Of a DNA stretch of 64,000 nucleotides, positions 1-64,000 are shown one piece after another. Both the position numbers and the translations under genes were made by a program. Under the pieces are notes generated by a model. The model saw only the letters and a list, made by a program, of their open reading frames with translations. It did not search any database and was not told where the DNA came from. Origin of the DNA: Cenarchaeum sp. (GTDB lineage: Archaea; Thermoproteota; Nitrososphaeria; Nitrososphaerales; Nitrosopumilaceae); contig OY843584.1 of NCBI GenBank assembly GCA_963692915.1, forward strand, positions 480,001 to 544,000, given 5' to 3'. How positions within the stretch are numbered: position 1 is the stretch's first letter; each line of letters begins with the position of its first letter.

Positions 1-2142
1 GCGCTGCGACAAAAGATTGGGCGCGAGCCTAGCGTGACGGAGTCGAGCATTGTGGCAGCCGAATGGTCAGAGCATTGCTCGTACAAGTCCTCAAAGAACC
101 ACCTCTCGATGCTTCCGCGCGAGGGCCCGCACGCGCTGACTGACGTGTCATATGACTCTGGCGTGCTAGATGTCGGCGACGGATATGTCGTGACGGTTCA
201 CATAGAGAGCCACAACCACCCGTCTGCCGTAGAGCCATACGGCGGTGCTGCCACCGGCGTCGGCGGTGTCATACGCGACATACTCTCGGCCGGAACGCGG
301 CCAATCGCGCTGCTCGACGGGTTGCGCTTTGGTGACATTGGCTCTGACGCGCATGCGAGATGGCTCTTTCGCGGGGCCGTCTCGGGCATTGCAGACTATG
401 GTAACTGCATCGGCGTCCCGACTGTCGGCGGCGAGGTTGGCTTTGGCTCATGCTATGCCGGATATGCGCTAGTCGACGTTGCCGCAGTCGGCTTTGGCAA
501 GCGCGATCGCCTGATCAAAAACCACGCGACACAGGGTGATGCCGTCATGCTAGTCGGCGGTGCGACGGGGCGCGACGGGATTGGCGGCTCGCAGTTTGCC
601 TCTGACGCCCTAGATGGCGAGGATCGCTCGGCGGTCCAGATACCTGACCCCTTTATGGAAAAGCTCGTAATAGAGGCGACGCTTGAGGCGCGCGATGCCG
701 GAATCATCCATGCGCTAAAGGATCTCGGCGGCGGCGGGCTCTCGTGCGCCACGTCCGAGGCCGCCGACTCACTAGGCGTGGGAATCTCGATCGACGCCAG
801 CAGCGTCCACGTGCGCGAGGCCGGCCTTGGCGCGCATGAGATAATGACGTCCGAGTCCCAGGAGCGGATGATGCTCATAGTCGCGCCAGACTCTGTGGGA
901 AAGCTAGGCGAGATATGCGCAAAGTACGGCGTGCCGTGCTCACAGATTGGGACTGTGAGCGAGGGCGACGAGCTGCGCGTGGCCCACAAGGGCTCCGAGA
1001 TCGCACGTCTTCCGGCCTCCTTTGTGGCCAACGCGCCAAGGCTGGACCGCGAGGCGCGCAAGCCGCCGTACATTGACGAGCTTGCGGGCCTGCGGGCGCC
1101 AGACCCTGGCGGCGAGCGCGAGCTCTCTGCGGCCCTCCTGATGCTCCTCTCCTCGCCGAACATTGCCTCGCGCGAGTGGGTCTATGGCCAGTATGACCAC
1201 GAGGTCGGCATCCGCACTGTGGTGAGGCCCGGCGGCGATGCGGCACTCTTGCGCCTTGATAACGGCAAGTACCTCTCGATAACAATGGATGGCAACCCCG
1301 CCCACTGCTATGCGAGCCCCCGCGACGGCGCGACGGGATGCTTTGAGGAGGCATGCCGCAACACTGCATGTGTTGGGGCAAGGCCCATAGGGATGGTTGA
1401 CCACCTGCAGTTTGGCAACCCTGAAGATCCTGGAGTGTTCTGGACGTTCCTCGAGTCGCTGCGCGGCATATCAGGGCATGCGCGCGACATGGGAATACCG
1501 TGCGTTGGGGGCAAGGTGAGCTTTTACAACGAGACTCCGTCTGGTCCAATATGGCCAACGCCAGTTATCGGCGTCGTCGGCCTGGCCGAGCGCATGCCGC
1601 CTGCGCACGCTGCGGCGGGGGGAGACGCACTAGTTGCGATCGGACTCACGCGCGATGAGCTTGGCGCCTCCGAGTACGGCCTGCGCGTTCACGGGACGCT
1701 TGCGGGCAGCGTTGCGCAAGTTGATGCCGGCGAGTCACGCGCCGTAATGGATGCTGTCCTCGCGCTCCATTCTGCAGGCCTAGTGCATGCCGCACACGAC
1801 TGCTCGCGCGGTGGATTTGCCGTGTGCGTCGCCGAGATGTGCATAATGGCCGGCGCGGGAGCCGACATCTCCCTTGATCGCATGCCGGGCGGCGAGGGGA
1901 TTGGCGACAGCGCGGCCCTGTACTCGGAGAGCCACTCGAGGTATGTCGTGGCCGTGGATGCAGCAGACGTGCAGCGCACACTCGATGTCGCCTCATCGAG
2001 TGGTGCCACATGCGCGCACGTCGGCTCGCTTGGCGGGACGACAGTTCGCTTTTCGCGCCGCGGCTCTACGGCTGCGGCAGTCGATCTCGACGAGGCGACG
2101 AGGTCATGGAGGACATCGCTGGAGGTGGCAGCAAATGGTTAA
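1..2142 (+). CDS. purL: Phosphoribosylformylglycinamidine synthase subunit PurL (5'-truncated by window edge)
   Basis: Motifs WSEHCSYKSS, ESHNHPSAVEPYGGAATGVGG, DLGGGGL, SESQERM. The frame is open from base 1 (ALRQKIGREPS...), so the true start lies upstream of the window. Confidence 0.95.
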   Translation, partial: ALRQKIGREPSVTESSIVAAEWSEHCSYKSSKNHLSMLPREGPHALTDVSYDSGVLDVGDGYVVTVHIESHNHPSAVEPYGGAATGVGGVIRDILSAGTRPIALLDGLRFGDIGSDAHARWLFRGAVSGIADYGNCIGVPTVGGEVGFGSCYAGYALVDVAAVGFGKRDRLIKNHATQGDAVMLVGGATGRDGIGGSQFASDALDGEDRSAVQIPDPFMEKLVIEATLEARDAGIIHALKDLGGGGLSCATSEAADSLGVGISIDASSVHVREAGLGAHEIMTSESQERMMLIVAPDSVGKLGEICAKYGVPCSQIGTVSEGDELRVAHKGSEIARLPASFVANAPRLDREARKPPYIDELAGLRAPDPGGERELSAALLMLLSSPNIASREWVYGQYDHEVGIRTVVRPGGDAALLRLDNGKYLSITMDGNPAHCYASPRDGATGCFEEACRNTACVGARPIGMVDHLQFGNPEDPGVFWTFLESLRGISGHARDMGIPCVGGKVSFYNETPSGPIWPTPVIGVVGLAERMPPAHAAAGGDALVAIGLTRDELGASEYGLRVHGTLAGSVAQVDAGESRAVMDAVLALHSAGLVHAAHDCSRGGFAVCVAEMCIMAGAGADISLDRMPGGEGIGDSAALYSESHSRYVVAVDAADVQRTLDVASSSGATCAHVGSLGGTTVRFSRRGSTAAAVDLDEATRSWRTSLEVAANG

Positions 2143-3571
2143 GGAGAACTGTGGCGTTGTGGGGATATTCGCGCGCGGCGAGAATGACAATGTGGTGCCC
2201 ATGGCAATAGACGCGCTCCGTGCCCTGCAGCACAGGGGCCAGGAGGCCTGGGGAATCGCAGTCCCCGGCAAGGCTCCCGTAAAGCGCCTTGGGCTAGTCT
2301 CTGCTGCGGCCGGCGAGTTTGCCGAGATATCCGAGCAGTTCGCCTCGCGTGCGGCCATAGGGCACGTGCGCTACTCGACAGTCGGGCGCAGCAGCCTAGA
2401 GAACGCACAGCCGCTAAAGGTTGCCGACCTGTGCGTAGCGCACAATGGAACCATATCAAACGCATCTGAGATGTCCGGCATGGTTGGTGGCTGCACGTTC
2501 ACGCCGCAGACATCAAGTGACACGCTAGTCGTCGCACAGCGACTCGTCTCGCTAATGTCCGAAAAGTCTGGCCTTGGACCTGCCCTCTCTGTCCTAAAGG
2601 ACGAGATGGTCGGTTCGTACTGCTTTACGTTCCTTGCGGGTGATGACTCGGTCTACGCGGCGCGTGACCCGCGCGGGTTTAGGCCGATGGTCATGGGGTC
2701 AAAGGATGACGGCAGGGTGCGCATGGTCGCATCCGAGTCAGCGGCACTCGCTGCGATCGGCGCGTCCCTTGAGCGTGACGTAAAGCCCGGTGAGCTCGTG
2801 CACCTAGGTCCCAAAGGCCTAGAGTCCGAGATGTTCTCCACAGAGATAAAGAGCGCACACTGCTCCTTTGAGTTCACATACTTTGCGCACCCGTCTAGCA
2901 CCATGGAGGGCAAGAGCGTCTATCTTGCGCGCAAGAGCATAGGGGCACATCTTGCAAAAAAGTTCCCGCTTCGCGACGCGGACCTGGTCATACCCGTGCC
3001 CGACTCGGCTAGGCCCGCGGCGCTAGGATACGCGCAAGAGCTCGGCATCGCCTTTGACGAGGGCCTCATAAAGGATCGTTATAGCAAAAAGGGTCCACTG
3101 CGCAGCTTTATCGAGCCGCACCAGGACGACAGGGTCGAGATAAACCGCTGGATAATCCCGATAAGGCAGATAGTCGAAGGCAGGCACGTTATCGTGATCG
3201 ATGACAGCCTTGTTCGCGGGACGAGCTCGCGTGCCATCGTCGGCACGCTTCGTGACGCCGGTGCGCGCCGAATCAGCATGCTCATCACGTATCCTCCGAT
3301 CATGCACCCGTGCTATGCGGGAATAGACTTTCCCTCAAGCGGCGAGCTTGCCGCCCATTCGGACAGCCCTGACCAGTCACTAGAGGCCGTGACTGAGAGG
3401 GTTAGGCTCGACATTGGGGCGGACTTTTTGGGCTACAATGACGCAGAAAACCTCGCGCGCGCCGTGGGAATCGACACGTCATCAATGTGCTTTACGTGCC
3501 ACACGGGAGACTATGGGCCCCTTGGAGTCACGCCCGAGTTCAAGTCGCGCGAGGACCTAAAGGGTGAATAG
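2135..3571 (+). CDS. purF: Amidophosphoribosyltransferase
   Basis: MVKENCGVVG Ntn N-terminus, LQHRGQE, GHVRYST, HNG, PRPP motif VIDDSLVRGTS. ATG at 2135 overlaps the purL end. Confidence 0.95.
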   Translation: MVKENCGVVGIFARGENDNVVPMAIDALRALQHRGQEAWGIAVPGKAPVKRLGLVSAAAGEFAEISEQFASRAAIGHVRYSTVGRSSLENAQPLKVADLCVAHNGTISNASEMSGMVGGCTFTPQTSSDTLVVAQRLVSLMSEKSGLGPALSVLKDEMVGSYCFTFLAGDDSVYAARDPRGFRPMVMGSKDDGRVRMVASESAALAAIGASLERDVKPGELVHLGPKGLESEMFSTEIKSAHCSFEFTYFAHPSSTMEGKSVYLARKSIGAHLAKKFPLRDADLVIPVPDSARPAALGYAQELGIAFDEGLIKDRYSKKGPLRSFIEPHQDDRVEINRWIIPIRQIVEGRHVIVIDDSLVRGTSSRAIVGTLRDAGARRISMLITYPPIMHPCYAGIDFPSSGELAAHSDSPDQSLEAVTERVRLDIGADFLGYNDAENLARAVGIDTSSMCFTCHTGDYGPLGVTPEFKSREDLKGE

Positions 3572-3579
3572 GGCGCGCC

Positions 3580-4608
3580 TCACGTCGTCACGTCATCGAG
3601 GCGTGATGACGATTCTGCAAGCCGGATCTCGCGCGCTATGCGCCTCCCCATGCTCATCGGCTCGTCGTACGTGAGTGCCGTGTATGGCGAGCCGTTCATG
3701 TAGATGTTGGTTCCGGCCACAATCCTCGCCGAGAACTCAAACGCGGTGAACTTTGCCTCGGCGTCATATACGCCCTCGATGCAGAACGGCCCGTTCATGC
3801 CCGGTCCGACTAGGCGTGCGGACGCCTCCACAAATGACTCGCCCATCTCGTATACTCGCGGGAGGAGCGACTCGCGCAGAACCATTGCGCTGTTGGCAAT
3901 GACGTTAAACGATGGCGTCATCGTCGATGACATCTGCGCGCTGGCCGGAATGCGCGCAAGCCCGTCAATGTCTGACTCGTGCCTCGAGTCCACGCCAAAG
4001 AACTCGAGCTTTTTAGTGAGTGGCGAGTAAAAGTATTGCAGGTATGCGAGGACGCCGGGAATGTACTCTTGGAGGTATAGCTCCTCATCATGCCCGATGA
4101 CGCCAGTGGCCTCGAGTCTGTTGCGCTTTATCTGATAGTCATCATAGTCCGACGAGATAAAGTAACCCTTGCCGCCTGCAGCGCCGTGTCTTTTTGCTAT
4201 GGTCATGCGGTCAATCTCGCGCGGGTCATCTACTGCGCGTGGTGTCGGCAGCTTTGCCTCGCGCATCAGCTTTTCCTTGAGGCTACGGTCTGACTCCCAC
4301 TTTAGGATGTGGCGATTGCCGAATATGGGAGCGCGTATGGAATCGATCTCGTTCTGTGCCATCTGCGCGACGAGCGTGCCGTGGGGCACCAGGACAGCAC
4401 CGCTGGCCTTCAGTGCAGAGGCCGCCGAACCGTCACCCGATATGTCAGAGAACGAGTCGACTGTGATGATCTCGTCAATGAACGCAAAGCGCCGATAGAA
4501 CGACTCGCGCGACTTTTCACAGACGAGGACCGAGCGCAGTCCCTCGTCTCGCGCGCCCTTTAGGACCTGGAGCGCACAGTGGGATCCTAGCGTTGCTACT
4601 GCTGCCAA
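3580..4608 (-). CDS. purP: PurP-family FAICAR synthetase (ATP-grasp)
   Basis: ATLGSHCALQV, VPHGT, GGKGYF, GPFCIE, FEFSARIVAGTN, MSMGRRIAREI are typical of archaeal PurP. Confidence 0.9.
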   Translation of the reverse strand: MAAVATLGSHCALQVLKGARDEGLRSVLVCEKSRESFYRRFAFIDEIITVDSFSDISGDGSAASALKASGAVLVPHGTLVAQMAQNEIDSIRAPIFGNRHILKWESDRSLKEKLMREAKLPTPRAVDDPREIDRMTIAKRHGAAGGKGYFISSDYDDYQIKRNRLEATGVIGHDEELYLQEYIPGVLAYLQYFYSPLTKKLEFFGVDSRHESDIDGLARIPASAQMSSTMTPSFNVIANSAMVLRESLLPRVYEMGESFVEASARLVGPGMNGPFCIEGVYDAEAKFTAFEFSARIVAGTNIYMNGSPYTALTYDEPMSMGRRIAREIRLAESSSRLDDVTT

Positions 4609-4828
4609 CGCGCGTTGCGCGCCGTATGTTCATTTATGAACTGTGGGCTGTGCGGGCGTCTGCTAGTCCGGGGGCGCATGGGCGGGGGTGCCCTCACGCC
4701 GGCCTTGCCGTCCGGGACACTTGCGCGCGCCCCGCGTGCGGCCATTCGGCCGTGCCATGGGCCGCCATGGGGCCACCTGCCGTGCGTGGGCATGAAAAAT
4801 TAATTACGGTCGCCCTGCGGGGCTCGCC

Positions 4829-6130
4829 ATGCCAGCTGACAGCCTCGGCAAGGTGAGGCGCACGCACTATTCGTCGGATCTCCGGCCGGACATGGCCGGC
4901 GCGCAGGTGACGCTCATGGGGTGGGTCCTGGCCATCAGGGCACATGGCGCGATATCGTTCCTGACGGTTCGCGACAAGCGCGGCAGCGCCCAGGTGGTCG
5001 CAAAGTCCGGCGAGTGCGCAGATGACGTGCGTGAGACAATCTCCTCACTCAAGCCACACTCTGTGGTTGGCATAACTGGCACGCTAAGAGAGTCGGCCAA
5101 GGCGCCGTCTGGAGTCGAGCTGGTTCCCGGCGAGATTCACGTGTATTCGCGAGTCGAAAAGACCGCACCGTTTGACCCGATGGCCAAGACGGTGAAGAAC
5201 ATTGACACGCGCCTGGAGATTCGTGCCGTCGACCTTCGCCGTGGCGTGCTCCAGGACATCTTTAACGCGCGAAGCGCCGCGCTTGGTGCAGTCCGACAGT
5301 ACCTCACGGGAGAGGACTTTGTGGAGGTGAGCACCCCAAAGCTCATCAGCACGGCAACAGAGGGCGGCGCGTCACTGTTCTCGATATTCTACTATCACAC
5401 GCGCGCGTTTTTGGCACAGAGCCCACAGCTCTACAAGGAGCAGCTCACCATGGCGTTTGAAAAGGTATTTGAGATTGCGCCGATATTCCGCGCAGAGGCC
5501 TCGCGCACCCCGCGACACCTCTCTGAGGCCATATCGATGGATATCGAGGAGGCGTTTGCCGACCAAGACGACATTATGGACAGAGTCGAGCGAATCGTGA
5601 GCGATGCGGCATCTGCTGTCTCCTCGTATCGCGGACTCGAGGGCGCGATCAGCGTGCCTGAGATTCCCGACACGATTCCACGCTACACGTATACGGAGAT
5701 GGTAGAAAAGCTGCAGGCCGCCGGTGCGCGCACAAAGTGGGGCGAGGATCTCTACCCGATCGAGCTTCGCAAGGCGGGCATGGAGGGGTTTTACTTTGTC
5801 AGTGACTGGCCACTGGGCCCCAAGCCGTTCTATGTCAAGGCGGGCAGCGATGGCAAGACATCAGAGTCATTTGACCTGATGTTCGGGGATCTCGAAATCT
5901 CCTCGGGCAGCACGAGGATATCAGACAGGGCAGAGCTTGAGGCGCGCATGTCAGCCAAGGGCATGGACACGCGCGCATTCGAGTACCACCTGCGCGTCTT
6001 TGACTATGGCATGCCCCCGCACGCGGGGTGCGGAATTGGCCTTGAGAGGCTAATCATGGCGCTCACCGGAACTCCTGACATAAAGGACGCGACGTTCTAC
6101 CCGCGCGACGTGGACAGGCTGACGCCATAG
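4829..6130 (+). CDS. aspS: Aspartyl-tRNA synthetase (probably non-discriminating)
   Basis: OB-fold N-terminus, LAQSPQLYK, FRAE motif 2, GMPPHAGCGIGLERL motif 3. Directly upstream of gatCAB. Confidence 0.95.
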   Translation: MPADSLGKVRRTHYSSDLRPDMAGAQVTLMGWVLAIRAHGAISFLTVRDKRGSAQVVAKSGECADDVRETISSLKPHSVVGITGTLRESAKAPSGVELVPGEIHVYSRVEKTAPFDPMAKTVKNIDTRLEIRAVDLRRGVLQDIFNARSAALGAVRQYLTGEDFVEVSTPKLISTATEGGASLFSIFYYHTRAFLAQSPQLYKEQLTMAFEKVFEIAPIFRAEASRTPRHLSEAISMDIEEAFADQDDIMDRVERIVSDAASAVSSYRGLEGAISVPEIPDTIPRYTYTEMVEKLQAAGARTKWGEDLYPIELRKAGMEGFYFVSDWPLGPKPFYVKAGSDGKTSESFDLMFGDLEISSGSTRISDRAELEARMSAKGMDTRAFEYHLRVFDYGMPPHAGCGIGLERLIMALTGTPDIKDATFYPRDVDRLTP

Positions 6131-6140
6131 GTGCTAGGGG

Positions 6141-6413
6141 ATGGCCAAGATCACCGAGTCCGAGATTGTGCGTGTGGCGGCCCTCATGAAGATAGATGCC
6201 GGCGATGCGGCCTCACACGTTCCCAAGATCAAAAAGATGATCAAGTACTTTGAGAGCCTCGACCTGGCTGACATGGGGGACAGCGCCCCCAATGCGCACG
6301 TCATCCCGCTTGATGCGCTTCGAGGCGATGAGCGCGTCGAGTGCCCAGATGGGCTTATGGGACACCTAAATGGGGAGGCCGGCGAGCACATTCGTTCGCC
6401 AGACCTGAAATGA
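6141..6413 (+). CDS. gatC: Asp/Glu-tRNA amidotransferase subunit C
   Basis: 90 aa, EIVRVAALMKI...LRGD...IRSP pattern. Stop overlaps the gatA ATG. Confidence 0.85.
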   Translation: MAKITESEIVRVAALMKIDAGDAASHVPKIKKMIKYFESLDLADMGDSAPNAHVIPLDALRGDERVECPDGLMGHLNGEAGEHIRSPDLK

Positions 6414-7867
6414 CTGCAAGGCTGGCCATTGGCCTGGCCGAGTATGCCGAGGGCGTGCGCACCGGCGACATATCGTGCGAGGAGCACATGGCCGCAACGC
6501 TTGAGCGCATTGAGGCACATGACGCGCTGCTCCACGCGTACGTGTCACTGGATCCGTCTGCGCTTGAGGCGGCATCACAAGTGGACAGGGACGTGCGCGC
6601 CGGAAGGGACGTCGGGGCGCTAGCCGGCGCGCCGGTTGCCATAAAGGACAACATATGCACGGCTCACGGGCGCACGACATGCTGCTCATGGATGCTCGAG
6701 GGATATAGCTCTCCGTACGAGGCCACAGTGGTCTCGCGCCTTCGTGGGGCAGGCGGCATCGTCGTGGGCAAGACAAACATGGACGAGTTTGCCATGGGAA
6801 TCACGACAGAGTTTGGCGCGTTCGGGCCGAGCCGAAACCCGTGGGACACGGATCGCGTTCCGGGCGGCTCGTCGGGGGGAAGCGCCGTGGCCGTGAGCGC
6901 ACTAGAGTGCATGGCTGCGCTCGGCTCTGACACCGGCGGCTCTGTGAGAAACCCGGCAAGCTTTTGCTCCATTGTGGGGTTCAAGCCGACATACGGGCGC
7001 CTAAGCCGCTATGGGCTAGTCTCGTACGCCAACAGCATAGAACAGGTCGGCCCCATGGCTCGAAGCGTGCGTGACGTTGCCATTATGATGAACGGAATGT
7101 CCGGCATTGATGCAATGGATGACACGACACGCAATATGGGAGACGCAGGAGATCACCTTGCGCACCTTGATGCGGGAGTAGAGGGCATGGCAGTCGGACT
7201 TGACACGGGAGCCGTGGACGAGTCGACTGACGTGGGCCGCACAACTCGGCGCGCAGCTGACGAGCTCGAGTCCCTTGGCGCAAGCATAGTCGACGTTAGC
7301 CTAAAGCACGAGAGCCTGTCAGTTGCGGCGTACTATGTGATCACCGCAGCCGAGGCCGGCAGCAACCTTGCACGCTACGACAACATTCTCTACGGGTATG
7401 ACATGCCAGTGGAGGGCTATGAGCACGGCGCGTATGTCACGCGCGCCCGCTCGCGCCTCGGGCCAGAAGTCGAGAGGCGCATGATACTGGGAGGGTTTGT
7501 CCCGTCAGCAGGCCACGCAGGCAAGTACTACCTAAAGGCGATGCGCGCGCGCGATCTGCTCGTAGCAGAGGCCAACTCGTCATTCTCCTCACTTGGAATA
7601 TCGTGCATGCTCTCGCCAACGGTTCCCGTCCCGCCGTTTCGCCTTGGCGAAAAGATCGACGATCCTGTGGAGCTCTTTAGGATGGACTCAAACACGGTCA
7701 TGGCAAACTTGACTGGCAGGCCGGCGATATCGGTTCCGTTTGCCATGTGCGACGGGCTTCCGGTGGGGATGCAGCTGGTCGGCAGCATGGGCAATGACGC
7801 CGAGCTTCTGGGGATCGCCAACGCGCTGCACGGGCGCTCTGAGGTCGTGGGGGTGCCAATCCCATGA
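6410..7867 (+). CDS. gatA: Asp/Glu-tRNA amidotransferase subunit A
   Basis: Amidase signature AIKDN, GKTNMDEFAMG, PGGSSGGS, GSDTGGSVRNPA. ATGA overlap with gatC. Confidence 0.95.
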   Translation: MTARLAIGLAEYAEGVRTGDISCEEHMAATLERIEAHDALLHAYVSLDPSALEAASQVDRDVRAGRDVGALAGAPVAIKDNICTAHGRTTCCSWMLEGYSSPYEATVVSRLRGAGGIVVGKTNMDEFAMGITTEFGAFGPSRNPWDTDRVPGGSSGGSAVAVSALECMAALGSDTGGSVRNPASFCSIVGFKPTYGRLSRYGLVSYANSIEQVGPMARSVRDVAIMMNGMSGIDAMDDTTRNMGDAGDHLAHLDAGVEGMAVGLDTGAVDESTDVGRTTRRAADELESLGASIVDVSLKHESLSVAAYYVITAAEAGSNLARYDNILYGYDMPVEGYEHGAYVTRARSRLGPEVERRMILGGFVPSAGHAGKYYLKAMRARDLLVAEANSSFSSLGISCMLSPTVPVPPFRLGEKIDDPVELFRMDSNTVMANLTGRPAISVPFAMCDGLPVGMQLVGSMGNDAELLGIANALHGRSEVVGVPIP

Positions 7868-9273
7868 TGGCCAAGATCGGCCTCGAGATACACTGCCAGC
7901 TGACCACGCTGGAGAGCAAGCTCTTTTGCGGCTGCAGGGCAGACTATCGCAAGATGGCTCCAAACACGAACATCTGCGCGACGTGCATGGGCCTGCCCGG
8001 CACGCTGCCGCGCCTGAACGGTGAGGCCGTGAGGAGGGCCATGGCCATAGCCGTCTCGCTTGGCTGCAGCGTGCCCGGCACGCTGTCATTCTTTCGCAAG
8101 AACTACTTTTACCCAGACCTGCCAAAAAACTACCAGATAACGCAGCTTGACATCCATGGGCCGGCGAGTGTGGGTCACGGCGGCTCGGTGAGCGTCGGAT
8201 CGCGCACGGTCACGATAACCCGCGTGCAGCTAGAGGAGGATCCCGGCAGGATCGTCTACAGCGGAGCCTCAGAAAAGACACAGTCCACGCTAGTCGACTA
8301 TAACAGGGCTGGCACGCCGCTCGTCGAGATTGTGACAGGCCCTGACCTGCAGAGCGCACACGAGGTTCGCGCGTTTGTAAACCTGCTTCATGACATGCTT
8401 GAAAACCTTGGGGTGTCTGACGTCTCACTTGATGGCGCAATGCGTGCTGACGCAAACGTGTCAATAGAGGGAGGCAACAAGGTCGAGATAAAGAATGTCA
8501 GCTCGTTCCGTGACCTCGAGCGCGCCATCGAGTACGAGATAGCGCGCCAGACAGGAAATGTCGAGCACGGCCTTGAGACGCGGCAAGAAACGCGCCAATG
8601 GGACGAGCGAAGGCGCACAACGGTGGCCGCGCGTTCAAAGGAGGCAGACCAGGACTATCGGTATCTTGTAGAGCATGACATACCGTTCATAGATGTCAGT
8701 GGCGCAGTTGAGAAGGTTCGCTCGTCACTGCCCGAGAGCATTGCGTCCAGGAGGCGCAGGTATGCCGAGGAGTACGGAATGCAGGCGCAGGTGGCCGAGG
8801 TTCTCGCCTCGCAGCCGCACTTTGCGCGCCTGTTCGATGATGCGCGAACGCCAGAAAACTCGCGTGAGCTTGCAAACATTGTGACGACAGACCTCATGGG
8901 CCTCCTTGAGACGCGCGAAAAGCAGGCCGCCTCGAGGCTAACGCCTGCCGGTCTTGGCGCACTGGCCCTTGCCATATCGCGCAAGGAGATAACGCGAACC
9001 TCGGCAAAGACTGCACTCCAGTCCATGGTAAACACTGGCGCGACGCTAGAGGAGACGGTCAGATCCCTTGGCCTCGGTGCAGTCGATGATGCCGGCGAGA
9101 TTGAGCGTGCAGTCGGCGAGGTCATGGACTCCGAGCCCGGTGCCGTGGCCGATGCGCGCAAGTCGCCCAATGCCATCAACTATGTCATGGGCCTCGTCAT
9201 GAAGAGGTGCGGCGGCAGGGCGGATCCGGCCGCCGTCAGGGCGCTCATAGAGGCGCGCCTGCGCGACGCCTGA
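7864..9273 (+). CDS. gatB: Asp/Glu-tRNA amidotransferase subunit B
   Basis: IGLEIHCQL, PGTLP, RKNYFYPDLPKNYQITQ, DYNRAGTPLVEIVT, C-terminal Yqey-like domain. Confidence 0.95.
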   Translation: MMAKIGLEIHCQLTTLESKLFCGCRADYRKMAPNTNICATCMGLPGTLPRLNGEAVRRAMAIAVSLGCSVPGTLSFFRKNYFYPDLPKNYQITQLDIHGPASVGHGGSVSVGSRTVTITRVQLEEDPGRIVYSGASEKTQSTLVDYNRAGTPLVEIVTGPDLQSAHEVRAFVNLLHDMLENLGVSDVSLDGAMRADANVSIEGGNKVEIKNVSSFRDLERAIEYEIARQTGNVEHGLETRQETRQWDERRRTTVAARSKEADQDYRYLVEHDIPFIDVSGAVEKVRSSLPESIASRRRRYAEEYGMQAQVAEVLASQPHFARLFDDARTPENSRELANIVTTDLMGLLETREKQAASRLTPAGLGALALAISRKEITRTSAKTALQSMVNTGATLEETVRSLGLGAVDDAGEIERAVGEVMDSEPGAVADARKSPNAINYVMGLVMKRCGGRADPAAVRALIEARLRDA

Positions 9274-9341
9274 GCGCACACGAATGGCCATGCCGCGCCG
9301 CTTGATGTGGGTTAATTAAAGAGGGGCACGGCGAATGCGCA

Positions 9342-10631
9342 TTGAGCGCCGTGATGCCCGCAATCGCCGGAGCAGTATGCCTCGTGGCCGGACTCGCCAT
9401 CGGGTTCACGGCCGCCGGACTCTCGTTCGTCGAGTCGACGGCTCCTGCGGCCGGCATGGACGCCAATGACGATGGTCTTTCAGGCACAGTCGAGATCGGC
9501 TTTCTCCTTCCATTGACAGGCGGACAGTCCACGCACGGTGAGGAGAATGCGGCCGGCGCCATGCTTGCGATAGACGACCTCAACGACTACCTCTCCGAGG
9601 TGGGCGCGAACTGGCAGGCCCGTGGCGTCGTCGAGGACACTGCGACTAGCCCTGTTGTTGCTACTGAAAAGCTGACCACACTCAACGCCCGCGGGATAGA
9701 GATCGTCGTCGGCCCACAGACAAGCGGTGAGGTTCGTGCGGCAAAGGGATACGCCGACTCTAATGGAATGCTGCTCTTTAGCCACGCGTCGACTGCGCCG
9801 TCACTTGCAATCCCAAACGACAGCGTGTACCGCATGATCGTTGATGACACAAAGCAGGGACCGGCGATCGCCGCCATGGCGGTGCGCTCCGGAGCAGACG
9901 TCCTGATACCGGTCTGGCGCGGTGACACGTGGGGTGATGGACTAGTAGAGTCCGCGTCTGCCTCGTTTGTGTCGCGAGGCGGCACAGTCGATGAGGGCAT
10001 ACGCTACAATCCAGAATCAGTAGAGTTCTCGGCCACGGTGTCGGTTCTCGCCGAAAGGGTTGCGGCCCATGTGGAGAGCTCTGGCGCCGATAACGTGATC
10101 GTCCTCCTAGTGGCGTTTGCCGAGGCTCTCCCAATAATGCAGACTGCGGCAATTCATGACATGCTTGATGACGTGCGCTGGATTGGCAGTGACGGAAGCG
10201 CACTGGAGCACAAGATCACGACAGACCCCGTGGCCTCGGCGTTCTCTGACTCTGTCGAGTTCACGACTGTCCAGATATCGGCATCGCACAACGAGATATA
10301 CGAGAGTGTGCGCACGCGACTTGCCGAGCAGTTTGCCGGACGCGACGTGAACGGGTATGCGTACACGATATATGACGCGACATGGGTCATGGGCCTCTCG
10401 ATGCTCCATGCCGGCTCGTCTGATGCGCAGCTCGTCGAGCACGCCATCCCGACTGTCGCCGCAAACCACTTTGGCGCCATAGGCAACACACGGCTCAATG
10501 ACGCCGGTGACCTGGCCGGCGCCAACTATGACCTCTGGGCCACCGTTGGGGGCGAGTGGGTGAACACTGGAATGTACATGCTGTCAACGGACACCATCAT
10601 GCCTGTCGCTGGCATGGCGGGGGGAGCATGA
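9342..10631 (+). CDS. Branched-chain amino acid ABC transporter substrate-binding protein (LivJ/K-like), copy 1
   Basis: N-terminal TM anchor, IGFLLPLTG, STAPSL, DTWGDGL, YDA motifs of type I periplasmic binding proteins. Adjacent to Liv ATPases and permeases. Confidence 0.85.
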   Translation: MSAVMPAIAGAVCLVAGLAIGFTAAGLSFVESTAPAAGMDANDDGLSGTVEIGFLLPLTGGQSTHGEENAAGAMLAIDDLNDYLSEVGANWQARGVVEDTATSPVVATEKLTTLNARGIEIVVGPQTSGEVRAAKGYADSNGMLLFSHASTAPSLAIPNDSVYRMIVDDTKQGPAIAAMAVRSGADVLIPVWRGDTWGDGLVESASASFVSRGGTVDEGIRYNPESVEFSATVSVLAERVAAHVESSGADNVIVLLVAFAEALPIMQTAAIHDMLDDVRWIGSDGSALEHKITTDPVASAFSDSVEFTTVQISASHNEIYESVRTRLAEQFAGRDVNGYAYTIYDATWVMGLSMLHAGSSDAQLVEHAIPTVAANHFGAIGNTRLNDAGDLAGANYDLWATVGGEWVNTGMYMLSTDTIMPVAGMAGGA

Positions 10632-11896
10632 TGGCAGCAGGGGGCAAGACGGCAGCAGTGGGCATAGTGGCCCTCATCGCCGGCATCACGATCGGCTTTT
10701 TTGCCACCGGCGGCAACACGATCGCCGACACGCCTGCTGCGCTCCCGCCCGGAGAGATGGGCATGGGGACTCAGGACACATACACGCTGGGCCACATTGC
10801 TCCACTGACAGGCGATCTCTCCCAGTATGGACAGGACGGCATTGCCGCAGCGCGCCTGGCCGAGGCTGACTTTAACGAGTATCTCGAAAAGGTGGGCGCG
10901 ACATGGCGGCTTGCGCTAGCGCACGAGGACAGCCAGACAAACCCCGTGCTCGCACTAGAAAAGATCACTGCGCTCAAGGCCAGGGGCATTGACACGGCGA
11001 TCATATACTCAAGCGCGGCGGTCAACTCGGTAAAGGGATATGTCGACGCAAACGGCATGGTCGTCATTAGCGCAACGTCGACTGCACCGCAGCTTGCGGT
11101 GTCCGGCGATGGCGTCTTTCGCCTTGTTCCAGATGACACAAGGCAGGGGCCGGCGCTCGCAGAGCTTGTGAGTGACTCGGGAGTCGAGATCATGGTGCCG
11201 ATCTGGCGTGGCGACACGTGGGGAGACGGCCTGCACAGGACAGCAGTGGACGCATTTGTGGCCATGGGAGGAACCGCCGATGAGGGAATTCGCTACAACC
11301 CCGAGTCACCCGCGCTCTCCGTGTCAGCATCTGTTCTTGCCGAGAGGGTCGGCGCAATGGTCGACGAGCACGGCGCGGATCGCGTTGGCGTTCTCACGAT
11401 AGGGTTTGCCGAGACGTTAGAGCTCATGCAGGAGGCCTCTGTCCATGACATACTCGATGATGTCTTGTGGTTTTGCACGGACGGCATAACCAACAACCTG
11501 GCACTCGTTAGTGACCCGATAGGACTGGCGTTCGTCGAGTCCACGCGCCTGCACGGCACGCAGCCTGCCGCAGCTGACACGCCACAGCGTACCGATGTTG
11601 AGGCACGACTTGTGGCCGAGCTTGGCCGCGTGCCAAACACGTACTCTTTTGGCGTGTATGACGCAGTCTGGCTCTTTGGCAAGTCTGTGCTAGAGTCAGG
11701 CAGCACTGACGCCGAGGACATTCGCGCTGCGCTCCCGCTTGTTGCCGGTGCTCACAGTGGGGCCATCGGGCACACTGCGCTCAATGACGCCGGCGATCTC
11801 GACTCGGGAGACTTTGCCATATGGGGAGTCATTGATGGCGAGTGGGAGGTCGTGGGGACATACCTGTCACAGGCCGGCACGATAGCGCCCGCCTAG
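10628..11896 (+). CDS. Branched-chain amino acid ABC transporter substrate-binding protein, copy 2
   Basis: Paralogue of the upstream gene (shared P.WRGDTWGDGL, DEGIRYNPES, LNDAGDL). ATG at 10628 overlaps the previous stop. Confidence 0.85.
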   Translation: MMAAGGKTAAVGIVALIAGITIGFFATGGNTIADTPAALPPGEMGMGTQDTYTLGHIAPLTGDLSQYGQDGIAAARLAEADFNEYLEKVGATWRLALAHEDSQTNPVLALEKITALKARGIDTAIIYSSAAVNSVKGYVDANGMVVISATSTAPQLAVSGDGVFRLVPDDTRQGPALAELVSDSGVEIMVPIWRGDTWGDGLHRTAVDAFVAMGGTADEGIRYNPESPALSVSASVLAERVGAMVDEHGADRVGVLTIGFAETLELMQEASVHDILDDVLWFCTDGITNNLALVSDPIGLAFVESTRLHGTQPAAADTPQRTDVEARLVAELGRVPNTYSFGVYDAVWLFGKSVLESGSTDAEDIRAALPLVAGAHSGAIGHTALNDAGDLDSGDFAIWGVIDGEWEVVGTYLSQAGTIAPA

Positions 11897-12618
11897 CCGA
11901 TTCCAAGGTATAGCTTGCTCAGGTCGTCCCTGGCGAGGAGCTCGTCCGGGCTGCCGGCAAAGACTGCACCACCGTTTGCAAGAACGGTCACCGCATCGCC
12001 AACCTCAAGGGCGCGCCTGACGTTCTGCTCCACGAGGACGATCGTGATGCCAAACTCCTCGCGCATCTTGCTGATCTCGTCGAGAACCTCGCCGGCAAGC
12101 TTGGGTGAGAGGTTTGCGGTGGGTTCGTCAAAGAGCATGACGTCAGGCTTTCTGACAAGTGCCATGCCCATGGCGAGCATCTGGCGCTCGCCGCCGCTGA
12201 GGGCCTCTGCGCGCTCGTCAGCATGCCTGACTAGCGCAGGAAATGTCTCCATGACGCCACCGGCGCGCGAGCGCGCCTCCTCGTCGCCTAGCGTGTATCC
12301 GGCCATGACGAGGTTTTCGCGCACGCTGAGGTTGGTGAACACGTTCTTTACCTGCGGGAGGTACGCAATGCCCTCGCGCGCAATATTGTGGGGCGCCATG
12401 CCGGTTATGTCACGCTCTGCGTATGACACGCTGCCCGAGTGGATCGAGCACAGGCCAAACATGCTCTTTAGGAGAGTCGACTTTCCACTGCCGTTGGGTC
12501 CGACAATCACGGTGATCTCGTTCTTTTTCGCATCAAAGTTCACGTCAGATATGACCGTGCTGCTGCCATATCCGGCCACAAGGCTGCGCGTTCTGATGAG
12601 CGGGGTCTCAGCGGCCAA
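11893..12618 (-). CDS. livF: Branched-chain amino acid ABC transporter ATPase (LivF-like)
   Basis: Walker A GPNGSGKST, LSGGERQMLAMG, DEPT, LVEQN. Start uncertain (TTG 12618, or ATG 12645/12669). Confidence 0.88.
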   Translation of the reverse strand: MAAETPLIRTRSLVAGYGSSTVISDVNFDAKKNEITVIVGPNGSGKSTLLKSMFGLCSIHSGSVSYAERDITGMAPHNIAREGIAYLPQVKNVFTNLSVRENLVMAGYTLGDEEARSRAGGVMETFPALVRHADERAEALSGGERQMLAMGMALVRKPDVMLFDEPTANLSPKLAGEVLDEISKMREEFGITIVLVEQNVRRALEVGDAVTVLANGGAVFAGSPDELLARDDLSKLYLGIG

Positions 12619-13363
12619 GGTATGACTCTGCAACTCGCTCGTCATTGACGATCTCGTCTGCGCTCCCACTTGCTATTATGCGACCGTGATCCATGGCAAA
12701 GACGTGGTCTGCGTACTTTAGCGATATGTCAAGGCGATGCTCTATGATGAGAAACGTGATTCCAGACTCTGAGGCCATGTCCTGTATGCCCTTGAATATG
12801 TCGTGGGCAAGCGTGGGGTTTACGCCCGCTATGGGCTCGTCCATGAGCAAGACGCGAGCATTGCCGACCTTTGCCTTTGCGAGCTCGAGTAGCTTGCGCT
12901 GTCCACCGCTAAGGCTGTCACTCCTTGTCACGAGCTTTTCCTGCAGGCCTGATGATGAAAGTGCGCCTATGGCCATGCCCATCGCGCGCTCCTCGTCTTC
13001 CTTCCACACGTGGTGCAGCGGCGCGTTGCGGTACGACTCGCCTGCATTGTCGCCTGTGGCAACGAGGACGTTCTCAAGCGCAGTCAGCATCGAGAATGAC
13101 TGGGGTATCTGGAATGTTCGCACGAGGCCAAGGCGATGCGTCTGGAGCATTGGGCTGTTTGTGATGTCCTCGCCGCCAAGCTTTACGCTTCCGGCATCGG
13201 CGCGAAGCGCACCAGAGATGACGTTTATGAGCGTCGTCTTGCCGCTGCCGTTGGGTCCGATAAGCTGGTGAATCTTGCCCTCCTCGAGGTCCATGTCCAC
13301 GCCGTCAAGGACGACTAGGCCGCCGAAGAGCTTGCGCACGCCCCTGACCTGCAGTATTGCCAT
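12608..13363 (-). CDS. livG: Branched-chain amino acid ABC transporter ATPase (LivG-like)
   Basis: FGGL..LD, GPNGSGKTT, RTFQ, LSGGQRKLLELA, DEPIAGVNP, IIEH, C-terminal YLG. Confidence 0.9.
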   Translation of the reverse strand: MAILQVRGVRKLFGGLVVLDGVDMDLEEGKIHQLIGPNGSGKTTLINVISGALRADAGSVKLGGEDITNSPMLQTHRLGLVRTFQIPQSFSMLTALENVLVATGDNAGESYRNAPLHHVWKEDEERAMGMAIGALSSSGLQEKLVTRSDSLSGGQRKLLELAKAKVGNARVLLMDEPIAGVNPTLAHDIFKGIQDMASESGITFLIIEHRLDISLKYADHVFAMDHGRIIASGSADEIVNDERVAESYLGR

Positions 13364-13630
13364 TGCAGCACGCTCCCCGACTGGGCAGAATTAAGGGTTT
13401 TGAGGCGCCTGCCCAACTGGCAGCTCGTGCCCACTGCCCGCCTTCGCACCGTGGAAGCATTGCCGCGACACGAGATCGGCAGACGCCCACGGCACTCTTA
13501 AATCCGCGCGTCCGGGCACATCGCGCATGACGCGAGGTGCAAGAGCCCATGCGCAGCCGTGCGCTGAACCCATGTCCTGGCTAGCCGGCCGGCCGCGCCG
13601 CGCACATCCGTTGGGGCGGAAACGGGCACC

Positions 13631-14644
13631 ATGATCAGGCCAAGGCTCTGGCACGTGCCGGTGATCGGCGCTGTCGTGGCAGCAGCGGCAATCCTTCTCG
13701 TCTCGCCGGATCTGTCGCCAGACCCGATACTCTCTGCGGCCATCATATACTCTAGCCTTCTTGTGCTCCTTGCGCTGGGACTCACGATGACATACATGAC
13801 AACACGCGTGCCAAACTTTGCGCACGCGGCGGCTGCGACGATCGGCGTGTATGCGGCACTAGTGGTGTCGCGCGTGTGGGAGCTCTCGCCATACCTGTCA
13901 ATACCCATTGCCTTTGGAATCGCGGGAGCCTCGTCGATTGCGCTATACACGTTCATACTAAAGCCGCTCATACGCAAGAACGCCTCGCAGGCAATACAGA
14001 TGATATCGACCCTGGCATTTGACCTTGTGCTCATTGCGGCCCTGAACATAACGGCAGACTATATTGTGCGCACGTACCATGTCACGGCTCGAGAGTTTAC
14101 GCTTCGCAGCTATGATGCGCAGGTTGGCGATCTTCCGGCGGTTCTCTTTGTGGCACCAGTCGTCATTGCCGGAATCGTGATTGCGCTGCACATTATGCTA
14201 AAGCACACGCGCTTTGGAATTGCAATGCGCGCAACGATTGAAAACCCCGACCTGTCTAGCGTTGTAGGCATTAATGTTAGAAACGTGTATGCCGTGTCGT
14301 GGTTTATTGGTGGTGGTCTAGCAGGCGTGGCCGGAGCGCTAATGTCATTGTGGTTTCAGGGAGACCCCGGACTCGGCGCACTCTTGATACCGAGCATATT
14401 TGCGGCTAGCATAGTCGGGGGATTTATGAGCATATATGGCGCGATCGCAGGCGGGATTCTCGTTGGGCTCACGGAGATACTTGGCACACGCTGGCTTGCC
14501 GGCGAGCTGGGCCCGTGGGTCATTGCGTACAGGCCGCTAGTCCCGCTCATATTCATCGTAATCACGCTGATGATCGTGCCACGCGGTCTGGCAAGCGTCG
14601 ACTGGCGCGCACTGGGGAGGAGGTTGCATGTCATTAGGGCCTGA
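13631..14644 (+). CDS. livH: Branched-chain amino acid ABC transporter permease (LivH-like)
   Basis: ALGLTMTY...NFAH, TRFGIAMRA, GIN, hydrophobic TM segments, terminal PRGL. Confidence 0.88.
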   Translation: MIRPRLWHVPVIGAVVAAAAILLVSPDLSPDPILSAAIIYSSLLVLLALGLTMTYMTTRVPNFAHAAAATIGVYAALVVSRVWELSPYLSIPIAFGIAGASSIALYTFILKPLIRKNASQAIQMISTLAFDLVLIAALNITADYIVRTYHVTAREFTLRSYDAQVGDLPAVLFVAPVVIAGIVIALHIMLKHTRFGIAMRATIENPDLSSVVGINVRNVYAVSWFIGGGLAGVAGALMSLWFQGDPGLGALLIPSIFAASIVGGFMSIYGAIAGGILVGLTEILGTRWLAGELGPWVIAYRPLVPLIFIVITLMIVPRGLASVDWRALGRRLHVIRA

Positions 14645-15710
14645 GGTGACGTTCTTTGTCGACCTCCTTGCGATATACTCGATATACCTGATAATCAACA
14701 CGAGCCTAAACCTCGAGTTTGGGTACGCGGGCATTCCAAACTTTGGAAAGGTTCTCGCAGTGGGCGCCGGCGCGTTTGTCGCAGCGGCCATACCGGGGCG
14801 CATACTGGCAAACATGGCAGGCATCGAGGGCGACTATATCACCGAGAACATATACATAATGTCGCAGGTTAACACATGGCTCGTTGACAATACGGGAATC
14901 GGGTTTGTTGTGTTCTTTGTCACGCTGGCGATCGCCGGAGTCGTGGGTGCGGTCCTTGGACTCCTCACGGCATATCCGGCCATACGACTGCGCGGGGACT
15001 ATCTCGCGATAACGCTTCTTGCGTTTGGCGAGGGAATGCGCGTAATCGGGATCAACTATACGGAGATCGCCGGAGGCACCCTCGGCGTGCAGCTTCCGGA
15101 TCCGCTAGTGTGGCTGCCGCAGGACCTGAGGTTTCCAATAGCCACTGTCGGCCTCGTCGCGATGGCCGCCGTGGCCATGATCTACAGCGACAGGCTCGTG
15201 CGCTCCCCGCTAGGGCGCCTCCTGCGCGCCGTGCGAGACAACGAGGTCGCCGCCGAGTCTGTCGGCAAGGACGTCATGCGAGCACGCGTAAAGACGATAA
15301 TGATAGCAGCCGCGATGGCCGGAGTCGCCGGCGCAATGTACGCGTTTTATGTCGGCGGCGCGATATCGTTTGCGTATGACCGCCTCAACTGGACGTTCTG
15401 GCCGTTCATGATGATACTCATCGGCGGACTTGCCAATAGCCGCGGGGTCCTACTCGGCACGCTTCTCTTTGTGCTTGTGCGCAAGTTGATCACGTTCTAC
15501 AAGGACTCGCTGCAGGGCTTTGTCCCGTTTGACGTTGTCTGGCTTGACTATCTCCTTCTTGGGGCAGTTCTCCTGGCCGTTCTGCTGTACAGGCCACAGG
15601 GTCTGCTCTCAGAAAAGGCGACTCCGACAATTCGCGTGCCCGGCCTGCCGCGCGATGAGTCTATTCTCTCGCGCCTTGGCGGCATTGCGCGCCGGCTTGC
15701 TGGCGCCTAG
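14628..15710 (+). CDS. livM: Branched-chain amino acid ABC transporter permease (LivM-like)
   Basis: SLNLEFGYAG, RLRGDYLAITL, SPLGRLLRAVRDNE, RPQGL. Confidence 0.88.
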   Translation: MSLGPEVTFFVDLLAIYSIYLIINTSLNLEFGYAGIPNFGKVLAVGAGAFVAAAIPGRILANMAGIEGDYITENIYIMSQVNTWLVDNTGIGFVVFFVTLAIAGVVGAVLGLLTAYPAIRLRGDYLAITLLAFGEGMRVIGINYTEIAGGTLGVQLPDPLVWLPQDLRFPIATVGLVAMAAVAMIYSDRLVRSPLGRLLRAVRDNEVAAESVGKDVMRARVKTIMIAAAMAGVAGAMYAFYVGGAISFAYDRLNWTFWPFMMILIGGLANSRGVLLGTLLFVLVRKLITFYKDSLQGFVPFDVVWLDYLLLGAVLLAVLLYRPQGLLSEKATPTIRVPGLPRDESILSRLGGIARRLAGA

Positions 15711-16939
15711 CGCGACTTTTTCACGCGTGATATCTCGGCGGCCACTAGTGGAAGGAATGCGCCAACGTCAGTTACAACGCCTAGGGCCTGCCACGTGCCG
15801 CGATCCATGAGCTTTGTGACTGTCGGCTGGCTGATGTCCACCACGACGACCTTTACGTCTGCTGGAAGCATGTTTCCAGTCGCTATCGAGTGGAGCATCG
15901 TTGAGATCATCATGACCATGTCGGCGTCCTTTAGGGCCTTGCGGTATTCGCGCTGAGCCTCGACCATGTCGGTGATAACGCCCGGCAACGGTCCGTCATC
16001 ACGTATTGACGAGGCGAGAACCAGGGGCACGCGTCCCTTTATGCACTCGTACACTATGCCGCGCCGGAGCTTGCGTGTGGAGACCATTCTCGAGAACGAG
16101 CCGGCCTTGAACACTGCGTTTATCGCGTCCATGTGGTTGCGGTGGCCGCGTACGGCAAGTGTCCCGTCGCGCACGTTCATTCCAAGGGACGTGCCCATTG
16201 TCGCGTACTCTATGTCGTGGACTGCCAATGCGTTTCCGGCCAGGACAGCGTCAATGAGCCCTGCACGTATCATGCCGGCCACGGCGTCAGCTGCGCCCGT
16301 GTGCACTATTGCCGGACCGCCCACGAGGACTATGCGTCCACCACGAGCCTTTGTGCGAACAATGTCCTCGGCGACGCGTCTTGCTATGTGCTGTGTCGGC
16401 CTCTCACTTGAGCTGCTGCTTCCCATGAACTCAAAGACGTTGACGCCCTCGCGTGGCCTCTGCGGCGGCGTGACGCGAACTCCGGACTCTCCTGTGACGA
16501 TCTTGTCGCCGCGCTTGACGTGGCGTATGGGCATGCAAGAGGCGCGCCGCCCCTTGATGACGATGCACTTGTCCATCATCATGTTGTCTACCTCGATCCA
16601 CTTTCCGGTGACGCGCACGTGCGTGCGGTTGTTCGTCGTGCTGTAAAAGTTAGCCGGCATCACCATGTTTCGCTGTGCGACGCGCAGCACTGCGTTTTCA
16701 GGCTCCCTTGAGGTTGCCCCGTGGCGATACACGTGCTCTAGTATGCTCTCAAGACCCCCTGCCGTGTCTGCGCGCACGAGAAGACGAGCGTTGCTCTTGT
16801 CTTTTTTGCGCTTTCCGATCTCCATACTTAGAACTTCAAACTCGCCACCCATGTCCATGATGGAGTCAAAGACCCTCGATAGCGTCATAGAGTCGACAAT
16901 GTGCCCCTTTACCTCAATCTCGTGCTCGTGCCGCGCCAT
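15707..16939 (-). CDS. TIGR00300-family protein (ArgZ/AgrE C-terminal-like, putative ornithine cyclodeaminase)
   Basis: GHIVDS, FYSTTN, FEFM.S.SSERP, GGPAIVHTG, GNALAVHDIE, SIRDDGPLP, MLHSIATGN. Confidence 0.85.
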   Translation of the reverse strand: MARHEHEIEVKGHIVDSMTLSRVFDSIMDMGGEFEVLSMEIGKRKKDKSNARLLVRADTAGGLESILEHVYRHGATSREPENAVLRVAQRNMVMPANFYSTTNNRTHVRVTGKWIEVDNMMMDKCIVIKGRRASCMPIRHVKRGDKIVTGESGVRVTPPQRPREGVNVFEFMGSSSSSERPTQHIARRVAEDIVRTKARGGRIVLVGGPAIVHTGAADAVAGMIRAGLIDAVLAGNALAVHDIEYATMGTSLGMNVRDGTLAVRGHRNHMDAINAVFKAGSFSRMVSTRKLRRGIVYECIKGRVPLVLASSIRDDGPLPGVITDMVEAQREYRKALKDADMVMMISTMLHSIATGNMLPADVKVVVVDISQPTVTKLMDRGTWQALGVVTDVGAFLPLVAAEISRVKKSR

Positions 16940-17037
16940 CGCGCAGCACAATTGCGTGCGATAACTAAAACCTTGCCTTGCGAGAGGCGTGGGGGGCTGC
17001 CGCATGGCGGTTCAGTCCGAGCATGGCGCGTGCAGGC

Positions 17038-17406
17038 CTAGACTGGTAGGGTTACCTCTCCCCTGAACTCGCGCAGGCCGTCAATGTCCATGTCTTCGAG
17101 GAGGCGCTTTTTTTGCTCCTCGGTGACGTTTTGCACAATGGCCTTTGCCATGCCCTCCGAGTCAACTAGGGCAAGAAGATACCCGCCTCCGTCAGCGAGG
17201 ACAAACCCCGGCGCGTCTGACACAAAGGCGTACATCGTCTCCTCGCCAACAGGCTCCCATGACGCGCTGTTAGTCGTGTTGCGAAGCGCGAGTGCCGGAA
17301 GCGCGCCATCACCGGCGATCGCGCCGAGATAGTCGCGTGCCTTGGCCACTCTCTTCTGTCCCACCTTTAGGGCTGTAAAATAGCGCATTCTAGCGTGCTC
17401 ACGCAT
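17038..17406 (-). CDS. Conserved hypothetical protein
   Basis: 122-aa ORF with natural composition and a TATA-like element (TTATAT) about 15 bp upstream on the minus strand. Start may be the second Met (17388). Confidence 0.7.
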   Translation of the reverse strand: MREHARMRYFTALKVGQKRVAKARDYLGAIAGDGALPALALRNTTNSASWEPVGEETMYAFVSDAPGFVLADGGGYLLALVDSEGMAKAIVQNVTEEQKKRLLEDMDIDGLREFRGEVTLPV

Positions 17407-17443
17407 CGCCGCTGATATAATTGTGTGGGGGGGATCTATGCAC

Positions 17444-17761
17444 TCACTTGTTGCCGCGAGGCGCCCCGACCATGTCCCCTTCGGAGACGTCCTGATCCCA
17501 TGTCCCCCTTGCGCCCTTGACTAGGGAAAATCCAGACGCGCACACTAGCGCAATCGGCAGCGCGATGGCCCATGTGCTCTCTGCGAGAACCTCGTCGCAG
17601 TCACGCGCGGCACTGCCCGAGTCGCCAAAGTTGCGGCATTTCTCGAATGCCTCGGCCTGCGTGACCGCATCGACATACACAGACCCAAATGCCCCAAAGG
17701 TGACCAGTGCGGCAAACGCAAGCGCGACGCCGGCAACAACAAATCTCATGTCGCTCATCAC
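17444..17761 (-). CDS. Small membrane protein with two TM helices
   Basis: Two hydrophobic segments flanking a Cys-containing loop, C-terminal GTWDQDV...MVG. Coupled to the upstream gene. Confidence 0.65.
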   Translation of the reverse strand: MMSDMRFVVAGVALAFAALVTFGAFGSVYVDAVTQAEAFEKCRNFGDSGSAARDCDEVLAESTWAIALPIALVCASGFSLVKGARGTWDQDVSEGDMVGAPRGNK

Positions 17762-18231
17762 GCTGCGCCCTCGATACGCCTCTTTAGGCTCCCAAGTGAT
17801 GTCGTGTAGAGCGTGCCAAGCGACGTGGCGACACGGCCAAACTCGCCGCTAGTGGCCTCTGCACCAAAATAGGATCTCCACGTGACGCGCGCGGCTCCGC
17901 GCCCTGCTGGCACTATTCCAATTGTCGCGTGATACGAGTCTAGCGGAAGCCCGTCTAGCATGATATACGATATGTACTTGCCCTCGACCCATCCGACGAT
18001 CCTCTCGCTTACGACTGTCCCGTCATCAAACATTATTGTCCGCCCTGCGCCTATCCCGTTGCGGACCGAAGAGTGCGCCTTGACTCCCTTTACCCCGCTG
18101 ACCCACCGGCCCAGCTCCATCACCTTGCTGACACTTGCCCATACCGCCCGCGACTCGGCCCTGATGAGCACGCTGCGGCTAACGGTGCCGCTCCGGTGAG
18201 CCTTTGCCGAGCCTTTGGCCATATGCCGCAT
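17758..18231 (-). CDS. SRPBCC/polyketide-cyclase (START-like) family protein
   Basis: VSRSVLI.A....VW, G.G.GR......G....ERI, Y, VTW pattern. Confidence 0.75.
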   Translation of the reverse strand: MRHMAKGSAKAHRSGTVSRSVLIRAESRAVWASVSKVMELGRWVSGVKGVKAHSSVRNGIGAGRTIMFDDGTVVSERIVGWVEGKYISYIMLDGLPLDSYHATIGIVPAGRGAARVTWRSYFGAEATSGEFGRVATSLGTLYTTSLGSLKRRIEGAA

Positions 18232-18298
18232 GTGCAGGCGCGCCTCGTATTAAATCTTGAAAAAACGCATAAAACTCCCCACTGCACGAGGGGCGTCA

Positions 18299-19588
18299 AT
18301 GGTATTTGGATGGAAAAAAAAGGCACCTCCTGCCGAGCCTGAACGCATGGAGGCCCCGCGCGAGATAGACGTCTCTGACATCGGCGCCGAGCTCGACCGC
18401 CTGTCCTCGGCTAGACGTGACCGTCTCGTCAGTGACGCAAAATCGCTAGTCGGAGGTATCGGCAGTGGACTAGGCGACATGCTCGGGATGGTCGAGCAGC
18501 TCGAACGCGAGGAGCTCATCGAGGAGGAGACTGACAGACACATACGCGCAATTGTGGATCGCGGCAAGAGGCAGGTCATCGCGATAATCCGGAGGGAGGC
18601 AAAAGCCGGAATTCCGGATGTGCGCGAGTATCCTGACGTCATAGAGGCCAACCGCGAGGCTCACCGCATACTAAAGATCATAGGTGATGTCCTTGGAAGA
18701 CAGACGCGAGTTATCCACATATTTGCAAAAAAGTATGCGACGCGCCTAAAGTCCACACTATCGACACTCAACTCAAAAAAGGACGAGCTCGCGCACGCCG
18801 TACGTGACCACGAGTCATTTGAGTTGTCTGTCCGGGACATCCGTGAACGCATAATTGCCCTTGATGATCTGCGTGAGCGTGCGCTCAACTCGTCAGGACG
18901 CGTGACTGCAATTGTCGAGGAACTGCGCGCTAAGCGCAAGGTGCAGCAGGGCGCATCTGAAAAAATATCGACGATTATGTCGACACCCGAGTTTGCCGAG
19001 CACTCTGCACACCTCGATGCGCTCAAAAAGATCGATGCCGAACGAGCCGTGCTTGATCGGGAGATTGGCGGATCCTTTGCCAGGATAAGCCGCCCACTCT
19101 CAAAGTACGTCTATGTCACCTCGCTTGACAAAGAGAAAAAGACTGTCATGGCTCGAATGCTTGACGAGCCGGCAACGGCCCTGCGCGAGTCCGGCCCTGA
19201 TATCGTTCTTGACATACTTGTTCACGTTAGAAAGGCAGTCTCGTCGGGCTCTGTATCCGTAAAGGACATCTCAAAATCCGAGGAGCAGATCGATGCGGTG
19301 TCCGCAGGTCTTGAAGAGTTTGTCTCGCGCATGGGGTCATTAGAGTCGCGCAAGGGCGAGATTGTCGACCGTGTTCGCTCTTTTGACTCTTCACAGCTTG
19401 ACTCTGCACGCGCAACGCTCGAGAGGACAACGTCTGACATTGCCTCACTAGAGTCACACGAGCGCGAGATTCGGGCTGATGCCGTGGCCGCCGAGGCCGA
19501 GATTCCCTCGGCCCTCAAGGCACTAGAGTCGCGTATGCGCGCCGTGACGTCAGTTGCGTATACCGTCCGGATGCCCGATATTCGGTGA
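18299..19588 (+). CDS. Coiled-coil protein (often labelled SbcC-like; no ATPase motifs seen)
   Basis: MVFGWKKK start, long heptad-rich helical sequence, no Walker motifs. Confidence 0.7.
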   Translation: MVFGWKKKAPPAEPERMEAPREIDVSDIGAELDRLSSARRDRLVSDAKSLVGGIGSGLGDMLGMVEQLEREELIEEETDRHIRAIVDRGKRQVIAIIRREAKAGIPDVREYPDVIEANREAHRILKIIGDVLGRQTRVIHIFAKKYATRLKSTLSTLNSKKDELAHAVRDHESFELSVRDIRERIIALDDLRERALNSSGRVTAIVEELRAKRKVQQGASEKISTIMSTPEFAEHSAHLDALKKIDAERAVLDREIGGSFARISRPLSKYVYVTSLDKEKKTVMARMLDEPATALRESGPDIVLDILVHVRKAVSSGSVSVKDISKSEEQIDAVSAGLEEFVSRMGSLESRKGEIVDRVRSFDSSQLDSARATLERTTSDIASLESHEREIRADAVAAEAEIPSALKALESRMRAVTSVAYTVRMPDIR

Positions 19589-19612
19589 TCCAGTGCCCGC
19601 CCGGCGGCCTTC

Positions 19613-19677
19613 CGGGGACTCCCTGATCTGCGCCCGGCAAGCATTCCTGCCCACTCCACTACTTTTCGTACAAGGCA
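19613..19677 (-). mobile_element. IS481 left-end remnant
   Basis: Reverse complement reads tgccttgtacgaaaagtagtggagtgggcaggaatgcttgccgggcgcagatcagggag, a near-identical copy of 27027-27085. Confidence 0.85.
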
Positions 19678-20310
19678 GGCGTGCGACCTGTGGCAATCCC
19701 TACATATTGCCAAAATCACGCCTAGATGCTGTATGGGCCGCCACTACTGACTGCTCGCGTTTCTTCGCCTGGGGGAGCCATAGACACGTGCTGAGAGGCG
19801 GGAAAACTCGACGATCGGCCTGATGGGCCATGTTCATCATATGGGCGTGTCTGCTGCTGCGCAAGAGTCGCAGTTGGCGTACGAGGGTGCTGTTGCAACA
19901 CTGCCATCAGATCCCAGTTGATGCCCCAACGCCGCAAAAGGGGTGCTTTGCGTATGGTGGTGATAGTGCGGCTTGTGTGGCATGGTTGTGCACAAGCATA
20001 CGGCACACATTCTCGGCAATGTGGATGCTTTGATCAGATGAGTTTCAAAAGACTGGTCATTTCGCAATATCAGCATTGTGGATGGCCGTCGATCTGAGGC
20101 CGTGTGCTGATCGGCATTTTAGGGACAGGGTCACAAGGTGCGTAGGGGTGATGTTCCCTTAGAGGACGGCAGGCGGGGATCAGCGCCAACACGCCCAACG
20201 CGACAGGATCCGGCCGGATCACGGATCGTCAGGCGGACACGCCGTGGATTGCCTCCTTTTGGGCGGATCCGGCCGCTTTGTATAAATTAGAGCCAATGTG
20301 GGGGTGCGCC

Positions 20311-20691
20311 ATGAGAAAGTCGATGGAGAATCTTGCCACGAGCAAGATCACCGGGGGACGCAGGAGGCCGCTGAGGATACGGCGCAAGTACGAGATAGAC
20401 CGCTATCCAAACGAGGCACCGGCCGGCCCGCAGGCGACTGTCACGCGCAGCACGCGCGGTGGCGTGCTAAAGACTGCGCTAAAGGCAGCCGACTATGCAA
20501 ACCTCACTGCTCCCGGAGCAAAGACAGTTCGCACAAAGATACTAAAGGTTCTTGACAACCCAACTAACAACGACTATCGTCGGCGTGGAATCATCACGCG
20601 CGGCGCCGTACTCGAGACGGAGGCCGGCAAGTGCAGGGTCGTCTCGCGTCCCGGACAGGACGGCGCAGTCAACGCAGTGCCTGTGCAATGA
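20311..20691 (+). CDS. rps8e: 30S ribosomal protein S8e
   Basis: SKITGGRR...RKYE, TRGG..K, NPTNNDY.RRGIITRGA, SRPGQDGAVNA. Confidence 0.95.
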   Translation: MRKSMENLATSKITGGRRRPLRIRRKYEIDRYPNEAPAGPQATVTRSTRGGVLKTALKAADYANLTAPGAKTVRTKILKVLDNPTNNDYRRRGIITRGAVLETEAGKCRVVSRPGQDGAVNAVPVQ

Positions 20692-20996
20692 AGGACTATG
20701 ATCACATAGTCGTTTGGCTGGACTATTTCAACAAGACCATAACGAGGGCAAAGGGCCGGCGCCTTGGCCGCGAGAGCTGTGTCTTTGACCCGTCGCTCGC
20801 CGAGCTCGAGGGAGCCGCCAAGGCTGCGGGCCTTGAGGTCTCGGCATCCGAGTCCTCGGTGAGGTACCCGCGGCGCCAGTATGTTCGCTCGGGCTATATC
20901 ACGGTGCCAAAGTCGGCCTCAAAGTCATCCCTCCTTGCGACCATCGCCTCGCGCCTGGTCGAGGCGCGAGCTAGGCGCAAAAAAGATCGCTCCTAG
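20688..20996 (+). CDS. srp19: Signal recognition particle protein SRP19
   Basis: VVWLDYF....R.KGRR, P...EL..AA...GL, YPR, G...V.K. Follows rps8e. Confidence 0.9.
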   Translation: MKDYDHIVVWLDYFNKTITRAKGRRLGRESCVFDPSLAELEGAAKAAGLEVSASESSVRYPRRQYVRSGYITVPKSASKSSLLATIASRLVEARARRKKDRS

Positions 20997-21058
20997 CTCT
21001 AAGATCAAGTATTTTTGACCGGACCCTTATGATATAGGGTGTATTGACCCCCCGTCAC

Positions 21059-22315
21059 TTGCAGGAGGTAGGACACGTTACACATGTCGCAAAAAGCGGA
21101 AGGGTCATCGTTGAGCTGGCAGCCTCGGTCAGGGACGGGACGGTTCTGTGCGACAGCCTGGGGACTCGCCTCGCGCGCGTGATGGAGACGATAGGCCCGG
21201 TCTCGCGTCCATTCGCCTCGGCTAGCCCGATAACCAACAACATGTCGCCGCATGTCGGCAAGGGGATATTTGCGATTGACGAGGAGCGCGCCGCAACACG
21301 GTACGAGAGCCGCACGCAGACAAATGATGCCGATGACAATGGTGGCGAGCCCCAGACAGAACGTTCCGAGCACACCTCGAGCACGTCACGCGAGGAGCGC
21401 ACACCTGCACGGCGTGAAGGTGGCGGATCGCGCTCGCGTGGCCAGGGCAGGTACTCTGAGCGTAGGGGACCGGCACGGCGCGACTCTTCCTCAAAGTCTG
21501 GACGCAGCGACGGCCGGCGCACTCCACGGCGCGACGGCGGTTCAGGCTCGCGTGGCCAGGGCAGGTACTCTGGGCGCGGCGGTCCGGCGCGGCGCGACTC
21601 CTACTCAAAGTCCGGCAGCGACGGCGGTTCAGGCTCGCGTGGCCAGGGCAGGTACTCTGGGCGCGGCGGTCCGGCGCGGCGCGACTCCTACTCAAAGTCC
21701 GGCAGCGACGGCGGTTCAGGCTCGCGTGGCCAGGGCAGGTACTCTGGGCGCGGCGGTCCGGCGCGGCGCGACTCCTACTCAAAGTCCGGCAGCGACGGCG
21801 GTTCAGGCTCGCGTGGCCAGGGCAGGTACTCTGGGCGCGGCGGTCCGGCGCGGCGCGACTCCTACTCAAAGTCCGGCAGCGACGGCGGCCAGGGCAGGTA
21901 CTCTGATCGCAGGGGTCCGGCGCGGCGCGACTCCTACTCAAAGTCCGGCAGCGACGGCGGTTCGGGCTCGCGTGGCCAGGGCAGGTACTCTGATCGCAGG
22001 GGTCCGGCGCGGCGCGACTCCTACTCAAAGTCCGGCAGCGACGGCGGTTCGGGCTCGCGTGGCCAGGGCAGGTACTCTGATCGCAGGGGTCCGGCGCGGC
22101 GTGACAGCTATTCGTCATCATCTCGCACGGGACCTCGCGGTGACGGCAGGCGCGCACCACCACGGCGCGGTCCGGCTCGACGTGACACAGGTGCGAGGAC
22201 GGCGCGCGAGGAGGGCAGTCGTGGTGCACCGCGCAACAATGTCACTTTTAGATCACGTGGATTGGACAGCAGGGGCACCGGCCGCCGCGACAGGAGCGGG
22301 AGGCGACGCGAATGA
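21059..22315 (+). CDS. gar1: H/ACA RNP protein Gar1 (N-terminal ~75 aa) with long RG/RGG/SY-rich repeat tail
   Basis: N-terminal LQEVGHVTHVAKSGRVIVEL...LARVMETIGPVSRPFAS is Gar1/Naf1-like. TTG start after TATA-like TTATGATATA. Stop overlaps the tfb ATG (ATGA). Confidence 0.8.
   Translation: MQEVGHVTHVAKSGRVIVELAASVRDGTVLCDSLGTRLARVMETIGPVSRPFASASPITNNMSPHVGKGIFAIDEERAATRYESRTQTNDADDNGGEPQTERSEHTSSTSREERTPARREGGGSRSRGQGRYSERRGPARRDSSSKSGRSDGRRTPRRDGGSGSRGQGRYSGRGGPARRDSYSKSGSDGGSGSRGQGRYSGRGGPARRDSYSKSGSDGGSGSRGQGRYSGRGGPARRDSYSKSGSDGGSGSRGQGRYSGRGGPARRDSYSKSGSDGGQGRYSDRRGPARRDSYSKSGSDGGSGSRGQGRYSDRRGPARRDSYSKSGSDGGSGSRGQGRYSDRRGPARRDSYSSSSRTGPRGDGRRAPPRRGPARRDTGARTAREEGSRGAPRNNVTFRSRGLDSRGTGRRDRSGRRRE
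21418..22112 (+). repeat. Intragenic tandem repeat, 87-bp (29-aa) unit, about 8 copies
   Basis: Units start at 21533, 21620, 21707, 21794 (DGGSGSRGQGRYSGRGGPARRDSYSKSGS), 21881 (72-bp shortened unit), 21953 and 22040 (YSDRRG variant), plus a degenerate copy at about 21418. Confidence 0.95.
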
Positions 22316-23256
22316 GCCGACTCGAGATTCCGACATGCGCCGAGTGCAGCAGCACGTCACTCATTGACGACCTCGAGCGCGGCGAGACGGTCTGCCAGTC
22401 ATGTGGGATTGTCGCAGCAGACCAGATGGTTGACCATGGTCCAGAAACCGCACGTACGGGATATGAGGACAAGATGAACCTCGCGCGCGCGTCAGGAACG
22501 ATGACATACTCGCAGCATGACCTTGGGTTGTCCACGACCATAGCGACCACGTCGAGGGACTTTAGCGGCAAGTCGATAGGCTCTGACACGGCCTCGACGA
22601 TGAGGCGCCTTGACAAGTGGCAGTCGCGCGTGCGCGTGACGAGCAACACCGAGAGGCGCCTGGTCGGCATGCTCTCAAAGCTCGGCGACGTGTGCCGTAG
22701 CATGGACCTGCCTAACAACGTCCTGGAGACGGCCTCGATGATATACCGTGACCTTGACGGCAAGGCAGTCAAGGGGCGCCACATCGACAGCATGGCCGTC
22801 GCAACAGTCTACATGGCATGCCAGCGGTGTGAGATCGTCAGGTCACTTGAGGACATCTGCCGCAGCTTTTGCGACCCGCGCGAGATCCGCTCAAAGACAA
22901 AGCTCGCCGCAAAGTACTATCGTGACATGCGCCTCAGCATGGAGACGACACCGACCATATCAGTCACGATGGATCGGCGAATATCGCAGATAGCCAACAT
23001 CACGAGGACAGACCCGCGCGTTGAGCGCCTCGCGCTCAAGATAGCAGACAAGACGAGCAATGGCGGGTTTGCCGGCGGCAAGACGCCGCAGGGAATAGCT
23101 GCGGCGTACCTTTATGTCGCCTCGATCCTGCGGGGCCAGAGTGTCCTGCAGCGTGACATCTCGTCTGTCGCACAGGTCACAGAAGTGACGATTCGCAGCC
23201 GCTGCAAGGATCTCCTGGCAAGCTATCGTCTCGTCGTAAGGCTTTCGCCTGCATGA
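22312..23256 (+). CDS. tfb: Transcription initiation factor IIB (TFB), full length
   Basis: Zn ribbon CAEC...CQSCG, DHGPE, two cyclin repeats, HTH QVTEVTIR. Confidence 0.92.
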   Translation: MSRLEIPTCAECSSTSLIDDLERGETVCQSCGIVAADQMVDHGPETARTGYEDKMNLARASGTMTYSQHDLGLSTTIATTSRDFSGKSIGSDTASTMRRLDKWQSRVRVTSNTERRLVGMLSKLGDVCRSMDLPNNVLETASMIYRDLDGKAVKGRHIDSMAVATVYMACQRCEIVRSLEDICRSFCDPREIRSKTKLAAKYYRDMRLSMETTPTISVTMDRRISQIANITRTDPRVERLALKIADKTSNGGFAGGKTPQGIAAAYLYVASILRGQSVLQRDISSVAQVTEVTIRSRCKDLLASYRLVVRLSPA

Positions 23257-23260
23257 CGCG

Positions 23261-23274
23261 TTAGGGTTAGCTAA
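23261..23274. promoter_or_regulatory. Putative DtxR/SirR/MntR-type operator upstream of sufC
   Basis: TTAG-ggttag-CTAA dyad about 14 bp upstream of TATA-like CTATATAA (23288-23295). Confidence 0.4.
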
Positions 23275-23318
23275 GATACGCCAATGCTATATAACTCGGG
23301 AAGGGAGCCTCATGCCAG

Positions 23319-24089
23319 TTGGCACGCCTAGAGATACGAGACCTGCACGTAAAGCGCGAAGGCAAGGAGATCCTAAAGGGGGTAAACCTCACGACCGGTC
23401 CGGGTGAGGTTCATGCGATAATGGGGCCCAACGGCTCTGGCAAGTCCACCCTTGCCTACACGCTGCTCGCGCACCCAAAGTACGAGGTCGTCTCCGGTGA
23501 CATACTCCTTGACGGCGAGAGCATCATGGGCATGTCTGCTGATGAGCGCTCAAGAAAGGGCCTCTTTTTGGGGTTCCAGTACCCCGTCGAGGTATCTGGC
23601 GTCGGCTATTCGCACTTTTTGCGCACGTCATACAACTCGCTCAGCAAGGCTATACAGGGCGATGAGCGCGAGGTCTTTATCACGGTTCGCGAGTTCCAAA
23701 AGTACCTAAAGGAGAACCTTGCGCGCGTTGGGCTAAAGGACGAGTTTTTGAGCCGCTACCTCAACGAGGGATTTTCGGGAGGCGAGAAAAAGCGCTCCGA
23801 GGTCCTGCAGATGGCAGTCCTCAAGCCAAAGGTGTCGATACTCGACGAGCCAGACTCGGGACTCGACATTGACGCAGTTCAGGCAGTCGCCAAGGCGATA
23901 AGCGAAGTGTCAGGCAAGGACTCGACGGTCATCGTCATAACGCACTATGCGCGAATACTAAAGTTCCTCAACAAGCTCGATCACGTCCACGTCTTCGCCG
24001 AGGGCCGCGTGATCAAGAGCGGCGACGCATCCCTTGCAGACGAGCTAGAGTCAAAGGGGTACGAGTGGGCAATAACGTCGGCGCCATAG
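23319..24089 (+). CDS. sufC: Fe-S cluster assembly ATPase SufC
   Basis: HAIMGPNGSGKSTL, FQYPVE, NEGFSGGEKKR, LDEPDSGLDIDA, ITHY, GYEW. Confidence 0.95.
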   Translation: MARLEIRDLHVKREGKEILKGVNLTTGPGEVHAIMGPNGSGKSTLAYTLLAHPKYEVVSGDILLDGESIMGMSADERSRKGLFLGFQYPVEVSGVGYSHFLRTSYNSLSKAIQGDEREVFITVREFQKYLKENLARVGLKDEFLSRYLNEGFSGGEKKRSEVLQMAVLKPKVSILDEPDSGLDIDAVQAVAKAISEVSGKDSTVIVITHYARILKFLNKLDHVHVFAEGRVIKSGDASLADELESKGYEWAITSAP

Positions 24090-24381
24090 GCAATACTGCA
24101 CTATCCCTGCCCCTTGGGCACACTCGCTCATCCCGCTATTGCGCCTTGGCTCCTGGCTGCAGGGCCTTGTTCCTACGGACTTTGGGTCGGCTCTACGCCA
24201 GTTGGAACATTTGAGCCTGTGCGTGCCGTGCCACCGGCCTGCCAACACCGAACATGGACACGCTGCCCCGGCCATGCGTGAGCATACCGGCCGCATGACT
24301 GCAAGACGCCACGTGCGCGCCCGTGCAGGCGTGGTGGATCACCGAGCTTAAAATATCCCGTCACTTGCCGCCTCGCTGTCA

Positions 24382-25086
24382 ATGGACGATTCTGGCACGC
24401 AGGGTGGGGCAGAGGCAGCACCAACATGGTTTTACACGCATGCGTTCTTCAAGGTGGACCCAAAGTGGCGCTGGATGGCCGACCTTGCAAAGTCCGAGTC
24501 CGCAAAGGAGGTCGAGGCGACGATGGCCTCATCAGGCGTGCGCTTTAGGACATACTCGACGCTGGGCCTGCGCGATGACTCTGACATCCTGTTCTGGTTT
24601 GTCTCCGAGTCAGTCGAGCAGATGCAGGAGGCGATATCGCGGCTGTACCTGACGGTGTTTGGCAAGTATATCGCACCATCGCGCTCGTACCTGTCATGCT
24701 CGCGCCCCTCGACGTACTCGGGGGGCTCTGGCAAGAGCACGACGTCATTTGCGGACAGCTCCGAGGCGCGCCGCTATGCCATAGTCTACCCGTTCACAAA
24801 GACGCGCGAGTGGTATCTCCTGCCGATGGCGCGCCGGCGCGAGATGATGGCCGAGCACATACGCGTGAGCCAACAGTATCCTGACATACTCCTCAACACG
24901 ACATACTCGTTTGGCATACACGACCAGGACTTTATGCTCGCCTTTGAGACTGACAGCCTAGTGGACTTTCAGAGCCTAATCGTGGACCTGCGCGCCACTG
25001 CCGTCTCGGCCTATGTAAAGTCTGACACGCCGATGATCGTCTGCGTAAAGAAGGACATTGTTCCGCTTGTAGAGAGCCTGGGCTGA
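24382..25086 (+). CDS. Chlorite dismutase/coproheme decarboxylase-like heme-binding protein
   Basis: YS..GLR.D.D, YPF.KTREWYLLP...R..MM.EH, YSFGI.DQDF..AFE. Confidence 0.85.
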   Translation: MDDSGTQGGAEAAPTWFYTHAFFKVDPKWRWMADLAKSESAKEVEATMASSGVRFRTYSTLGLRDDSDILFWFVSESVEQMQEAISRLYLTVFGKYIAPSRSYLSCSRPSTYSGGSGKSTTSFADSSEARRYAIVYPFTKTREWYLLPMARRREMMAEHIRVSQQYPDILLNTTYSFGIHDQDFMLAFETDSLVDFQSLIVDLRATAVSAYVKSDTPMIVCVKKDIVPLVESLG

Positions 25087-25628
25087 TGCGCGCGCTAAAG
25101 GAGTGGTCATCGGTGGTTCGCGCGCTAGAGGACGGCGCGCAGAGCGTCATACTGCGCAAGGGCGGCATTCACGATGATGCCGGAGGCATCACGTTTGGCA
25201 GCGGCGCATTTGCGCTGTTTCCGACACACGAGCACCAGGACGCCTCGGCCATAAAGCCAGAGTTTCGGCACTATCTTGAGGAAGGCGTGCCGCACGGCGA
25301 CTCGTTCAACACGGTTCGCTCGTATGCCACAGTCATCGCAACATCCGAGGTCTGGCCTGGCCCTGCACTCGATGCGCTCTCGCCGATGCACATATGGAGC
25401 GATGACTATGTCTCAAAGCGTGCGGCGTGGAAGCCCGAGAGGCCAATATGGGCAGCGCTATTGCGCGCTCACAAGGCCGCCGAGTCGCGAGTCCAGACGG
25501 GATCCGAGCATGCCGGATGCAAGTCGTGGATCGACGTTGGGTGCGAGCTCGGCGGGGGCGAGCCGGCACTTGGGGACAGTGAGGCAGCCTCTGCGCAAGA
25601 GGCATTCAAGGTGGCACTCAAGCAATGA
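25086..25628 (+). CDS. DUF1802-family protein
   Basis: ALKEW..V..AL..G.Q..ILRKGGI, F.LFPT.EHQ, GCKSW. Confidence 0.85.
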   Translation: MRALKEWSSVVRALEDGAQSVILRKGGIHDDAGGITFGSGAFALFPTHEHQDASAIKPEFRHYLEEGVPHGDSFNTVRSYATVIATSEVWPGPALDALSPMHIWSDDYVSKRAAWKPERPIWAALLRAHKAAESRVQTGSEHAGCKSWIDVGCELGGGEPALGDSEAASAQEAFKVALKQ

Positions 25629-26614
25629 AGTACAGGAGGCTTGGGCGCAGCGGCATCCGCGTCTCGGAGATCGGGTTTGGCGCATGGGCCATAGCCATGG
25701 ACTGGTGGGGCAAAAAGATCGAGGAGGACGAGGCGATTCGCATGATAAAGAGGGCCTATGACCTCGGGATTAACCTCTTTGAGACTGCTGACATGTATGG
25801 CCGCGGCAAGAGCGAGCGCCTCCTTGGCCGCGCACTAGATGGCGTGCGCGAGGAGGTCGTCATATCGACAAAGTATGGCTATGACTTTGCCAACGCCGAG
25901 CAGATCGGCCACTCGGAGCTCCCGCAGTCCTTCTCTGAAGACTTTACGCGTGCTGCGCTGCGCGCAAGCCTTGAGCGACTAAAGACGGACCACGTCGACG
26001 TGTATGGCCTGCACAACCCAAAGATAGGGCATATCAGGGACGACTCGATATTCGCGACGCTCTCGTCGTTAATTTCCGAGGGCAGCACTCGCGCGTGCCA
26101 GGTCGCACTCGGACCGGCTATAGGCTGGACGCGCGAGGGCCTTGAGGCGATGGACAGACCCGAGGTCTCGGCGGTCCAGACAGTCTATAACATACTAGAG
26201 CAGACACCGGGCAATGAGCTTGTGACGCGCGCATCAGACGCGGACGTCGGCATTCTCGTCAGGGTTCCGGACGCCTCGGGCATACTGACGGGCAAGGTGG
26301 GCGCAGACACAAAGATAGACGAAAAGGACCACCGCTCTGTCAGAAAGGGAGAGTGGATACGCGCATCGCTTGCAAAGGTCGAGGAGATTCGCCCGATAGC
26401 CGAGTCCAATGGCCTCAGAATTGACGAGCTCGCCATAAAGTTCCTCCTCTCGCGCGACGCAGTCTCCTCTGTCCTGCCGACCGTGGTGAGCGAGGCGGAG
26501 ATCGAGTCGTTTGCGGCAATGTCTGACGGGCAAAGCCTTGGAGGGTCTGACATGGACGAGATTGCGCGCCTCTACTCGTCATGGCCGGCGTATGACCTAA
26601 AGGCATCCGCATAG
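25625..26614 (+). CDS. Aldo/keto reductase
   Basis: LGRSGIRVSEIGFGAW, FETADMYG.G.SE, STKYG, SLERLKTD.VD.Y.LHNP. Confidence 0.92.
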   Translation: MKYRRLGRSGIRVSEIGFGAWAIAMDWWGKKIEEDEAIRMIKRAYDLGINLFETADMYGRGKSERLLGRALDGVREEVVISTKYGYDFANAEQIGHSELPQSFSEDFTRAALRASLERLKTDHVDVYGLHNPKIGHIRDDSIFATLSSLISEGSTRACQVALGPAIGWTREGLEAMDRPEVSAVQTVYNILEQTPGNELVTRASDADVGILVRVPDASGILTGKVGADTKIDEKDHRSVRKGEWIRASLAKVEEIRPIAESNGLRIDELAIKFLLSRDAVSSVLPTVVSEAEIESFAAMSDGQSLGGSDMDEIARLYSSWPAYDLKASA

Positions 26615-26662
26615 GGGCACAACTGTGGCTCAAAATCAAACGAGATGGTCTGTTGGGCTGTC

Positions 26663-26971
26663 CTACCCGAACAGTGACGAGAGGCCCTCGATGGCCTGCT
26701 CCTCGGACTTTGCGTCCTTTTTGGCCTCGGCCTTGGCATCATCGCCCTTTGCGGCCGGTGCTGCCTCGGCTGCCGGCGCGGCGGCCACTGCTGCCACGGG
26801 GGCGGCCTTTACGGCCTCGTCGATGTTGACATCGGCCAGGGCAGCCACTAGTGACTTTACCTGAGCCTCGTTAACCTCGGCACCTGACGCCTTTATGACG
26901 CTAGAGACGCTCTCCTCGCTGACCTCCTTCTTTAGCTTGTGAAGTAGGAGCGCGGCATAGACGTATTCCAT
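26663..26971 (-). CDS. rpl12: 50S ribosomal stalk protein P1/L12
   Basis: MEYVYAALLLH, Ala-rich hinge, C-terminal EGLSSLFG. Confidence 0.95.
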   Translation of the reverse strand: MEYVYAALLLHKLKKEVSEESVSSVIKASGAEVNEAQVKSLVAALADVNIDEAVKAAPVAAVAAAPAAEAAPAAKGDDAKAEAKKDAKSEEQAIEGLSSLFG

Positions 26972-26993
26972 TTTCAACGCGACGCCTGAACGG

Positions 26994-27005
26994 CTTTATA
27001 TAAAA
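26994..27005 (-). promoter_or_regulatory. TATA box of rpl12
   Basis: TTTTATATAAAG on the minus strand about 25 bp upstream of the ATG. Confidence 0.7.
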
Positions 27006-27026
27006 CTATGGCGTTATGGGCAGTAT

Positions 27027-28118
27027 TGCCTTGTACGAAAAGTAGTAGACTGGGCAGGAATGCTTGCCGGGCGCAGATCCGGGAGCCCCGGGGGCGCCCC
27101 GGGATCCGGCAGGCTGCCGAAACATACGTTTGGGGGGCTCCGCCGCCGGCGCGCCATGCCGGTCAGGAGGCTTGACGACAGGGCGCTCCGGTACGTGGCC
27201 AGGACGCTGGCGACGCGGAGCGCCGAGGAGGTGGCGCGCGAGCTGGGGATCTCCAGGGCGTGGTCGTACAGGCTTCGCGCGCACTGCCGGCGCACCGGCG
27301 CGCCGCCGGAGCCGCGGCCGATGGGAAGGCCGCGCAGGGACGTCACCGACGGCGAGGTGGCCGAGGTCCTCGGCGAGCACGCCGACCGGCCGGCCGGCGT
27401 CGTGCGCGTGGCCGAGGGGCTGCGCGGCAACAACTCAAAAATAACGTACTGGTCGGTGTACCGCATCATGCTGGCGGAGGGGCTCGTCACGAGGTCGCGG
27501 GCGAAGTCGCGCAGGCGAAAGTGGGTCAGGTTCGAGCGCGCGCACTCCGGCGCGCTGTGGCACGTGGACTGGCACATAATGAAATACGGGCCACTTGCGG
27601 GCTCGCACCTCATAGTGTTCCTCGACGACGCGTCGCGGTGCGTCACGGGCTTTGGCGTGTTCGCCGAGGCCACGTCGGAAAACTCCGTGCTTGCGCTGCG
27701 AAAGGCGATCAGGATGTTTGGCGCGCCGGCGCAGATCCTCTCGGACCACGGCACGCAGTTCACGGCAAGCCGGCGCGGCACGCCGAGCCGCAGCTGGACG
27801 CCGACGCTCTTCGAGCGGGAGCTGCTGGACCGCGACATAGCGCACCTCATGGCGCGCGTCCGCCACCCCCAGACCAACGGCAAGGTCGAGAGGTTCTTCC
27901 AGACGCTCGAGACGGAGATCGGCCACTTTGGCGGGGTCCCCGAGTTCATCGCGTACTACAACGAGAGGCGCCTCCACTTCGCCCTGGACATCAAGGGCGG
28001 CGAGACGCCCCTGCTGGCCTACAGGAGGCGCAGGGCCGACGGGCGGGTCCGGGCGGAGAACCCGAGGTGGATGGAGGTGGACTCGAATGAGTGAGTCTAC
28101 TACTTTTCGTATAAAACA
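27027..28118 (+). mobile_element. IS481-family insertion sequence (1092 bp) with 15-bp target duplication
   Basis: TIRs tgccttgtacgaaaagtagtagact and agtctactacttttcgtataaaaca. Direct repeat cgttatgggcagtat at 27012-27026 and 28119-28133. Confidence 0.92.
27156..28094 (+). CDS. IS481-family DDE transposase (integrase core)
   Basis: HTH (EEVARELGISRAW), LWHVD, LDDASR, ILSDHGTQF, HPQTNGKVERF, YYN.RR.H.AL. Confidence 0.92.
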   Translation: MPVRRLDDRALRYVARTLATRSAEEVARELGISRAWSYRLRAHCRRTGAPPEPRPMGRPRRDVTDGEVAEVLGEHADRPAGVVRVAEGLRGNNSKITYWSVYRIMLAEGLVTRSRAKSRRRKWVRFERAHSGALWHVDWHIMKYGPLAGSHLIVFLDDASRCVTGFGVFAEATSENSVLALRKAIRMFGAPAQILSDHGTQFTASRRGTPSRSWTPTLFERELLDRDIAHLMARVRHPQTNGKVERFFQTLETEIGHFGGVPEFIAYYNERRLHFALDIKGGETPLLAYRRRRADGRVRAENPRWMEVDSNE

Positions 28119-28129
28119 CGTTATGGGCA

Positions 28130-29673
28130 GTATGAGGTCAGCACCCCCGCCCCTTTTGGTCAAATAGGCGCGATCCTGCCGATCCATTTACCGCGGCGGC
28201 GCACGCCGGGGCGTGAAGGGAAAACGGCGCGAGCGTGGAGAGCCAGACCGCACGGAGCCAGACCACGCGTGGGCGCAGCTCCTGGGCATGTTCAATGCCG
28301 CCGAGGAGCGGGCCAGGGCGCGGGACAGGCAGATCAGCGAGCTGCAGGAGAGCGTTGCCGAGCTGAAGGACAATATCAGTGCGCGGGACGAGAGGATCGC
28401 CATGCTGGAGGCGGAGGCCAAGACCATGAGGCGCACGCTGTCGTACTACCAGAACCCCAACACGCCGCCGTCGTCGGCATCGCTGGAGCACAAGAGGCGC
28501 AAGAGGGAGGTTCGGCGGGCCAGGGAACGCGGCGAGCTCCCGCCGCACGGGACGCCCGGCGGGAGGCCGGGCCACCGCGGCACGTCGCGCCGGCACGAGC
28601 CGACGGGGACCGAGCGGCACAGCGTTGACCGTGGGCCTTGCGAGTGCGGCGGCCGCATGGAGGTCACGACGAGTACACGCGACATCATCGACATCCCGCC
28701 CCCGCGGCCGGTCGAGACGCGGCACCACGTGGAGTCCGCCACGTGCCTGGACTGCGGCCACGTGCGCCGCGCGGACAGCGGCCTGCCGGCGCACGGATCC
28801 TACGGCAGGAGGATCATCGCCGCCGTGGCGTCGTACCTGTCGTCGCGGATCCCTGCGGCGGCGATCGCCGCCAAGATGCTGGACGTGCACGGGATCTCGA
28901 TGTCAAAGGCCACGGTGCTGCGCATACGGGACGACGTGGCCGACGCGCTGGCCCCTGAGGCCAGGGGCATAATGGGGATGATCAGGGAGGCGCCACACGT
29001 GCACGTGGACGAGACGGGGTTCCCGAGCTCCGGCGAGGGCCACTGGGTGTGGCTGGCGGAGCACGAGAACCTGGTCGGCGTGGAGTTCAGCAAGAGCAGG
29101 GGCGCGCAGGTGCTCGACGTGATACTTCCGGGGTACGGCGGCGTGGTGATAAGCGACGGGTATGCCGCGTACAGCAGGTTCGACGCCGGCGGGATGCACC
29201 AGCAGTGCTGGGCCCACGAGCTGCGCGCCGTGGAGCACGCCGCCAGGATCCACGGCGGGGGGCTGCCAGGGCTGCACGCCGACCTCCTCGCGCTGTACCG
29301 CGCCGCCAGGGACACCGCCGTCGCGCAGTGCCCTGAGCTGCGGCGCGCGATGGACGACGCCCTGGCGTCGCTGCTGGACCGGCACGACGACGGCGGGGGC
29401 GGGGAGCTGGCGCGCGCCGTGGCCAGGCTCCGCCGCGCCGCGCCGCGGATGTTCGCGTTCTGCGAGCACGCCGGCGTCGCCCCCACGAACAACGCCGCCG
29501 AGAGGGCGCTGCGCGACGTGGTCGTGCGGCGCAAGATAAGCGGCCAGCTCAAGGGGGGCGCGCCGGCGGCCAGGCGCATGTCGACCCTCCTGACATGCTT
29601 CCTGACGTGGAGGGCCATGGGGAAGGGCGTGACCGAGGAGGTCATGCGTGCGGTCTAGGTGCTGACCTCATAC
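28130..29673 (+). mobile_element. IS66-family element, single-ORF (ISBst12-like), 1544 bp
   Basis: Perfect 16-bp TIRs gtatgaggtcagcacc and ggtgctgacctcatac. 8-bp target duplication tatgggca at 28122-28129 and 29674-29681. Confidence 0.92.
28213..29658 (+). CDS. IS66-family transposase (TnpC-like)
   Basis: Coiled coil, NTPPSS, PGGRPGH.G, Zn finger CECG...CLDCG, HVDETG, SDGYAAY, QQCWAH, TNNAAERALR..V..RKISG. Confidence 0.92.
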   Translation: MKGKRRERGEPDRTEPDHAWAQLLGMFNAAEERARARDRQISELQESVAELKDNISARDERIAMLEAEAKTMRRTLSYYQNPNTPPSSASLEHKRRKREVRRARERGELPPHGTPGGRPGHRGTSRRHEPTGTERHSVDRGPCECGGRMEVTTSTRDIIDIPPPRPVETRHHVESATCLDCGHVRRADSGLPAHGSYGRRIIAAVASYLSSRIPAAAIAAKMLDVHGISMSKATVLRIRDDVADALAPEARGIMGMIREAPHVHVDETGFPSSGEGHWVWLAEHENLVGVEFSKSRGAQVLDVILPGYGGVVISDGYAAYSRFDAGGMHQQCWAHELRAVEHAARIHGGGLPGLHADLLALYRAARDTAVAQCPELRRAMDDALASLLDRHDDGGGGELARAVARLRRAAPRMFAFCEHAGVAPTNNAAERALRDVVVRRKISGQLKGGAPAARRMSTLLTCFLTWRAMGKGVTEEVMRAV

Positions 29674-29686
29674 TATGGGCAGGCCG

Positions 29687-29735
29687 TGCCTTGTACGACA
29701 AGTAGTGGACTGGGCGAGAACGCCTGCCTGGGGGA
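29687..29735 (+). mobile_element. Degenerate IS481 left end
   Basis: tgccttgtacgacaagtagtggactgggc matches the IS481 left TIR with few mismatches. Confidence 0.75.
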
Positions 29736-29954
29736 CGCTAGGGCGTGGCCATCAGGGGCGCTGTTCCTGCATGGATCGTATGGGATTGAGGAGGCGATGG
29801 GGTCGTCTGTGGGATGCATGACTCGGGCTATGGTGCGCTACGGCACGTCTATCATGCTGATGGTATTTTCACAATTTTCAAGCTTTAACTTGCAATTTAA
29901 TATATAAAGTAATACTATCACCATATATTATCCTTCCTATTATGAGTTCCATGA

Positions 29955-30122
29955 TGCCTTGTACGAAAAGTAGTAGACTGGGCAGGAATGCCTGCCTGGC
30001 GCGGATCCAGGAGTCCACTGAGAAGCTCACACCTCGTCGCGTTCCTCGACGACGCGTCGCGGTGCGTCACGGGGTTTGGCGTGTTTGCCGAGGCCGCCTC
30101 TGCCAACACTGCGCTCGTGCTG
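29955..30122 (+). pseudogene. Internally deleted IS481 derivative
   Basis: Left TIR tgccttgtacgaaaagtagtagactgggcaggaatg, then a jump at about 30025 to sequence matching 27601-27700 (SHLVAFLDDASRCVTGFGVFAEA). No right TIR seen. Confidence 0.85.
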
Positions 30123-30390
30123 TACCGCGAGATCGGGGAGGTTCGGCGTGTCGGGACAGGTGCTCTCTGACCACTGGTGAACACCTGACTCATATATTGA
30201 TGGTCTTGCTATTTGCCACTTTTGCTAGCAGTTCCCTCGCATCGCCTCAAATGCGCTCAAATTACGCCGGACAGGTACACGCTCAACACTTGATAGAGCT
30301 GTCCTGCTTGCCCTGGGCACGGAGGTTCACAAGTTTTTGCATGGTGCGATTGTGGGCTTTGACCTGCCATGGGACGTGCATTCCGGGGCA

Positions 30391-30924
30391 TTACGTGCGT
30401 GGGCTTGCGAGCCCATGATCCTGCAGCACACCGGCAATTCCCGATGCGTCATCGAGGCGCGCATAGTCTGCGAGGAGGGACTCGTTTAGCTCGTAAAACG
30501 TGTGACCCCAGGCAAACCGGGCGAGTATGTCCTGCGCCCGTGTGGTCTCTCCCAGGATAAAGAGTGCTGCGGCCATGGCCTCAGCCGTGGTGAGAACCCC
30601 GATCCTGGAATAGTTTACGGGATTTCCGGCCATCAGCGGCGGGAGGCTCTTGCGCAATGCCATTGGGGCAGACGCAAAGACGCCGTCGGCGAGGCGCCAT
30701 GAGCAGTCTATGGCCGTTATAGATCCGGTTGAGCGCGCATCACCACGCAGCAGGACGCTCTCCGAGTATGGATCCAGCACAACAGCGCCGCTGCTGCGAG
30801 GTGCGCGGCGTACGCCTCGCGCAATGCCGAGGCGAACCATCTTGGCAGCAGTGCACTTTTTTGGATCGTCTTGGCGCATGAGAACTACCCCAAGGCGCAC
30901 TCGCCGCAGTTGGCCACGTGGCAT
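30391..30924 (-). CDS. tsr3: 16S rRNA aminocarboxypropyltransferase Tsr3 (DUF367)
   Basis: QDDPKKCT..K, IDCSW, LPPLMAGNPVNY, LTTAEAMAAAL, F.WGHTF.ELN. Confidence 0.9.
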   Translation of the reverse strand: MPRGQLRRVRLGVVLMRQDDPKKCTAAKMVRLGIARGVRRAPRSSGAVVLDPYSESVLLRGDARSTGSITAIDCSWRLADGVFASAPMALRKSLPPLMAGNPVNYSRIGVLTTAEAMAAALFILGETTRAQDILARFAWGHTFYELNESLLADYARLDDASGIAGVLQDHGLASPRT

Positions 30925-30925
30925 G

Positions 30926-33900
30926 TCAGGGCGTCTGGGTCGTGTAGACGACCTTGTGCGTGAGCGTCGCGTCGCCAGAATCGCCTGCCTCGACTGTCCA
31001 CTCTGAGTCTGGCAGCGAGCCCCCGCGCTCCATTGGTATGACGGTGAGCCTCACCGGATCGGATCCGTCGCCGCTGTACCTGACGCCAAAGTCATGTGTC
31101 CCTATGCTGACCGTGCGGTATAGCGATCCTGCAGTCCTTGTTGACCCATCGACTAGGCATCCTGCAGCCGATCCAACGACGCATGTTTTGTCCCCGTGCG
31201 TGAGGCTCAGCGAGGCGCCAGTTCCTGCCTGTGCCTGCAGGGTCGCAGCTATCGAGCGCGGCAGGAGGATCGCCCCGCCCACCTCGCGCGCCGCAACCGA
31301 GATCGACGCAATAGTCCCGTCAGCATCGTGCTCCTCGACTATGCGCCGCGGCGGCTCGGAGCTAATTCCGGCATCAGAGGGCTCGGCAAGGCTGACATTC
31401 GTCGCCCTGATGCTCGTGGGCACCTCCCCGACATAGAACGTATCGCGCGCCTTGTTTCCAATGTACGTGGCAGTCACGACATATGCGCCATCGGCGTATA
31501 TGCCCGGCGTCATCCTCTCGCTTATCCCAAACTCGCCTGACCTGTCTGGCGTTACAAACGTCTCGTTGCGCACGTTGCGCGGGTTGCTTGCATCGGCTAT
31601 GACCACCCTCACCTGGTCATTGGCCGGATGGGAGTAGGTGCCCCTCGACTCGGGCACATCTGCCGTGCCCGTTATCGTGACCACCGAGCCCCGCTCGTGT
31701 GAGTCGCCCTCGACATTGATCGTCACTGGCAGCCGATCCTCGTCGCCGCCTTCGGCCTCCCCAACCCTAAAGACAAGCTCACGCGCCTCGTTTGTAGATG
31801 CGACTGTGAGGAGGTATGGCCCAATGTTGGCCTCATGCTTCTCCGTCGGCGTCTGCCATTCCCACTCGTATGTCCCGTCATCGGCTACCTCTACTGATGA
31901 TGATATGCTCTTGCCGTTGGGTCTTAGGATCGTCACGTCTAGTGTGCGCACGTCGACTATTGCAGACGTCAGGCCCGTGAGGATCACGCTGTCGCCAAAC
32001 GCGAACGCCTTGCGCTCAAGCTCTGCGGTAAAGTGTGCGCCCTCTAGGTCGCGCGGGTCACTTATGATAACCGTCGTAGTCGCAGAGTGCACAGGCTTGT
32101 TTGAGATCGCCTTTGTGTGGTATGTGCCCACAAAGTCGTACTCTATACTGGACTCTGTCCTATCGCCAACCGTGTTCTCCCTGACCGAGCCGAGGACGGA
32201 CTCTACTGTGCCGCGAATGTACATTGCAGTCACCCTGTACTCGCCGGGCTCAAAGACGCCGCGCTCCACAGAGTTTGTCACATAATAGTTGCCGGCCGCA
32301 TCAGGCGAGGCGGACAGGAGGAGGGCGTCTGAGGGATCCGCGCCTTCTGCGAGGAACCTGACTATGACGATCGCCGTTTGATACAGCGGGTCGAGCTCGC
32401 CTAGTGCGCCAGTGACTATGAACTTGCTGCCTATGTCGTACGAATCGGCGTCCATGCGTATGGAGAACTCGCTATCGGTGTGCAGCTCGGGGTCTTCCAC
32501 AACGCGAAATGACGTCGATGCCAAGAGTGGTCCGTCTGTGGCCTCGACTGTATAGCGGCCAATCCTGACAGGGTCATCTGGTATGGAAAACTCGTGGCCA
32601 AACCGGCCATCAGGCATTGGCCTTAGCTGCTTGAACACGACAAACTTTGGCGCCGGCGTGACTGCGGTATTCTGTATCTGCTCGATGTTCAGCGTCACCG
32701 TGTCGGCCCACACCTTGTTGACCCTGCCGTCGATCCTCACGGTGTCGCCAATCCCATAGACGGCGCTGTCTGGCGCAAGCGATATGTCGGTGTCCTCCTT
32801 TATGTCCTTGTCTAGCGCAAATGCCGTCGATGCCGCAAGCGTGCCGTACTTGCCCACTATCGAGTAGGAGCCGTACACGGGCTTGATCGTGCTCATATAG
32901 ATCGTACCGGCAAACTGTTCCCCGTCTGTCCCAACGCCGCCATGCACGGAGTCTCGCTGCACGCCACTAGGAAACAGCACGCCCTTGTCGATCACCGTTC
33001 CCCTGGGGTTGATGACATCGTACTCGAGGCCCTCTAGCGCAAAGGTCTGGCTTGACACGGCAAGCACGCTGACCTTGTCACCGGGCAGGTATGACTCGGC
33101 GTCGGTCCGCATGGCGAGCCCCTTGATGATCTCCTCGGGTTCTGGCTCGGGCTCGCCACTCACCACGGTAAACGACGTTGCAGCGGTGCTCCCAACGTAC
33201 TTTGCCACGACATCATAGGCCCCAAGTCCTGTCCCGAGTGCCTCGCGCAGCTTTATGCTCGTCTCGTACCGGAGATCCTCTCCGGGAGTTAATGATGTCA
33301 CGCTCGTATAGTCTGTTCCTTCGACCGTTATCCTTACGTGCGCAGGCAAAAAGAACGCCGTTGACTCGGGGCGAATTCCGCCGACACTTCCGCTTATCGT
33401 CACCGTCTCACCGGACTCATACATCTCCTTGTTTGTGGACACGTGAATGGAGATCGTCTCAGGCGCCTCGCGCTCATTGGACTTTCCGTTGGACATCCCG
33501 CGCGTGTATATGTCAAAGTGCCAGTCACTGCGCGAGTCGGTGTCAAGGGCATCGTACTTTCGCTGCCATGTGTCAAGGTTGTCCTCAACGTCAATGAGTT
33601 GTGGCGTTTCATCCACTACCTCCCCCTGCAGGTTGCGCAGTATGGCCGACTCGGCAACGTTGACAAACCACTCGCCGGTTCTTGTGAACGTGAAGAACTG
33701 CTCTGGCCGAAGCACGACGCCGGATGGAATGGTGGTTGTCGTTTGCGTGACGCCAGAAGTCACGGTCCAGCCCCCGACGTCCACATTGGAGGACGTTGGG
33801 TTGTATATCTCCACCCACTCAAACGTGTTAAACCCGTCCTCGCCAAACGGGTTGATCTCGATCTCGTTGATCACAATGCGTTTCTCGTCATCTCTTGCCA

Positions 33901-34150
33901 TGGCTGCAGTCTCTGCGATATCCTGCATGGAGTCATCCTCGCCCTCGTGCGTGTGCTCTTCTTCACCCTCGTGCGTGTGCGGTTCTGAGTCGCCTTCATG
34001 CGTGTGCGGCTCTGCATCGCCTTGTTCCATGGCCATGCCAGGATCCGCAAGCTCGGCTGCCGGCTGCCCTGCATCTTCCTGGGCGAATGCTGATGGTGCA
34101 GCTAGCGCAATGGCTAGAGCCACCATGGACATGAGGGCTGCCGGTGTCAT
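30926..34150 (-). CDS. Large secreted/surface protein with His-rich N-terminus, lamin-tail-like domain and repeated beta-sandwich modules
   Basis: Signal peptide ending SAFAQ, HTHEG x3, IVINEIEINP...EWVEIYNP...DVGGW (LTD), repeated Y..G..V.I.G modules. Confidence 0.8.
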   Translation of the reverse strand: MTPAALMSMVALAIALAAPSAFAQEDAGQPAAELADPGMAMEQGDAEPHTHEGDSEPHTHEGEEEHTHEGEDDSMQDIAETAAMARDDEKRIVINEIEINPFGEDGFNTFEWVEIYNPTSSNVDVGGWTVTSGVTQTTTTIPSGVVLRPEQFFTFTRTGEWFVNVAESAILRNLQGEVVDETPQLIDVEDNLDTWQRKYDALDTDSRSDWHFDIYTRGMSNGKSNEREAPETISIHVSTNKEMYESGETVTISGSVGGIRPESTAFFLPAHVRITVEGTDYTSVTSLTPGEDLRYETSIKLREALGTGLGAYDVVAKYVGSTAATSFTVVSGEPEPEPEEIIKGLAMRTDAESYLPGDKVSVLAVSSQTFALEGLEYDVINPRGTVIDKGVLFPSGVQRDSVHGGVGTDGEQFAGTIYMSTIKPVYGSYSIVGKYGTLAASTAFALDKDIKEDTDISLAPDSAVYGIGDTVRIDGRVNKVWADTVTLNIEQIQNTAVTPAPKFVVFKQLRPMPDGRFGHEFSIPDDPVRIGRYTVEATDGPLLASTSFRVVEDPELHTDSEFSIRMDADSYDIGSKFIVTGALGELDPLYQTAIVIVRFLAEGADPSDALLLSASPDAAGNYYVTNSVERGVFEPGEYRVTAMYIRGTVESVLGSVRENTVGDRTESSIEYDFVGTYHTKAISNKPVHSATTTVIISDPRDLEGAHFTAELERKAFAFGDSVILTGLTSAIVDVRTLDVTILRPNGKSISSSVEVADDGTYEWEWQTPTEKHEANIGPYLLTVASTNEARELVFRVGEAEGGDEDRLPVTINVEGDSHERGSVVTITGTADVPESRGTYSHPANDQVRVVIADASNPRNVRNETFVTPDRSGEFGISERMTPGIYADGAYVVTATYIGNKARDTFYVGEVPTSIRATNVSLAEPSDAGISSEPPRRIVEEHDADGTIASISVAAREVGGAILLPRSIAATLQAQAGTGASLSLTHGDKTCVVGSAAGCLVDGSTRTAGSLYRTVSIGTHDFGVRYSGDGSDPVRLTVIPMERGGSLPDSEWTVEAGDSGDATLTHKVVYTTQTP

Positions 34151-34376
34151 GTGTGCTCGATTTCTGTGATCAGGTATATAACCCTTAGAGCGTCTCCTCG
34201 CCTAGTATGCCACTGTGGTGTTGTGGGAGCTCTAGGGTCTTGAGTGTCCCGCGCACGCGGGGCTCTGTCCGGTCGGCAACAATAATAACGCAGGGCACGC
34301 GCGCAACACGCATGAGAGAGCGCAGCGTCACCGGTGCGTGCACGCTTGCGGCTCACGCGCGGATGGTGTGCTTCGC

Positions 34377-35969
34377 GTGACAAAGCTCATTTTTGTGACA
34401 GGCGGTGTGATGTCTGGCCTCGGCAAGGGTGTCGTCTCCTCCTCTATTGCCAAGCTCCTGCAACTCTCAGACCAGCGTGTCTCGTGCATAAAGATCGATC
34501 CATACCTAAACTATGACGCCGGCACGATGAACCCTGTGGCCCATGGGGAAGTCTTTGTGACCGAGGATGGCGGTGAGTGCGACATGGACATCGGCAACTA
34601 TGAGCGCTTTCTCAATCAGAACATGACAAAGTCACACAACATCACGACATCGCAGGTGTACTCGTCCGTGATGGAAAAAGAGCGGCGAGGAGACTATCTT
34701 GGCGCATGCGTCCAGATAATACCACATATCACAGACGAGATAAAGTCGCGCATACGAGGGACGGCCGAGGACGAGTCACTTGACATGCTAGTTGTGGAGT
34801 GTGGCGGAACGGTTGGGGACATTGAGAGCCTGCCATTTCTTGAGGCCTTGCGGCAGATACGTGTGGAGGACGGCCCGCAGAATGTCGCCTTTGTTCATGT
34901 CACGCTTGCACCGTCGCTTGACGCCGTGGGGGAGCAAAAGACAAAGCCAACACAACACAGCGTGCAGGAGCTTCGACGCATAGGCATACAGCCGGACTAT
35001 GTGGCCGTCCGGTGTGAACAGCCACTCGAGGATTCTACAAGGAAAAAGATTGCGCTTTTCACCAACGTTCCGGAGGGTGATGTCCTCTCGTGCCACGACG
35101 TAAAAACGATATTTCGTGTGCCGCACGAGCTGTATGGCCAGGGCATTGTGGACTCTATGTTCAAAAAGTTTGGCAAGGTTGGCCTCGTTAACACGTCTGG
35201 CCTCTGGTCAAGCTGGTCGTCCATCGTCGACTCACTTGAGCCACAGGGCGATGCTGTCCGAATAGCCATGGTTGGCAAGTATGTCACGCTTGCTGACAGC
35301 TATGTCAGCGTAAACCACGCGCTCCGCCACGCCGGCGCAGCCATAGGCCGCAAGGTCGAGATTAAGTGGATTGACTCCGAGACGCTCGGCGAGGGCTCGC
35401 TTGGCGGATATGGCGGGATAATCGTGCCTGGCGGGTTTGGGACGCGAGGGGCCGAGGGGATAATCGCGGCCGCCGAGCACGCGCGCCTCACAGACACGCC
35501 ATACCTCGGGATATGCTTTGGGTTCCAGCTTGCAGCAGTGGCCTTTGCGCGCGGCGCGTGCGGAATCGACGGCGCGACGTCCACGGAGCTCGACGAGTCC
35601 GCCGCCGAGCCAGTAGTTGGCCTGCTCCCCGAACAGCGTGACGTGGACGGCATGGGCGGCTCGCTGCGGCTCGGTGCCCACGAGATCGAGCTCACAGCCG
35701 GCTCGCGCGCCGAGTCGATATACGAGACGGGTGCCATATCGAGGCGCCACCGACACCGCTACGAGTTCACCCTGGACTATCGCGAGCGTTTTGCTCAGGC
35801 TGGCATGGTCTTTAGCGGCCAGAGCGACTCTGGCAGGCGCATGGAGATCCTCGAGATACCAAAGCACAAGTTCTTCGTCGGCGTGCAGTTCCATCCGGAA
35901 TTTAGCAGCAGGCCGGGCGCTCCAGAGGGCGCATTTGGCGCCTTTGTTGCAGCCGCAGCCGGCGCCTAG
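34377..35969 (+). CDS. pyrG: CTP synthase
   Basis: [30 protein letters not shown], glutaminase GICFGFQ, RHRHRYE, QFHPEF. Confidence 0.97.
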
Positions 35970-36970
35970 GGTGTGTGGGCGAGCTCGTAGAGTCTCTGTC
36001 TAGAGTCCCTGTCTGAGACGCGCCTGTTTACGTGACCGTTGTCGATTAGGTTCCTTAGGGCAAAACGCATAGTGCGCGCCGGCAGCATGGTTCTAGACGA
36101 TATTTCACGCAGCGTCATCGGCGTGCCTCCGTATTCCAGCGCCTTTAGGATTAGTTTTGCGCTCGGCGACATCTTTAGCAGGTCCCCGGCGAGATCAACC
36201 TTTTTTGCGAGGCCAGACATTGCAGATATTGCAGTGCCCATGCGCACAATGTTTGCAGTGTGGTCCATCCTTGTGCATTTCACCCTCTCCTTGACGGCAA
36301 GGCGGTCGATGCCGTCAAGGACAACCTCGCAGTGCGTCTTTGAGGATATTCCAACTATCTCTATTGCACTGGTGTCAGGAACTATGACGGGTCGCCGCGT
36401 CACGTCAAGCGAGTTTACTGAGACTATTCCAAAGGCGCGTGTGCTGGGAAATATCACCGGCCCACCAGCTGACATCGAGTATGCTGAGGAGCCCATGGGA
36501 GTTGCGATAATTATGCCATCACCGTTGTCGTGCCAGACCTCTTCGCCGTCGACCCTGAGCTCGTGCTCCATGAGCATCGCGCTCTTTGAGGCAAAGACGG
36601 CAACGTCGTTGAGCGCCGGATGCGCGCGCTTTCCGTCAATGCTCACCCCTATGCGCGGCATCGCATCAACGTCATACTTGTGCGCGGCAAGCCCGTCGAT
36701 GTGCGATCGCAGGCTCTTGACGTCAAGGCTTGCTAGGAGCCCGGCGGACTCGCCCTCGCCCAGGCCGAGCACGGGAACCTCGGAGAGCGGCCTGTCATGA
36801 AAGTAGGCGCGCACGCCCCTGTCGCCGCCTAGGACGATTACAATGTCAGCACCGTCAACGCCTGTCTTTCGTGCCCCAATGGTGAATGCGTCAATGCCGC
36901 CCCACTGCAGCTCGCCGACTATGGCCTTGGGCGTCGTGCGCGTGCCCTGGCCGTATACCCCAACCCTCAT
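35966..36970 (-). CDS. NAD kinase-family protein with C-terminal winged HTH
   Basis: VLGGDRG, ALND, DG.IIATPMGSSAYSMSAGGP. C-terminal PSAKLILKALEY...EIS.RT.LP.RT.RFAL..L wHTH. Confidence 0.8.
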   Translation of the reverse strand: MRVGVYGQGTRTTPKAIVGELQWGGIDAFTIGARKTGVDGADIVIVLGGDRGVRAYFHDRPLSEVPVLGLGEGESAGLLASLDVKSLRSHIDGLAAHKYDVDAMPRIGVSIDGKRAHPALNDVAVFASKSAMLMEHELRVDGEEVWHDNGDGIIIATPMGSSAYSMSAGGPVIFPSTRAFGIVSVNSLDVTRRPVIVPDTSAIEIVGISSKTHCEVVLDGIDRLAVKERVKCTRMDHTANIVRMGTAISAMSGLAKKVDLAGDLLKMSPSAKLILKALEYGGTPMTLREISSRTMLPARTMRFALRNLIDNGHVNRRVSDRDSRQRLYELAHTP

Positions 36971-37177
36971 CTGGACGCAGCGCCGTGGCGTGGGTGGTAT
37001 ATTTGGATCCCGCACCCATGCCGGCATGGGCATGGCTCTTGCCCCGTGGCCTGCTCGGGTGCATGCTGCGCTGCGCCTGGGCACCCCTGCGCTGCGCCCT
37101 CGTGGGGGCGTGCCATTGCCCACGTGGCGCATCTACACATAATAACTCGCGTCCCGGCGCGCACGGCGTTGTCCACG

Positions 37178-38467
37178 GTGTCTGAGACGCACATTCCGCT
37201 CCTGGACCTGATGGCTCGCACGCGCGCCGAGACGATGTCACTCGTCTCTGCGCTTGAGCCTGATGACCTTGTGGTCCAGACTGCGCCGTACACGAGTCCG
37301 CCAAAGTGGCACGTGGGGCATGTCAGTTGGGTCTTTGAGATGGTCATGCGCAAGCTCTACTCTACCTATGCGCAAACGCCGATGGCCGAGTCGCCATACC
37401 TCAACTCGTACTATCAACAGGCCGGCAGCCCGCACCCAAAGGCCGAGCGCGGCGCAGTCTCGCGACCCACGGCACGCGAGCTCCTCGACTATCATGCAGA
37501 GGTGACGCGCCGGCTGGACAATGTCATGCACGACCGCGCTGGCGGAGCCGAGGCACAACGCCTTCTTGCTATGGCTGTTCATCACGAGTGCCAGCACCAG
37601 GAGCTCATGGTGTATGACCTTCAACACATGCTCGCCTCGGCATACGAGCCGGCATCGTGCACCGACCCGCCGGCGCCTGCGCCACACACACGCCCGCGCA
37701 GCGTACGCATCGGCGGCGGCACACGGCGCGTTGGCCACGACGGGCGCGGATACTCGTATGACATTGAGATGCCTGCGCACACGGTTCACCTTGATGACTA
37801 TGAGATTGATGTCTTTCCAGTGACATGCGGACAGTATGCTGAATTTGTCAATGACGGGGGCTATTCGGACTATCGCCACTGGCTCTCTGACGGGTGGGAC
37901 GCGGTGCAAGAGAACTCGTGGGAGGCGCCAATGTATTGGGAGCGCGACGGGGACTCGTGGACTGTCCATGACTTTGCCGGAAGGCGCACAATCGACGTGG
38001 ACGAGCCGGTCTGCTGTGTGAGCTATTACGAGGCCGACGCGTACTGCCGATGGGCCGGCAAGAGGCTTCCGACTGAGTTTGAGTGGGAGGTCGCCGCGTG
38101 CCATGATGCAGATGGCCACGCCATGGCGTTTCCGTGGGGCGACTCGCCGCCTGATGCGACACGCGCAAACCTCCTCGAGTCGCGTCTCTGGAGGCGCGCA
38201 AGGGTGGGCGCGTATCCTGCAGGCGCAAGCCCGTCAGGATGCGAGCAGATGATCGGCGATGTCTGGGAGTGGACAAGCTCCGAGTTTGCGCCATATCCGG
38301 GATTCCAGTCCGGATTTGACGAGTACAATGACAAGTGGTTTGGGGGTCAAAAGGTCCTGCGCGGCGGCTCGTCAGCCACGCCGGCAGCCTCAATCCGCCC
38401 CACATACCGCAACTTTTTCCGGCCTCAAGAGCGCTGGATGTTTGCGGGATTCCGCTGCGCGAGCTAG
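37178..38467 (+). CDS. egtB: Ergothioneine biosynthesis sulfoxide synthase EgtB
   Basis: SPPKWHVGH.SW.FE, NSYY, HHECQHQE iron ligands, FGE-like domain RLPTEFEWE, EYNDKW, RNFF...RW.F.GFR. Start uncertain (GTG 37178 or ATG 37211). Confidence 0.88.
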   Translation: MSETHIPLLDLMARTRAETMSLVSALEPDDLVVQTAPYTSPPKWHVGHVSWVFEMVMRKLYSTYAQTPMAESPYLNSYYQQAGSPHPKAERGAVSRPTARELLDYHAEVTRRLDNVMHDRAGGAEAQRLLAMAVHHECQHQELMVYDLQHMLASAYEPASCTDPPAPAPHTRPRSVRIGGGTRRVGHDGRGYSYDIEMPAHTVHLDDYEIDVFPVTCGQYAEFVNDGGYSDYRHWLSDGWDAVQENSWEAPMYWERDGDSWTVHDFAGRRTIDVDEPVCCVSYYEADAYCRWAGKRLPTEFEWEVAACHDADGHAMAFPWGDSPPDATRANLLESRLWRRARVGAYPAGASPSGCEQMIGDVWEWTSSEFAPYPGFQSGFDEYNDKWFGGQKVLRGGSSATPAASIRPTYRNFFRPQERWMFAGFRCAS

Positions 38468-39477
38468 CGTGAGCAGAGAACTAGCGCATAGTGGCGTGCC
38501 GAGTCGTTCCACGTGCGCCTTACGCGCAGGCCGGCGCCGGCGAGCATGCCGGCGATCCCCTCAGGCGTGTACTTGTGCGAATATTCGGTGAGGACAAGCT
38601 CCCCGCAGCGCAGGCTTATGCGCTTGCCGCACACCTCGATGTCCTGCATCTCAAGCGAGCGCAGGTACATCTCTATCCTGCGCTCTTCTGCATTGTACAC
38701 GACATGGTGCTTGAACTTTGAGACGTCAATGCTGCCGCCAAGCTCCGAGTTTATGCGATGGAGAAGGTTCAGGTTGAACTCTGCGGTGACACCAGAGGCG
38801 TCATCATATGCGGGCACGAGGGTTGACTCGGGCTTGTCCAGGTCGACTCCGATGAGCAGCATGTCATCATCACGCATCACTGATGCGATCGTTCCGAGGA
38901 ACGAGCGCGCCTCGTCATCGGCAAGGTTGCCTATGCTCGATCCGAGAAACGCAATCAGGGCGGGAGTGTCTCCGGAGGCGTGCGCTAGGCGCAAGCCATT
39001 CTCGTACGTGTCCTCCACGCCGACTATGCGCAGCCACGCGTACGCGTCAAGGAGTCCGCGCGAGCTGGACTCTAGCGTGCGCGAGACGTCTATTGGCGAG
39101 TACACGACATCGCCCTGTGCCTCGTTCATCCTCTCCAGGATTATCCTCGTCTTTGTCGACGAGCCGCTTCCAAGCTCTATCAGGCGGCAGCGTGGAGGCA
39201 GCATTGATGCCAGCTCGCCGCCGGCGCACTCTAGTATCTCAGTCTCGGCGCGCGTGAGATAGTATTCGGGCAGCGCGCATATCCTCTCAAATATCTCCGA
39301 GCCACGATCATCATACAGGAACCTCGCGTCTAGCCTCTTTTCCTGCTCACACAGGCCTCGCCTCGCGCAGTCGCCAAAGTCCGCAGCAGCGCCTCCATTC
39401 TGCGGCACATAGTACTCTAGCCTAGGGGACGGACTGCGCCTCTCATACGTCGTGCCATGGCCTGTCTCTGGATTCGT
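38464..39477 (-). CDS. egtD: L-histidine N-alpha-methyltransferase EgtD
   Basis: FLYDDRGSEIFERI..LPEYYLTRAE, IELGSGSSTKT, FLGSSIGN, GVDL.K, AYDDASGVTAEFNLN, TEYSHKY. Start uncertain (see findings). Confidence 0.9.
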   Translation of the reverse strand, partial: TNPETGHGTTYERRSPSPRLEYYVPQNGGAAADFGDCARRGLCEQEKRLDARFLYDDRGSEIFERICALPEYYLTRAETEILECAGGELASMLPPRCRLIELGSGSSTKTRIILERMNEAQGDVVYSPIDVSRTLESSSRGLLDAYAWLRIVGVEDTYENGLRLAHASGDTPALIAFLGSSIGNLADDEARSFLGTIASVMRDDDMLLIGVDLDKPESTLVPAYDDASGVTAEFNLNLLHRINSELGGSIDVSKFKHHVVYNAEERRIEMYLRSLEMQDIEVCGKRISLRCGELVLTEYSHKYTPEGIAGMLAGAGLRVRRTWNDSARHYALVLCSR

Positions 39478-39495
39478 GTGCGCCGCGCGCGGGGA

Positions 39496-39505
39496 TTTAC
39501 ATAAA
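39496..39505. promoter_or_regulatory. Putative bidirectional TATA element between egtD and the oligopeptide ATPase gene
   Basis: TTTACATAAA dyad about 25 bp from the oppF-like ATG (39530) and about 20-25 bp from the inferred egtD N-terminus. Confidence 0.5.
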
Positions 39506-39529
39506 TGCCTATTGCAACGGTGCCGGCCC

Positions 39530-40483
39530 ATGGCCGGCGAACCCCTGCTGCGCATGAGCGGCGTCTCAAAGTCGTTTCTCGGCGCGCGCGGGGGCACCGT
39601 GGATGCAGTGCGCGACGTCTCCGTCGAGGTCTCACGCGGCGAGATACTCGTGCTGGCCGGCGAGTCTGGTTCGGGCAAGTCAACGCTGGCCAGGCTGATT
39701 CTTGGGGCCGAGAGGCGCGACTCGGGAAGCATGACGTTTGCGGGTCGCGAGATCGGCCAAGGTGCGGCTGACATGTCATACGTGCGGAGGCGCTGCTCGT
39801 TCGTTCAGCAGGATCCGTACGACTCGCTAAACCCGCGCATGGCACTCGATGAGATCGTCGCCGAGCCGCTCGAAGCGCACAAAATCGGCAATGACCATGA
39901 GAGGCGCGCGATCGCCACATCGACGCTCGCATCCGTTGGCCTCGAGCCGGCCGCCGAGTTTGCAGCGCGCCTCCCGCACGAGCTCTCCGGCGGACAGCGC
40001 CAGCGCGTGGCCATAGCGCGTGCGCTGTCCACAAAGCCAGACCTGATAGTGGCCGACGAGCCCGTCTCGATGCTTGACGTGTCCGTGCGGGCCGAGGTTC
40101 TCGGACTCATGCGCGAGCTGCGCGACTCGCGAGGCGTGGCGTTTGTCTATATCACGCACGACCTGGCAACTGCGCGCTACCTTGGGGACACGCTGGCACT
40201 CATGTACCACGGACGTATAGTTGAGCACGGACCGGTCACGCGCGTTCTCCAAAGTCCACGCCATCCGTACACGCGAGCACTCATCGATGCGCTTCCGTCC
40301 GCTGAGCGCCACGCGCGCATGGACGCGCCGGTCATGGCCTGCGACGCTGCAACCAGCGGGTGCGCGTTTCGCCCCCAGTGCGCACATGCCATAGACGAGT
40401 GCAAGAATGTGCCGACCCTCCAAAGGCGCAGTGGCGAGTGGGATGTCGCGTGCTTTGCGCCTTTGGACAGCGCGGACGACTAG
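39530..40483 (+). CDS. Oligopeptide/dipeptide ABC transporter ATPase (OppF/DppF-like)
   Basis: GESGSGKSTL, QDPYDSLNPR, PHELSGGQRQR, ADEPVSMLD, ITHDL, HPYT, C-terminal GC.F..C...C Fe-S motif. Confidence 0.9.
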   Translation: MAGEPLLRMSGVSKSFLGARGGTVDAVRDVSVEVSRGEILVLAGESGSGKSTLARLILGAERRDSGSMTFAGREIGQGAADMSYVRRRCSFVQQDPYDSLNPRMALDEIVAEPLEAHKIGNDHERRAIATSTLASVGLEPAAEFAARLPHELSGGQRQRVAIARALSTKPDLIVADEPVSMLDVSVRAEVLGLMRELRDSRGVAFVYITHDLATARYLGDTLALMYHGRIVEHGPVTRVLQSPRHPYTRALIDALPSAERHARMDAPVMACDAATSGCAFRPQCAHAIDECKNVPTLQRRSGEWDVACFAPLDSADD

Positions 40484-43400
40484 GCAGCAACCCGCTGCGC
40501 GTGGCGATCCTTGTACACTACTACATGCGAGACGCCGTTCTTGGGGTAGACGCCGTATATGAGGCCGGCCCTCTTCACGACAGAGTCCTTGAGCGAGACG
40601 GCGATAAACTGGCTCTCGCCTGCCCGCTCGGCAAGTATCTTTGAGAGCCTCTCGGAGTTTGGGGTGTCAAGGTGCGCGTCGACCTCGTCGAACAGGTAAA
40701 ACGGTGAGGGCTTTAGCTTTTGCAGCGCAAGGACGAACACTATGGCGGCCAGTGACTTTTCCCCGCCGCTTATGGACGCCGAGTCGCGCTTTGGCTTGTT
40801 TGGGAACTGTATGATATACGATATGCCTGAATTGAATATGTCGTCCTCATTTTGCAGCTCTATCCACGCGTTGCCGCCGGTCATCTTTTCAAATGTCCGG
40901 CGTATCTCGCCCTCCACGGTGTCAAACGCGTCGAGGAATGTCTGGCGCTTTTCCTTCTCGACACCCTCGATAAAGCTCACAATGCCGTTCCTCTCTGCCT
41001 CAAGTGAGTTCTTTTTGGCCGACGTCTCGCGGTATCCGCCTGACACCTCGATGTACTTTGCTGGCGCACCGGCGTTTAGGCTAGTCATCGCGTCAAGCTC
41101 CGATCGCAGTGCGCGCAGGAGCGGCGCGACATCAACGTCACCTGCGTCCTCATCCACGCTGTGCGCTGCGCATACCCTGCGCAGGGTCGTCTCACTTGAT
41201 GCCAGGTCATCCAAGTCACGCCGCAGCGCGTCCTCTTGCCGCTGCGCCGATCCGATGTCCCTGCCGATCGAGCGCTCGCGCTCGCGCATCTTGTCGAGCC
41301 TTGCGTCATACTCGGACAATCGCGAGACGGATGCGCCCGAGGTTGATATGAGCTCCTGCTCGCGCTCGCGCATACTTACAACCCTGGCCTCGCGCTCAGA
41401 CGCGTGTGATTGGAGCTCGGAGACTCGTGCCTCGATGTCAGACTGCTCGGCGGCCAGCTCGGAGCGTTCGGCCTCTAGTCGACTGATCGTCATGTCAGCC
41501 CGCTCCACGGCAGCCTCGGCGGCCGTCAGCCTAGATGACACCTCGCGCTCCTCGGAGAGCGCCAGCCTGTCCTCATCCTCCAGCTCTGCCTTTTTCTCGC
41601 CGAGGCGCGTGACCTCGCCGGCTATTGCGTCATGTCCGTCACCACGCTCTGACCTTATCGCCGATATCCTTGCGTCAAGCTCCTTTACTACAGGCTCTAG
41701 GCGCGCCACCTCGCTTTTGGCGTACTCGAGCCTCTGCGCAAGCCTTGCGTTCTGCTCGTCAATCCGCCCGACGACGCGCCTTGCGCCCCCGATCTTTGCC
41801 ACGAGGTCATCGTGCGTGCTCTTTGATGTCGCAATGCCTGACTCGTGAGTCGCAAGCCTCGTGCGCGCGTGCTGCATGGCCACTTCCATGCGCAACAGCA
41901 CTGCCCTCTTTTTTTCTGCATAGCGCTTTATCATGCCTATTGACTGGAGTAGGCCATCAACGGTGGCCCCCATCGATATTCGCTTTGTCAGGTCAGTTAT
42001 CCTCGAGCCCGCATCCATGATCGACGCTGAGGCGCCCGGCTCAAAGAGCTCCCCGTCAAGTGTCACTGCCCTGTGGCCTGCTGCTGCCAGCCTGCGCGCA
42101 GCATCCCTCGAGCCTGCAAGCGCGACGTTCCCAAAGAGAAACTCCACTATCACCGCATGGCGGCGATCGCACTTTATGTGGTCGGCAAGCAGCCCGTCTG
42201 AGCCCTCGGGAGCCACCGGCCTTGATCTGGCCATGCCGCCCAGCGCGATCACCTTTAGGCGTGACATGCCCTGCGAGCGCGCATACTCGGTGATGCCGAC
42301 CATGGTGTCGATGTCTCTTGTGACTATGGCCTTGAGCCATTCTGAGCCTGCCGCAAGCACGGCGCGCTCGTAGGCCGGCTCCCACGAGACCATCTCGTAT
42401 GCGACTCCCTCGATCCCGATCTTGCCAGCATTCTCCCTGAGGCGCGATACCGAATAGTCCTCATGCATTATGCCCTTTATGATCTTCATCTTTGCCCTGT
42501 ACCGCGTTGCGGCTCTCTCGGATTTTGTGACTATGGTGCCGAGCTCCTCGATGTCCTGCATGATCTGGGTTCTTTTGGCCTCTAGCGTCTCAATTCGCTC
42601 GCGCACGTCTGCGTGTGACCTTGTGTGGTAGGATATCACGCGCAAAAGTCGCGAGTCTATGGACTCGAGTCTTGCAATGTCCTCGGCAATCGCCTTGCGC
42701 CTTGACGCGTTGGCCGACGATCTCGCGTCAATCTCGCCCATCTCCCTCTTTAGGTTTGATGCTGACAGCGCGTCGGCATCGCGCGCGTCAGTGGCCTCCT
42801 TTGCCCTGCGCTCCGAGTCTGCTGCGCGCTCTGAAATCTCGGCGTGGCGTTGCAGTGCTTCGGCTAGCGCCGTGCCGCTCTCCTCTAGCCTGCCGCCGAT
42901 ACCCTTTCTCCTCTCGCCAACTGTGTCAAGTGACTTGCGCAGCGCATCGGCGTTTAGGACGGCCTCGCCTCGTTCCGCAGATGCGGACTTGACCTCAGTG
43001 TCGATCGCCGGAAGCCTGGCGCGTATGTGCGCAGCGCGGCGCTCGGCCACTGCCACGGCGCCCTTTGCCTCCTCGACCATTCGGTACGCCTCGGCTAGCT
43101 CTGTGTCGACCTCTGCCCTTGCGCGGCTGTGCGCATCGGCCTTTGCGGCAAACTCGGCCTTTTCTGCCTCGAGTGCGGCCATCTCTACGGCTAGCGCCGT
43201 GCCCTCCTCGCGTTTCAGGCGTATGCGCTCGGCGACGAGTCTGGCCTCCTCGTCCTTTGCGGCCCTATCTGCCACAACGCCCCTGAGGCGCGCTGCGGCA
43301 TCTATGGCGTTGAGGCGCGATATCTCGGTCTCTAGCGCGCCATGGCGCAGAAACGCGTTGCGCTCGGCTTCCAGGTCATCAATGTACTTTTTGACCTCGC

Positions 43401-43992
43401 CCATCTTTGTCAGCGCAATCTCGAGCCGGTGGTCGGCATCACTGAGCTGCTTTTGCGCCTCTTGCTTTTTTTCGTCAAAGTACGACAGGCCGACGAGATC
43501 CTCAATCGCCTTTCGCTTCTCCTCGGGGGTGAACTCGGATATCTTGGTCACGGTTCCCTGCTGGAGCGCATTGAGCTGGTTGAGACCCGCATTTGCCATG
43601 TCGAGGAGATCCAGCACGTGGCCGCGCTGCGACTTTTTCTTGTTCACATAGTATGTGTTCTCCCCCGAACTGTCCATCTCGCGCGTTATCTCCACAGAGT
43701 CCGAACTGATGGGAATCTTGCGATCCGAGTTGTCAAAGACGATGCTCGACCTGGCTATCCTCGGCCCCCTGCGCTGGCCGTCAATGTCGTGTATGAGGGA
43801 TCGCAGCTTGTCGACCCTCATCATCCTGGGCTTGTTCTCGCCCATGGCAAATATGATCGCATCAAGTATGTTGCTCTTGCCGCTCCCATTGGGCCCTGAT
43901 ATTGACACGAGACCTGGCCTAAAGTCTACTGTCGTGGTTCTAAACCCAAACGACTTGAAGCCAAAGATCTCTACCTTCTTTATGTGAACCAC
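40480..43992 (-). CDS. smc: Chromosome segregation protein SMC
   Basis: GFKSF, GPNGSGKSN, QQG, coiled coils, hinge (VTLDGE), SGGEKSL, PFYLFDEVDAHLD. Confidence 0.96.
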   Translation of the reverse strand: MVHIKKVEIFGFKSFGFRTTTVDFRPGLVSISGPNGSGKSNILDAIIFAMGENKPRMMRVDKLRSLIHDIDGQRRGPRIARSSIVFDNSDRKIPISSDSVEITREMDSSGENTYYVNKKKSQRGHVLDLLDMANAGLNQLNALQQGTVTKISEFTPEEKRKAIEDLVGLSYFDEKKQEAQKQLSDADHRLEIALTKMGEVKKYIDDLEAERNAFLRHGALETEISRLNAIDAAARLRGVVADRAAKDEEARLVAERIRLKREEGTALAVEMAALEAEKAEFAAKADAHSRARAEVDTELAEAYRMVEEAKGAVAVAERRAAHIRARLPAIDTEVKSASAERGEAVLNADALRKSLDTVGERRKGIGGRLEESGTALAEALQRHAEISERAADSERRAKEATDARDADALSASNLKREMGEIDARSSANASRRKAIAEDIARLESIDSRLLRVISYHTRSHADVRERIETLEAKRTQIMQDIEELGTIVTKSERAATRYRAKMKIIKGIMHEDYSVSRLRENAGKIGIEGVAYEMVSWEPAYERAVLAAGSEWLKAIVTRDIDTMVGITEYARSQGMSRLKVIALGGMARSRPVAPEGSDGLLADHIKCDRRHAVIVEFLFGNVALAGSRDAARRLAAAGHRAVTLDGELFEPGASASIMDAGSRITDLTKRISMGATVDGLLQSIGMIKRYAEKKRAVLLRMEVAMQHARTRLATHESGIATSKSTHDDLVAKIGGARRVVGRIDEQNARLAQRLEYAKSEVARLEPVVKELDARISAIRSERGDGHDAIAGEVTRLGEKKAELEDEDRLALSEEREVSSRLTAAEAAVERADMTISRLEAERSELAAEQSDIEARVSELQSHASEREARVVSMREREQELISTSGASVSRLSEYDARLDKMRERERSIGRDIGSAQRQEDALRRDLDDLASSETTLRRVCAAHSVDEDAGDVDVAPLLRALRSELDAMTSLNAGAPAKYIEVSGGYRETSAKKNSLEAERNGIVSFIEGVEKEKRQTFLDAFDTVEGEIRRTFEKMTGGNAWIELQNEDDIFNSGISYIIQFPNKPKRDSASISGGEKSLAAIVFVLALQKLKPSPFYLFDEVDAHLDTPNSERLSKILAERAGESQFIAVSLKDSVVKRAGLIYGVYPKNGVSHVVVYKDRHAQRVAA

Positions 43993-44085
43993 GCCGAGCC
44001 CACGCCTAGCGCCTAGCTCAATATTGCTTTATTGACAACATTAGCTGACAAAATCCGTAATGGTGCGCACCGCAAGCCGCCGCGC

Positions 44086-44406
44086 CTAGCTGTCCTGCTC
44101 TTCGGCGATCTTTGCGGTGATCGAGGAGATCTCGCCAAGAATCTCCCTTCTTGCCTCAGCGTCGCCCTCTGCAGCGAGGCGTCCTGTGAGCTCCACTAGC
44201 CTCCCCTCCAGATTGCCGTGCCGTGGCGCACCGGCACCCTCGCCCGGAGCCTTCCTAGAGGCGTCCGGCTCGCTTTGGCACGATGAGCAGAACGCGTGAC
44301 CCCCCTTCATGACGCGCACGCCCTTGCAGTACGGGCACGGCTCGCTGACCATCCTGGCACCGCCAAGGAGCATCTCGGCGGCCTTTTTGACGGCGTCATC
44401 GGCCAT
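44086..44406 (-). CDS. Zn-ribbon protein, autoantigen p27 (SSSCA1)-like
   Basis: AAEMLLGGARM.SEPCPYC...FCSSC followed by a short helical tail. Confidence 0.75.
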   Translation of the reverse strand: MADDAVKKAAEMLLGGARMVSEPCPYCKGVRVMKGGHAFCSSCQSEPDASRKAPGEGAGAPRHGNLEGRLVELTGRLAAEGDAEARREILGEISSITAKIAEEQDS

Positions 44407-44518
44407 GTCCGTCCGGCAGGCCAACTGGCTTAAAAGCTCGACGGCAGCCATGATCGCAGTAGGCACGGGCATCCCAACAAGGCTTAATAGTGCGCACGCC
44501 TCCCCTCTTCATGTACGC

Positions 44519-44827
44519 ATGGCAGTGATCTGTAGCACGTGTGGACTCCCCGAAGATCTTTGCGCGTGCGGCGAGCTCGCCAAGGACAGCGCCAAGATTA
44601 TCGTTAGGCTTGAGACGCGCAGATTCAAGAAAAAGGGCACAATGATCGAGGGTCTTGACCCAAAGATGGGAAACCTCGAGGGCGTTGCGCGCGAGCTAAA
44701 GGCAAAGTACGCATGCGGTGGAACCGCAAAGGAGGGCTATGTGTTTCTGCAGGGCGACCACAGGGACACGATCAAAGAAGCGCTTGTGGGACTCGGATTT
44801 ACCGAGTCGGCCATCGAGCTGCACTAG
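44519..44827 (+). CDS. Translation initiation factor SUI1 (aIF-1)
   Basis: CSTCGLPEDLC, K..T.IEGL, LK.KYACGGT, LQGDHR. Confidence 0.92.
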   Translation: MAVICSTCGLPEDLCACGELAKDSAKIIVRLETRRFKKKGTMIEGLDPKMGNLEGVARELKAKYACGGTAKEGYVFLQGDHRDTIKEALVGLGFTESAIELH

Positions 44828-44844
44828 GGGACGGGTGTCCTGCA

Positions 44845-45798
44845 ATGCGGCGCCCTGCGCTGCGCGCGCTTGGCCTACCGCATGCGGCCCTATCCTCCAC
44901 ACTCGTTGCGCTCATGCTCGCCTCGTTGCCAATGGGCGCGTATGTCATGTTCAGCTCTGCTGACGTGGGCGATGAGCTTGACGGCGTAGAGTTTACGCTT
45001 GGCGGTCTTCGAGTGTCCCTGCCTGTTGGCCCGACTGTCGGATATGCCCTGGCCGCACTATGGTGCGTGTACGCAGCAATGCTGGGCATCGCCCTCGTCG
45101 GCCCGCGCGTTGGGTTTGCCGGTGCCGTCATGCGAATTGCCGCCGGCCAGGGCAACGGCGCATGGCTGCACACAAGCGCAATGGCCGCCGTGGCAAGCTG
45201 GTTTGCGGTTCTCATACTGGTGTCTGCTGCAATCAACGCCGTGCAGTCCAGCCAGGGCATCGAGATCGAGCCACCCGAGTACGGCAATGACCTCTTGCGC
45301 CTGTATGACGCCACACGCGCGCCGATAGCCGAGGAGGTGGGATTTCGCATGCTGCTCATTGGCGTACCGCTTGCCGTAATCTGCATGAGGCACATGCCTG
45401 TCACACGCGCACTGCGATCGCTCCTGCACCCATATGCGTCACTAGATGGGCACGGCTCGCGCATTGCAGTCGCACTTGTAATTGCAGTTGCAGTCCTCTT
45501 TGGCGTGCTTCACGTTGTTGGCGACGGCACGTGGAGCCCAGGCAAGGCGACCCAGGCCACCGCTGCCGGAGTTATACTCGGATGGGTCTACTATCGCCAC
45601 GGCCTGCTTGTCGCAATACTAGTTCACTGGGCAGCCAACTATTTTGTCCTTGCGTTCTTGTACTTTGTGTCAGGCTCCGCAGGAGACGTTGCCGCCGCAT
45701 CGTTACACCCTGCGGCAGTTGCGCTTGAGGTACTACTCGTAGTTTCAGGAGCCGTTGCCCTTGTCATGATCTCCCTTGGAAGAGGACGCCTCCTCTAG
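44845..45798 (+). CDS. CPBP (CAAX/Abi) family intramembrane glutamic endopeptidase
   Basis: PIAEEVGFR, LFGVLH, LVHWAAN motifs in a multi-TM protein. Confidence 0.85.
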   Translation: MRRPALRALGLPHAALSSTLVALMLASLPMGAYVMFSSADVGDELDGVEFTLGGLRVSLPVGPTVGYALAALWCVYAAMLGIALVGPRVGFAGAVMRIAAGQGNGAWLHTSAMAAVASWFAVLILVSAAINAVQSSQGIEIEPPEYGNDLLRLYDATRAPIAEEVGFRMLLIGVPLAVICMRHMPVTRALRSLLHPYASLDGHGSRIAVALVIAVAVLFGVLHVVGDGTWSPGKATQATAAGVILGWVYYRHGLLVAILVHWAANYFVLAFLYFVSGSAGDVAAASLHPAAVALEVLLVVSGAVALVMISLGRGRLL

Positions 45799-46506
45799 TC
45801 GATCAATCTCGTGCTTTAGCCCCTTGTACCTGTTCCGGATGGTCACCTCGGTGACATAGGCTGCGCGTGCAATGTTCTTTTGCGTCTCGTGCTCACGCAG
45901 CCTGGTGCATGCGAGGTACAGTGCGGCAGCCGCAAGCCCCATGGGATCCTTTCCAGCCGAGATGCCGCCAGTCTTGCTCTTTTTGAGCAACATTGCGGCC
46001 TCTTTGCGAACGGCCTTTGTGAGTCCGGCGTTGTCTGATATGCGCTCTATGCACTCTGTTGCGTCAACAACGGGCATTGTGATGTCCAGCTCGCGCAGCA
46101 TGAGCCTATAGCAGCGCGATATGTCCTTTCTTGTCGTGTTGCATGCCTGCTGTATGTCCTTTAGCGTGACCTGCGCGCCGCATGCACGACATGCCGCATA
46201 GAACGCCGAAGCTGTCAGCGCGGCTATCGAGCGGCCGCGCACAAGGCTCTTCTCTATTGACATGCGGTATATCTCGTGTGCCTTGTCCATGACGTCATCG
46301 CTCACCTGCAGCGTGTCCCTTAGCGCCTCTAGCTCAATCTCGGCCTGCCGGTAGTTTCGCTCAAGCGATCGCGGCGAACCGCTTGCGGGACTGTTATCTG
46401 AGCCACTGTGTTCCTTTGTCCGCCTTGCCTTGCCCGCCTTGCCTTTTGGGCTCGCCTTGCTGACCTTGCCTTTAGAGCCGGCCTTGCTGCCCCCTGAGCC
46501 TTTCAT
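45745..46506 (-). CDS. tfb: TFB paralogue lacking the Zn ribbon, with Lys/Gly/Ser-rich N-terminal tail
   Basis: ERN...A..E, LVRGRS, GKDPMGLAAAALY, VTEVTIRNRYK. No CxxC upstream. TATA-like TTTTTAAG about 27 bp before ATG 46506. Confidence 0.88.
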   Translation of the reverse strand: MKGSGGSKAGSKGKVSKASPKGKAGKARRTKEHSGSDNSPASGSPRSLERNYRQAEIELEALRDTLQVSDDVMDKAHEIYRMSIEKSLVRGRSIAALTASAFYAACRACGAQVTLKDIQQACNTTRKDISRCYRLMLRELDITMPVVDATECIERISDNAGLTKAVRKEAAMLLKKSKTGGISAGKDPMGLAAAALYLACTRLREHETQKNIARAAYVTEVTIRNRYKGLKHEIDRLEEASSSKGDHDKGNGS

Positions 46507-46557
46507 TACGATCAGCACGTTCATGCCATGACTTAAAAATCTGATCACTGGTATGGC

Positions 46558-46671
46558 GTATGGGGTCAGCACCCCCACGCTCATTTGGCCAAATAGGCGT
46601 GATCCTGTCGATCTACTTGCCACTTTGGCTCTCGTCTAGGCATGAACGGGCCAGGGGCGCTGGCCTCATAC
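46558..46671 (+). mobile_element. 114-bp IS66-derived MITE-like element
   Basis: Left end gtatggggtcagcaccccc...tttggccaaataggcgtgatcctgtcgatc matches 28130-28185. Right end ggcgctggcctcatac matches the IS66 right TIR with 2 mismatches. No TSD visible. Confidence 0.75.
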
Positions 46672-46720
46672 CGGCGATCACTCAATAGGTTTTTAAGATA
46701 AAACGAGCGCATGGCTCCTC

Positions 46721-46888
46721 GTGAGCAAGAAGAGCAAGGGCGCACCGTTGCCGGCATCTAGCGCCGGACTCCTGCGCTTCTTTGAGGACGAGACAAAGGG
46801 CTTCAAGGTGGATCCCAAGATCGTCGTCTCGATTCCAATAAGCCTAATCGTCGTGTCCTGGCTGATCGACATATTCCTTTCCCCATGA
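46721..46888 (+). CDS. secG: Preprotein translocase subunit Sec61beta (not in ORF track, 55 aa)
   Basis: Hand translation MSKKSKGAPLPASSAGLLRFFEDETKGFKVDPKIVVSIPISLIVVSWLIDIFLSP. TATA TTTTTAAG at 46690. Confidence 0.9.
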   Translation: MSKKSKGAPLPASSAGLLRFFEDETKGFKVDPKIVVSIPISLIVVSWLIDIFLSP

Positions 46889-46895
46889 TGGGATA

Positions 46896-48644
46896 ATGAG
46901 CGCCCCGACTGACAACGTCCACAGCATCCACAGATGGCACACGCTCACCCTCATAAACCCGTCCTCGCACAGGCAGTCATTCGTATTCTCCTTGGCGATT
47001 ACGGCAACGCTTGCGCTCGCTGTGCACTTTTCGTACGTGGAGCCTGGAGATTTGCTGGCCGTGCACGTAGTCGCCGCCATGGCGATCCTGCCCGCAACTC
47101 AGCTTGCCGACATGCTCGTGATAAGAAACCGCGAGCACTCAAAGTCAATACACCTGTCTCTGTTTGGCACCGCAACATGGCTTGTGGCCGCGTCTGCAGG
47201 AGTTGGGGCCGCGACCATACTCGGGAGGGATGTGATCCCATCACAGTACCTCGTCGTCGGAATGTTCGTCTTTGCCGCCTTTAGGATTGGAATGCTCACG
47301 TCTGTCCTGGGTGTCAGCCTGCGCAAGGCATGGATGGTGTGCGCAATACAGCCACTCGCGCTATTTTTCGCCATCGTGCCGCCTGGTATGTGGAGCATGC
47401 TTTACGAGCCGGTATCGCTTGCGTTTGGCGCAATATTTCTTGCCATGGCAACTGTGTGGTCGACGCTGACTGACAGGGCTGGCAGGCCGCCGCTGCACAG
47501 CACGCATGAGGTGATCCAGGCATATCTCATGTCTATTCGGCGTGATCACTCGGAAATGGAGACGCTGCTTGAGCGCCATTCGCACCCTCTTGACGTCTCG
47601 ACTACACAGCTCCGCCTTCGCAGCAATGACGCCTCGACTGACATGCGACTTGTGCTGCCAGACGTGCATCCCGGCCCCTACCATCCGGTGGGGGGGAGCA
47701 ACATACCGTATCTCATATACGAACGGCTCGACTCCTCGGCAATGGTGATGCACAGCGTCTCCAACCACACGCACAACCTGCCATCGCGCGGGGAGGTCAC
47801 GAGATACCTCGACTCCCTTGAGTCTAGCACAGTGGCCATGTCTGGCTCCCTGTGCACGGAACCGGTGACAGCAAGGGTCAACCGTGCGCGCGCCATAGGG
47901 GTGATGTTTGAGGGCAGCGCGCTGCTCGTCCTGTCTCTCTCGCCACATGGGATGGAAGACCTGCCCACGCGCGTAAAGACGGCGATCGAGGGGCATGCGC
48001 GCAAGGTCGGCATCGAGCGCGTTATGGTCATCGACTCGCATAACGCAATGGGCGCAGAGATATCCGGAGATGACGAGGATGACATGCTCGCAGCAGCGCG
48101 CTCATGCCTTGACTCCCTGAGGGGCAAGCCAATGCACCAAATGGAGGTGGGATATGCCAACTCTGCGGGAATGGACGTTGAGGCACCAGACCTTGGCATG
48201 GGCGGACTCGGGGTGCTCTGCCTAAAGGTGAGCGGCAAGGAGCACTTTTTGGCGTGGGCAGACGCAAACAACATGGAGAACGGCATGCGCGAGCACATTG
48301 TGAGCGCGCTTGCCGATGACGGTCTGGACCTCCTTGACATCTGCACGTCAGACACGCACTTTTCACGCACGACGGTGAGGACAAAGAACGGGTACTATCA
48401 GTTTGGGGCCGTGACTCCGCGGACCGTGGCCTCGTCGTGGCTGCTGGAGATTGCGCGGCGCGCAAGGGTGTCGGCCAGCAGTGCCTCATTTGAGGTCCTG
48501 GTCGCCAGCGCACGCGTGCGAATCATGGGCGAAAAGGTCTTTGAGGACTATTCTGCTGCGCTCTACAGGGCGCTTGGGCTCACAAAGGCCCTCTCGGCTC
48601 TCGGATTTGGCGTGTTTATTGCAAGCTTTGTGCTCGTTCCATAG
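46896..48644 (+). CDS. DUF2070-family membrane protein
   Basis: N-terminal TM bundle, PDVHPGP..P.GGSN.P, H....H..N, IDSHN, DANNM, CTSDTH. Confidence 0.85.
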   Translation: MSAPTDNVHSIHRWHTLTLINPSSHRQSFVFSLAITATLALAVHFSYVEPGDLLAVHVVAAMAILPATQLADMLVIRNREHSKSIHLSLFGTATWLVAASAGVGAATILGRDVIPSQYLVVGMFVFAAFRIGMLTSVLGVSLRKAWMVCAIQPLALFFAIVPPGMWSMLYEPVSLAFGAIFLAMATVWSTLTDRAGRPPLHSTHEVIQAYLMSIRRDHSEMETLLERHSHPLDVSTTQLRLRSNDASTDMRLVLPDVHPGPYHPVGGSNIPYLIYERLDSSAMVMHSVSNHTHNLPSRGEVTRYLDSLESSTVAMSGSLCTEPVTARVNRARAIGVMFEGSALLVLSLSPHGMEDLPTRVKTAIEGHARKVGIERVMVIDSHNAMGAEISGDDEDDMLAAARSCLDSLRGKPMHQMEVGYANSAGMDVEAPDLGMGGLGVLCLKVSGKEHFLAWADANNMENGMREHIVSALADDGLDLLDICTSDTHFSRTTVRTKNGYYQFGAVTPRTVASSWLLEIARRARVSASSASFEVLVASARVRIMGEKVFEDYSAALYRALGLTKALSALGFGVFIASFVLVP

Positions 48645-48663
48645 GGTCGCGCGAGCGGCGGCG

Positions 48664-51117
48664 ATGTGTGTCGCTGTGCTGACCTTGGCTGTGTGCGCAG
48701 GCAATGCGCACGGCGCGCCGGCCACGTTCGTTGATGGCGTGACGTATGTCCAGTATTCTGATGATGCCGTCGCGCTAGCCGACGTGCACGCAGGCAGGCT
48801 TGATGCGCACTATGCGGGCCTGTCACCGGAGCTTCTCGACACGACTCTGCGTGAGGGGGTTCGAGTTTACGAGTCAAGCAGCGGCTCGTACAGCCTGCTA
48901 GTCAATCCCGCCGTCGGCGATCGCCTGAACCCGTTCTCCGATCGCGCGGCGCGCCAGGCGCTCAACCACATCGTCGATCGCGCGCTAATCGTCAATGAGC
49001 TGCTCGGCGGACATGGGACGCCAATGTCATCTGCATACGCCCCGCATGATCCTGACTATGCGGCCCTTGCAGCTGCGGGCGCACCCGAGTTTTCATATGA
49101 TCCCGAGCTTGCCCTGGACATGCTCTCCGAGTCGCTTCGGCGCGCCGGCGCCGAGAGGGGCGAGGATTACTGGACACATGACGGTGAGCCCGTGCGCATT
49201 ACCGTGTTTATCCGTGGGGATGACCTCGTGCGCAAGTCAATAGGCGAGCTGCTCTCCCTGGAGCTTGAGCGTGCCGGAATCGAGGTAGAGCGCGAGTACG
49301 GCGACCTCAGCAAGGCGTTTGCCGTCGTGTACGGCTCTGATCCTGCCGATCTGCGGTGGGGCGTCTACACAGAGGGGTGGGGGGGCAAGTCGGCGTTTGT
49401 CAGGTATGACCCGGTCACGCTGGCCCAGATGTATGCGCCCTGGTTCTCCTCGATGCCGGGGTTTAACGATCCGATTTACTGGAACTATCGCAACGCGACA
49501 ATAGACGAGCTGACACGCAACATTTATGCCGGCAAGTTTGCCGACTCAAACGAGCGCAATGGCATGGTTCGGCGTGCCGCGCAGATGGGCGTTGAGGAGG
49601 CCGTACGCGTGTTTCTTGCGGCGCGTGATGACCTATATGCCGTCGGCGATCGTGTTGAGGGAATCGTCAACGACTTTGGTGCCGGTGTCCCGTCGAGGTT
49701 TAGCGCAATAAATGCGCAGACGCCGTCTGGACACATGCGCATAGGCGTCGAGCAGGTGTACCAGGGGGCGTGGAATCCGGTAATGGGGTTTAGCGACACG
49801 TACAGCTCGAGGGTATGGTCAACGCTGTCGGATCCTGCCGTGTTTCGCAACCCGTACAGCGGATCGCCAATGCCGGTCCGTGCCACGTGGAACGTGGAGA
49901 CGGAAGGTTCGGACGGAAAGATTGACGTGCCTCCGTCTGCGGTGCTCTGGGACACAGAGTCGCAGTCGTGGGCTGGTGCGGCAAAAGGCGCAACTGCGTC
50001 TAGCGCCGTGACGTTTGAGCTAAAGATGTCGCGCTGGCACAACGGTGAGATGATGGACATGCGCGATGTCATGCACGCCGTCTATTTTGCCCTAGAGTGG
50101 GGCTCAGAGGCCACGCCGGCTGACACGACGTATGACGCCGAGTACACCTCGCGTGCAGCACAGCTGGTATCAACGCTTCAGGGCGTCGAGCCGCTTGACG
50201 GCAACACCGTGCGCGTGTACGTGGACTATTGGCACTTTGATGAGGCCGAGATCGCCAACTGGGCCTCTGTCTGGGCCCAGGTTCCCTGGGATGTCCTTGC
50301 GGGAATGGAGCGTGCAGTGTCCTCTGGTGAGGCGTCCTTTTCGCGCTCGGGAGTTGGCGCCTCTGGCGTGCCGTGGCTCTCCCTTGCGATACCGGCTGAC
50401 ACTGCCATAGTTGCCCGGCATATCTCCGAGATGGACACCTCTGGCCATGTCCCCGGTGCGCTCGCGCAGCTCGGCGCAGATGCCGATTATGCGCGCTCTA
50501 GGTACGGCGCCACGCTGGACTGGATTGAGGAGCACGACCATGCGGTGATATCCAATGGGCCATACGAGCTTGTGGCGTACACCCCCGAGTCGCGCACAAT
50601 AGAGACAGCTGCCACACGTGACCCCTCGTACCCGTTTGCGCGCGGCCACTGGACGTGGCTTGGCGACGTCGAGCTTCCGGCCATATCGCACGTTGGCCTT
50701 CCGCTAGCAGCAGACGCCGGACTCCGGCTGGATGTCCCCGTTGAGGTTGATGCCGCATCTGAGATTGCGTATCTCGTCTCGGCTCACGGCGAGGCACCAC
50801 TTCTGTCCGGGAGGCTTGACGCAAGTGACGGCTCGGCGACAGTCTCACTCTCTGCTGAGGAGACTGCAGGCCTTGGGCATGGAGCGCACACGCTGCGCCT
50901 GTTTGCCGTCTCGGAGACCGTGCTGCGCCCTGACACGTATTCGGCGGGATTCATGGTAGTCGAGCAGGGCTCATCACTCCCAGACGTGGATCTTGCCACT
51001 GCGACAGGCACTGCGCAGGCCGGAGACGAGGCGCCAACACTGGCCGTGGCGCTTGCAGTCGCAGTGGTTGTGGGCGTTGTGGCCGCATGGCGAATTCGCG
51101 CCTCGCGCCCACCCTGA
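48664..51117 (+). CDS. Peptide/nickel ABC transporter substrate-binding protein (family 5) with C-terminal membrane anchor
   Basis: Signal peptide, NPF....RQALN..VDR, YTEGWG, WNPV.G..D.YS, WHNG, ISNGPY, C-terminal TM plus basic tail. Confidence 0.85.
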   Translation: MCVAVLTLAVCAGNAHGAPATFVDGVTYVQYSDDAVALADVHAGRLDAHYAGLSPELLDTTLREGVRVYESSSGSYSLLVNPAVGDRLNPFSDRAARQALNHIVDRALIVNELLGGHGTPMSSAYAPHDPDYAALAAAGAPEFSYDPELALDMLSESLRRAGAERGEDYWTHDGEPVRITVFIRGDDLVRKSIGELLSLELERAGIEVEREYGDLSKAFAVVYGSDPADLRWGVYTEGWGGKSAFVRYDPVTLAQMYAPWFSSMPGFNDPIYWNYRNATIDELTRNIYAGKFADSNERNGMVRRAAQMGVEEAVRVFLAARDDLYAVGDRVEGIVNDFGAGVPSRFSAINAQTPSGHMRIGVEQVYQGAWNPVMGFSDTYSSRVWSTLSDPAVFRNPYSGSPMPVRATWNVETEGSDGKIDVPPSAVLWDTESQSWAGAAKGATASSAVTFELKMSRWHNGEMMDMRDVMHAVYFALEWGSEATPADTTYDAEYTSRAAQLVSTLQGVEPLDGNTVRVYVDYWHFDEAEIANWASVWAQVPWDVLAGMERAVSSGEASFSRSGVGASGVPWLSLAIPADTAIVARHISEMDTSGHVPGALAQLGADADYARSRYGATLDWIEEHDHAVISNGPYELVAYTPESRTIETAATRDPSYPFARGHWTWLGDVELPAISHVGLPLAADAGLRLDVPVEVDAASEIAYLVSAHGEAPLLSGRLDASDGSATVSLSAEETAGLGHGAHTLRLFAVSETVLRPDTYSAGFMVVEQGSSLPDVDLATATGTAQAGDEAPTLAVALAVAVVVGVVAAWRIRASRPP

Positions 51118-51132
51118 CACGCATGACATGTG

Positions 51133-51822
51133 TCATGTGGGCATGACGCCAGTAACAAACAGCGTGCCGGCCTCACGGCGCCACCTCTTTGGGCTTGATG
51201 CGTCCTTTACCGTTCGCGTTCTAGTGCTCAGGCCGGCACGACGGAATGCCGCTGCCCACTCTGAGCGTGACAGCAGGTGCATCGTTATTCCCATCTCGCG
51301 TGCCCACCAGCGTGTTGCGTGGTTCTCGGCATAAAAGTCAGTTCCGCATATGAGCGTCGCGCCGGGCGCCATGAGGCGCACAGTTGCGTCGATCGCCTCA
51401 TCAACAGAGTCCGCATAGTATAGCGACTCCATGGAGAACACAATGTCAAACCTCCCGCGATACTTCCAGGACTCGATGTCCGTGGAGACATAGCGTTCGG
51501 TGCGACGCTCGGCTAGGCGCCTGGCCTCGCGAATCATGCCCGGACTCTTGTCAATTCCCACGGCTGCCCTGCAGAGGGGGTTTTGGGCCATGCGCCTCAC
51601 GAGCCAGCCGTTGCCGCACCCCACGTCAAGAAACCGAAACGGCCCTGTGGGGCGCACCGTGGCAAGGCGCACCTTGACGGCCTTGCCGTGCTCGCGCTCC
51701 ATCTTTTCAGCCCTGCCGTTGGTGGCCCACATGTCAAACGTCTTCTTTACGCTGCCGGCAGCCACTGCGTGGCGTCCTCCCAGCCCACTGCACTCACCAG
51801 AGATCCCCCTCTCCATCTCCAC
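51133..51822 (-). CDS. Class I SAM-dependent methyltransferase
   Basis: FLDVGCGNGW, GIDKSPGMI, FD.VFSMESLYY. True start may be about 51765. Confidence 0.88.
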   Translation of the reverse strand: MEMERGISGECSGLGGRHAVAAGSVKKTFDMWATNGRAEKMEREHGKAVKVRLATVRPTGPFRFLDVGCGNGWLVRRMAQNPLCRAAVGIDKSPGMIREARRLAERRTERYVSTDIESWKYRGRFDIVFSMESLYYADSVDEAIDATVRLMAPGATLICGTDFYAENHATRWWAREMGITMHLLSRSEWAAAFRRAGLSTRTRTVKDASSPKRWRREAGTLFVTGVMPT

Positions 51823-51863
51823 GCGCAGGTGTGGACTAGGGTTTTATACCCACTTTCTGGCAC

Positions 51864-53123
51864 TTGTGCGCGTTGGCTGCACGCGGGTACAAGGTTCGCA
51901 ATATTGGGCTCGCCTCGCGCGGACGCCTCTCCTACGAGTGGGCGCGCGACCACATGGTCATACTCAACAACACTATGGCACGCCTGCGACGCACAAGGCC
52001 ACTGCGCGGCGTGACTGTGGGATTCTGCCTTCACATCACAAAGGAGACTGCGGTTCTCCTTCTTGCGGCCCGCGAGCTTGGCGCCACCGTTGCCGCATGC
52101 GCGGGCAACCCAATGTCCACACAGGACGACATTGCGGCGTTCCTGGCCAAGAGCGGCATCCACATGTACGCGTGGACAAACCAGACGCAAAAAGAGTATG
52201 ACTCGTGCATAGCGAGCGTGCTGTCGCACAAGCCGTCCATTCTAGTAGATGACGGGGCTGACATGAACGTCATGGCCCACTTTGATCGCCGTTTTGCAGA
52301 CCTTGGAATACTTGGGGCCACCGAGGAGACGACTGCCGGAGTCTCGCGCATTCGCGCAGTTGAAAAGGCAGGCCGCCTGCGCTATCCGGTGATAATAGTA
52401 AATGATGCGCACACAAAGCACCTATTTGACAATAGGCACGGAACTGGCCAGTCAACAGTAGACGCGCTCCTCCGCTCGGCCAACCTCCTTGTGGCATCAA
52501 AGCTCGTCGTCGTGGCCGGATACGGGTGGGTCGGCCGCGGCGTTGCGGCGCGCTGCCGCGGCCTGGGCGCGCGCGTCATTGTCACGGAGACGGATCCCGT
52601 AAGGGCACTCGAGGCTCACATGGACGGCTACGAGGTGACGAGGATGGCAGATGCCGCTCGCAGGGGCGAGATCTTTGTCACGTGCACCGGACAGACTGGA
52701 ATTATAACAAAAAAGCACATAGTGACGATGCGCGATGGTGCCATACTCGCAAACGTTGGCCACTTTGACGTCGAGATTGACACAAAGTTCCTCCTTCGCC
52801 CACAACACAAGGTTAGGGAGGTCAGGCCTGGCCTTGACGAGTGCACGATAGGCGCCAAACGGCGCATCTACCTTGTGGGCAAGGGCCGGCTCGCAAACCT
52901 CGTTGCCGCCGAGGGCCACCCGCCTGAGGTCATGGCCCAGTCGTTCTCAAACCAGCTCCTCTCGATACTCCACATACTGAAAAACCACGAGTCAATGGAG
53001 CGCACGCTCCATCGCGTTCCCGAGGAGATTGACGTGCAAGTCGCGCGTGATGCGCTTGCGGCCATGGGCGTAAAGATAGACAACCTGACGCGCGAGCAGT
53101 CAAACTACGCAAACTCGTGGTGA
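51864..53123 (+). CDS. ahcY: S-adenosylhomocysteine hydrolase
   Basis: CLHITKET, VDDGAD, TEETT, KHLFDN, GYGWVGRG, NVGHFD, GHPPEVM, C-terminal LTREQ..Y..SW. Confidence 0.93.
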   Translation: MCALAARGYKVRNIGLASRGRLSYEWARDHMVILNNTMARLRRTRPLRGVTVGFCLHITKETAVLLLAARELGATVAACAGNPMSTQDDIAAFLAKSGIHMYAWTNQTQKEYDSCIASVLSHKPSILVDDGADMNVMAHFDRRFADLGILGATEETTAGVSRIRAVEKAGRLRYPVIIVNDAHTKHLFDNRHGTGQSTVDALLRSANLLVASKLVVVAGYGWVGRGVAARCRGLGARVIVTETDPVRALEAHMDGYEVTRMADAARRGEIFVTCTGQTGIITKKHIVTMRDGAILANVGHFDVEIDTKFLLRPQHKVREVRPGLDECTIGAKRRIYLVGKGRLANLVAAEGHPPEVMAQSFSNQLLSILHILKNHESMERTLHRVPEEIDVQVARDALAAMGVKIDNLTREQSNYANSW

Positions 53124-54379
53124 CCGTGGCGCGTGCGGCCGCCTCGCACATTCGCGACGCGCGCATGGGGAGGCGTGGACGAGTTTTGCACGAGTGGGCA
53201 GCATCACGGATGGGTGCGCTGCGCTGCGCGTCAGGCTCGTTTGCGCGATCCATGCCGCTTGACGGCCTGACAGTCGCATTCTGCCTGCAGCTGACCGCCG
53301 AGACGTCTGTTCTCGTGAGCGAGGCGATGCGCCTGGGCGCGCACGTCGTGGCATGTGCGGGCAATCCGCACACCACAGATGACGCAATTGCCGCACACCT
53401 TGTCTCAGAGGGCGCAACTGTCCATGCATGGGCGGGCCAGAGCGCACGCGAATTTCGCGTGTGCATTGCGCGCACTATGGCCTCGTCTCCGGACATTGTC
53501 GTCGATGACGGTGGTGAGCTCTCTGCTCTTGCGCACATGCCGGGGCGCGCTCCGCCGAAAATGCTCGGCGGGACAGAAGAGACGACCACGGGCGTGCGCA
53601 GGATGCGCGCGCTCTTGCGCGCACGCCGGCTCCATTACCCGATAATCGCAGTCAATGACTCTCGCACAAAGTCCACCTTTGACAACGCACATGGGACGGG
53701 ACAGTCAGCAGTTGATGCGCTCATGCGCTCATGCGGCCTCCTCTTTGCGCAAAAAACCATAGTGGTTGCCGGATATGGCCCTGTTGGCCGCGGCGTTGCG
53801 GCGCGCTGCTCCGGCCTGGGCGCACGCGTTATAGTCACAGAGACTGACGTGCTTCGCGCACTCGAGGCACACCTTGATGGCCACGAGGTCACAAGGATGG
53901 TCGATGCGGCGCGCAAGGGGGACATGTTTGTCACGTGCACCGGACAGCGTGGGGTCATCACCGCACGCCACGTCTCGCTCATGCGCGACGGCGCAGTCCT
54001 CGCAAACGTTGGGCACTTTGACGTGGAGATTGATGTTGCGGCATTGCGTGCTGCTGCGCTGAGAACTAGGCGACCTAGGCCACACGTCGAGGAGCTCACA
54101 ATGCGCAACGGCCGCCGCGTCAACATTGTGGCCGGCGGATATGTCGCAAACCTCGTTGCCGCCGAGGGCCACCCGCCTGAGATAATGGACATCTCCTTTG
54201 CAAACCAGCTCCGCTGCATCGCGCACCTTGCTCTGCACTCGGGCTCGATGGCGCCCGGCCTGCACGCAGTTCCTGCCGAGATTGACTCTCGCGTGGCCAT
54301 GGACGCACTCGATGCCGCAGGCGTGCGCATGGACACTCGTGCGCACGGTGGGGCTGAAGCTTTTAAGCGCGCTACGTGA
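53120..54379 (+). CDS. Divergent adenosylhomocysteinase paralogue (catalytic His changed to Gln)
   Basis: Full-length alignment to the upstream AhcY by eye. CLQLTAET replaces CLHITKET and the conserved C-terminal tail is absent. GTG start overlaps the ahcY stop (GTGA). Confidence 0.8.
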   Translation: MTVARAAASHIRDARMGRRGRVLHEWAASRMGALRCASGSFARSMPLDGLTVAFCLQLTAETSVLVSEAMRLGAHVVACAGNPHTTDDAIAAHLVSEGATVHAWAGQSAREFRVCIARTMASSPDIVVDDGGELSALAHMPGRAPPKMLGGTEETTTGVRRMRALLRARRLHYPIIAVNDSRTKSTFDNAHGTGQSAVDALMRSCGLLFAQKTIVVAGYGPVGRGVAARCSGLGARVIVTETDVLRALEAHLDGHEVTRMVDAARKGDMFVTCTGQRGVITARHVSLMRDGAVLANVGHFDVEIDVAALRAAALRTRRPRPHVEELTMRNGRRVNIVAGGYVANLVAAEGHPPEIMDISFANQLRCIAHLALHSGSMAPGLHAVPAEIDSRVAMDALDAAGVRMDTRAHGGAEAFKRAT

Positions 54380-54389
54380 CGGGCAGACC

Positions 54390-56048
54390 ATGGCAGATAG
54401 GGCCATACTCACAAGCGCTCTGCCGTATGCCAACGGCGAGATACACCTTGGCCATATAGCCTCGACGTACCTGCCGGCTGACGTTACAACACGACATCTG
54501 CGGCAGCGCGGAGTCGAGGCATACTATGTGTGCGCGACTGATGACTATGGCACGCCAATACTGATCCAGTCCGAGCGCGAGGGCAAGACGCCGGCTGACT
54601 ATGTTGCAGAATGGAACGCGCGCGATGCGGCCGACTTTGCGTCCCTTGACATACGCTTTGATGCGTTCTCCTCAACGAGCAGCCCGTCATGCGCGGCGTT
54701 TGTGCGCGACGTCTATTCGCGGCTTCGCGAGGCCGGCCACATCTATGAAAAGGAGATCGTGCAGCTCTACTGTGACAAGGACTCGATGTTCCTGCCGGAT
54801 CGCTATGTCCATGGAACGTGCCCGCACTGCATGGCGCCAGACCAGTACTCTGACCTGTGCGAGTCGTGCGGCAAGGTTCCTGACAATATCCTTGACCCAA
54901 AGTGCTCTATCTGCGGCATGACGCCCCAAAAGCGCTCAACGACCCACCATTTCTTTGCGCTGAGCCACTTTGCTGACTCGCTGCGCGAATGGCTAGAGGG
55001 TGCTGACGGCCTGCAGCGCGACGTTCGAAAGTATGTCCTCGACTGGATATCGCAGGGTCTGTCTGACTGGGACATCACGCGCGACATATCATGGGGAGTG
55101 AGCATTCCGGGCGACGAAAAGCGCGTCTTTTACGGATGGTTTGACAACCACCTTGCGTACATATCGGCCACGCTCTCGGCCCTGGAGGAGCGTGGCATCG
55201 ACGGCAAGGAGTTCTGGAACTCGGCTGATCTCTACCACTTTATAGGAAAAGATATCGTGTACCACCACTTTCTCTTTCTGCCCGCAGTCCGGATGGGCAT
55301 TGGAGGCGAGTTCAAGCTTCCGGTTCACATGCCCGTTCGTGGACACCTCACGCTAGGCGGCAAAAAGATATCAAAGAGCCGCGGATGGTACATATCAATT
55401 CGGGACTTTTTGTCGAACTATCCGGCAGACTATCTGCGGTTCTACCTCCTCCTTGCGACTCCCTACTCGCAGGATGACCTCAACTTTGACTGGGACGACT
55501 TTGCGCTCCGCATAAACAAGGAGCTGGTCGGCAACATCGGCAACTTTGTCCACCGTACGCTCTCGTTTACGGGCAAGTCATTTGACGGGCGCGTGCCGCA
55601 GCCTGACTCCGAGTCTGAAGCAGACGTGTCTGCGCGCCGTCAGATCGAGGGGCTAGCTGCCAGGGTCGGCGAGCTTGTCAGTGCCGGCCACCTTGATCGC
55701 GCGCTCAAGGAGATACTGGCATTCTCTGCGCACTTTAACCAGTACTTTCAGCACTGTGAGCCCTGGAAGGGCGGTCCGGGCGCGCCGACCTGCCTGCATC
55801 TGTCGGCAAATGCGGTACGAAGCCTCGCCATTGCATTGTGCGCGTTCATGCCGTCCTCTGCGCAGCGCATGTGGGAGCAGCTCGGGGAGAAGGGCAGCGT
55901 TTCAGAACAGAAATGGGAATCAGCCTCCGAGATCTCCCTTGGTGCAGGACACGCGATAGGCACCCCCAGCGCGCTCTTTGCAAAGGTTGATGCCACCGAG
56001 ATTGATGGCCTAAAGGCATCTCTTGTAGGCAACGCACACCCTGCGTGA
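54390..56048 (+). CDS. metG: Methionyl-tRNA synthetase
   Basis: TSALPYANG..HLGH, TDDYGTP, Zn knuckles, WDITRD..WG, FIGKDI..HH, KISKS. Confidence 0.96.
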   Translation: MADRAILTSALPYANGEIHLGHIASTYLPADVTTRHLRQRGVEAYYVCATDDYGTPILIQSEREGKTPADYVAEWNARDAADFASLDIRFDAFSSTSSPSCAAFVRDVYSRLREAGHIYEKEIVQLYCDKDSMFLPDRYVHGTCPHCMAPDQYSDLCESCGKVPDNILDPKCSICGMTPQKRSTTHHFFALSHFADSLREWLEGADGLQRDVRKYVLDWISQGLSDWDITRDISWGVSIPGDEKRVFYGWFDNHLAYISATLSALEERGIDGKEFWNSADLYHFIGKDIVYHHFLFLPAVRMGIGGEFKLPVHMPVRGHLTLGGKKISKSRGWYISIRDFLSNYPADYLRFYLLLATPYSQDDLNFDWDDFALRINKELVGNIGNFVHRTLSFTGKSFDGRVPQPDSESEADVSARRQIEGLAARVGELVSAGHLDRALKEILAFSAHFNQYFQHCEPWKGGPGAPTCLHLSANAVRSLAIALCAFMPSSAQRMWEQLGEKGSVSEQKWESASEISLGAGHAIGTPSALFAKVDATEIDGLKASLVGNAHPA

Positions 56049-56327
56049 GGAGCCGCATATGTGGTGTGACTGTGCCATGTTGTGGCATGGCAGCCGTGGT
56101 TTTCAAGAACCCGTTTGTAAAGAATAACACAGTTGTCTTGTACACACATCGTGTGCCCATCTGCAGCCCATACGAGGTTTGAGCACTCAATGGGTTCAAT
56201 GCATGTGTCAGGTCGTCTGTGTGACGCACTTGACATATTGCCCAACTCACCTGTGTGTGGGCTGTATCTGGCGCATCATGCCTCATCACAAAGGTACATA
56301 AGCTGACTCTGGGGAACCGCGCGTGAC

Positions 56328-56798
56328 GTGATATCTCCAGGAGACGCGCTGCCTGACTTTGAGCTCGCCGATGCCGACGGCAACACATTCTCGTCAGCCG
56401 ACCTTGCGGGCAAGAAATGCGCGATCTATTTCTATCCAAAAGACTTTACGCCAGGCTGCACGACACAGGCCGACGAGTTTACGCGTGAGCACGCAAAATT
56501 CAAAAAGGCCGGCATAGTCATAGTGGGAATAAGCCCTGATGACGAAACGTCGCACAAGAAATTCTGCGCAAAGATGGGCATACCATACACGCTCCTTGCT
56601 GACACTGGCCACAAGGTCGCCGGCATGTTTGGCGTGTGGGGCAAGAAAAAGTTCATGGGGCGCGAGTACATGGGAGTCAACAGGACAACGTTCCTTGTTG
56701 GTGCCGATGGGGTGGTTCTTGACGTCCTCCAAAAGGTAAAGCCGGCTGGTCATGCAGAGCACGTCCTGGGTCTGTTTGCCGCCAAGCGCACACGTTAG
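56328..56798 (+). CDS. bcp: Peroxiredoxin (BCP/PrxQ)
   Basis: YFYPKDFTPGCTTQA, GISPD, SHKKF, RTTF, VKP.GHA. Confidence 0.92.
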   Translation: MISPGDALPDFELADADGNTFSSADLAGKKCAIYFYPKDFTPGCTTQADEFTREHAKFKKAGIVIVGISPDDETSHKKFCAKMGIPYTLLADTGHKVAGMFGVWGKKKFMGREYMGVNRTTFLVGADGVVLDVLQKVKPAGHAEHVLGLFAAKRTR

Positions 56799-56860
56799 CG
56801 ATCCACGATCGATCATGCCTGAGCGCAACAGCTCAAGTTTTATGTGCGCAAGCCGGCCTC

Positions 56861-57244
56861 TTGCGCGTGGACGACTTTGAGCGCGAGTATCCGGGGTTTG
56901 ACTGGAGGAACACGCCGGCGTATCGGCATCCTGGCGGCAAGGACTGTCCTTGCCCAAAGCACGAGTACATACGGGAGCAGATGCGGCACGCCGAGATGCT
57001 CAACGCGTCTGGCGAGCGCGGCGAGCGCGTCACGCTAAAGTTTTGCCCTGATCACCATGACGTCTACTTTAATGAGGTTATCCCGTCCATGCCATTCAAG
57101 TTTCGCATGCTCACAAAGATTGCGCTAAAGGTTGGGGCGATCAACGTCGTAAAGCTAGGGCACATGCAGTCAGACCTGTGCTTTTACTGCCGGTTTGGCT
57201 CTGGCGGCCACGGCAAAAAGAGCGAGCTCCCGCCAGTGTCCTGA
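56861..57244 (+). CDS. Hypothetical Cys/His-rich (possible Zn-binding) protein
   Basis: CPCPKH, FCPDH, CFYC. TATA-like TTTTATG about 20 bp upstream of the TTG start. Confidence 0.65.
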   Translation: MRVDDFEREYPGFDWRNTPAYRHPGGKDCPCPKHEYIREQMRHAEMLNASGERGERVTLKFCPDHHDVYFNEVIPSMPFKFRMLTKIALKVGAINVVKLGHMQSDLCFYCRFGSGGHGKKSELPPVS

Positions 57245-57347
57245 ACAGCCCGTCATCTGCGCTCCCTGCGCACATGCGAAACCCGTCAAGATTGAGGCGT
57301 GCGCGCGTTAGGCTTATACCGACGCGTGCGGTGGCCACGGCGTGGCA

Positions 57348-58796
57348 ATGGACAGTCTGGGCGACTTTGTCGACGCACTCGAGCGCGACGGCGAGCTGCG
57401 GCGCGTTAGCACCGAGGTGAGCACCGACCTTGAGATTGCCGAGATACTGCGACGCGTGACCTATGCGCACGGCCCGGCAGTGCTCTTTGAGAACGTTGCC
57501 GGAGGCGACATTCCGGTTCTTGGCAACGCGTTTGGCTCCATGCGCCGCTTGGAGATTGGACTCGGCACGGCTGACTTTGAGGGAATTGGCTCGCGCATTG
57601 CGGATCTTGCGCGCATGGAGGTGCCATCTGGCATGCTCGGCAAGATCAAAAAGCTTCCAGAGCTCTCGCGCATGGGAGACGCGTTTCCAAAGGAGGTAAA
57701 GTCAGGCCCTGTCACCGAGATCGCCGGCGAGGGCTCATTGGCAGGCCTGCCGATCCTAAAGACGTGGCCCCACGATGCGGGACACTTTGTCACGTTTGGC
57801 CTCGTCGCGACAAAGCACCCTGACACGGGCACGTACAATCTTGGAGTCTATAGGATGCAGGTAGTCGATGACACGCACGCAATAATGCACTGGCAGCGCC
57901 ACAAGCGCGGCGCACAGCACCACGAGGAGGCCGTCTCGCGCGGCCAGAGAACAGAGGCCGCAGTGATCATCGGCGCGGATCCCGCGACGGTGTTCTCTGC
58001 AGTGGCCCCTGTTCCTGAAGGCCTTGACAAGTACCTCTTTGCCGGAATTGTCCGCAAGTCCGGAATTCGAACCGTTCGCTGCAGGACAGTCGACATTAAC
58101 GTGCCGGCTACTGCCGAGATCGTCCTGGAGGGATATGTCGACTCTGCTGACATGCGCGATGAGGGTCCCTTTGGCGACCACACGGGCTATTATACGCCAG
58201 TTGGCCGCTATCCGACATTCACAATCACCGGAATGATGCGCCGCAAGCGGCCACTCTACCTTACGACCGTTGTGGGCAAGCCTGTCCTCGAGGACGCGTA
58301 CATTGGCAAGGCCATAGAGCGCTCATTCCTGCCGCTCCTGCGCATGATGCAGCCCGAGATAGTCGACTTTGCGATGCCACCGGCCGGATGGTTTCACGGA
58401 CTCGCCGTCGCCTCGATCAAAAAGCGCTACCCCGGCCAGGCCAAAAAGGTGATGATGGGACTCTGGGGCATGGGCCAGCTCTCTCTCACAAAGACCATAG
58501 TCGTCGTAGATGATGACATTGACGTCCATGACGTCAATGACGTCATGTGGGCAGTCACAACGCGCGCAGACCCAGCGCGTGACACGCTCATAGTGGACAA
58601 TGCGCCAACTGACACGTTGGATCCCGCCTCTCCGCGCCCAAACCACGGCTCAAAGATGGGCATTGACGCGACGACAAAGACTCGCGAGGAGGGGCACATG
58701 CGTGAGGAGCAGGTTCAAGTTGCCGTCGACGAGCAGACGCGCTCGCTTGTCGAGTCTAGATGGGCAGCCTATGGGCTCGGCACGACTGGCGCGTAA
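57348..58796 (+). CDS. UbiD-family decarboxylase (menaquinone futalosine pathway)
   Basis: GPAVLFEN, NLGVYRMQ, AEIVLEG, EGPFGDHTGYY, SIKKRYPGQ, VVDDDID, SKMGIDAT. Convergent with mqnC. Confidence 0.9.
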   Translation: MDSLGDFVDALERDGELRRVSTEVSTDLEIAEILRRVTYAHGPAVLFENVAGGDIPVLGNAFGSMRRLEIGLGTADFEGIGSRIADLARMEVPSGMLGKIKKLPELSRMGDAFPKEVKSGPVTEIAGEGSLAGLPILKTWPHDAGHFVTFGLVATKHPDTGTYNLGVYRMQVVDDTHAIMHWQRHKRGAQHHEEAVSRGQRTEAAVIIGADPATVFSAVAPVPEGLDKYLFAGIVRKSGIRTVRCRTVDINVPATAEIVLEGYVDSADMRDEGPFGDHTGYYTPVGRYPTFTITGMMRRKRPLYLTTVVGKPVLEDAYIGKAIERSFLPLLRMMQPEIVDFAMPPAGWFHGLAVASIKKRYPGQAKKVMMGLWGMGQLSLTKTIVVVDDDIDVHDVNDVMWAVTTRADPARDTLIVDNAPTDTLDPASPRPNHGSKMGIDATTKTREEGHMREEQVQVAVDEQTRSLVESRWAAYGLGTTGA

Positions 58797-59887
58797 AAGT
58801 TGTCGCGCTCGACGGGCTCATAGCCTATCTGGCGCACGGATGCCTCTATTGCCTCGCCGCTGAGCTCCGTCGAGCGAGAGCCCGTGCACGAGACGACCTC
58901 CTCGCCAATGAGCGTGCCGCCAAAGTCGTCTGCGCCGTACTCTAGGGCAAGCTGCGCCATGCCGACGCCGTTTGTGAGCCATGACGACTGGAGATGCGGT
59001 ATGATCGAGTCAAAGATAATCCGCGATATGGCGATCATCTTTAGCAGGCGCGCGCCACCGGCGCCGTGTGTGACGGTTCCCTCTTCGGCAAGCTGCGTGT
59101 TGTTTGGCTCAAAGTTCCACGGTATGAACGCCATGAACCCGCGCGTCTTCTCCTGCAGTCTCGCTATGCGCTCAATATGCTCGGCAATCTCGCCGGGCTC
59201 CTCGACGTGGCCGTACATCATGCTAGCCGAGGCCGGCATTCCGAGGTCGTGGCACTCCTCCATTATGCGAATCCACTCCGAGCTCGTTATCTTTTTTGGG
59301 CTGATTATGTCCCTCACGCGGTCAGTGAGTATCTCGGCTCCGGCTCCGGGCATGGACTGCATGCCTGAGTCCTTTAGCCTCGAGAGAACCTCTCGCGTGG
59401 ATGACTTTGACACGCGCGCTATCATGTCTATCTCTGAGGCAGACAGCGCATGAACGCCAACCTTTGGGAACTCTGCGCGCATCATCGAGAAGGCCTCCTC
59501 ATAGTACTCGATCGGCAGATTGGGGTTGTGACCACCCTGTATGAGAACCTGCCTTATGCCAAATGCCTCCCACGCCGTCTTTACGCGTGCCCTGATCTGG
59601 TCTAGCGTGAGCGTGTATGCCTCATCATCGCCGGGAGGCCTGTAGAACGCGCAGAACTTGCAGTCCGTGACGCAGACGTTGGTATAGTTGAGTATGATAT
59701 TGTTGACGTATGTCACCTTCTTTCCAAAGCGCCTGCGCACAAGGTGGTTTGCCACCATGCCCATCAGCTCCGACTCGTCTGACTCTAGGAGCCTAAGGCA
59801 GTCCTCGCGCGATGGCCGCGCGCCGGCGATCGCCGACTCGAGAATGTCGCCAATGTCAGAGCTGACCTGCTCCACAAGCTGCCTCAA
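58769..59887 (-). CDS. mqnC: CofH/MqnC-family radical SAM enzyme (probably cyclic dehypoxanthinyl futalosine synthase)
   Basis: NYTNVCVTDCKFCAF, QGGHNP, PGAGAEIL, MMYGH.E, AFIPW, GADDFGGT..EEVV. TTG start after TTAAATATA. Confidence 0.8.
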   Translation of the reverse strand: MRQLVEQVSSDIGDILESAIAGARPSREDCLRLLESDESELMGMVANHLVRRRFGKKVTYVNNIILNYTNVCVTDCKFCAFYRPPGDDEAYTLTLDQIRARVKTAWEAFGIRQVLIQGGHNPNLPIEYYEEAFSMMRAEFPKVGVHALSASEIDMIARVSKSSTREVLSRLKDSGMQSMPGAGAEILTDRVRDIISPKKITSSEWIRIMEECHDLGMPASASMMYGHVEEPGEIAEHIERIARLQEKTRGFMAFIPWNFEPNNTQLAEEGTVTHGAGGARLLKMIAISRIIFDSIIPHLQSSWLTNGVGMAQLALEYGADDFGGTLIGEEVVSCTGSRSTELSGEAIEASVRQIGYEPVERDNFYAPVVPSP

Positions 59888-60135
59888 TGACGCGATTGGG
59901 GCATCGCCTCTATATTTAATCTTGGGAGGCTGCACGTGGACTGCTGGCGCACGGTCTGGCGATCGGCGGCCTGCGAGCCTGCAGGCGGTTCCAGATGGTA
60001 CGTTCAGGGCATGCGGCAACGGCCGGCATTGCGCAGCAGACGGGCAATGGGGTAAGATTTGGCAGGCGCGATGGTCTCGTTTGCGGCCCACGGCCCCACA
60101 CCTGCTTTATTACCCGATGGCGCCATCGCCGTGCG

Positions 60136-61293
60136 GTGATCGCAGACTCGCGTCTCGTGAGGGAGGCGCTTGCCAGGGAGTGGAACGAGCGCGTTGCTGC
60201 GTCATCACCACAGTGGCGCGACGGGGTGGACGGCTCGAGCCCGCCGTCAGTCTTTGTGGGTTCGCACATGTACCCGAGCCTTGGTGTCGGGCCACTTGTT
60301 CCCGCCGCACACGGTGACACGAGCATCTATGACTCACCGGAGCGCTGGGGCGACATGTCACTTGAGGACATTGTGTCACTCCGGCTTCGACTTGTGCGCG
60401 GTGTGCGCAGGGTTCGCGCAGAGGAGACTGACAGCAGGTATGTGCGATCACTCCAAGAGGTGGCCATGGCATCGCGGCCGACTGATGCCGAGCTGAGCTT
60501 TGAGCGCCCTGCGGCCACGCAGGGCGTGCCTGACGGGCATGCAGCGCCGTTTGGGCCAGTTGGGGAGATAAGGTCAGCGTCGTTTGCCGGCGCGCCTGTG
60601 TTTCGGACACTAGAGCGCGCGCACGAGGACACGGACATGGGGGCCGCCACGGCGATCCTTGAGCTCTACCGCGCAGGAGTGGACATTACCAGAATACAGA
60701 GGTGCCTCAGCATTGGGATGTTTGGGAAACGCCGACGGCTTGTCCCGACGCGATGGGGCATAACCGCAGTTGACTCTGTGATATCGTCCTCGCTGTCGCG
60801 CGAGGCCATGGAGATGCCCGAGCTCGACTCGTGGCGCGTGTTTGCCTCAGAAAGGCTTGGAAACATGTATGCGGTGATCCTCTATCCGCACGCATGGAGG
60901 TACGAGATGGTCGAGGCGTGGCCGAGGGAGGATGGCACGATGGCCTTTGGGTCAGACTCTGAGGGCCATGCGGGAATTGACCACGCTCCGGCCATCGCCG
61001 GCGCGTACCACGCCGCGCGGCTCGCCGTCTGCGAGCACCTCGTGCGCATCGGCGCACACGCCGGCGCGCTCGTCCTGCGCGAGATACGGCCAGAGTACTC
61101 TGTGCCAGTTGGCGTGTGGCAGGTTCGCGAGGGCGTGCGCGAGGCGATGCGCTCCACGCACACAGTCGTGGACGGGATAGACGAGGCGATTAAGCTGGCC
61201 TCGTCCAGGACCAGCGTGAGTGCCGCCGAGTGGCTCTCGCACGGGACTACGGCACGCGAGCTGCATCAGAGGACGATTGCCGAGTTCATGTGA
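60136..61293 (+). CDS. Nre-family DNA repair protein (PCNA-interacting)
   Basis: GSSPPSVFVG..YP...GPL, DSPE.W, RRLVPTRWGITAVD, GAY.AARL, Y..PVGVWQVRE, C-terminal PIP-like QRTIAEF. Confidence 0.85.
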   Translation: MIADSRLVREALAREWNERVAASSPQWRDGVDGSSPPSVFVGSHMYPSLGVGPLVPAAHGDTSIYDSPERWGDMSLEDIVSLRLRLVRGVRRVRAEETDSRYVRSLQEVAMASRPTDAELSFERPAATQGVPDGHAAPFGPVGEIRSASFAGAPVFRTLERAHEDTDMGAATAILELYRAGVDITRIQRCLSIGMFGKRRRLVPTRWGITAVDSVISSSLSREAMEMPELDSWRVFASERLGNMYAVILYPHAWRYEMVEAWPREDGTMAFGSDSEGHAGIDHAPAIAGAYHAARLAVCEHLVRIGAHAGALVLREIRPEYSVPVGVWQVREGVREAMRSTHTVVDGIDEAIKLASSRTSVSAAEWLSHGTTARELHQRTIAEFM

Positions 61294-61350
61294 GGCGCAT
61301 CTCTGCGCCCACAGAACTGTTTATTTGTGCGCATATGGGGTTGTGTGGGC

Positions 61351-62277
61351 ATGGTGAATGCGATGATGCTCGTGGGCATGGCGCTAGTCGCCGCACCCGT
61401 GGCATTTGCGTTTGTGGCGTATCCGGACACGTTTGAGCTTGGCTGGAACCAGGGACGCGGCGGTGCGCTCTTTGCAGTGGCCTTTGCCGTGGCCGAGCTT
61501 GCAATGCTGCGAGTCGCGATCAGCACGCACCGCATTGCCGCATGCGTGCCCATTGCCGCCGGCGCCATCGCGTATATAGCGGCAGCCGAGTCTGGCCTGC
61601 GCGACACGCTGGCCTCGACATCGATGGCCGCCGGAGTCGAGCTGTCTGCGTCATGGGCATGGATGTGGGACATTGCGATAATCACGGCGTTTATCGTGGC
61701 CACGCTCCATGTCCTTCTCGGGCTCAGGTGGCTGCGCCTCACGCCGGCCGGCCCCATCTTTCTTGGCGGTAGCGCGCTCATCCTGGGCCTTGATGCGTAC
61801 TTTCCATACAACAAGCTCGGCGCGCTCCAGTACGTGGTTCCGTACATGGTCGAGCTAAACGTGTGGCTCGTCGGGGTCTTTGATCTTGGCGTGGCCAACG
61901 CGCGCGACAACATGATGTTCCTGAGCGGCGACCACGGGCACTTTGCGCTCCAGGTCTTTTGGCCGTCAGCCGGCGTTCACAGCATAATCATCTATTCGCT
62001 TGTGATGATGGCGTTTCTCCTAAAGATGCGCGTGCCGGCGCACCGCAAGGCCATATGGTTTGCCATCGGCATCGTCGGGACGATCACGGTAAACGTCATT
62101 AGGATATTCCTCCTGTCGTGGTATGCGCTAAAGGTCACGACTGACGCCGAGCGCTGGGAGGAGTTCCATTCAGTCGCCGGCGAGATCATGTTCTTGCCCT
62201 GGCTCTTTGCGTTCATCGTGCTCGTCATGGCAGTCGAGACGCGCCGCGCGCGCAGGATGGAGCAGGCTCAGGAATAG
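61351..62277 (+). CDS. Thaumarchaeosortase (exosortase/archaeosortase family)
   Basis: Multi-TM protein with VFWPSAGVHS (Ser at the usual Cys position), VNVIRI and FH..G triad pattern. Confidence 0.82.
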   Translation: MVNAMMLVGMALVAAPVAFAFVAYPDTFELGWNQGRGGALFAVAFAVAELAMLRVAISTHRIAACVPIAAGAIAYIAAAESGLRDTLASTSMAAGVELSASWAWMWDIAIITAFIVATLHVLLGLRWLRLTPAGPIFLGGSALILGLDAYFPYNKLGALQYVVPYMVELNVWLVGVFDLGVANARDNMMFLSGDHGHFALQVFWPSAGVHSIIIYSLVMMAFLLKMRVPAHRKAIWFAIGIVGTITVNVIRIFLLSWYALKVTTDAERWEEFHSVAGEIMFLPWLFAFIVLVMAVETRRARRMEQAQE

Positions 62278-63359
62278 TCGTCCATGCTGGCCTGACCGCC
62301 GGCCTCTCCGAGCTCAGACACCCTGACCCCTAGGCGCCTCACGGGGATCTCTTGGGACTTTAGCGCTTCCTGCAGGAGCGACAGCGCGGCGCGCTCCATC
62401 TCGCGCAGCGACGACGTTGGGCTTCGAAGCGTAGTCGATCGTGATCTCGTTGCCATGTTTGCCTGGATGATCTGTATCCCCACACAACGAAACGTCCTCG
62501 AGTCGGCAGTAATGGCCCTGTGGACGCCTTCGCACAGGGGCCCGACGCTTGCGGACAGAAACCCCGAGTCAGTCGAGTCACGCGAGAGCGTCACGATCTT
62601 GCTGTACTGGACGTTGGGCCCGCGCTCGGCCACCGGCTCGTCGTCCTTTCCATTTGACACGTTATGCAGGTGTGTTCCCATGCGCCGCCCATATGCCTCG
62701 ACTAGCGAAAAGACGCCACGTTCACGAATGTCTGCGACTGTCTTTAGCCCGTTTGAGACCAGTGACTCCTCTGCCCTCTTGCCGAGGCCGGGTATCTTGC
62801 GCACGCCCATTGGCCCCATGAACTCCTTTACTGTCTCTGGCGTCACAACCGTGAGGCCATCGGGCTTTTGATGGTCAGACGCAATCTTTGCGACCAGCCT
62901 GTTTGGCGCCACCCCTATCGAGCACGTGAGTGACACGCCTGCACGCACGTCGTTCTTTACCTGCTGCGCTATGTGTCGCGCAGTGTCATAGCTCCCCGAT
63001 GTCCTCTGCGTCACGTCCAGGTATGCCTCATCACGCCCGACATACTCGAATATGTCCGCATGTCCCCTGATTATCTCCATCGCGCGCTCCGAGATATCGC
63101 CATAAAACCCAAAGTCAACTGGCAAAAACTCTGCCTCCGGCACGTCCTCTAGGCGCCTGCGGGCCAGGCTTATCGACATGCCGGACTTTACGCCATGCTC
63201 GCGTGCCACATAGTTTGCCGTCGCGACTGCGCCACTGTCCCCACCCCTCCCGGAAAAGACGCAGACCACGAGCGGGACTGCGCAAAGGGCAGGCCTGCGC
63301 GTCTCCTCGCACTGTGCGTAGAAATGGTCAAAGTCCACGTGCATGACTATTCTCTCCAT
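62268..63359 (-). CDS. dinB: Y-family DNA polymerase IV (Dpo4/DinB)
   Basis: HVDFDHFYAQCE, ATANY.AR..GV.SGM, DEAYLD, SIGVAPN..VAKIASD..KPDG, IPGLGK, RRLGV, terminal PIP-like motif. Confidence 0.93.
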   Translation of the reverse strand: MERIVMHVDFDHFYAQCEETRRPALCAVPLVVCVFSGRGGDSGAVATANYVAREHGVKSGMSISLARRRLEDVPEAEFLPVDFGFYGDISERAMEIIRGHADIFEYVGRDEAYLDVTQRTSGSYDTARHIAQQVKNDVRAGVSLTCSIGVAPNRLVAKIASDHQKPDGLTVVTPETVKEFMGPMGVRKIPGLGKRAEESLVSNGLKTVADIRERGVFSLVEAYGRRMGTHLHNVSNGKDDEPVAERGPNVQYSKIVTLSRDSTDSGFLSASVGPLCEGVHRAITADSRTFRCVGIQIIQANMATRSRSTTLRSPTSSLREMERAALSLLQEALKSQEIPVRRLGVRVSELGEAGGQASMDDYS

Positions 63360-63509
63360 CTGCGCGCAGCGGCCCGCACACGGGCCATATATCTCGCTGG
63401 CGCGCAAGGGTCGGCAGGACCGCCCCTGTGACCACCGGGTGTTGGGCTAAATAGCCCCCCCGCGCCGCTGCCCCCCATGGAGAGGGCGGTGTCTGCCGGC
63501 GAGGGCGGA

Positions 63510-64000
63510 ATGAAGGTCAGGCCCGAGCTCATGGAGACTGACACGCTATACCATTGCATTGCGGGAGGCAGGCTCATGCTGGTGTATCGCGACGCGCAGG
63601 AGATAATGCACTGCTATGAGGTTGATGACGAGAGCCTGCTCAAAGCCGTTCGCTCGTGTCCTACCTATGAGGAGGCCTCGCGCCTGCTAGAGCGCATGGG
63701 CGAGGGGGACATGAATAGGGTTATTAACCAACAGGATCCGAGTGATGCCACAATGAGCGCAGACAGCGACGCCGCAAAGGTTTACAGCGAATACACGTCA
63801 TCGAGTTCGGATTCAGGTGAGGCCTCGCAGAACACGTCATCAGAGCGACCGCTAGAGATGCATCCCGAAGGTGCGGCTAGCGCCGGTTCGGGTGACTCGT
63901 GCGGATGCCATGGGGAGGGCGGCTCATGCGAAGGTGATGGTGCGTCGAGCCAGTCCGGAGACAGGCCCGAGGGCGGCCATGACAGCCATGGTGACGGCCA
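63510..64000 (+). CDS. Hypothetical ORF running off the window edge (globular N-part plus Ser/Gly/Glu/His-rich extension)
   Basis: Hand translation is open from ATG 63477/63510 (MKVRPELMETDTLYHCI...) to the end of the window without a stop. Absent from the ORF track. Confidence 0.6.
   Translation, partial: MKVRPELMETDTLYHCIAGGRLMLVYRDAQEIMHCYEVDDESLLKAVRSCPTYEEASRLLERMGEGDMNRVINQQDPSDATMSADSDAAKVYSEYTSSSSDSGEASQNTSSERPLEMHPEGAASAGSGDSCGCHGEGGSCEGDGASSQSGDRPEGGHDSHGDG

Follow-up and report, generated by a model that had tools for sequence, protein, structure and literature searches.

A cationic, probably disordered repeat tail of 340 residues on the Gar1 protein of a Cenarchaeum species

Gar1 in a Cenarchaeum sp. 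genome (assembly GCA_963692915.1) carries a tail of 340 residues, encoded in frame behind a 78-residue core of ordinary archaeal type. The gene lies in the window analysed here, a 64,000-nt stretch of contig OY843584.1 (positions 480,001 to 544,000), and its product runs from the Gar1 core through a mixed-charge linker and eight GQGRYS-anchored units to a basic end. Structural and comparative analyses identify the N-terminus as Gar1 and the tail as a strongly cationic, probably disordered polymer of Arg, Gly, Ser, Asp and Tyr. The reading that we favour, and judge reasonably probable, is that the organism has here its only gar1, a functional gene whose product is the Gar1 subunit of the Cbf5–Nop10–L7Ae–Gar1 H/ACA pseudouridylation ribonucleoprotein (RNP), and that a short basic tail has been enlarged to 340 residues as a multivalent RNA-binding arm.

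The locus has the gene order S8e–SRP19–Gar1–TFB (Table 1). gar1 is a single open frame, with an alternative start upstream at 21044. The first-pass annotation had placed the start at the TTG at 21059, and comparison supports this choice: of 30 related loci, 27 have TTG at the aligned position and three have ATG, and in 10 a TAA directly precedes this codon. At the other end, the TGA stop (22313–22315) overlaps the tfb ATG at 22312 as ATGA, again as annotated; the same overlap with the next gene recurs at 22 of 30 loci, including those of all five members of the genus. The SRP19–gar1 spacer holds a TATGATA about 22–29 nt before the gar1 start, and its conserved element is kept across genera with 33–71% GC; a search of positions 20600–22500, covering the spacer and the gar1 region, returned no Rfam match at E 1 or better. 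Two open reading frames that overlap the gene, at 21252–22367 (+, 371 aa) and 21222–22229 (−, 335 aa), were rejected as genes because their frames give dN/dS above 1 or carry stops in the sister species.

Table 1 Features of the gar1 locus (positions within the window)
Feature	Position	Strand	Details
srp19, upstream neighbour	20631..20996	+	Pfam SRP19 2.4e-14
SRP19–gar1 spacer	20994..21058	+	conserved ~45-nt element, promoter-like
gar1 gene	21059..22315	+	TTG start, 418 codons, TGA stop
Gar1 core (aa 1–78), six-stranded barrel	21059..21292	+	profile, PF04410, fold, dN/dS 0.04
Mixed-charge linker (aa 79–125) with acidic patch NDADDNGGEPQTE	21293..21433	+	10 D/E, 8 K/R, net −2; conserved against sister species
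Unit 1, diverged (aa 128–165)	21440..21553	+	orthologue of unit 1 in sister species
Block A, units 2–5, GQGRYSGRGGPARRDSYSKSGSDGG(SGSR)	21554..21886	+	three 87-bp units, one 72-bp unit
Block B, units 6–8, GQGRYSDRRGPARRDSYS...	21887..22132	+	type common to sister species
Non-repetitive basic C-terminal end (aa 359–418), closing ...GRRRE	22133..22312	+	conserved against sister species, dN/dS 0.19
tfb (transcription factor B)	22312..23256	+	Pfam TFIIB 1.8e-24, Zn_Ribbon_TF 4.1e-10; NCBIfam TFIIB 2.4e-71

The identity of the N-terminus, proposed earlier from its resemblance to Gar1, is established by family profile, fold and synteny. A profile of 30 orthologues matched four Pyrococcus furiosus Gar1 chains in the PDB, the best being Gar1 in a crystal structure of the H/ACA RNP (2hvy_B, E 2.4e-11, positions 1–88 of 89). 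All 30 orthologues match PF04410; the long-tailed protein alone scores 18.4–23.2 bits, under the gathering score of 29.3. The core modelled by AlphaFold2 with an alignment (pLDDT 86.7) led in Foldseek to 2ey4_D, 2hvy_B and 2ey4_C (rmsd 1.2–1.4; TM 0.78–0.80 on the query and 0.90 on the target, with 2ey4_D at 0.80/0.90 and rmsd 1.2), and Naf1 and eukaryotic Gar1 ranked below these archaeal chains. Gar1 has one match per genome in all 41 relatives compared, and two of its partners score over the cut-off in the same genome (TruB_N/Cbf5 at C1:964196-964534, Nop10 at C1:302712-302858). Among proteins of 232–741 aa, the 250 candidates sharing words with the core included none at E 0.001 or better. 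The best ESM Atlas score was 0.86, below the 0.9 mark, which makes its hits, a 146-aa Thermoplasmatota cluster in which Gar1 accounts for 12% of members and a Gar1 cluster from Ascomycota, leads only.

Tails of this length are confined to the source genus among the relatives compared (five genus members and 36 others, with Nop5 compared in 25). Gar1 measures 418, 377, 206, 179 and 92 aa within the genus and 74–139 aa as open frames in the other 36 relatives; thus, long tails occur in four of five genus genomes and in 0 of 36 others, in line with the earlier expectation that they are rare. A search of 1.84 billion proteins gave 377 Gar1 hits, the longest in the best 150 being a 212-aa protein from a member of the source genus, and no long tail appears among the phylum matches listed. 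The exact proteins of the source genome (G000) and its sister species (G001), with both possible starts, are absent from a collection of 15 billion proteins. Publications on archaeal and thaumarchaeal Gar1, RGG, disorder and phase separation, represented mostly by abstracts, describe no long-tailed archaeal Gar1. The earlier statement that archaeal Gar1 is normally the short core only is overstated: basic tails of about 10–60 aa are usual in archaeal Gar1. The P. furiosus protein (PDB 2HVY/2EY4; PF04410) shares its core fold, sequence family, start and basic C-terminal end with the protein described here, and the 2hvy_B chain itself closes in a K/R-rich stretch. The two differ in the size and make-up of the tail, which is about 10–30 aa and Lys/Arg-rich in P. 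furiosus but 340 aa, in tandem units and Arg/Gly/Ser/Tyr-rich here.

The tail begins with a linker that had been called acidic; an acidic patch is present, but the linker as a whole is of mixed charge (Table 1). The repeats follow, eight units in the assembly, with periods of 87 and 72 bp that are all multiples of three, as first described. Tandem Repeats Finder (TRF) reported an 87-bp period at 21527–21888 (4.2 copies, 99% matches) and another at 21887–22105 (2.5 copies, 99%), and the array includes one 72-bp unit (in the 21815–21960 row). In-frame repeats also occur in congeners, with periods of 75 bp in the sister species and 24 bp in G003. The description of two variants arranged in blocks proves correct because units 2–5 (type SGRGGP) are mutually identical (66/66 nt), units 6–7 (type SDRRGP) are identical to each other, and the first and last units have diverged. 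Unit 1 agrees with unit 1 of the sister species at 60/66 nt and with the internal units at only 55/66, and unit 8 agrees with the last of the seven sister units at 64/66. Terminal units are thus orthologous between the two species, whereas the internal units match any sister unit at no more than 59/66 nt. This pattern supports the earlier proposal of recent expansion, which took place separately in each species. All but one of the 15 units in the two species carry an 18-aa motif, GQGRYSxRxGPxRRD(S/D)YS; the exception, unit 1 of the source genome, has SS for YS. Other in-frame coding repeats occur elsewhere in the same genome.

Several lines of sequence evidence indicate that the tail is translated, as had been argued: it continues the reading frame and evolves under purifying selection. 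All gaps between gar1 and its sister-species orthologue are in frame, and the frame is kept in all five ungapped blocks. The Gar1 frame gives a dN/dS of 0.22 over 298 tail codons, a value to be read with the caution that dS is unreliable inside the array, where the alignment pairs paralogous units; four other frames give 1.3–2.3, and the antisense frame that shares third positions gives 0.31 with nine stops. The non-repeat parts, linker plus first unit (0.21) and C-terminal end (0.19), agree with the overall figure. No frameshift or stop interrupts gar1 in any of the five genus members, and all five end in GGRRR or GRRRE although the protein ranges from 92 to 418 aa; for this C-terminal GRRR and the ATGA junction to be conserved, the whole tail must be read through. 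Selection on the tail is relaxed, with dN/dS 2–5 times higher than in the core (0.04) and neighbouring genes (0.04–0.09), and the number and type of its units continue to change from one sister species to the other.

In composition the tail is 23% Arg (77 residues), 22% Gly, 19% Ser, about 8% Asp (7.6%) and about 5% Tyr (4.7%, 16 residues), with 16 Ala and only three aliphatic or aromatic residues other than Tyr (V, F and L). Its last 293 residues carry a net charge of +49. No open reading frame of at least 90 aa in the 1.64-Mb genome has a longer basic, hydrophobic-poor stretch; the next longest is 86 aa, which argues that the tail region is more than a product of chance. A single-sequence AlphaFold2 model of the whole protein (mean pLDDT 37.9) gave the tail 30–45 and no secondary structure, weak evidence on disorder because the core failed in the same run. 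Among congeners, the tail is R/S/P/E-rich in G003, R/A/G/P-rich in G002 and almost missing in G004. The G002 and G003 tails lack G/Y-rich units altogether, so RG content is not a conserved trait; members of the genus have no conserved tail sequence in common, and any selected property would therefore be charge and disorder rather than a motif.

The tail had also been likened to eukaryotic RG/RGG domains. Excerpts of two papers describe GAR domains as absent from archaeal small nucleolar RNPs (snoRNPs), and GAR domains and lysine-rich disordered extensions as eukaryote-specific snoRNP features (PMC11528048, PMC8096250); in vertebrate FBL, NCL and GAR1, according to an excerpt of a third, GAR domains generally contain less than 20% of residues other than Gly and Arg, with G/R above 2 (PMC9957100). 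The likeness fails on this measure: the tail has 4 RGG and 20 RG, a G/R ratio of 0.97 and 55.3% other residues, and the published GAR-motif (GMF) pattern covers 60 of its 340 residues in four matches of 13 aa and one of 8 aa, all short and found only in block A units. The tail is thus not a canonical GAR domain. It resembles eukaryotic Gar1 GAR/RGG regions as a cationic, Arg/Gly-rich and probably disordered appendage on the same RNP subunit, probably with the same general accessory role in RNA binding, yeast Gar1 RGG domains being described, in partial text, as influencing RNP dynamics and substrate handling (PMC8096250). It differs in being C-terminal only and of independent origin inside one archaeal genus. 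PRMT5 (PF05185) had no match in the 99.86%-complete source genome, and PrmA (PF06325) matches generic methyltransferases there as in all 14 control genomes, so that search is uninformative about Arg methyltransferases. FET-family low-complexity regions combine RGG with [G/S]Y[G/S] and come with a Gln-rich prion-like part, an RRM and a zinc finger. The archaeal tail resembles them in composition only: RG dipeptides occur together with SYS/RYS tyrosines, and hydrophobic residues are scarce. It has much more Arg, Asp and Ser, and no Gln-rich prion-like part, RRM or zinc finger.

Basic tails also occur on other proteins. The next longest in real genes of the source genome are on a DEAD-box helicase, Nop5 and a Toprim/DnaG-like protein; fibrillarin of this genome has no tail. 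Across Nitrosopumilaceae, the 15 complete Nop5 tails compared are basic without exception (41–178 aa), 84-bp in-frame repeats make up one of them, and Nop5 of another genus in the family has a 178-aa R/G/S/Y/D repeat tail comparable to that of Gar1. The 77-aa Nop5 tail of the source genome has GGPxRRDS and SRGQG in common with the Gar1 unit, and its alignment score against the unit is higher than that of all 2000 shuffles for unit A and of 1993 out of 2000 for unit B. DNA similarity is limited to one 21-nt stretch (19/21), and the motif RRD[SG], chosen post hoc, occurs in only three of the 15 Nop5 tails and in two of the four Gar1 tails; a common origin of the two sequences is therefore a weak lead. 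Nop56 and Nop58 likewise carry disordered, charged C-terminal tails on a snoRNP core protein, but the protein and RNP are different and the eukaryotic KKE/D tails are Lys/Glu/Asp polyampholytes, according to an excerpt of PMC11528048.

How the tail arose and what it does can be read in several ways. Under the favoured reading, replication slippage or unequal recombination of in-frame 72–87-bp units would have enlarged a normal short basic tail, and the product may act as a non-specific, multivalent RNA-binding arm that projects from the substrate side of the RNP and raises its affinity for pre-rRNA or guide RNA, or aids RNA folding. Such an arm would work like the eukaryotic Gar1 RGG domains, although it has no homology with them and is not a canonical GAR domain. 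Against it count the high GC of the genus (56–71%), which by itself favours Arg, Gly, Ala and Pro codons, the divergence of tail sequences among congeners, the raised dN/dS and the low PF04410 score of this protein alone. A near-neutral runaway expansion, in which slippage in GC-rich repeats of a high-GC lineage, possibly under weak selection, inflated a tolerant disordered appendage that does nothing the ancestral short basic tail did not already do, is somewhat unlikely. It would account for Gar1 lengths that differ between every pair of genus members, for the unrelated G002 and G003 tail sequences, for the turnover of internal units within species, for a tail that is the gene's most GC-rich part (70% against 62% in the core), for its raised dN/dS and for the other coding repeats in the genome. 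It sits poorly with dN/dS of 0.19–0.22, far below 1, in a frame whose alternatives exceed 1, with a motif kept in nearly all units of two species, with uninterrupted frames in five species and with the rise of similar tails on Nop5 in another genus.

The idea first attached to the tail, that eight Arg/Tyr units make Gar1 a multivalent scaffold through which H/ACA RNPs and rRNA would separate out as a body resembling the nucleolus, we regard as very unlikely. The 77 Arg and 16 Tyr are regularly spaced among almost no aliphatics, GAR domains of eukaryotic Gar1 and fibrillarin are reported, in excerpts, to condense (PMC11528048, PMC9957100), and the Nop5 tail has its share of the Gar1 unit's motifs; yet fibrillarin is tailless, the tail departs from published GAR composition, congener tails lack Tyr or Gly-rich units and 12 of the 15 Nop5 tails lack RRD[SG]. 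That the array is instead an assembly error, or the frame past the core spurious and untranslated in GC-rich DNA, is barely credible. In its favour, none of the Logan short-read contigs from four runs in two studies crosses the array, bins 21656–21763 having no or almost no cover, and the count of eight units rests on the assembly; the absence of the exact protein from the large collection points the same way, and the two further long frames across the array show that open frames come cheaply here. Against it, those contigs match the flanks and both terminal units at 100% identity, the independently assembled sister genome has the same architecture with seven diverged units, and both the selection signal, specific to the Gar1 frame, and the conserved C-terminal junction speak for a real, translated tail.

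A broader view is that core snoRNP proteins of the family repeatedly and independently grew multivalent Arg/Tyr repeat tails, on Gar1 here and on Nop5 elsewhere, which would bring H/ACA and C/D RNPs together with newly made rRNA in a nucleolus-like body that lacks a membrane and serves ribosome biogenesis. We think this unlikely; if true, it would be a prokaryotic convergence with eukaryotic GAR domains, against the printed view of archaeal snoRNPs. The locus itself offers an archaeal Gar1 with a selected cationic repeat tail, beside the basic Nop5 tails of the family, as a natural, independent experiment on the role of such tails in an rRNA-modifying RNP of a cell without a nucleus, and the five Gar1 lengths in the genus provide ready-made controls. 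Even if only GC-driven slippage were at work, the tail would still be a clear case of the de novo origin of a low-complexity RNA-binding appendage from a short basic end.

The N-terminus of the protein is a Gar1 core, as the first-pass annotation, which called for a profile search of this region, had proposed. Against PF04410 the full protein scores 18.4 bits and the core alone 23.2 bits, both below the gathering score of 29.3, and the NCBIfam Gar1 equivalogs match at E 4e-5, far under their cut-offs. A profile of 30 orthologous cores, all of which match PF04410 (30/30), finds 2hvy_B as its best PDB hit over the full length (E 2.4e-11); at E ≤0.01 it retrieves four P. furiosus Gar1 chains and nothing else. 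The AF2 model built from this alignment (pLDDT 86.7) superposes on the Gar1 of 2EY4/2HVY with TM 0.80/0.90 and an rmsd of 1.2 Å, with Naf1 and eukaryotic Gar1 ranking after these structures. Cbf5 and Nop10 are both found in the source genome (G000), which also carries archaeal amoA, consistent with the proposed Nitrososphaerota placement.

The codon aligned to LQEVG is TTG in 27 and ATG in 3 of 30 related loci, 10 of which have a TAA immediately before it; we therefore place the gar1 start at the TTG proposed earlier (21059), giving a protein of 418 aa. The stop overlaps the ATG of the next gene, a TFB, again as first described, and S8e and SRP19 lie upstream. The SRP19–gar1 spacer holds an element (consensus CTAGCTnTTAGCTAAAGTAAAGTTGACAGAAGTCTATGATAA) that begins at the SRP19 stop codon and, on comparison of the same spacer in loci L002–L022, is conserved across genera of 33–71% GC; an Rfam search of this element gave no match. 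TATGATA occurs in the spacer ~22–29 nt upstream of the TTG, and the element may be a gar1–tfb promoter, perhaps of a leaderless mRNA, or a regulator site. An rve-integrase-type insertion sequence, whose near-identical 304-aa frames (one of 355 aa) occupy 8 places in the genome, lies ~5 kb downstream of gar1 and is followed by an IS66-family transposase.

Coordinates of gar1, its surroundings and related features (C1, contig of G000; L048, a locus of G010, a genome of another genus of the family)
Feature	Coordinates	Strand	Remarks
SRP19–gar1 spacer	window 20994–21058		62 nt; ~45-nt conserved element
gar1 open frame	window 21044/21059–22315	+	single frame, open throughout; TGA 22313–22315
Second contig population	window 21115–21545		5–8 differences per 112–163 bp
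87-bp-period array	window 21527–21888		4.2 copies, 99% matches
Second 87-bp-period array	window 21887–22105		2.5 copies, 99%
TFB	window, ATG at 22312	+	TFIIB 1.8e-24, Zn ribbon 4.1e-10, further profile 2.4e-71
rve-integrase-type insertion sequence	window 27060–28094	+	
IS66-family transposase	window 28213–29658	+	
Toprim/DnaG-like protein	G000:C1:104112–105458	+	internal RD/RG dipeptide run
DEAD-box helicase	G000:C1:792068–793477	-	RGG-rich 84-aa C-tail
Cbf5	G000:C1:964196–964534	-	acidic D/G/E/P end of ~40 aa
Nop5 tail repeats of G010	L048 1958–2307		four 84-bp in-frame copies
376-bp tandem repeat	G000:C1:1351311–1353181		5.0 copies, ~80% matches
375-bp tandem repeat	G000:C1:1347133–1348158		2.8 copies, ~80% matches
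Identical ORF-sized stretches	G000:C1 ~534–17677 and 1639158–1643371		6204-bp spacing

Tandem Repeats Finder places a 72-bp unit between the two 87-bp-period arrays. Parsed on the anchor GQGRYS, the tail has 8 units. The first is diverged and 38 aa long; the next four, of the type GQGRYSGRGGPARRDSYSKSGSDGG(SGSR), are identical at 66/66 nt, the fourth of them being 5 codons shorter and corresponding to the 72-bp unit; two mutually identical units of the type GQGRYSDRRGP... follow, and the last unit is again diverged. The earlier description of about 8 repeats of 87 and 72 bp in two blocked variants thus holds, whereas the linker, described as acidic, has a local acidic patch but is of mixed charge as a whole (10 D/E, 8 K/R). 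The copy number of 8 rests on a single-contig assembly and the sister genome, and no sequencing-run contig bridges the array. Contigs of a second population, present in three runs of a single study, diverge from the window sequence and have other unit variants within the array, so these samples also contain a close relative or second strain.

The sister species (G001) has a Gar1 of the same architecture, 94% identical over the first 99 aa and sharing the linker, the first and last units and the C-terminal end; its tail has 7 units, partly of a different type, and every gap between the two proteins is of whole codons. Between these species, dN/dS is 0.04 for the core, 0.21 for the linker plus first unit, 0.19 for the C-terminal non-repeat part and 0.22 over all 298 alignable tail codons, versus 1.3–2.3 in four other frames of the tail and 0.31 in the antisense frame that shares third positions and contains 9 stops; the neighbours S8e, SRP19 and TFB give 0.04, 0.06 and 0.09. 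Gar1 ends in GGRRR or GRRRE in all five genus members (proteins of 418, 377, 206, 179 and 92 aa), each with the ATGA overlap with the next gene, so the end frame is the start frame in every species of the genus. These comparisons uphold the proposal that the extension is translated and indicate that it belongs to the Gar1 protein and is under relaxed but real constraint.

Internal units of G000 are identical within a block, 4 nt apart between the two blocks and at most 59/66 nt identical to any G001 unit, whereas its first and last units have clear G001 orthologues (60/66 and 64/66 nt). This pattern is expected of unequal exchange or slippage inside the array after the species split, in line with the recent stepwise expansion suggested at first. 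The DRRGP unit type is common to both species; only the GRGGP type, found in G000 alone, creates an RGG. Among the congeners, the G003 tail is unrelated and R/S/P/E-rich with a weak 24-bp period, that of G002 is R/A/G/P-rich, and the G004 Gar1 is nearly without a tail. This lack of conservation across the genus speaks for the main rival explanation, nearly neutral slippage favoured by GC content in a tail that tolerates it, an explanation that the dN/dS values weaken. The Gar1 core bears a long, selected, cationic, repeat-built tail.

The tail contains R 22.6%, G 22.1%, S 19.1%, D 7.6% and Y, A and P 4.7% each, and its net charge is +49 over the final 293 aa. It holds 4 RGG and 20 RG; 55% of residues are neither G nor R, G/R is 0.97, and the published GAR pattern gives five short matches covering 60 of 340 residues. 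Vertebrate FBL, NCL and GAR1 domains mostly have under 20% non-G/R residues and a G/R above 2 (PMC9957100); by these published criteria the tail falls outside the GAR class, and the ‘eukaryote-like RG/RGG’ label is overstated.

Across 41 relatives, whose comparison the first-pass annotation had sought, long tails occur only in this genus, with stop-to-stop Gar1 frames of 425, 384, 219, 186 and 110 aa against 74–139 aa in the other 36. Gar1 matched in 231 of 401 phylum genomes sampled, and the 150 matches listed span 63–166 aa in all except G000. A search of 1.84 billion representative proteins returned 377 matches at E ≤0.001; the longest Gar1 in the best 150 is a 212-aa, G003-like member of the same genus. 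A 663-aa protein in that set is an unrelated repeat protein. The 340-aa tail is without parallel among the Gar1 proteins examined (those of the 41 relatives, the best 150 of 377 library matches and the listed phylum matches), kin genomes in these counts not being independent samples. That archaeal Gar1 is the short core only is too strong a statement: basic tails of ~10–60 aa are common, and one 124-aa metagenomic Gar1 (P0012) ends in a true Gly/Arg tail that includes a run of 10 G. The K/N/R/S tail of another library Gar1 (P0145, 135 aa) has YGGRDSK and RRYSK motifs resembling the G000 units. Full-text literature searches, mostly at abstract level, turned up no archaeal Gar1 described as having a long tail, and according to passages of two papers neither the snoRNPs nor the Gar1 of archaea have GAR domains (PMC11528048, PMC8096250).

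Gar1 contains the longest basic, hydrophobic-poor stretch (293 aa) among ORFs of at least 90 aa in the whole 1.64-Mb genome; the runner-up (86 aa) probably belongs to a spurious frame, and the next real gene has 84 aa. Arg-rich disordered segments also occur in the G000 DEAD-box helicase, in the Toprim/DnaG-like protein and in Nop5, whose C-tail is 77 aa; fibrillarin has no tail. Nop5 C-tails are basic and disordered in 15/15 complete cases of the family (L036–L051; 41–178 aa), at odds with the absence of such extensions from archaeal snoRNPs printed in a passage of PMC11528048; those of low-GC genera are Lys-rich, reminiscent of eukaryotic KKE/D domains. In G010 the Nop5 tail consists of 178 aa of R/G/S/Y/D repeats, unlike its Gar1, which is short. 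The top non-self match of the Gar1 unit in the whole G000 genome is the Nop5 tail, scoring above 2000/2000 composition-preserving shuffles for unit type A and 1993/2000 for type B; DNA likeness is confined to 19/21 nt and the shared motif is not general across the tails examined, and we treat this possible relation as a lead only. The top-scoring tandem repeats of the genome have periods of 376 and 375 bp, and the regular spacing of stretches near both contig ends (for example 2585, 8789, 14993; 4382, 10586) suggests that a ~6.2-kb tandem repeat spans the contig junction.

The tail would bind RNA non-specifically and multivalently and, once bound, might tether the H/ACA RNP to pre-rRNA or aid RNA folding. 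Such a role would be analogous to that of the yeast Gar1 RGG domains, which, according to passages of PMC8096250, influence RNP dynamics and substrate handling; the tail plausibly works like a GAR domain, and it is possible that it forms condensates. If the tail does organise ribosome biogenesis, the finding would be of high interest; its present interest is moderate.
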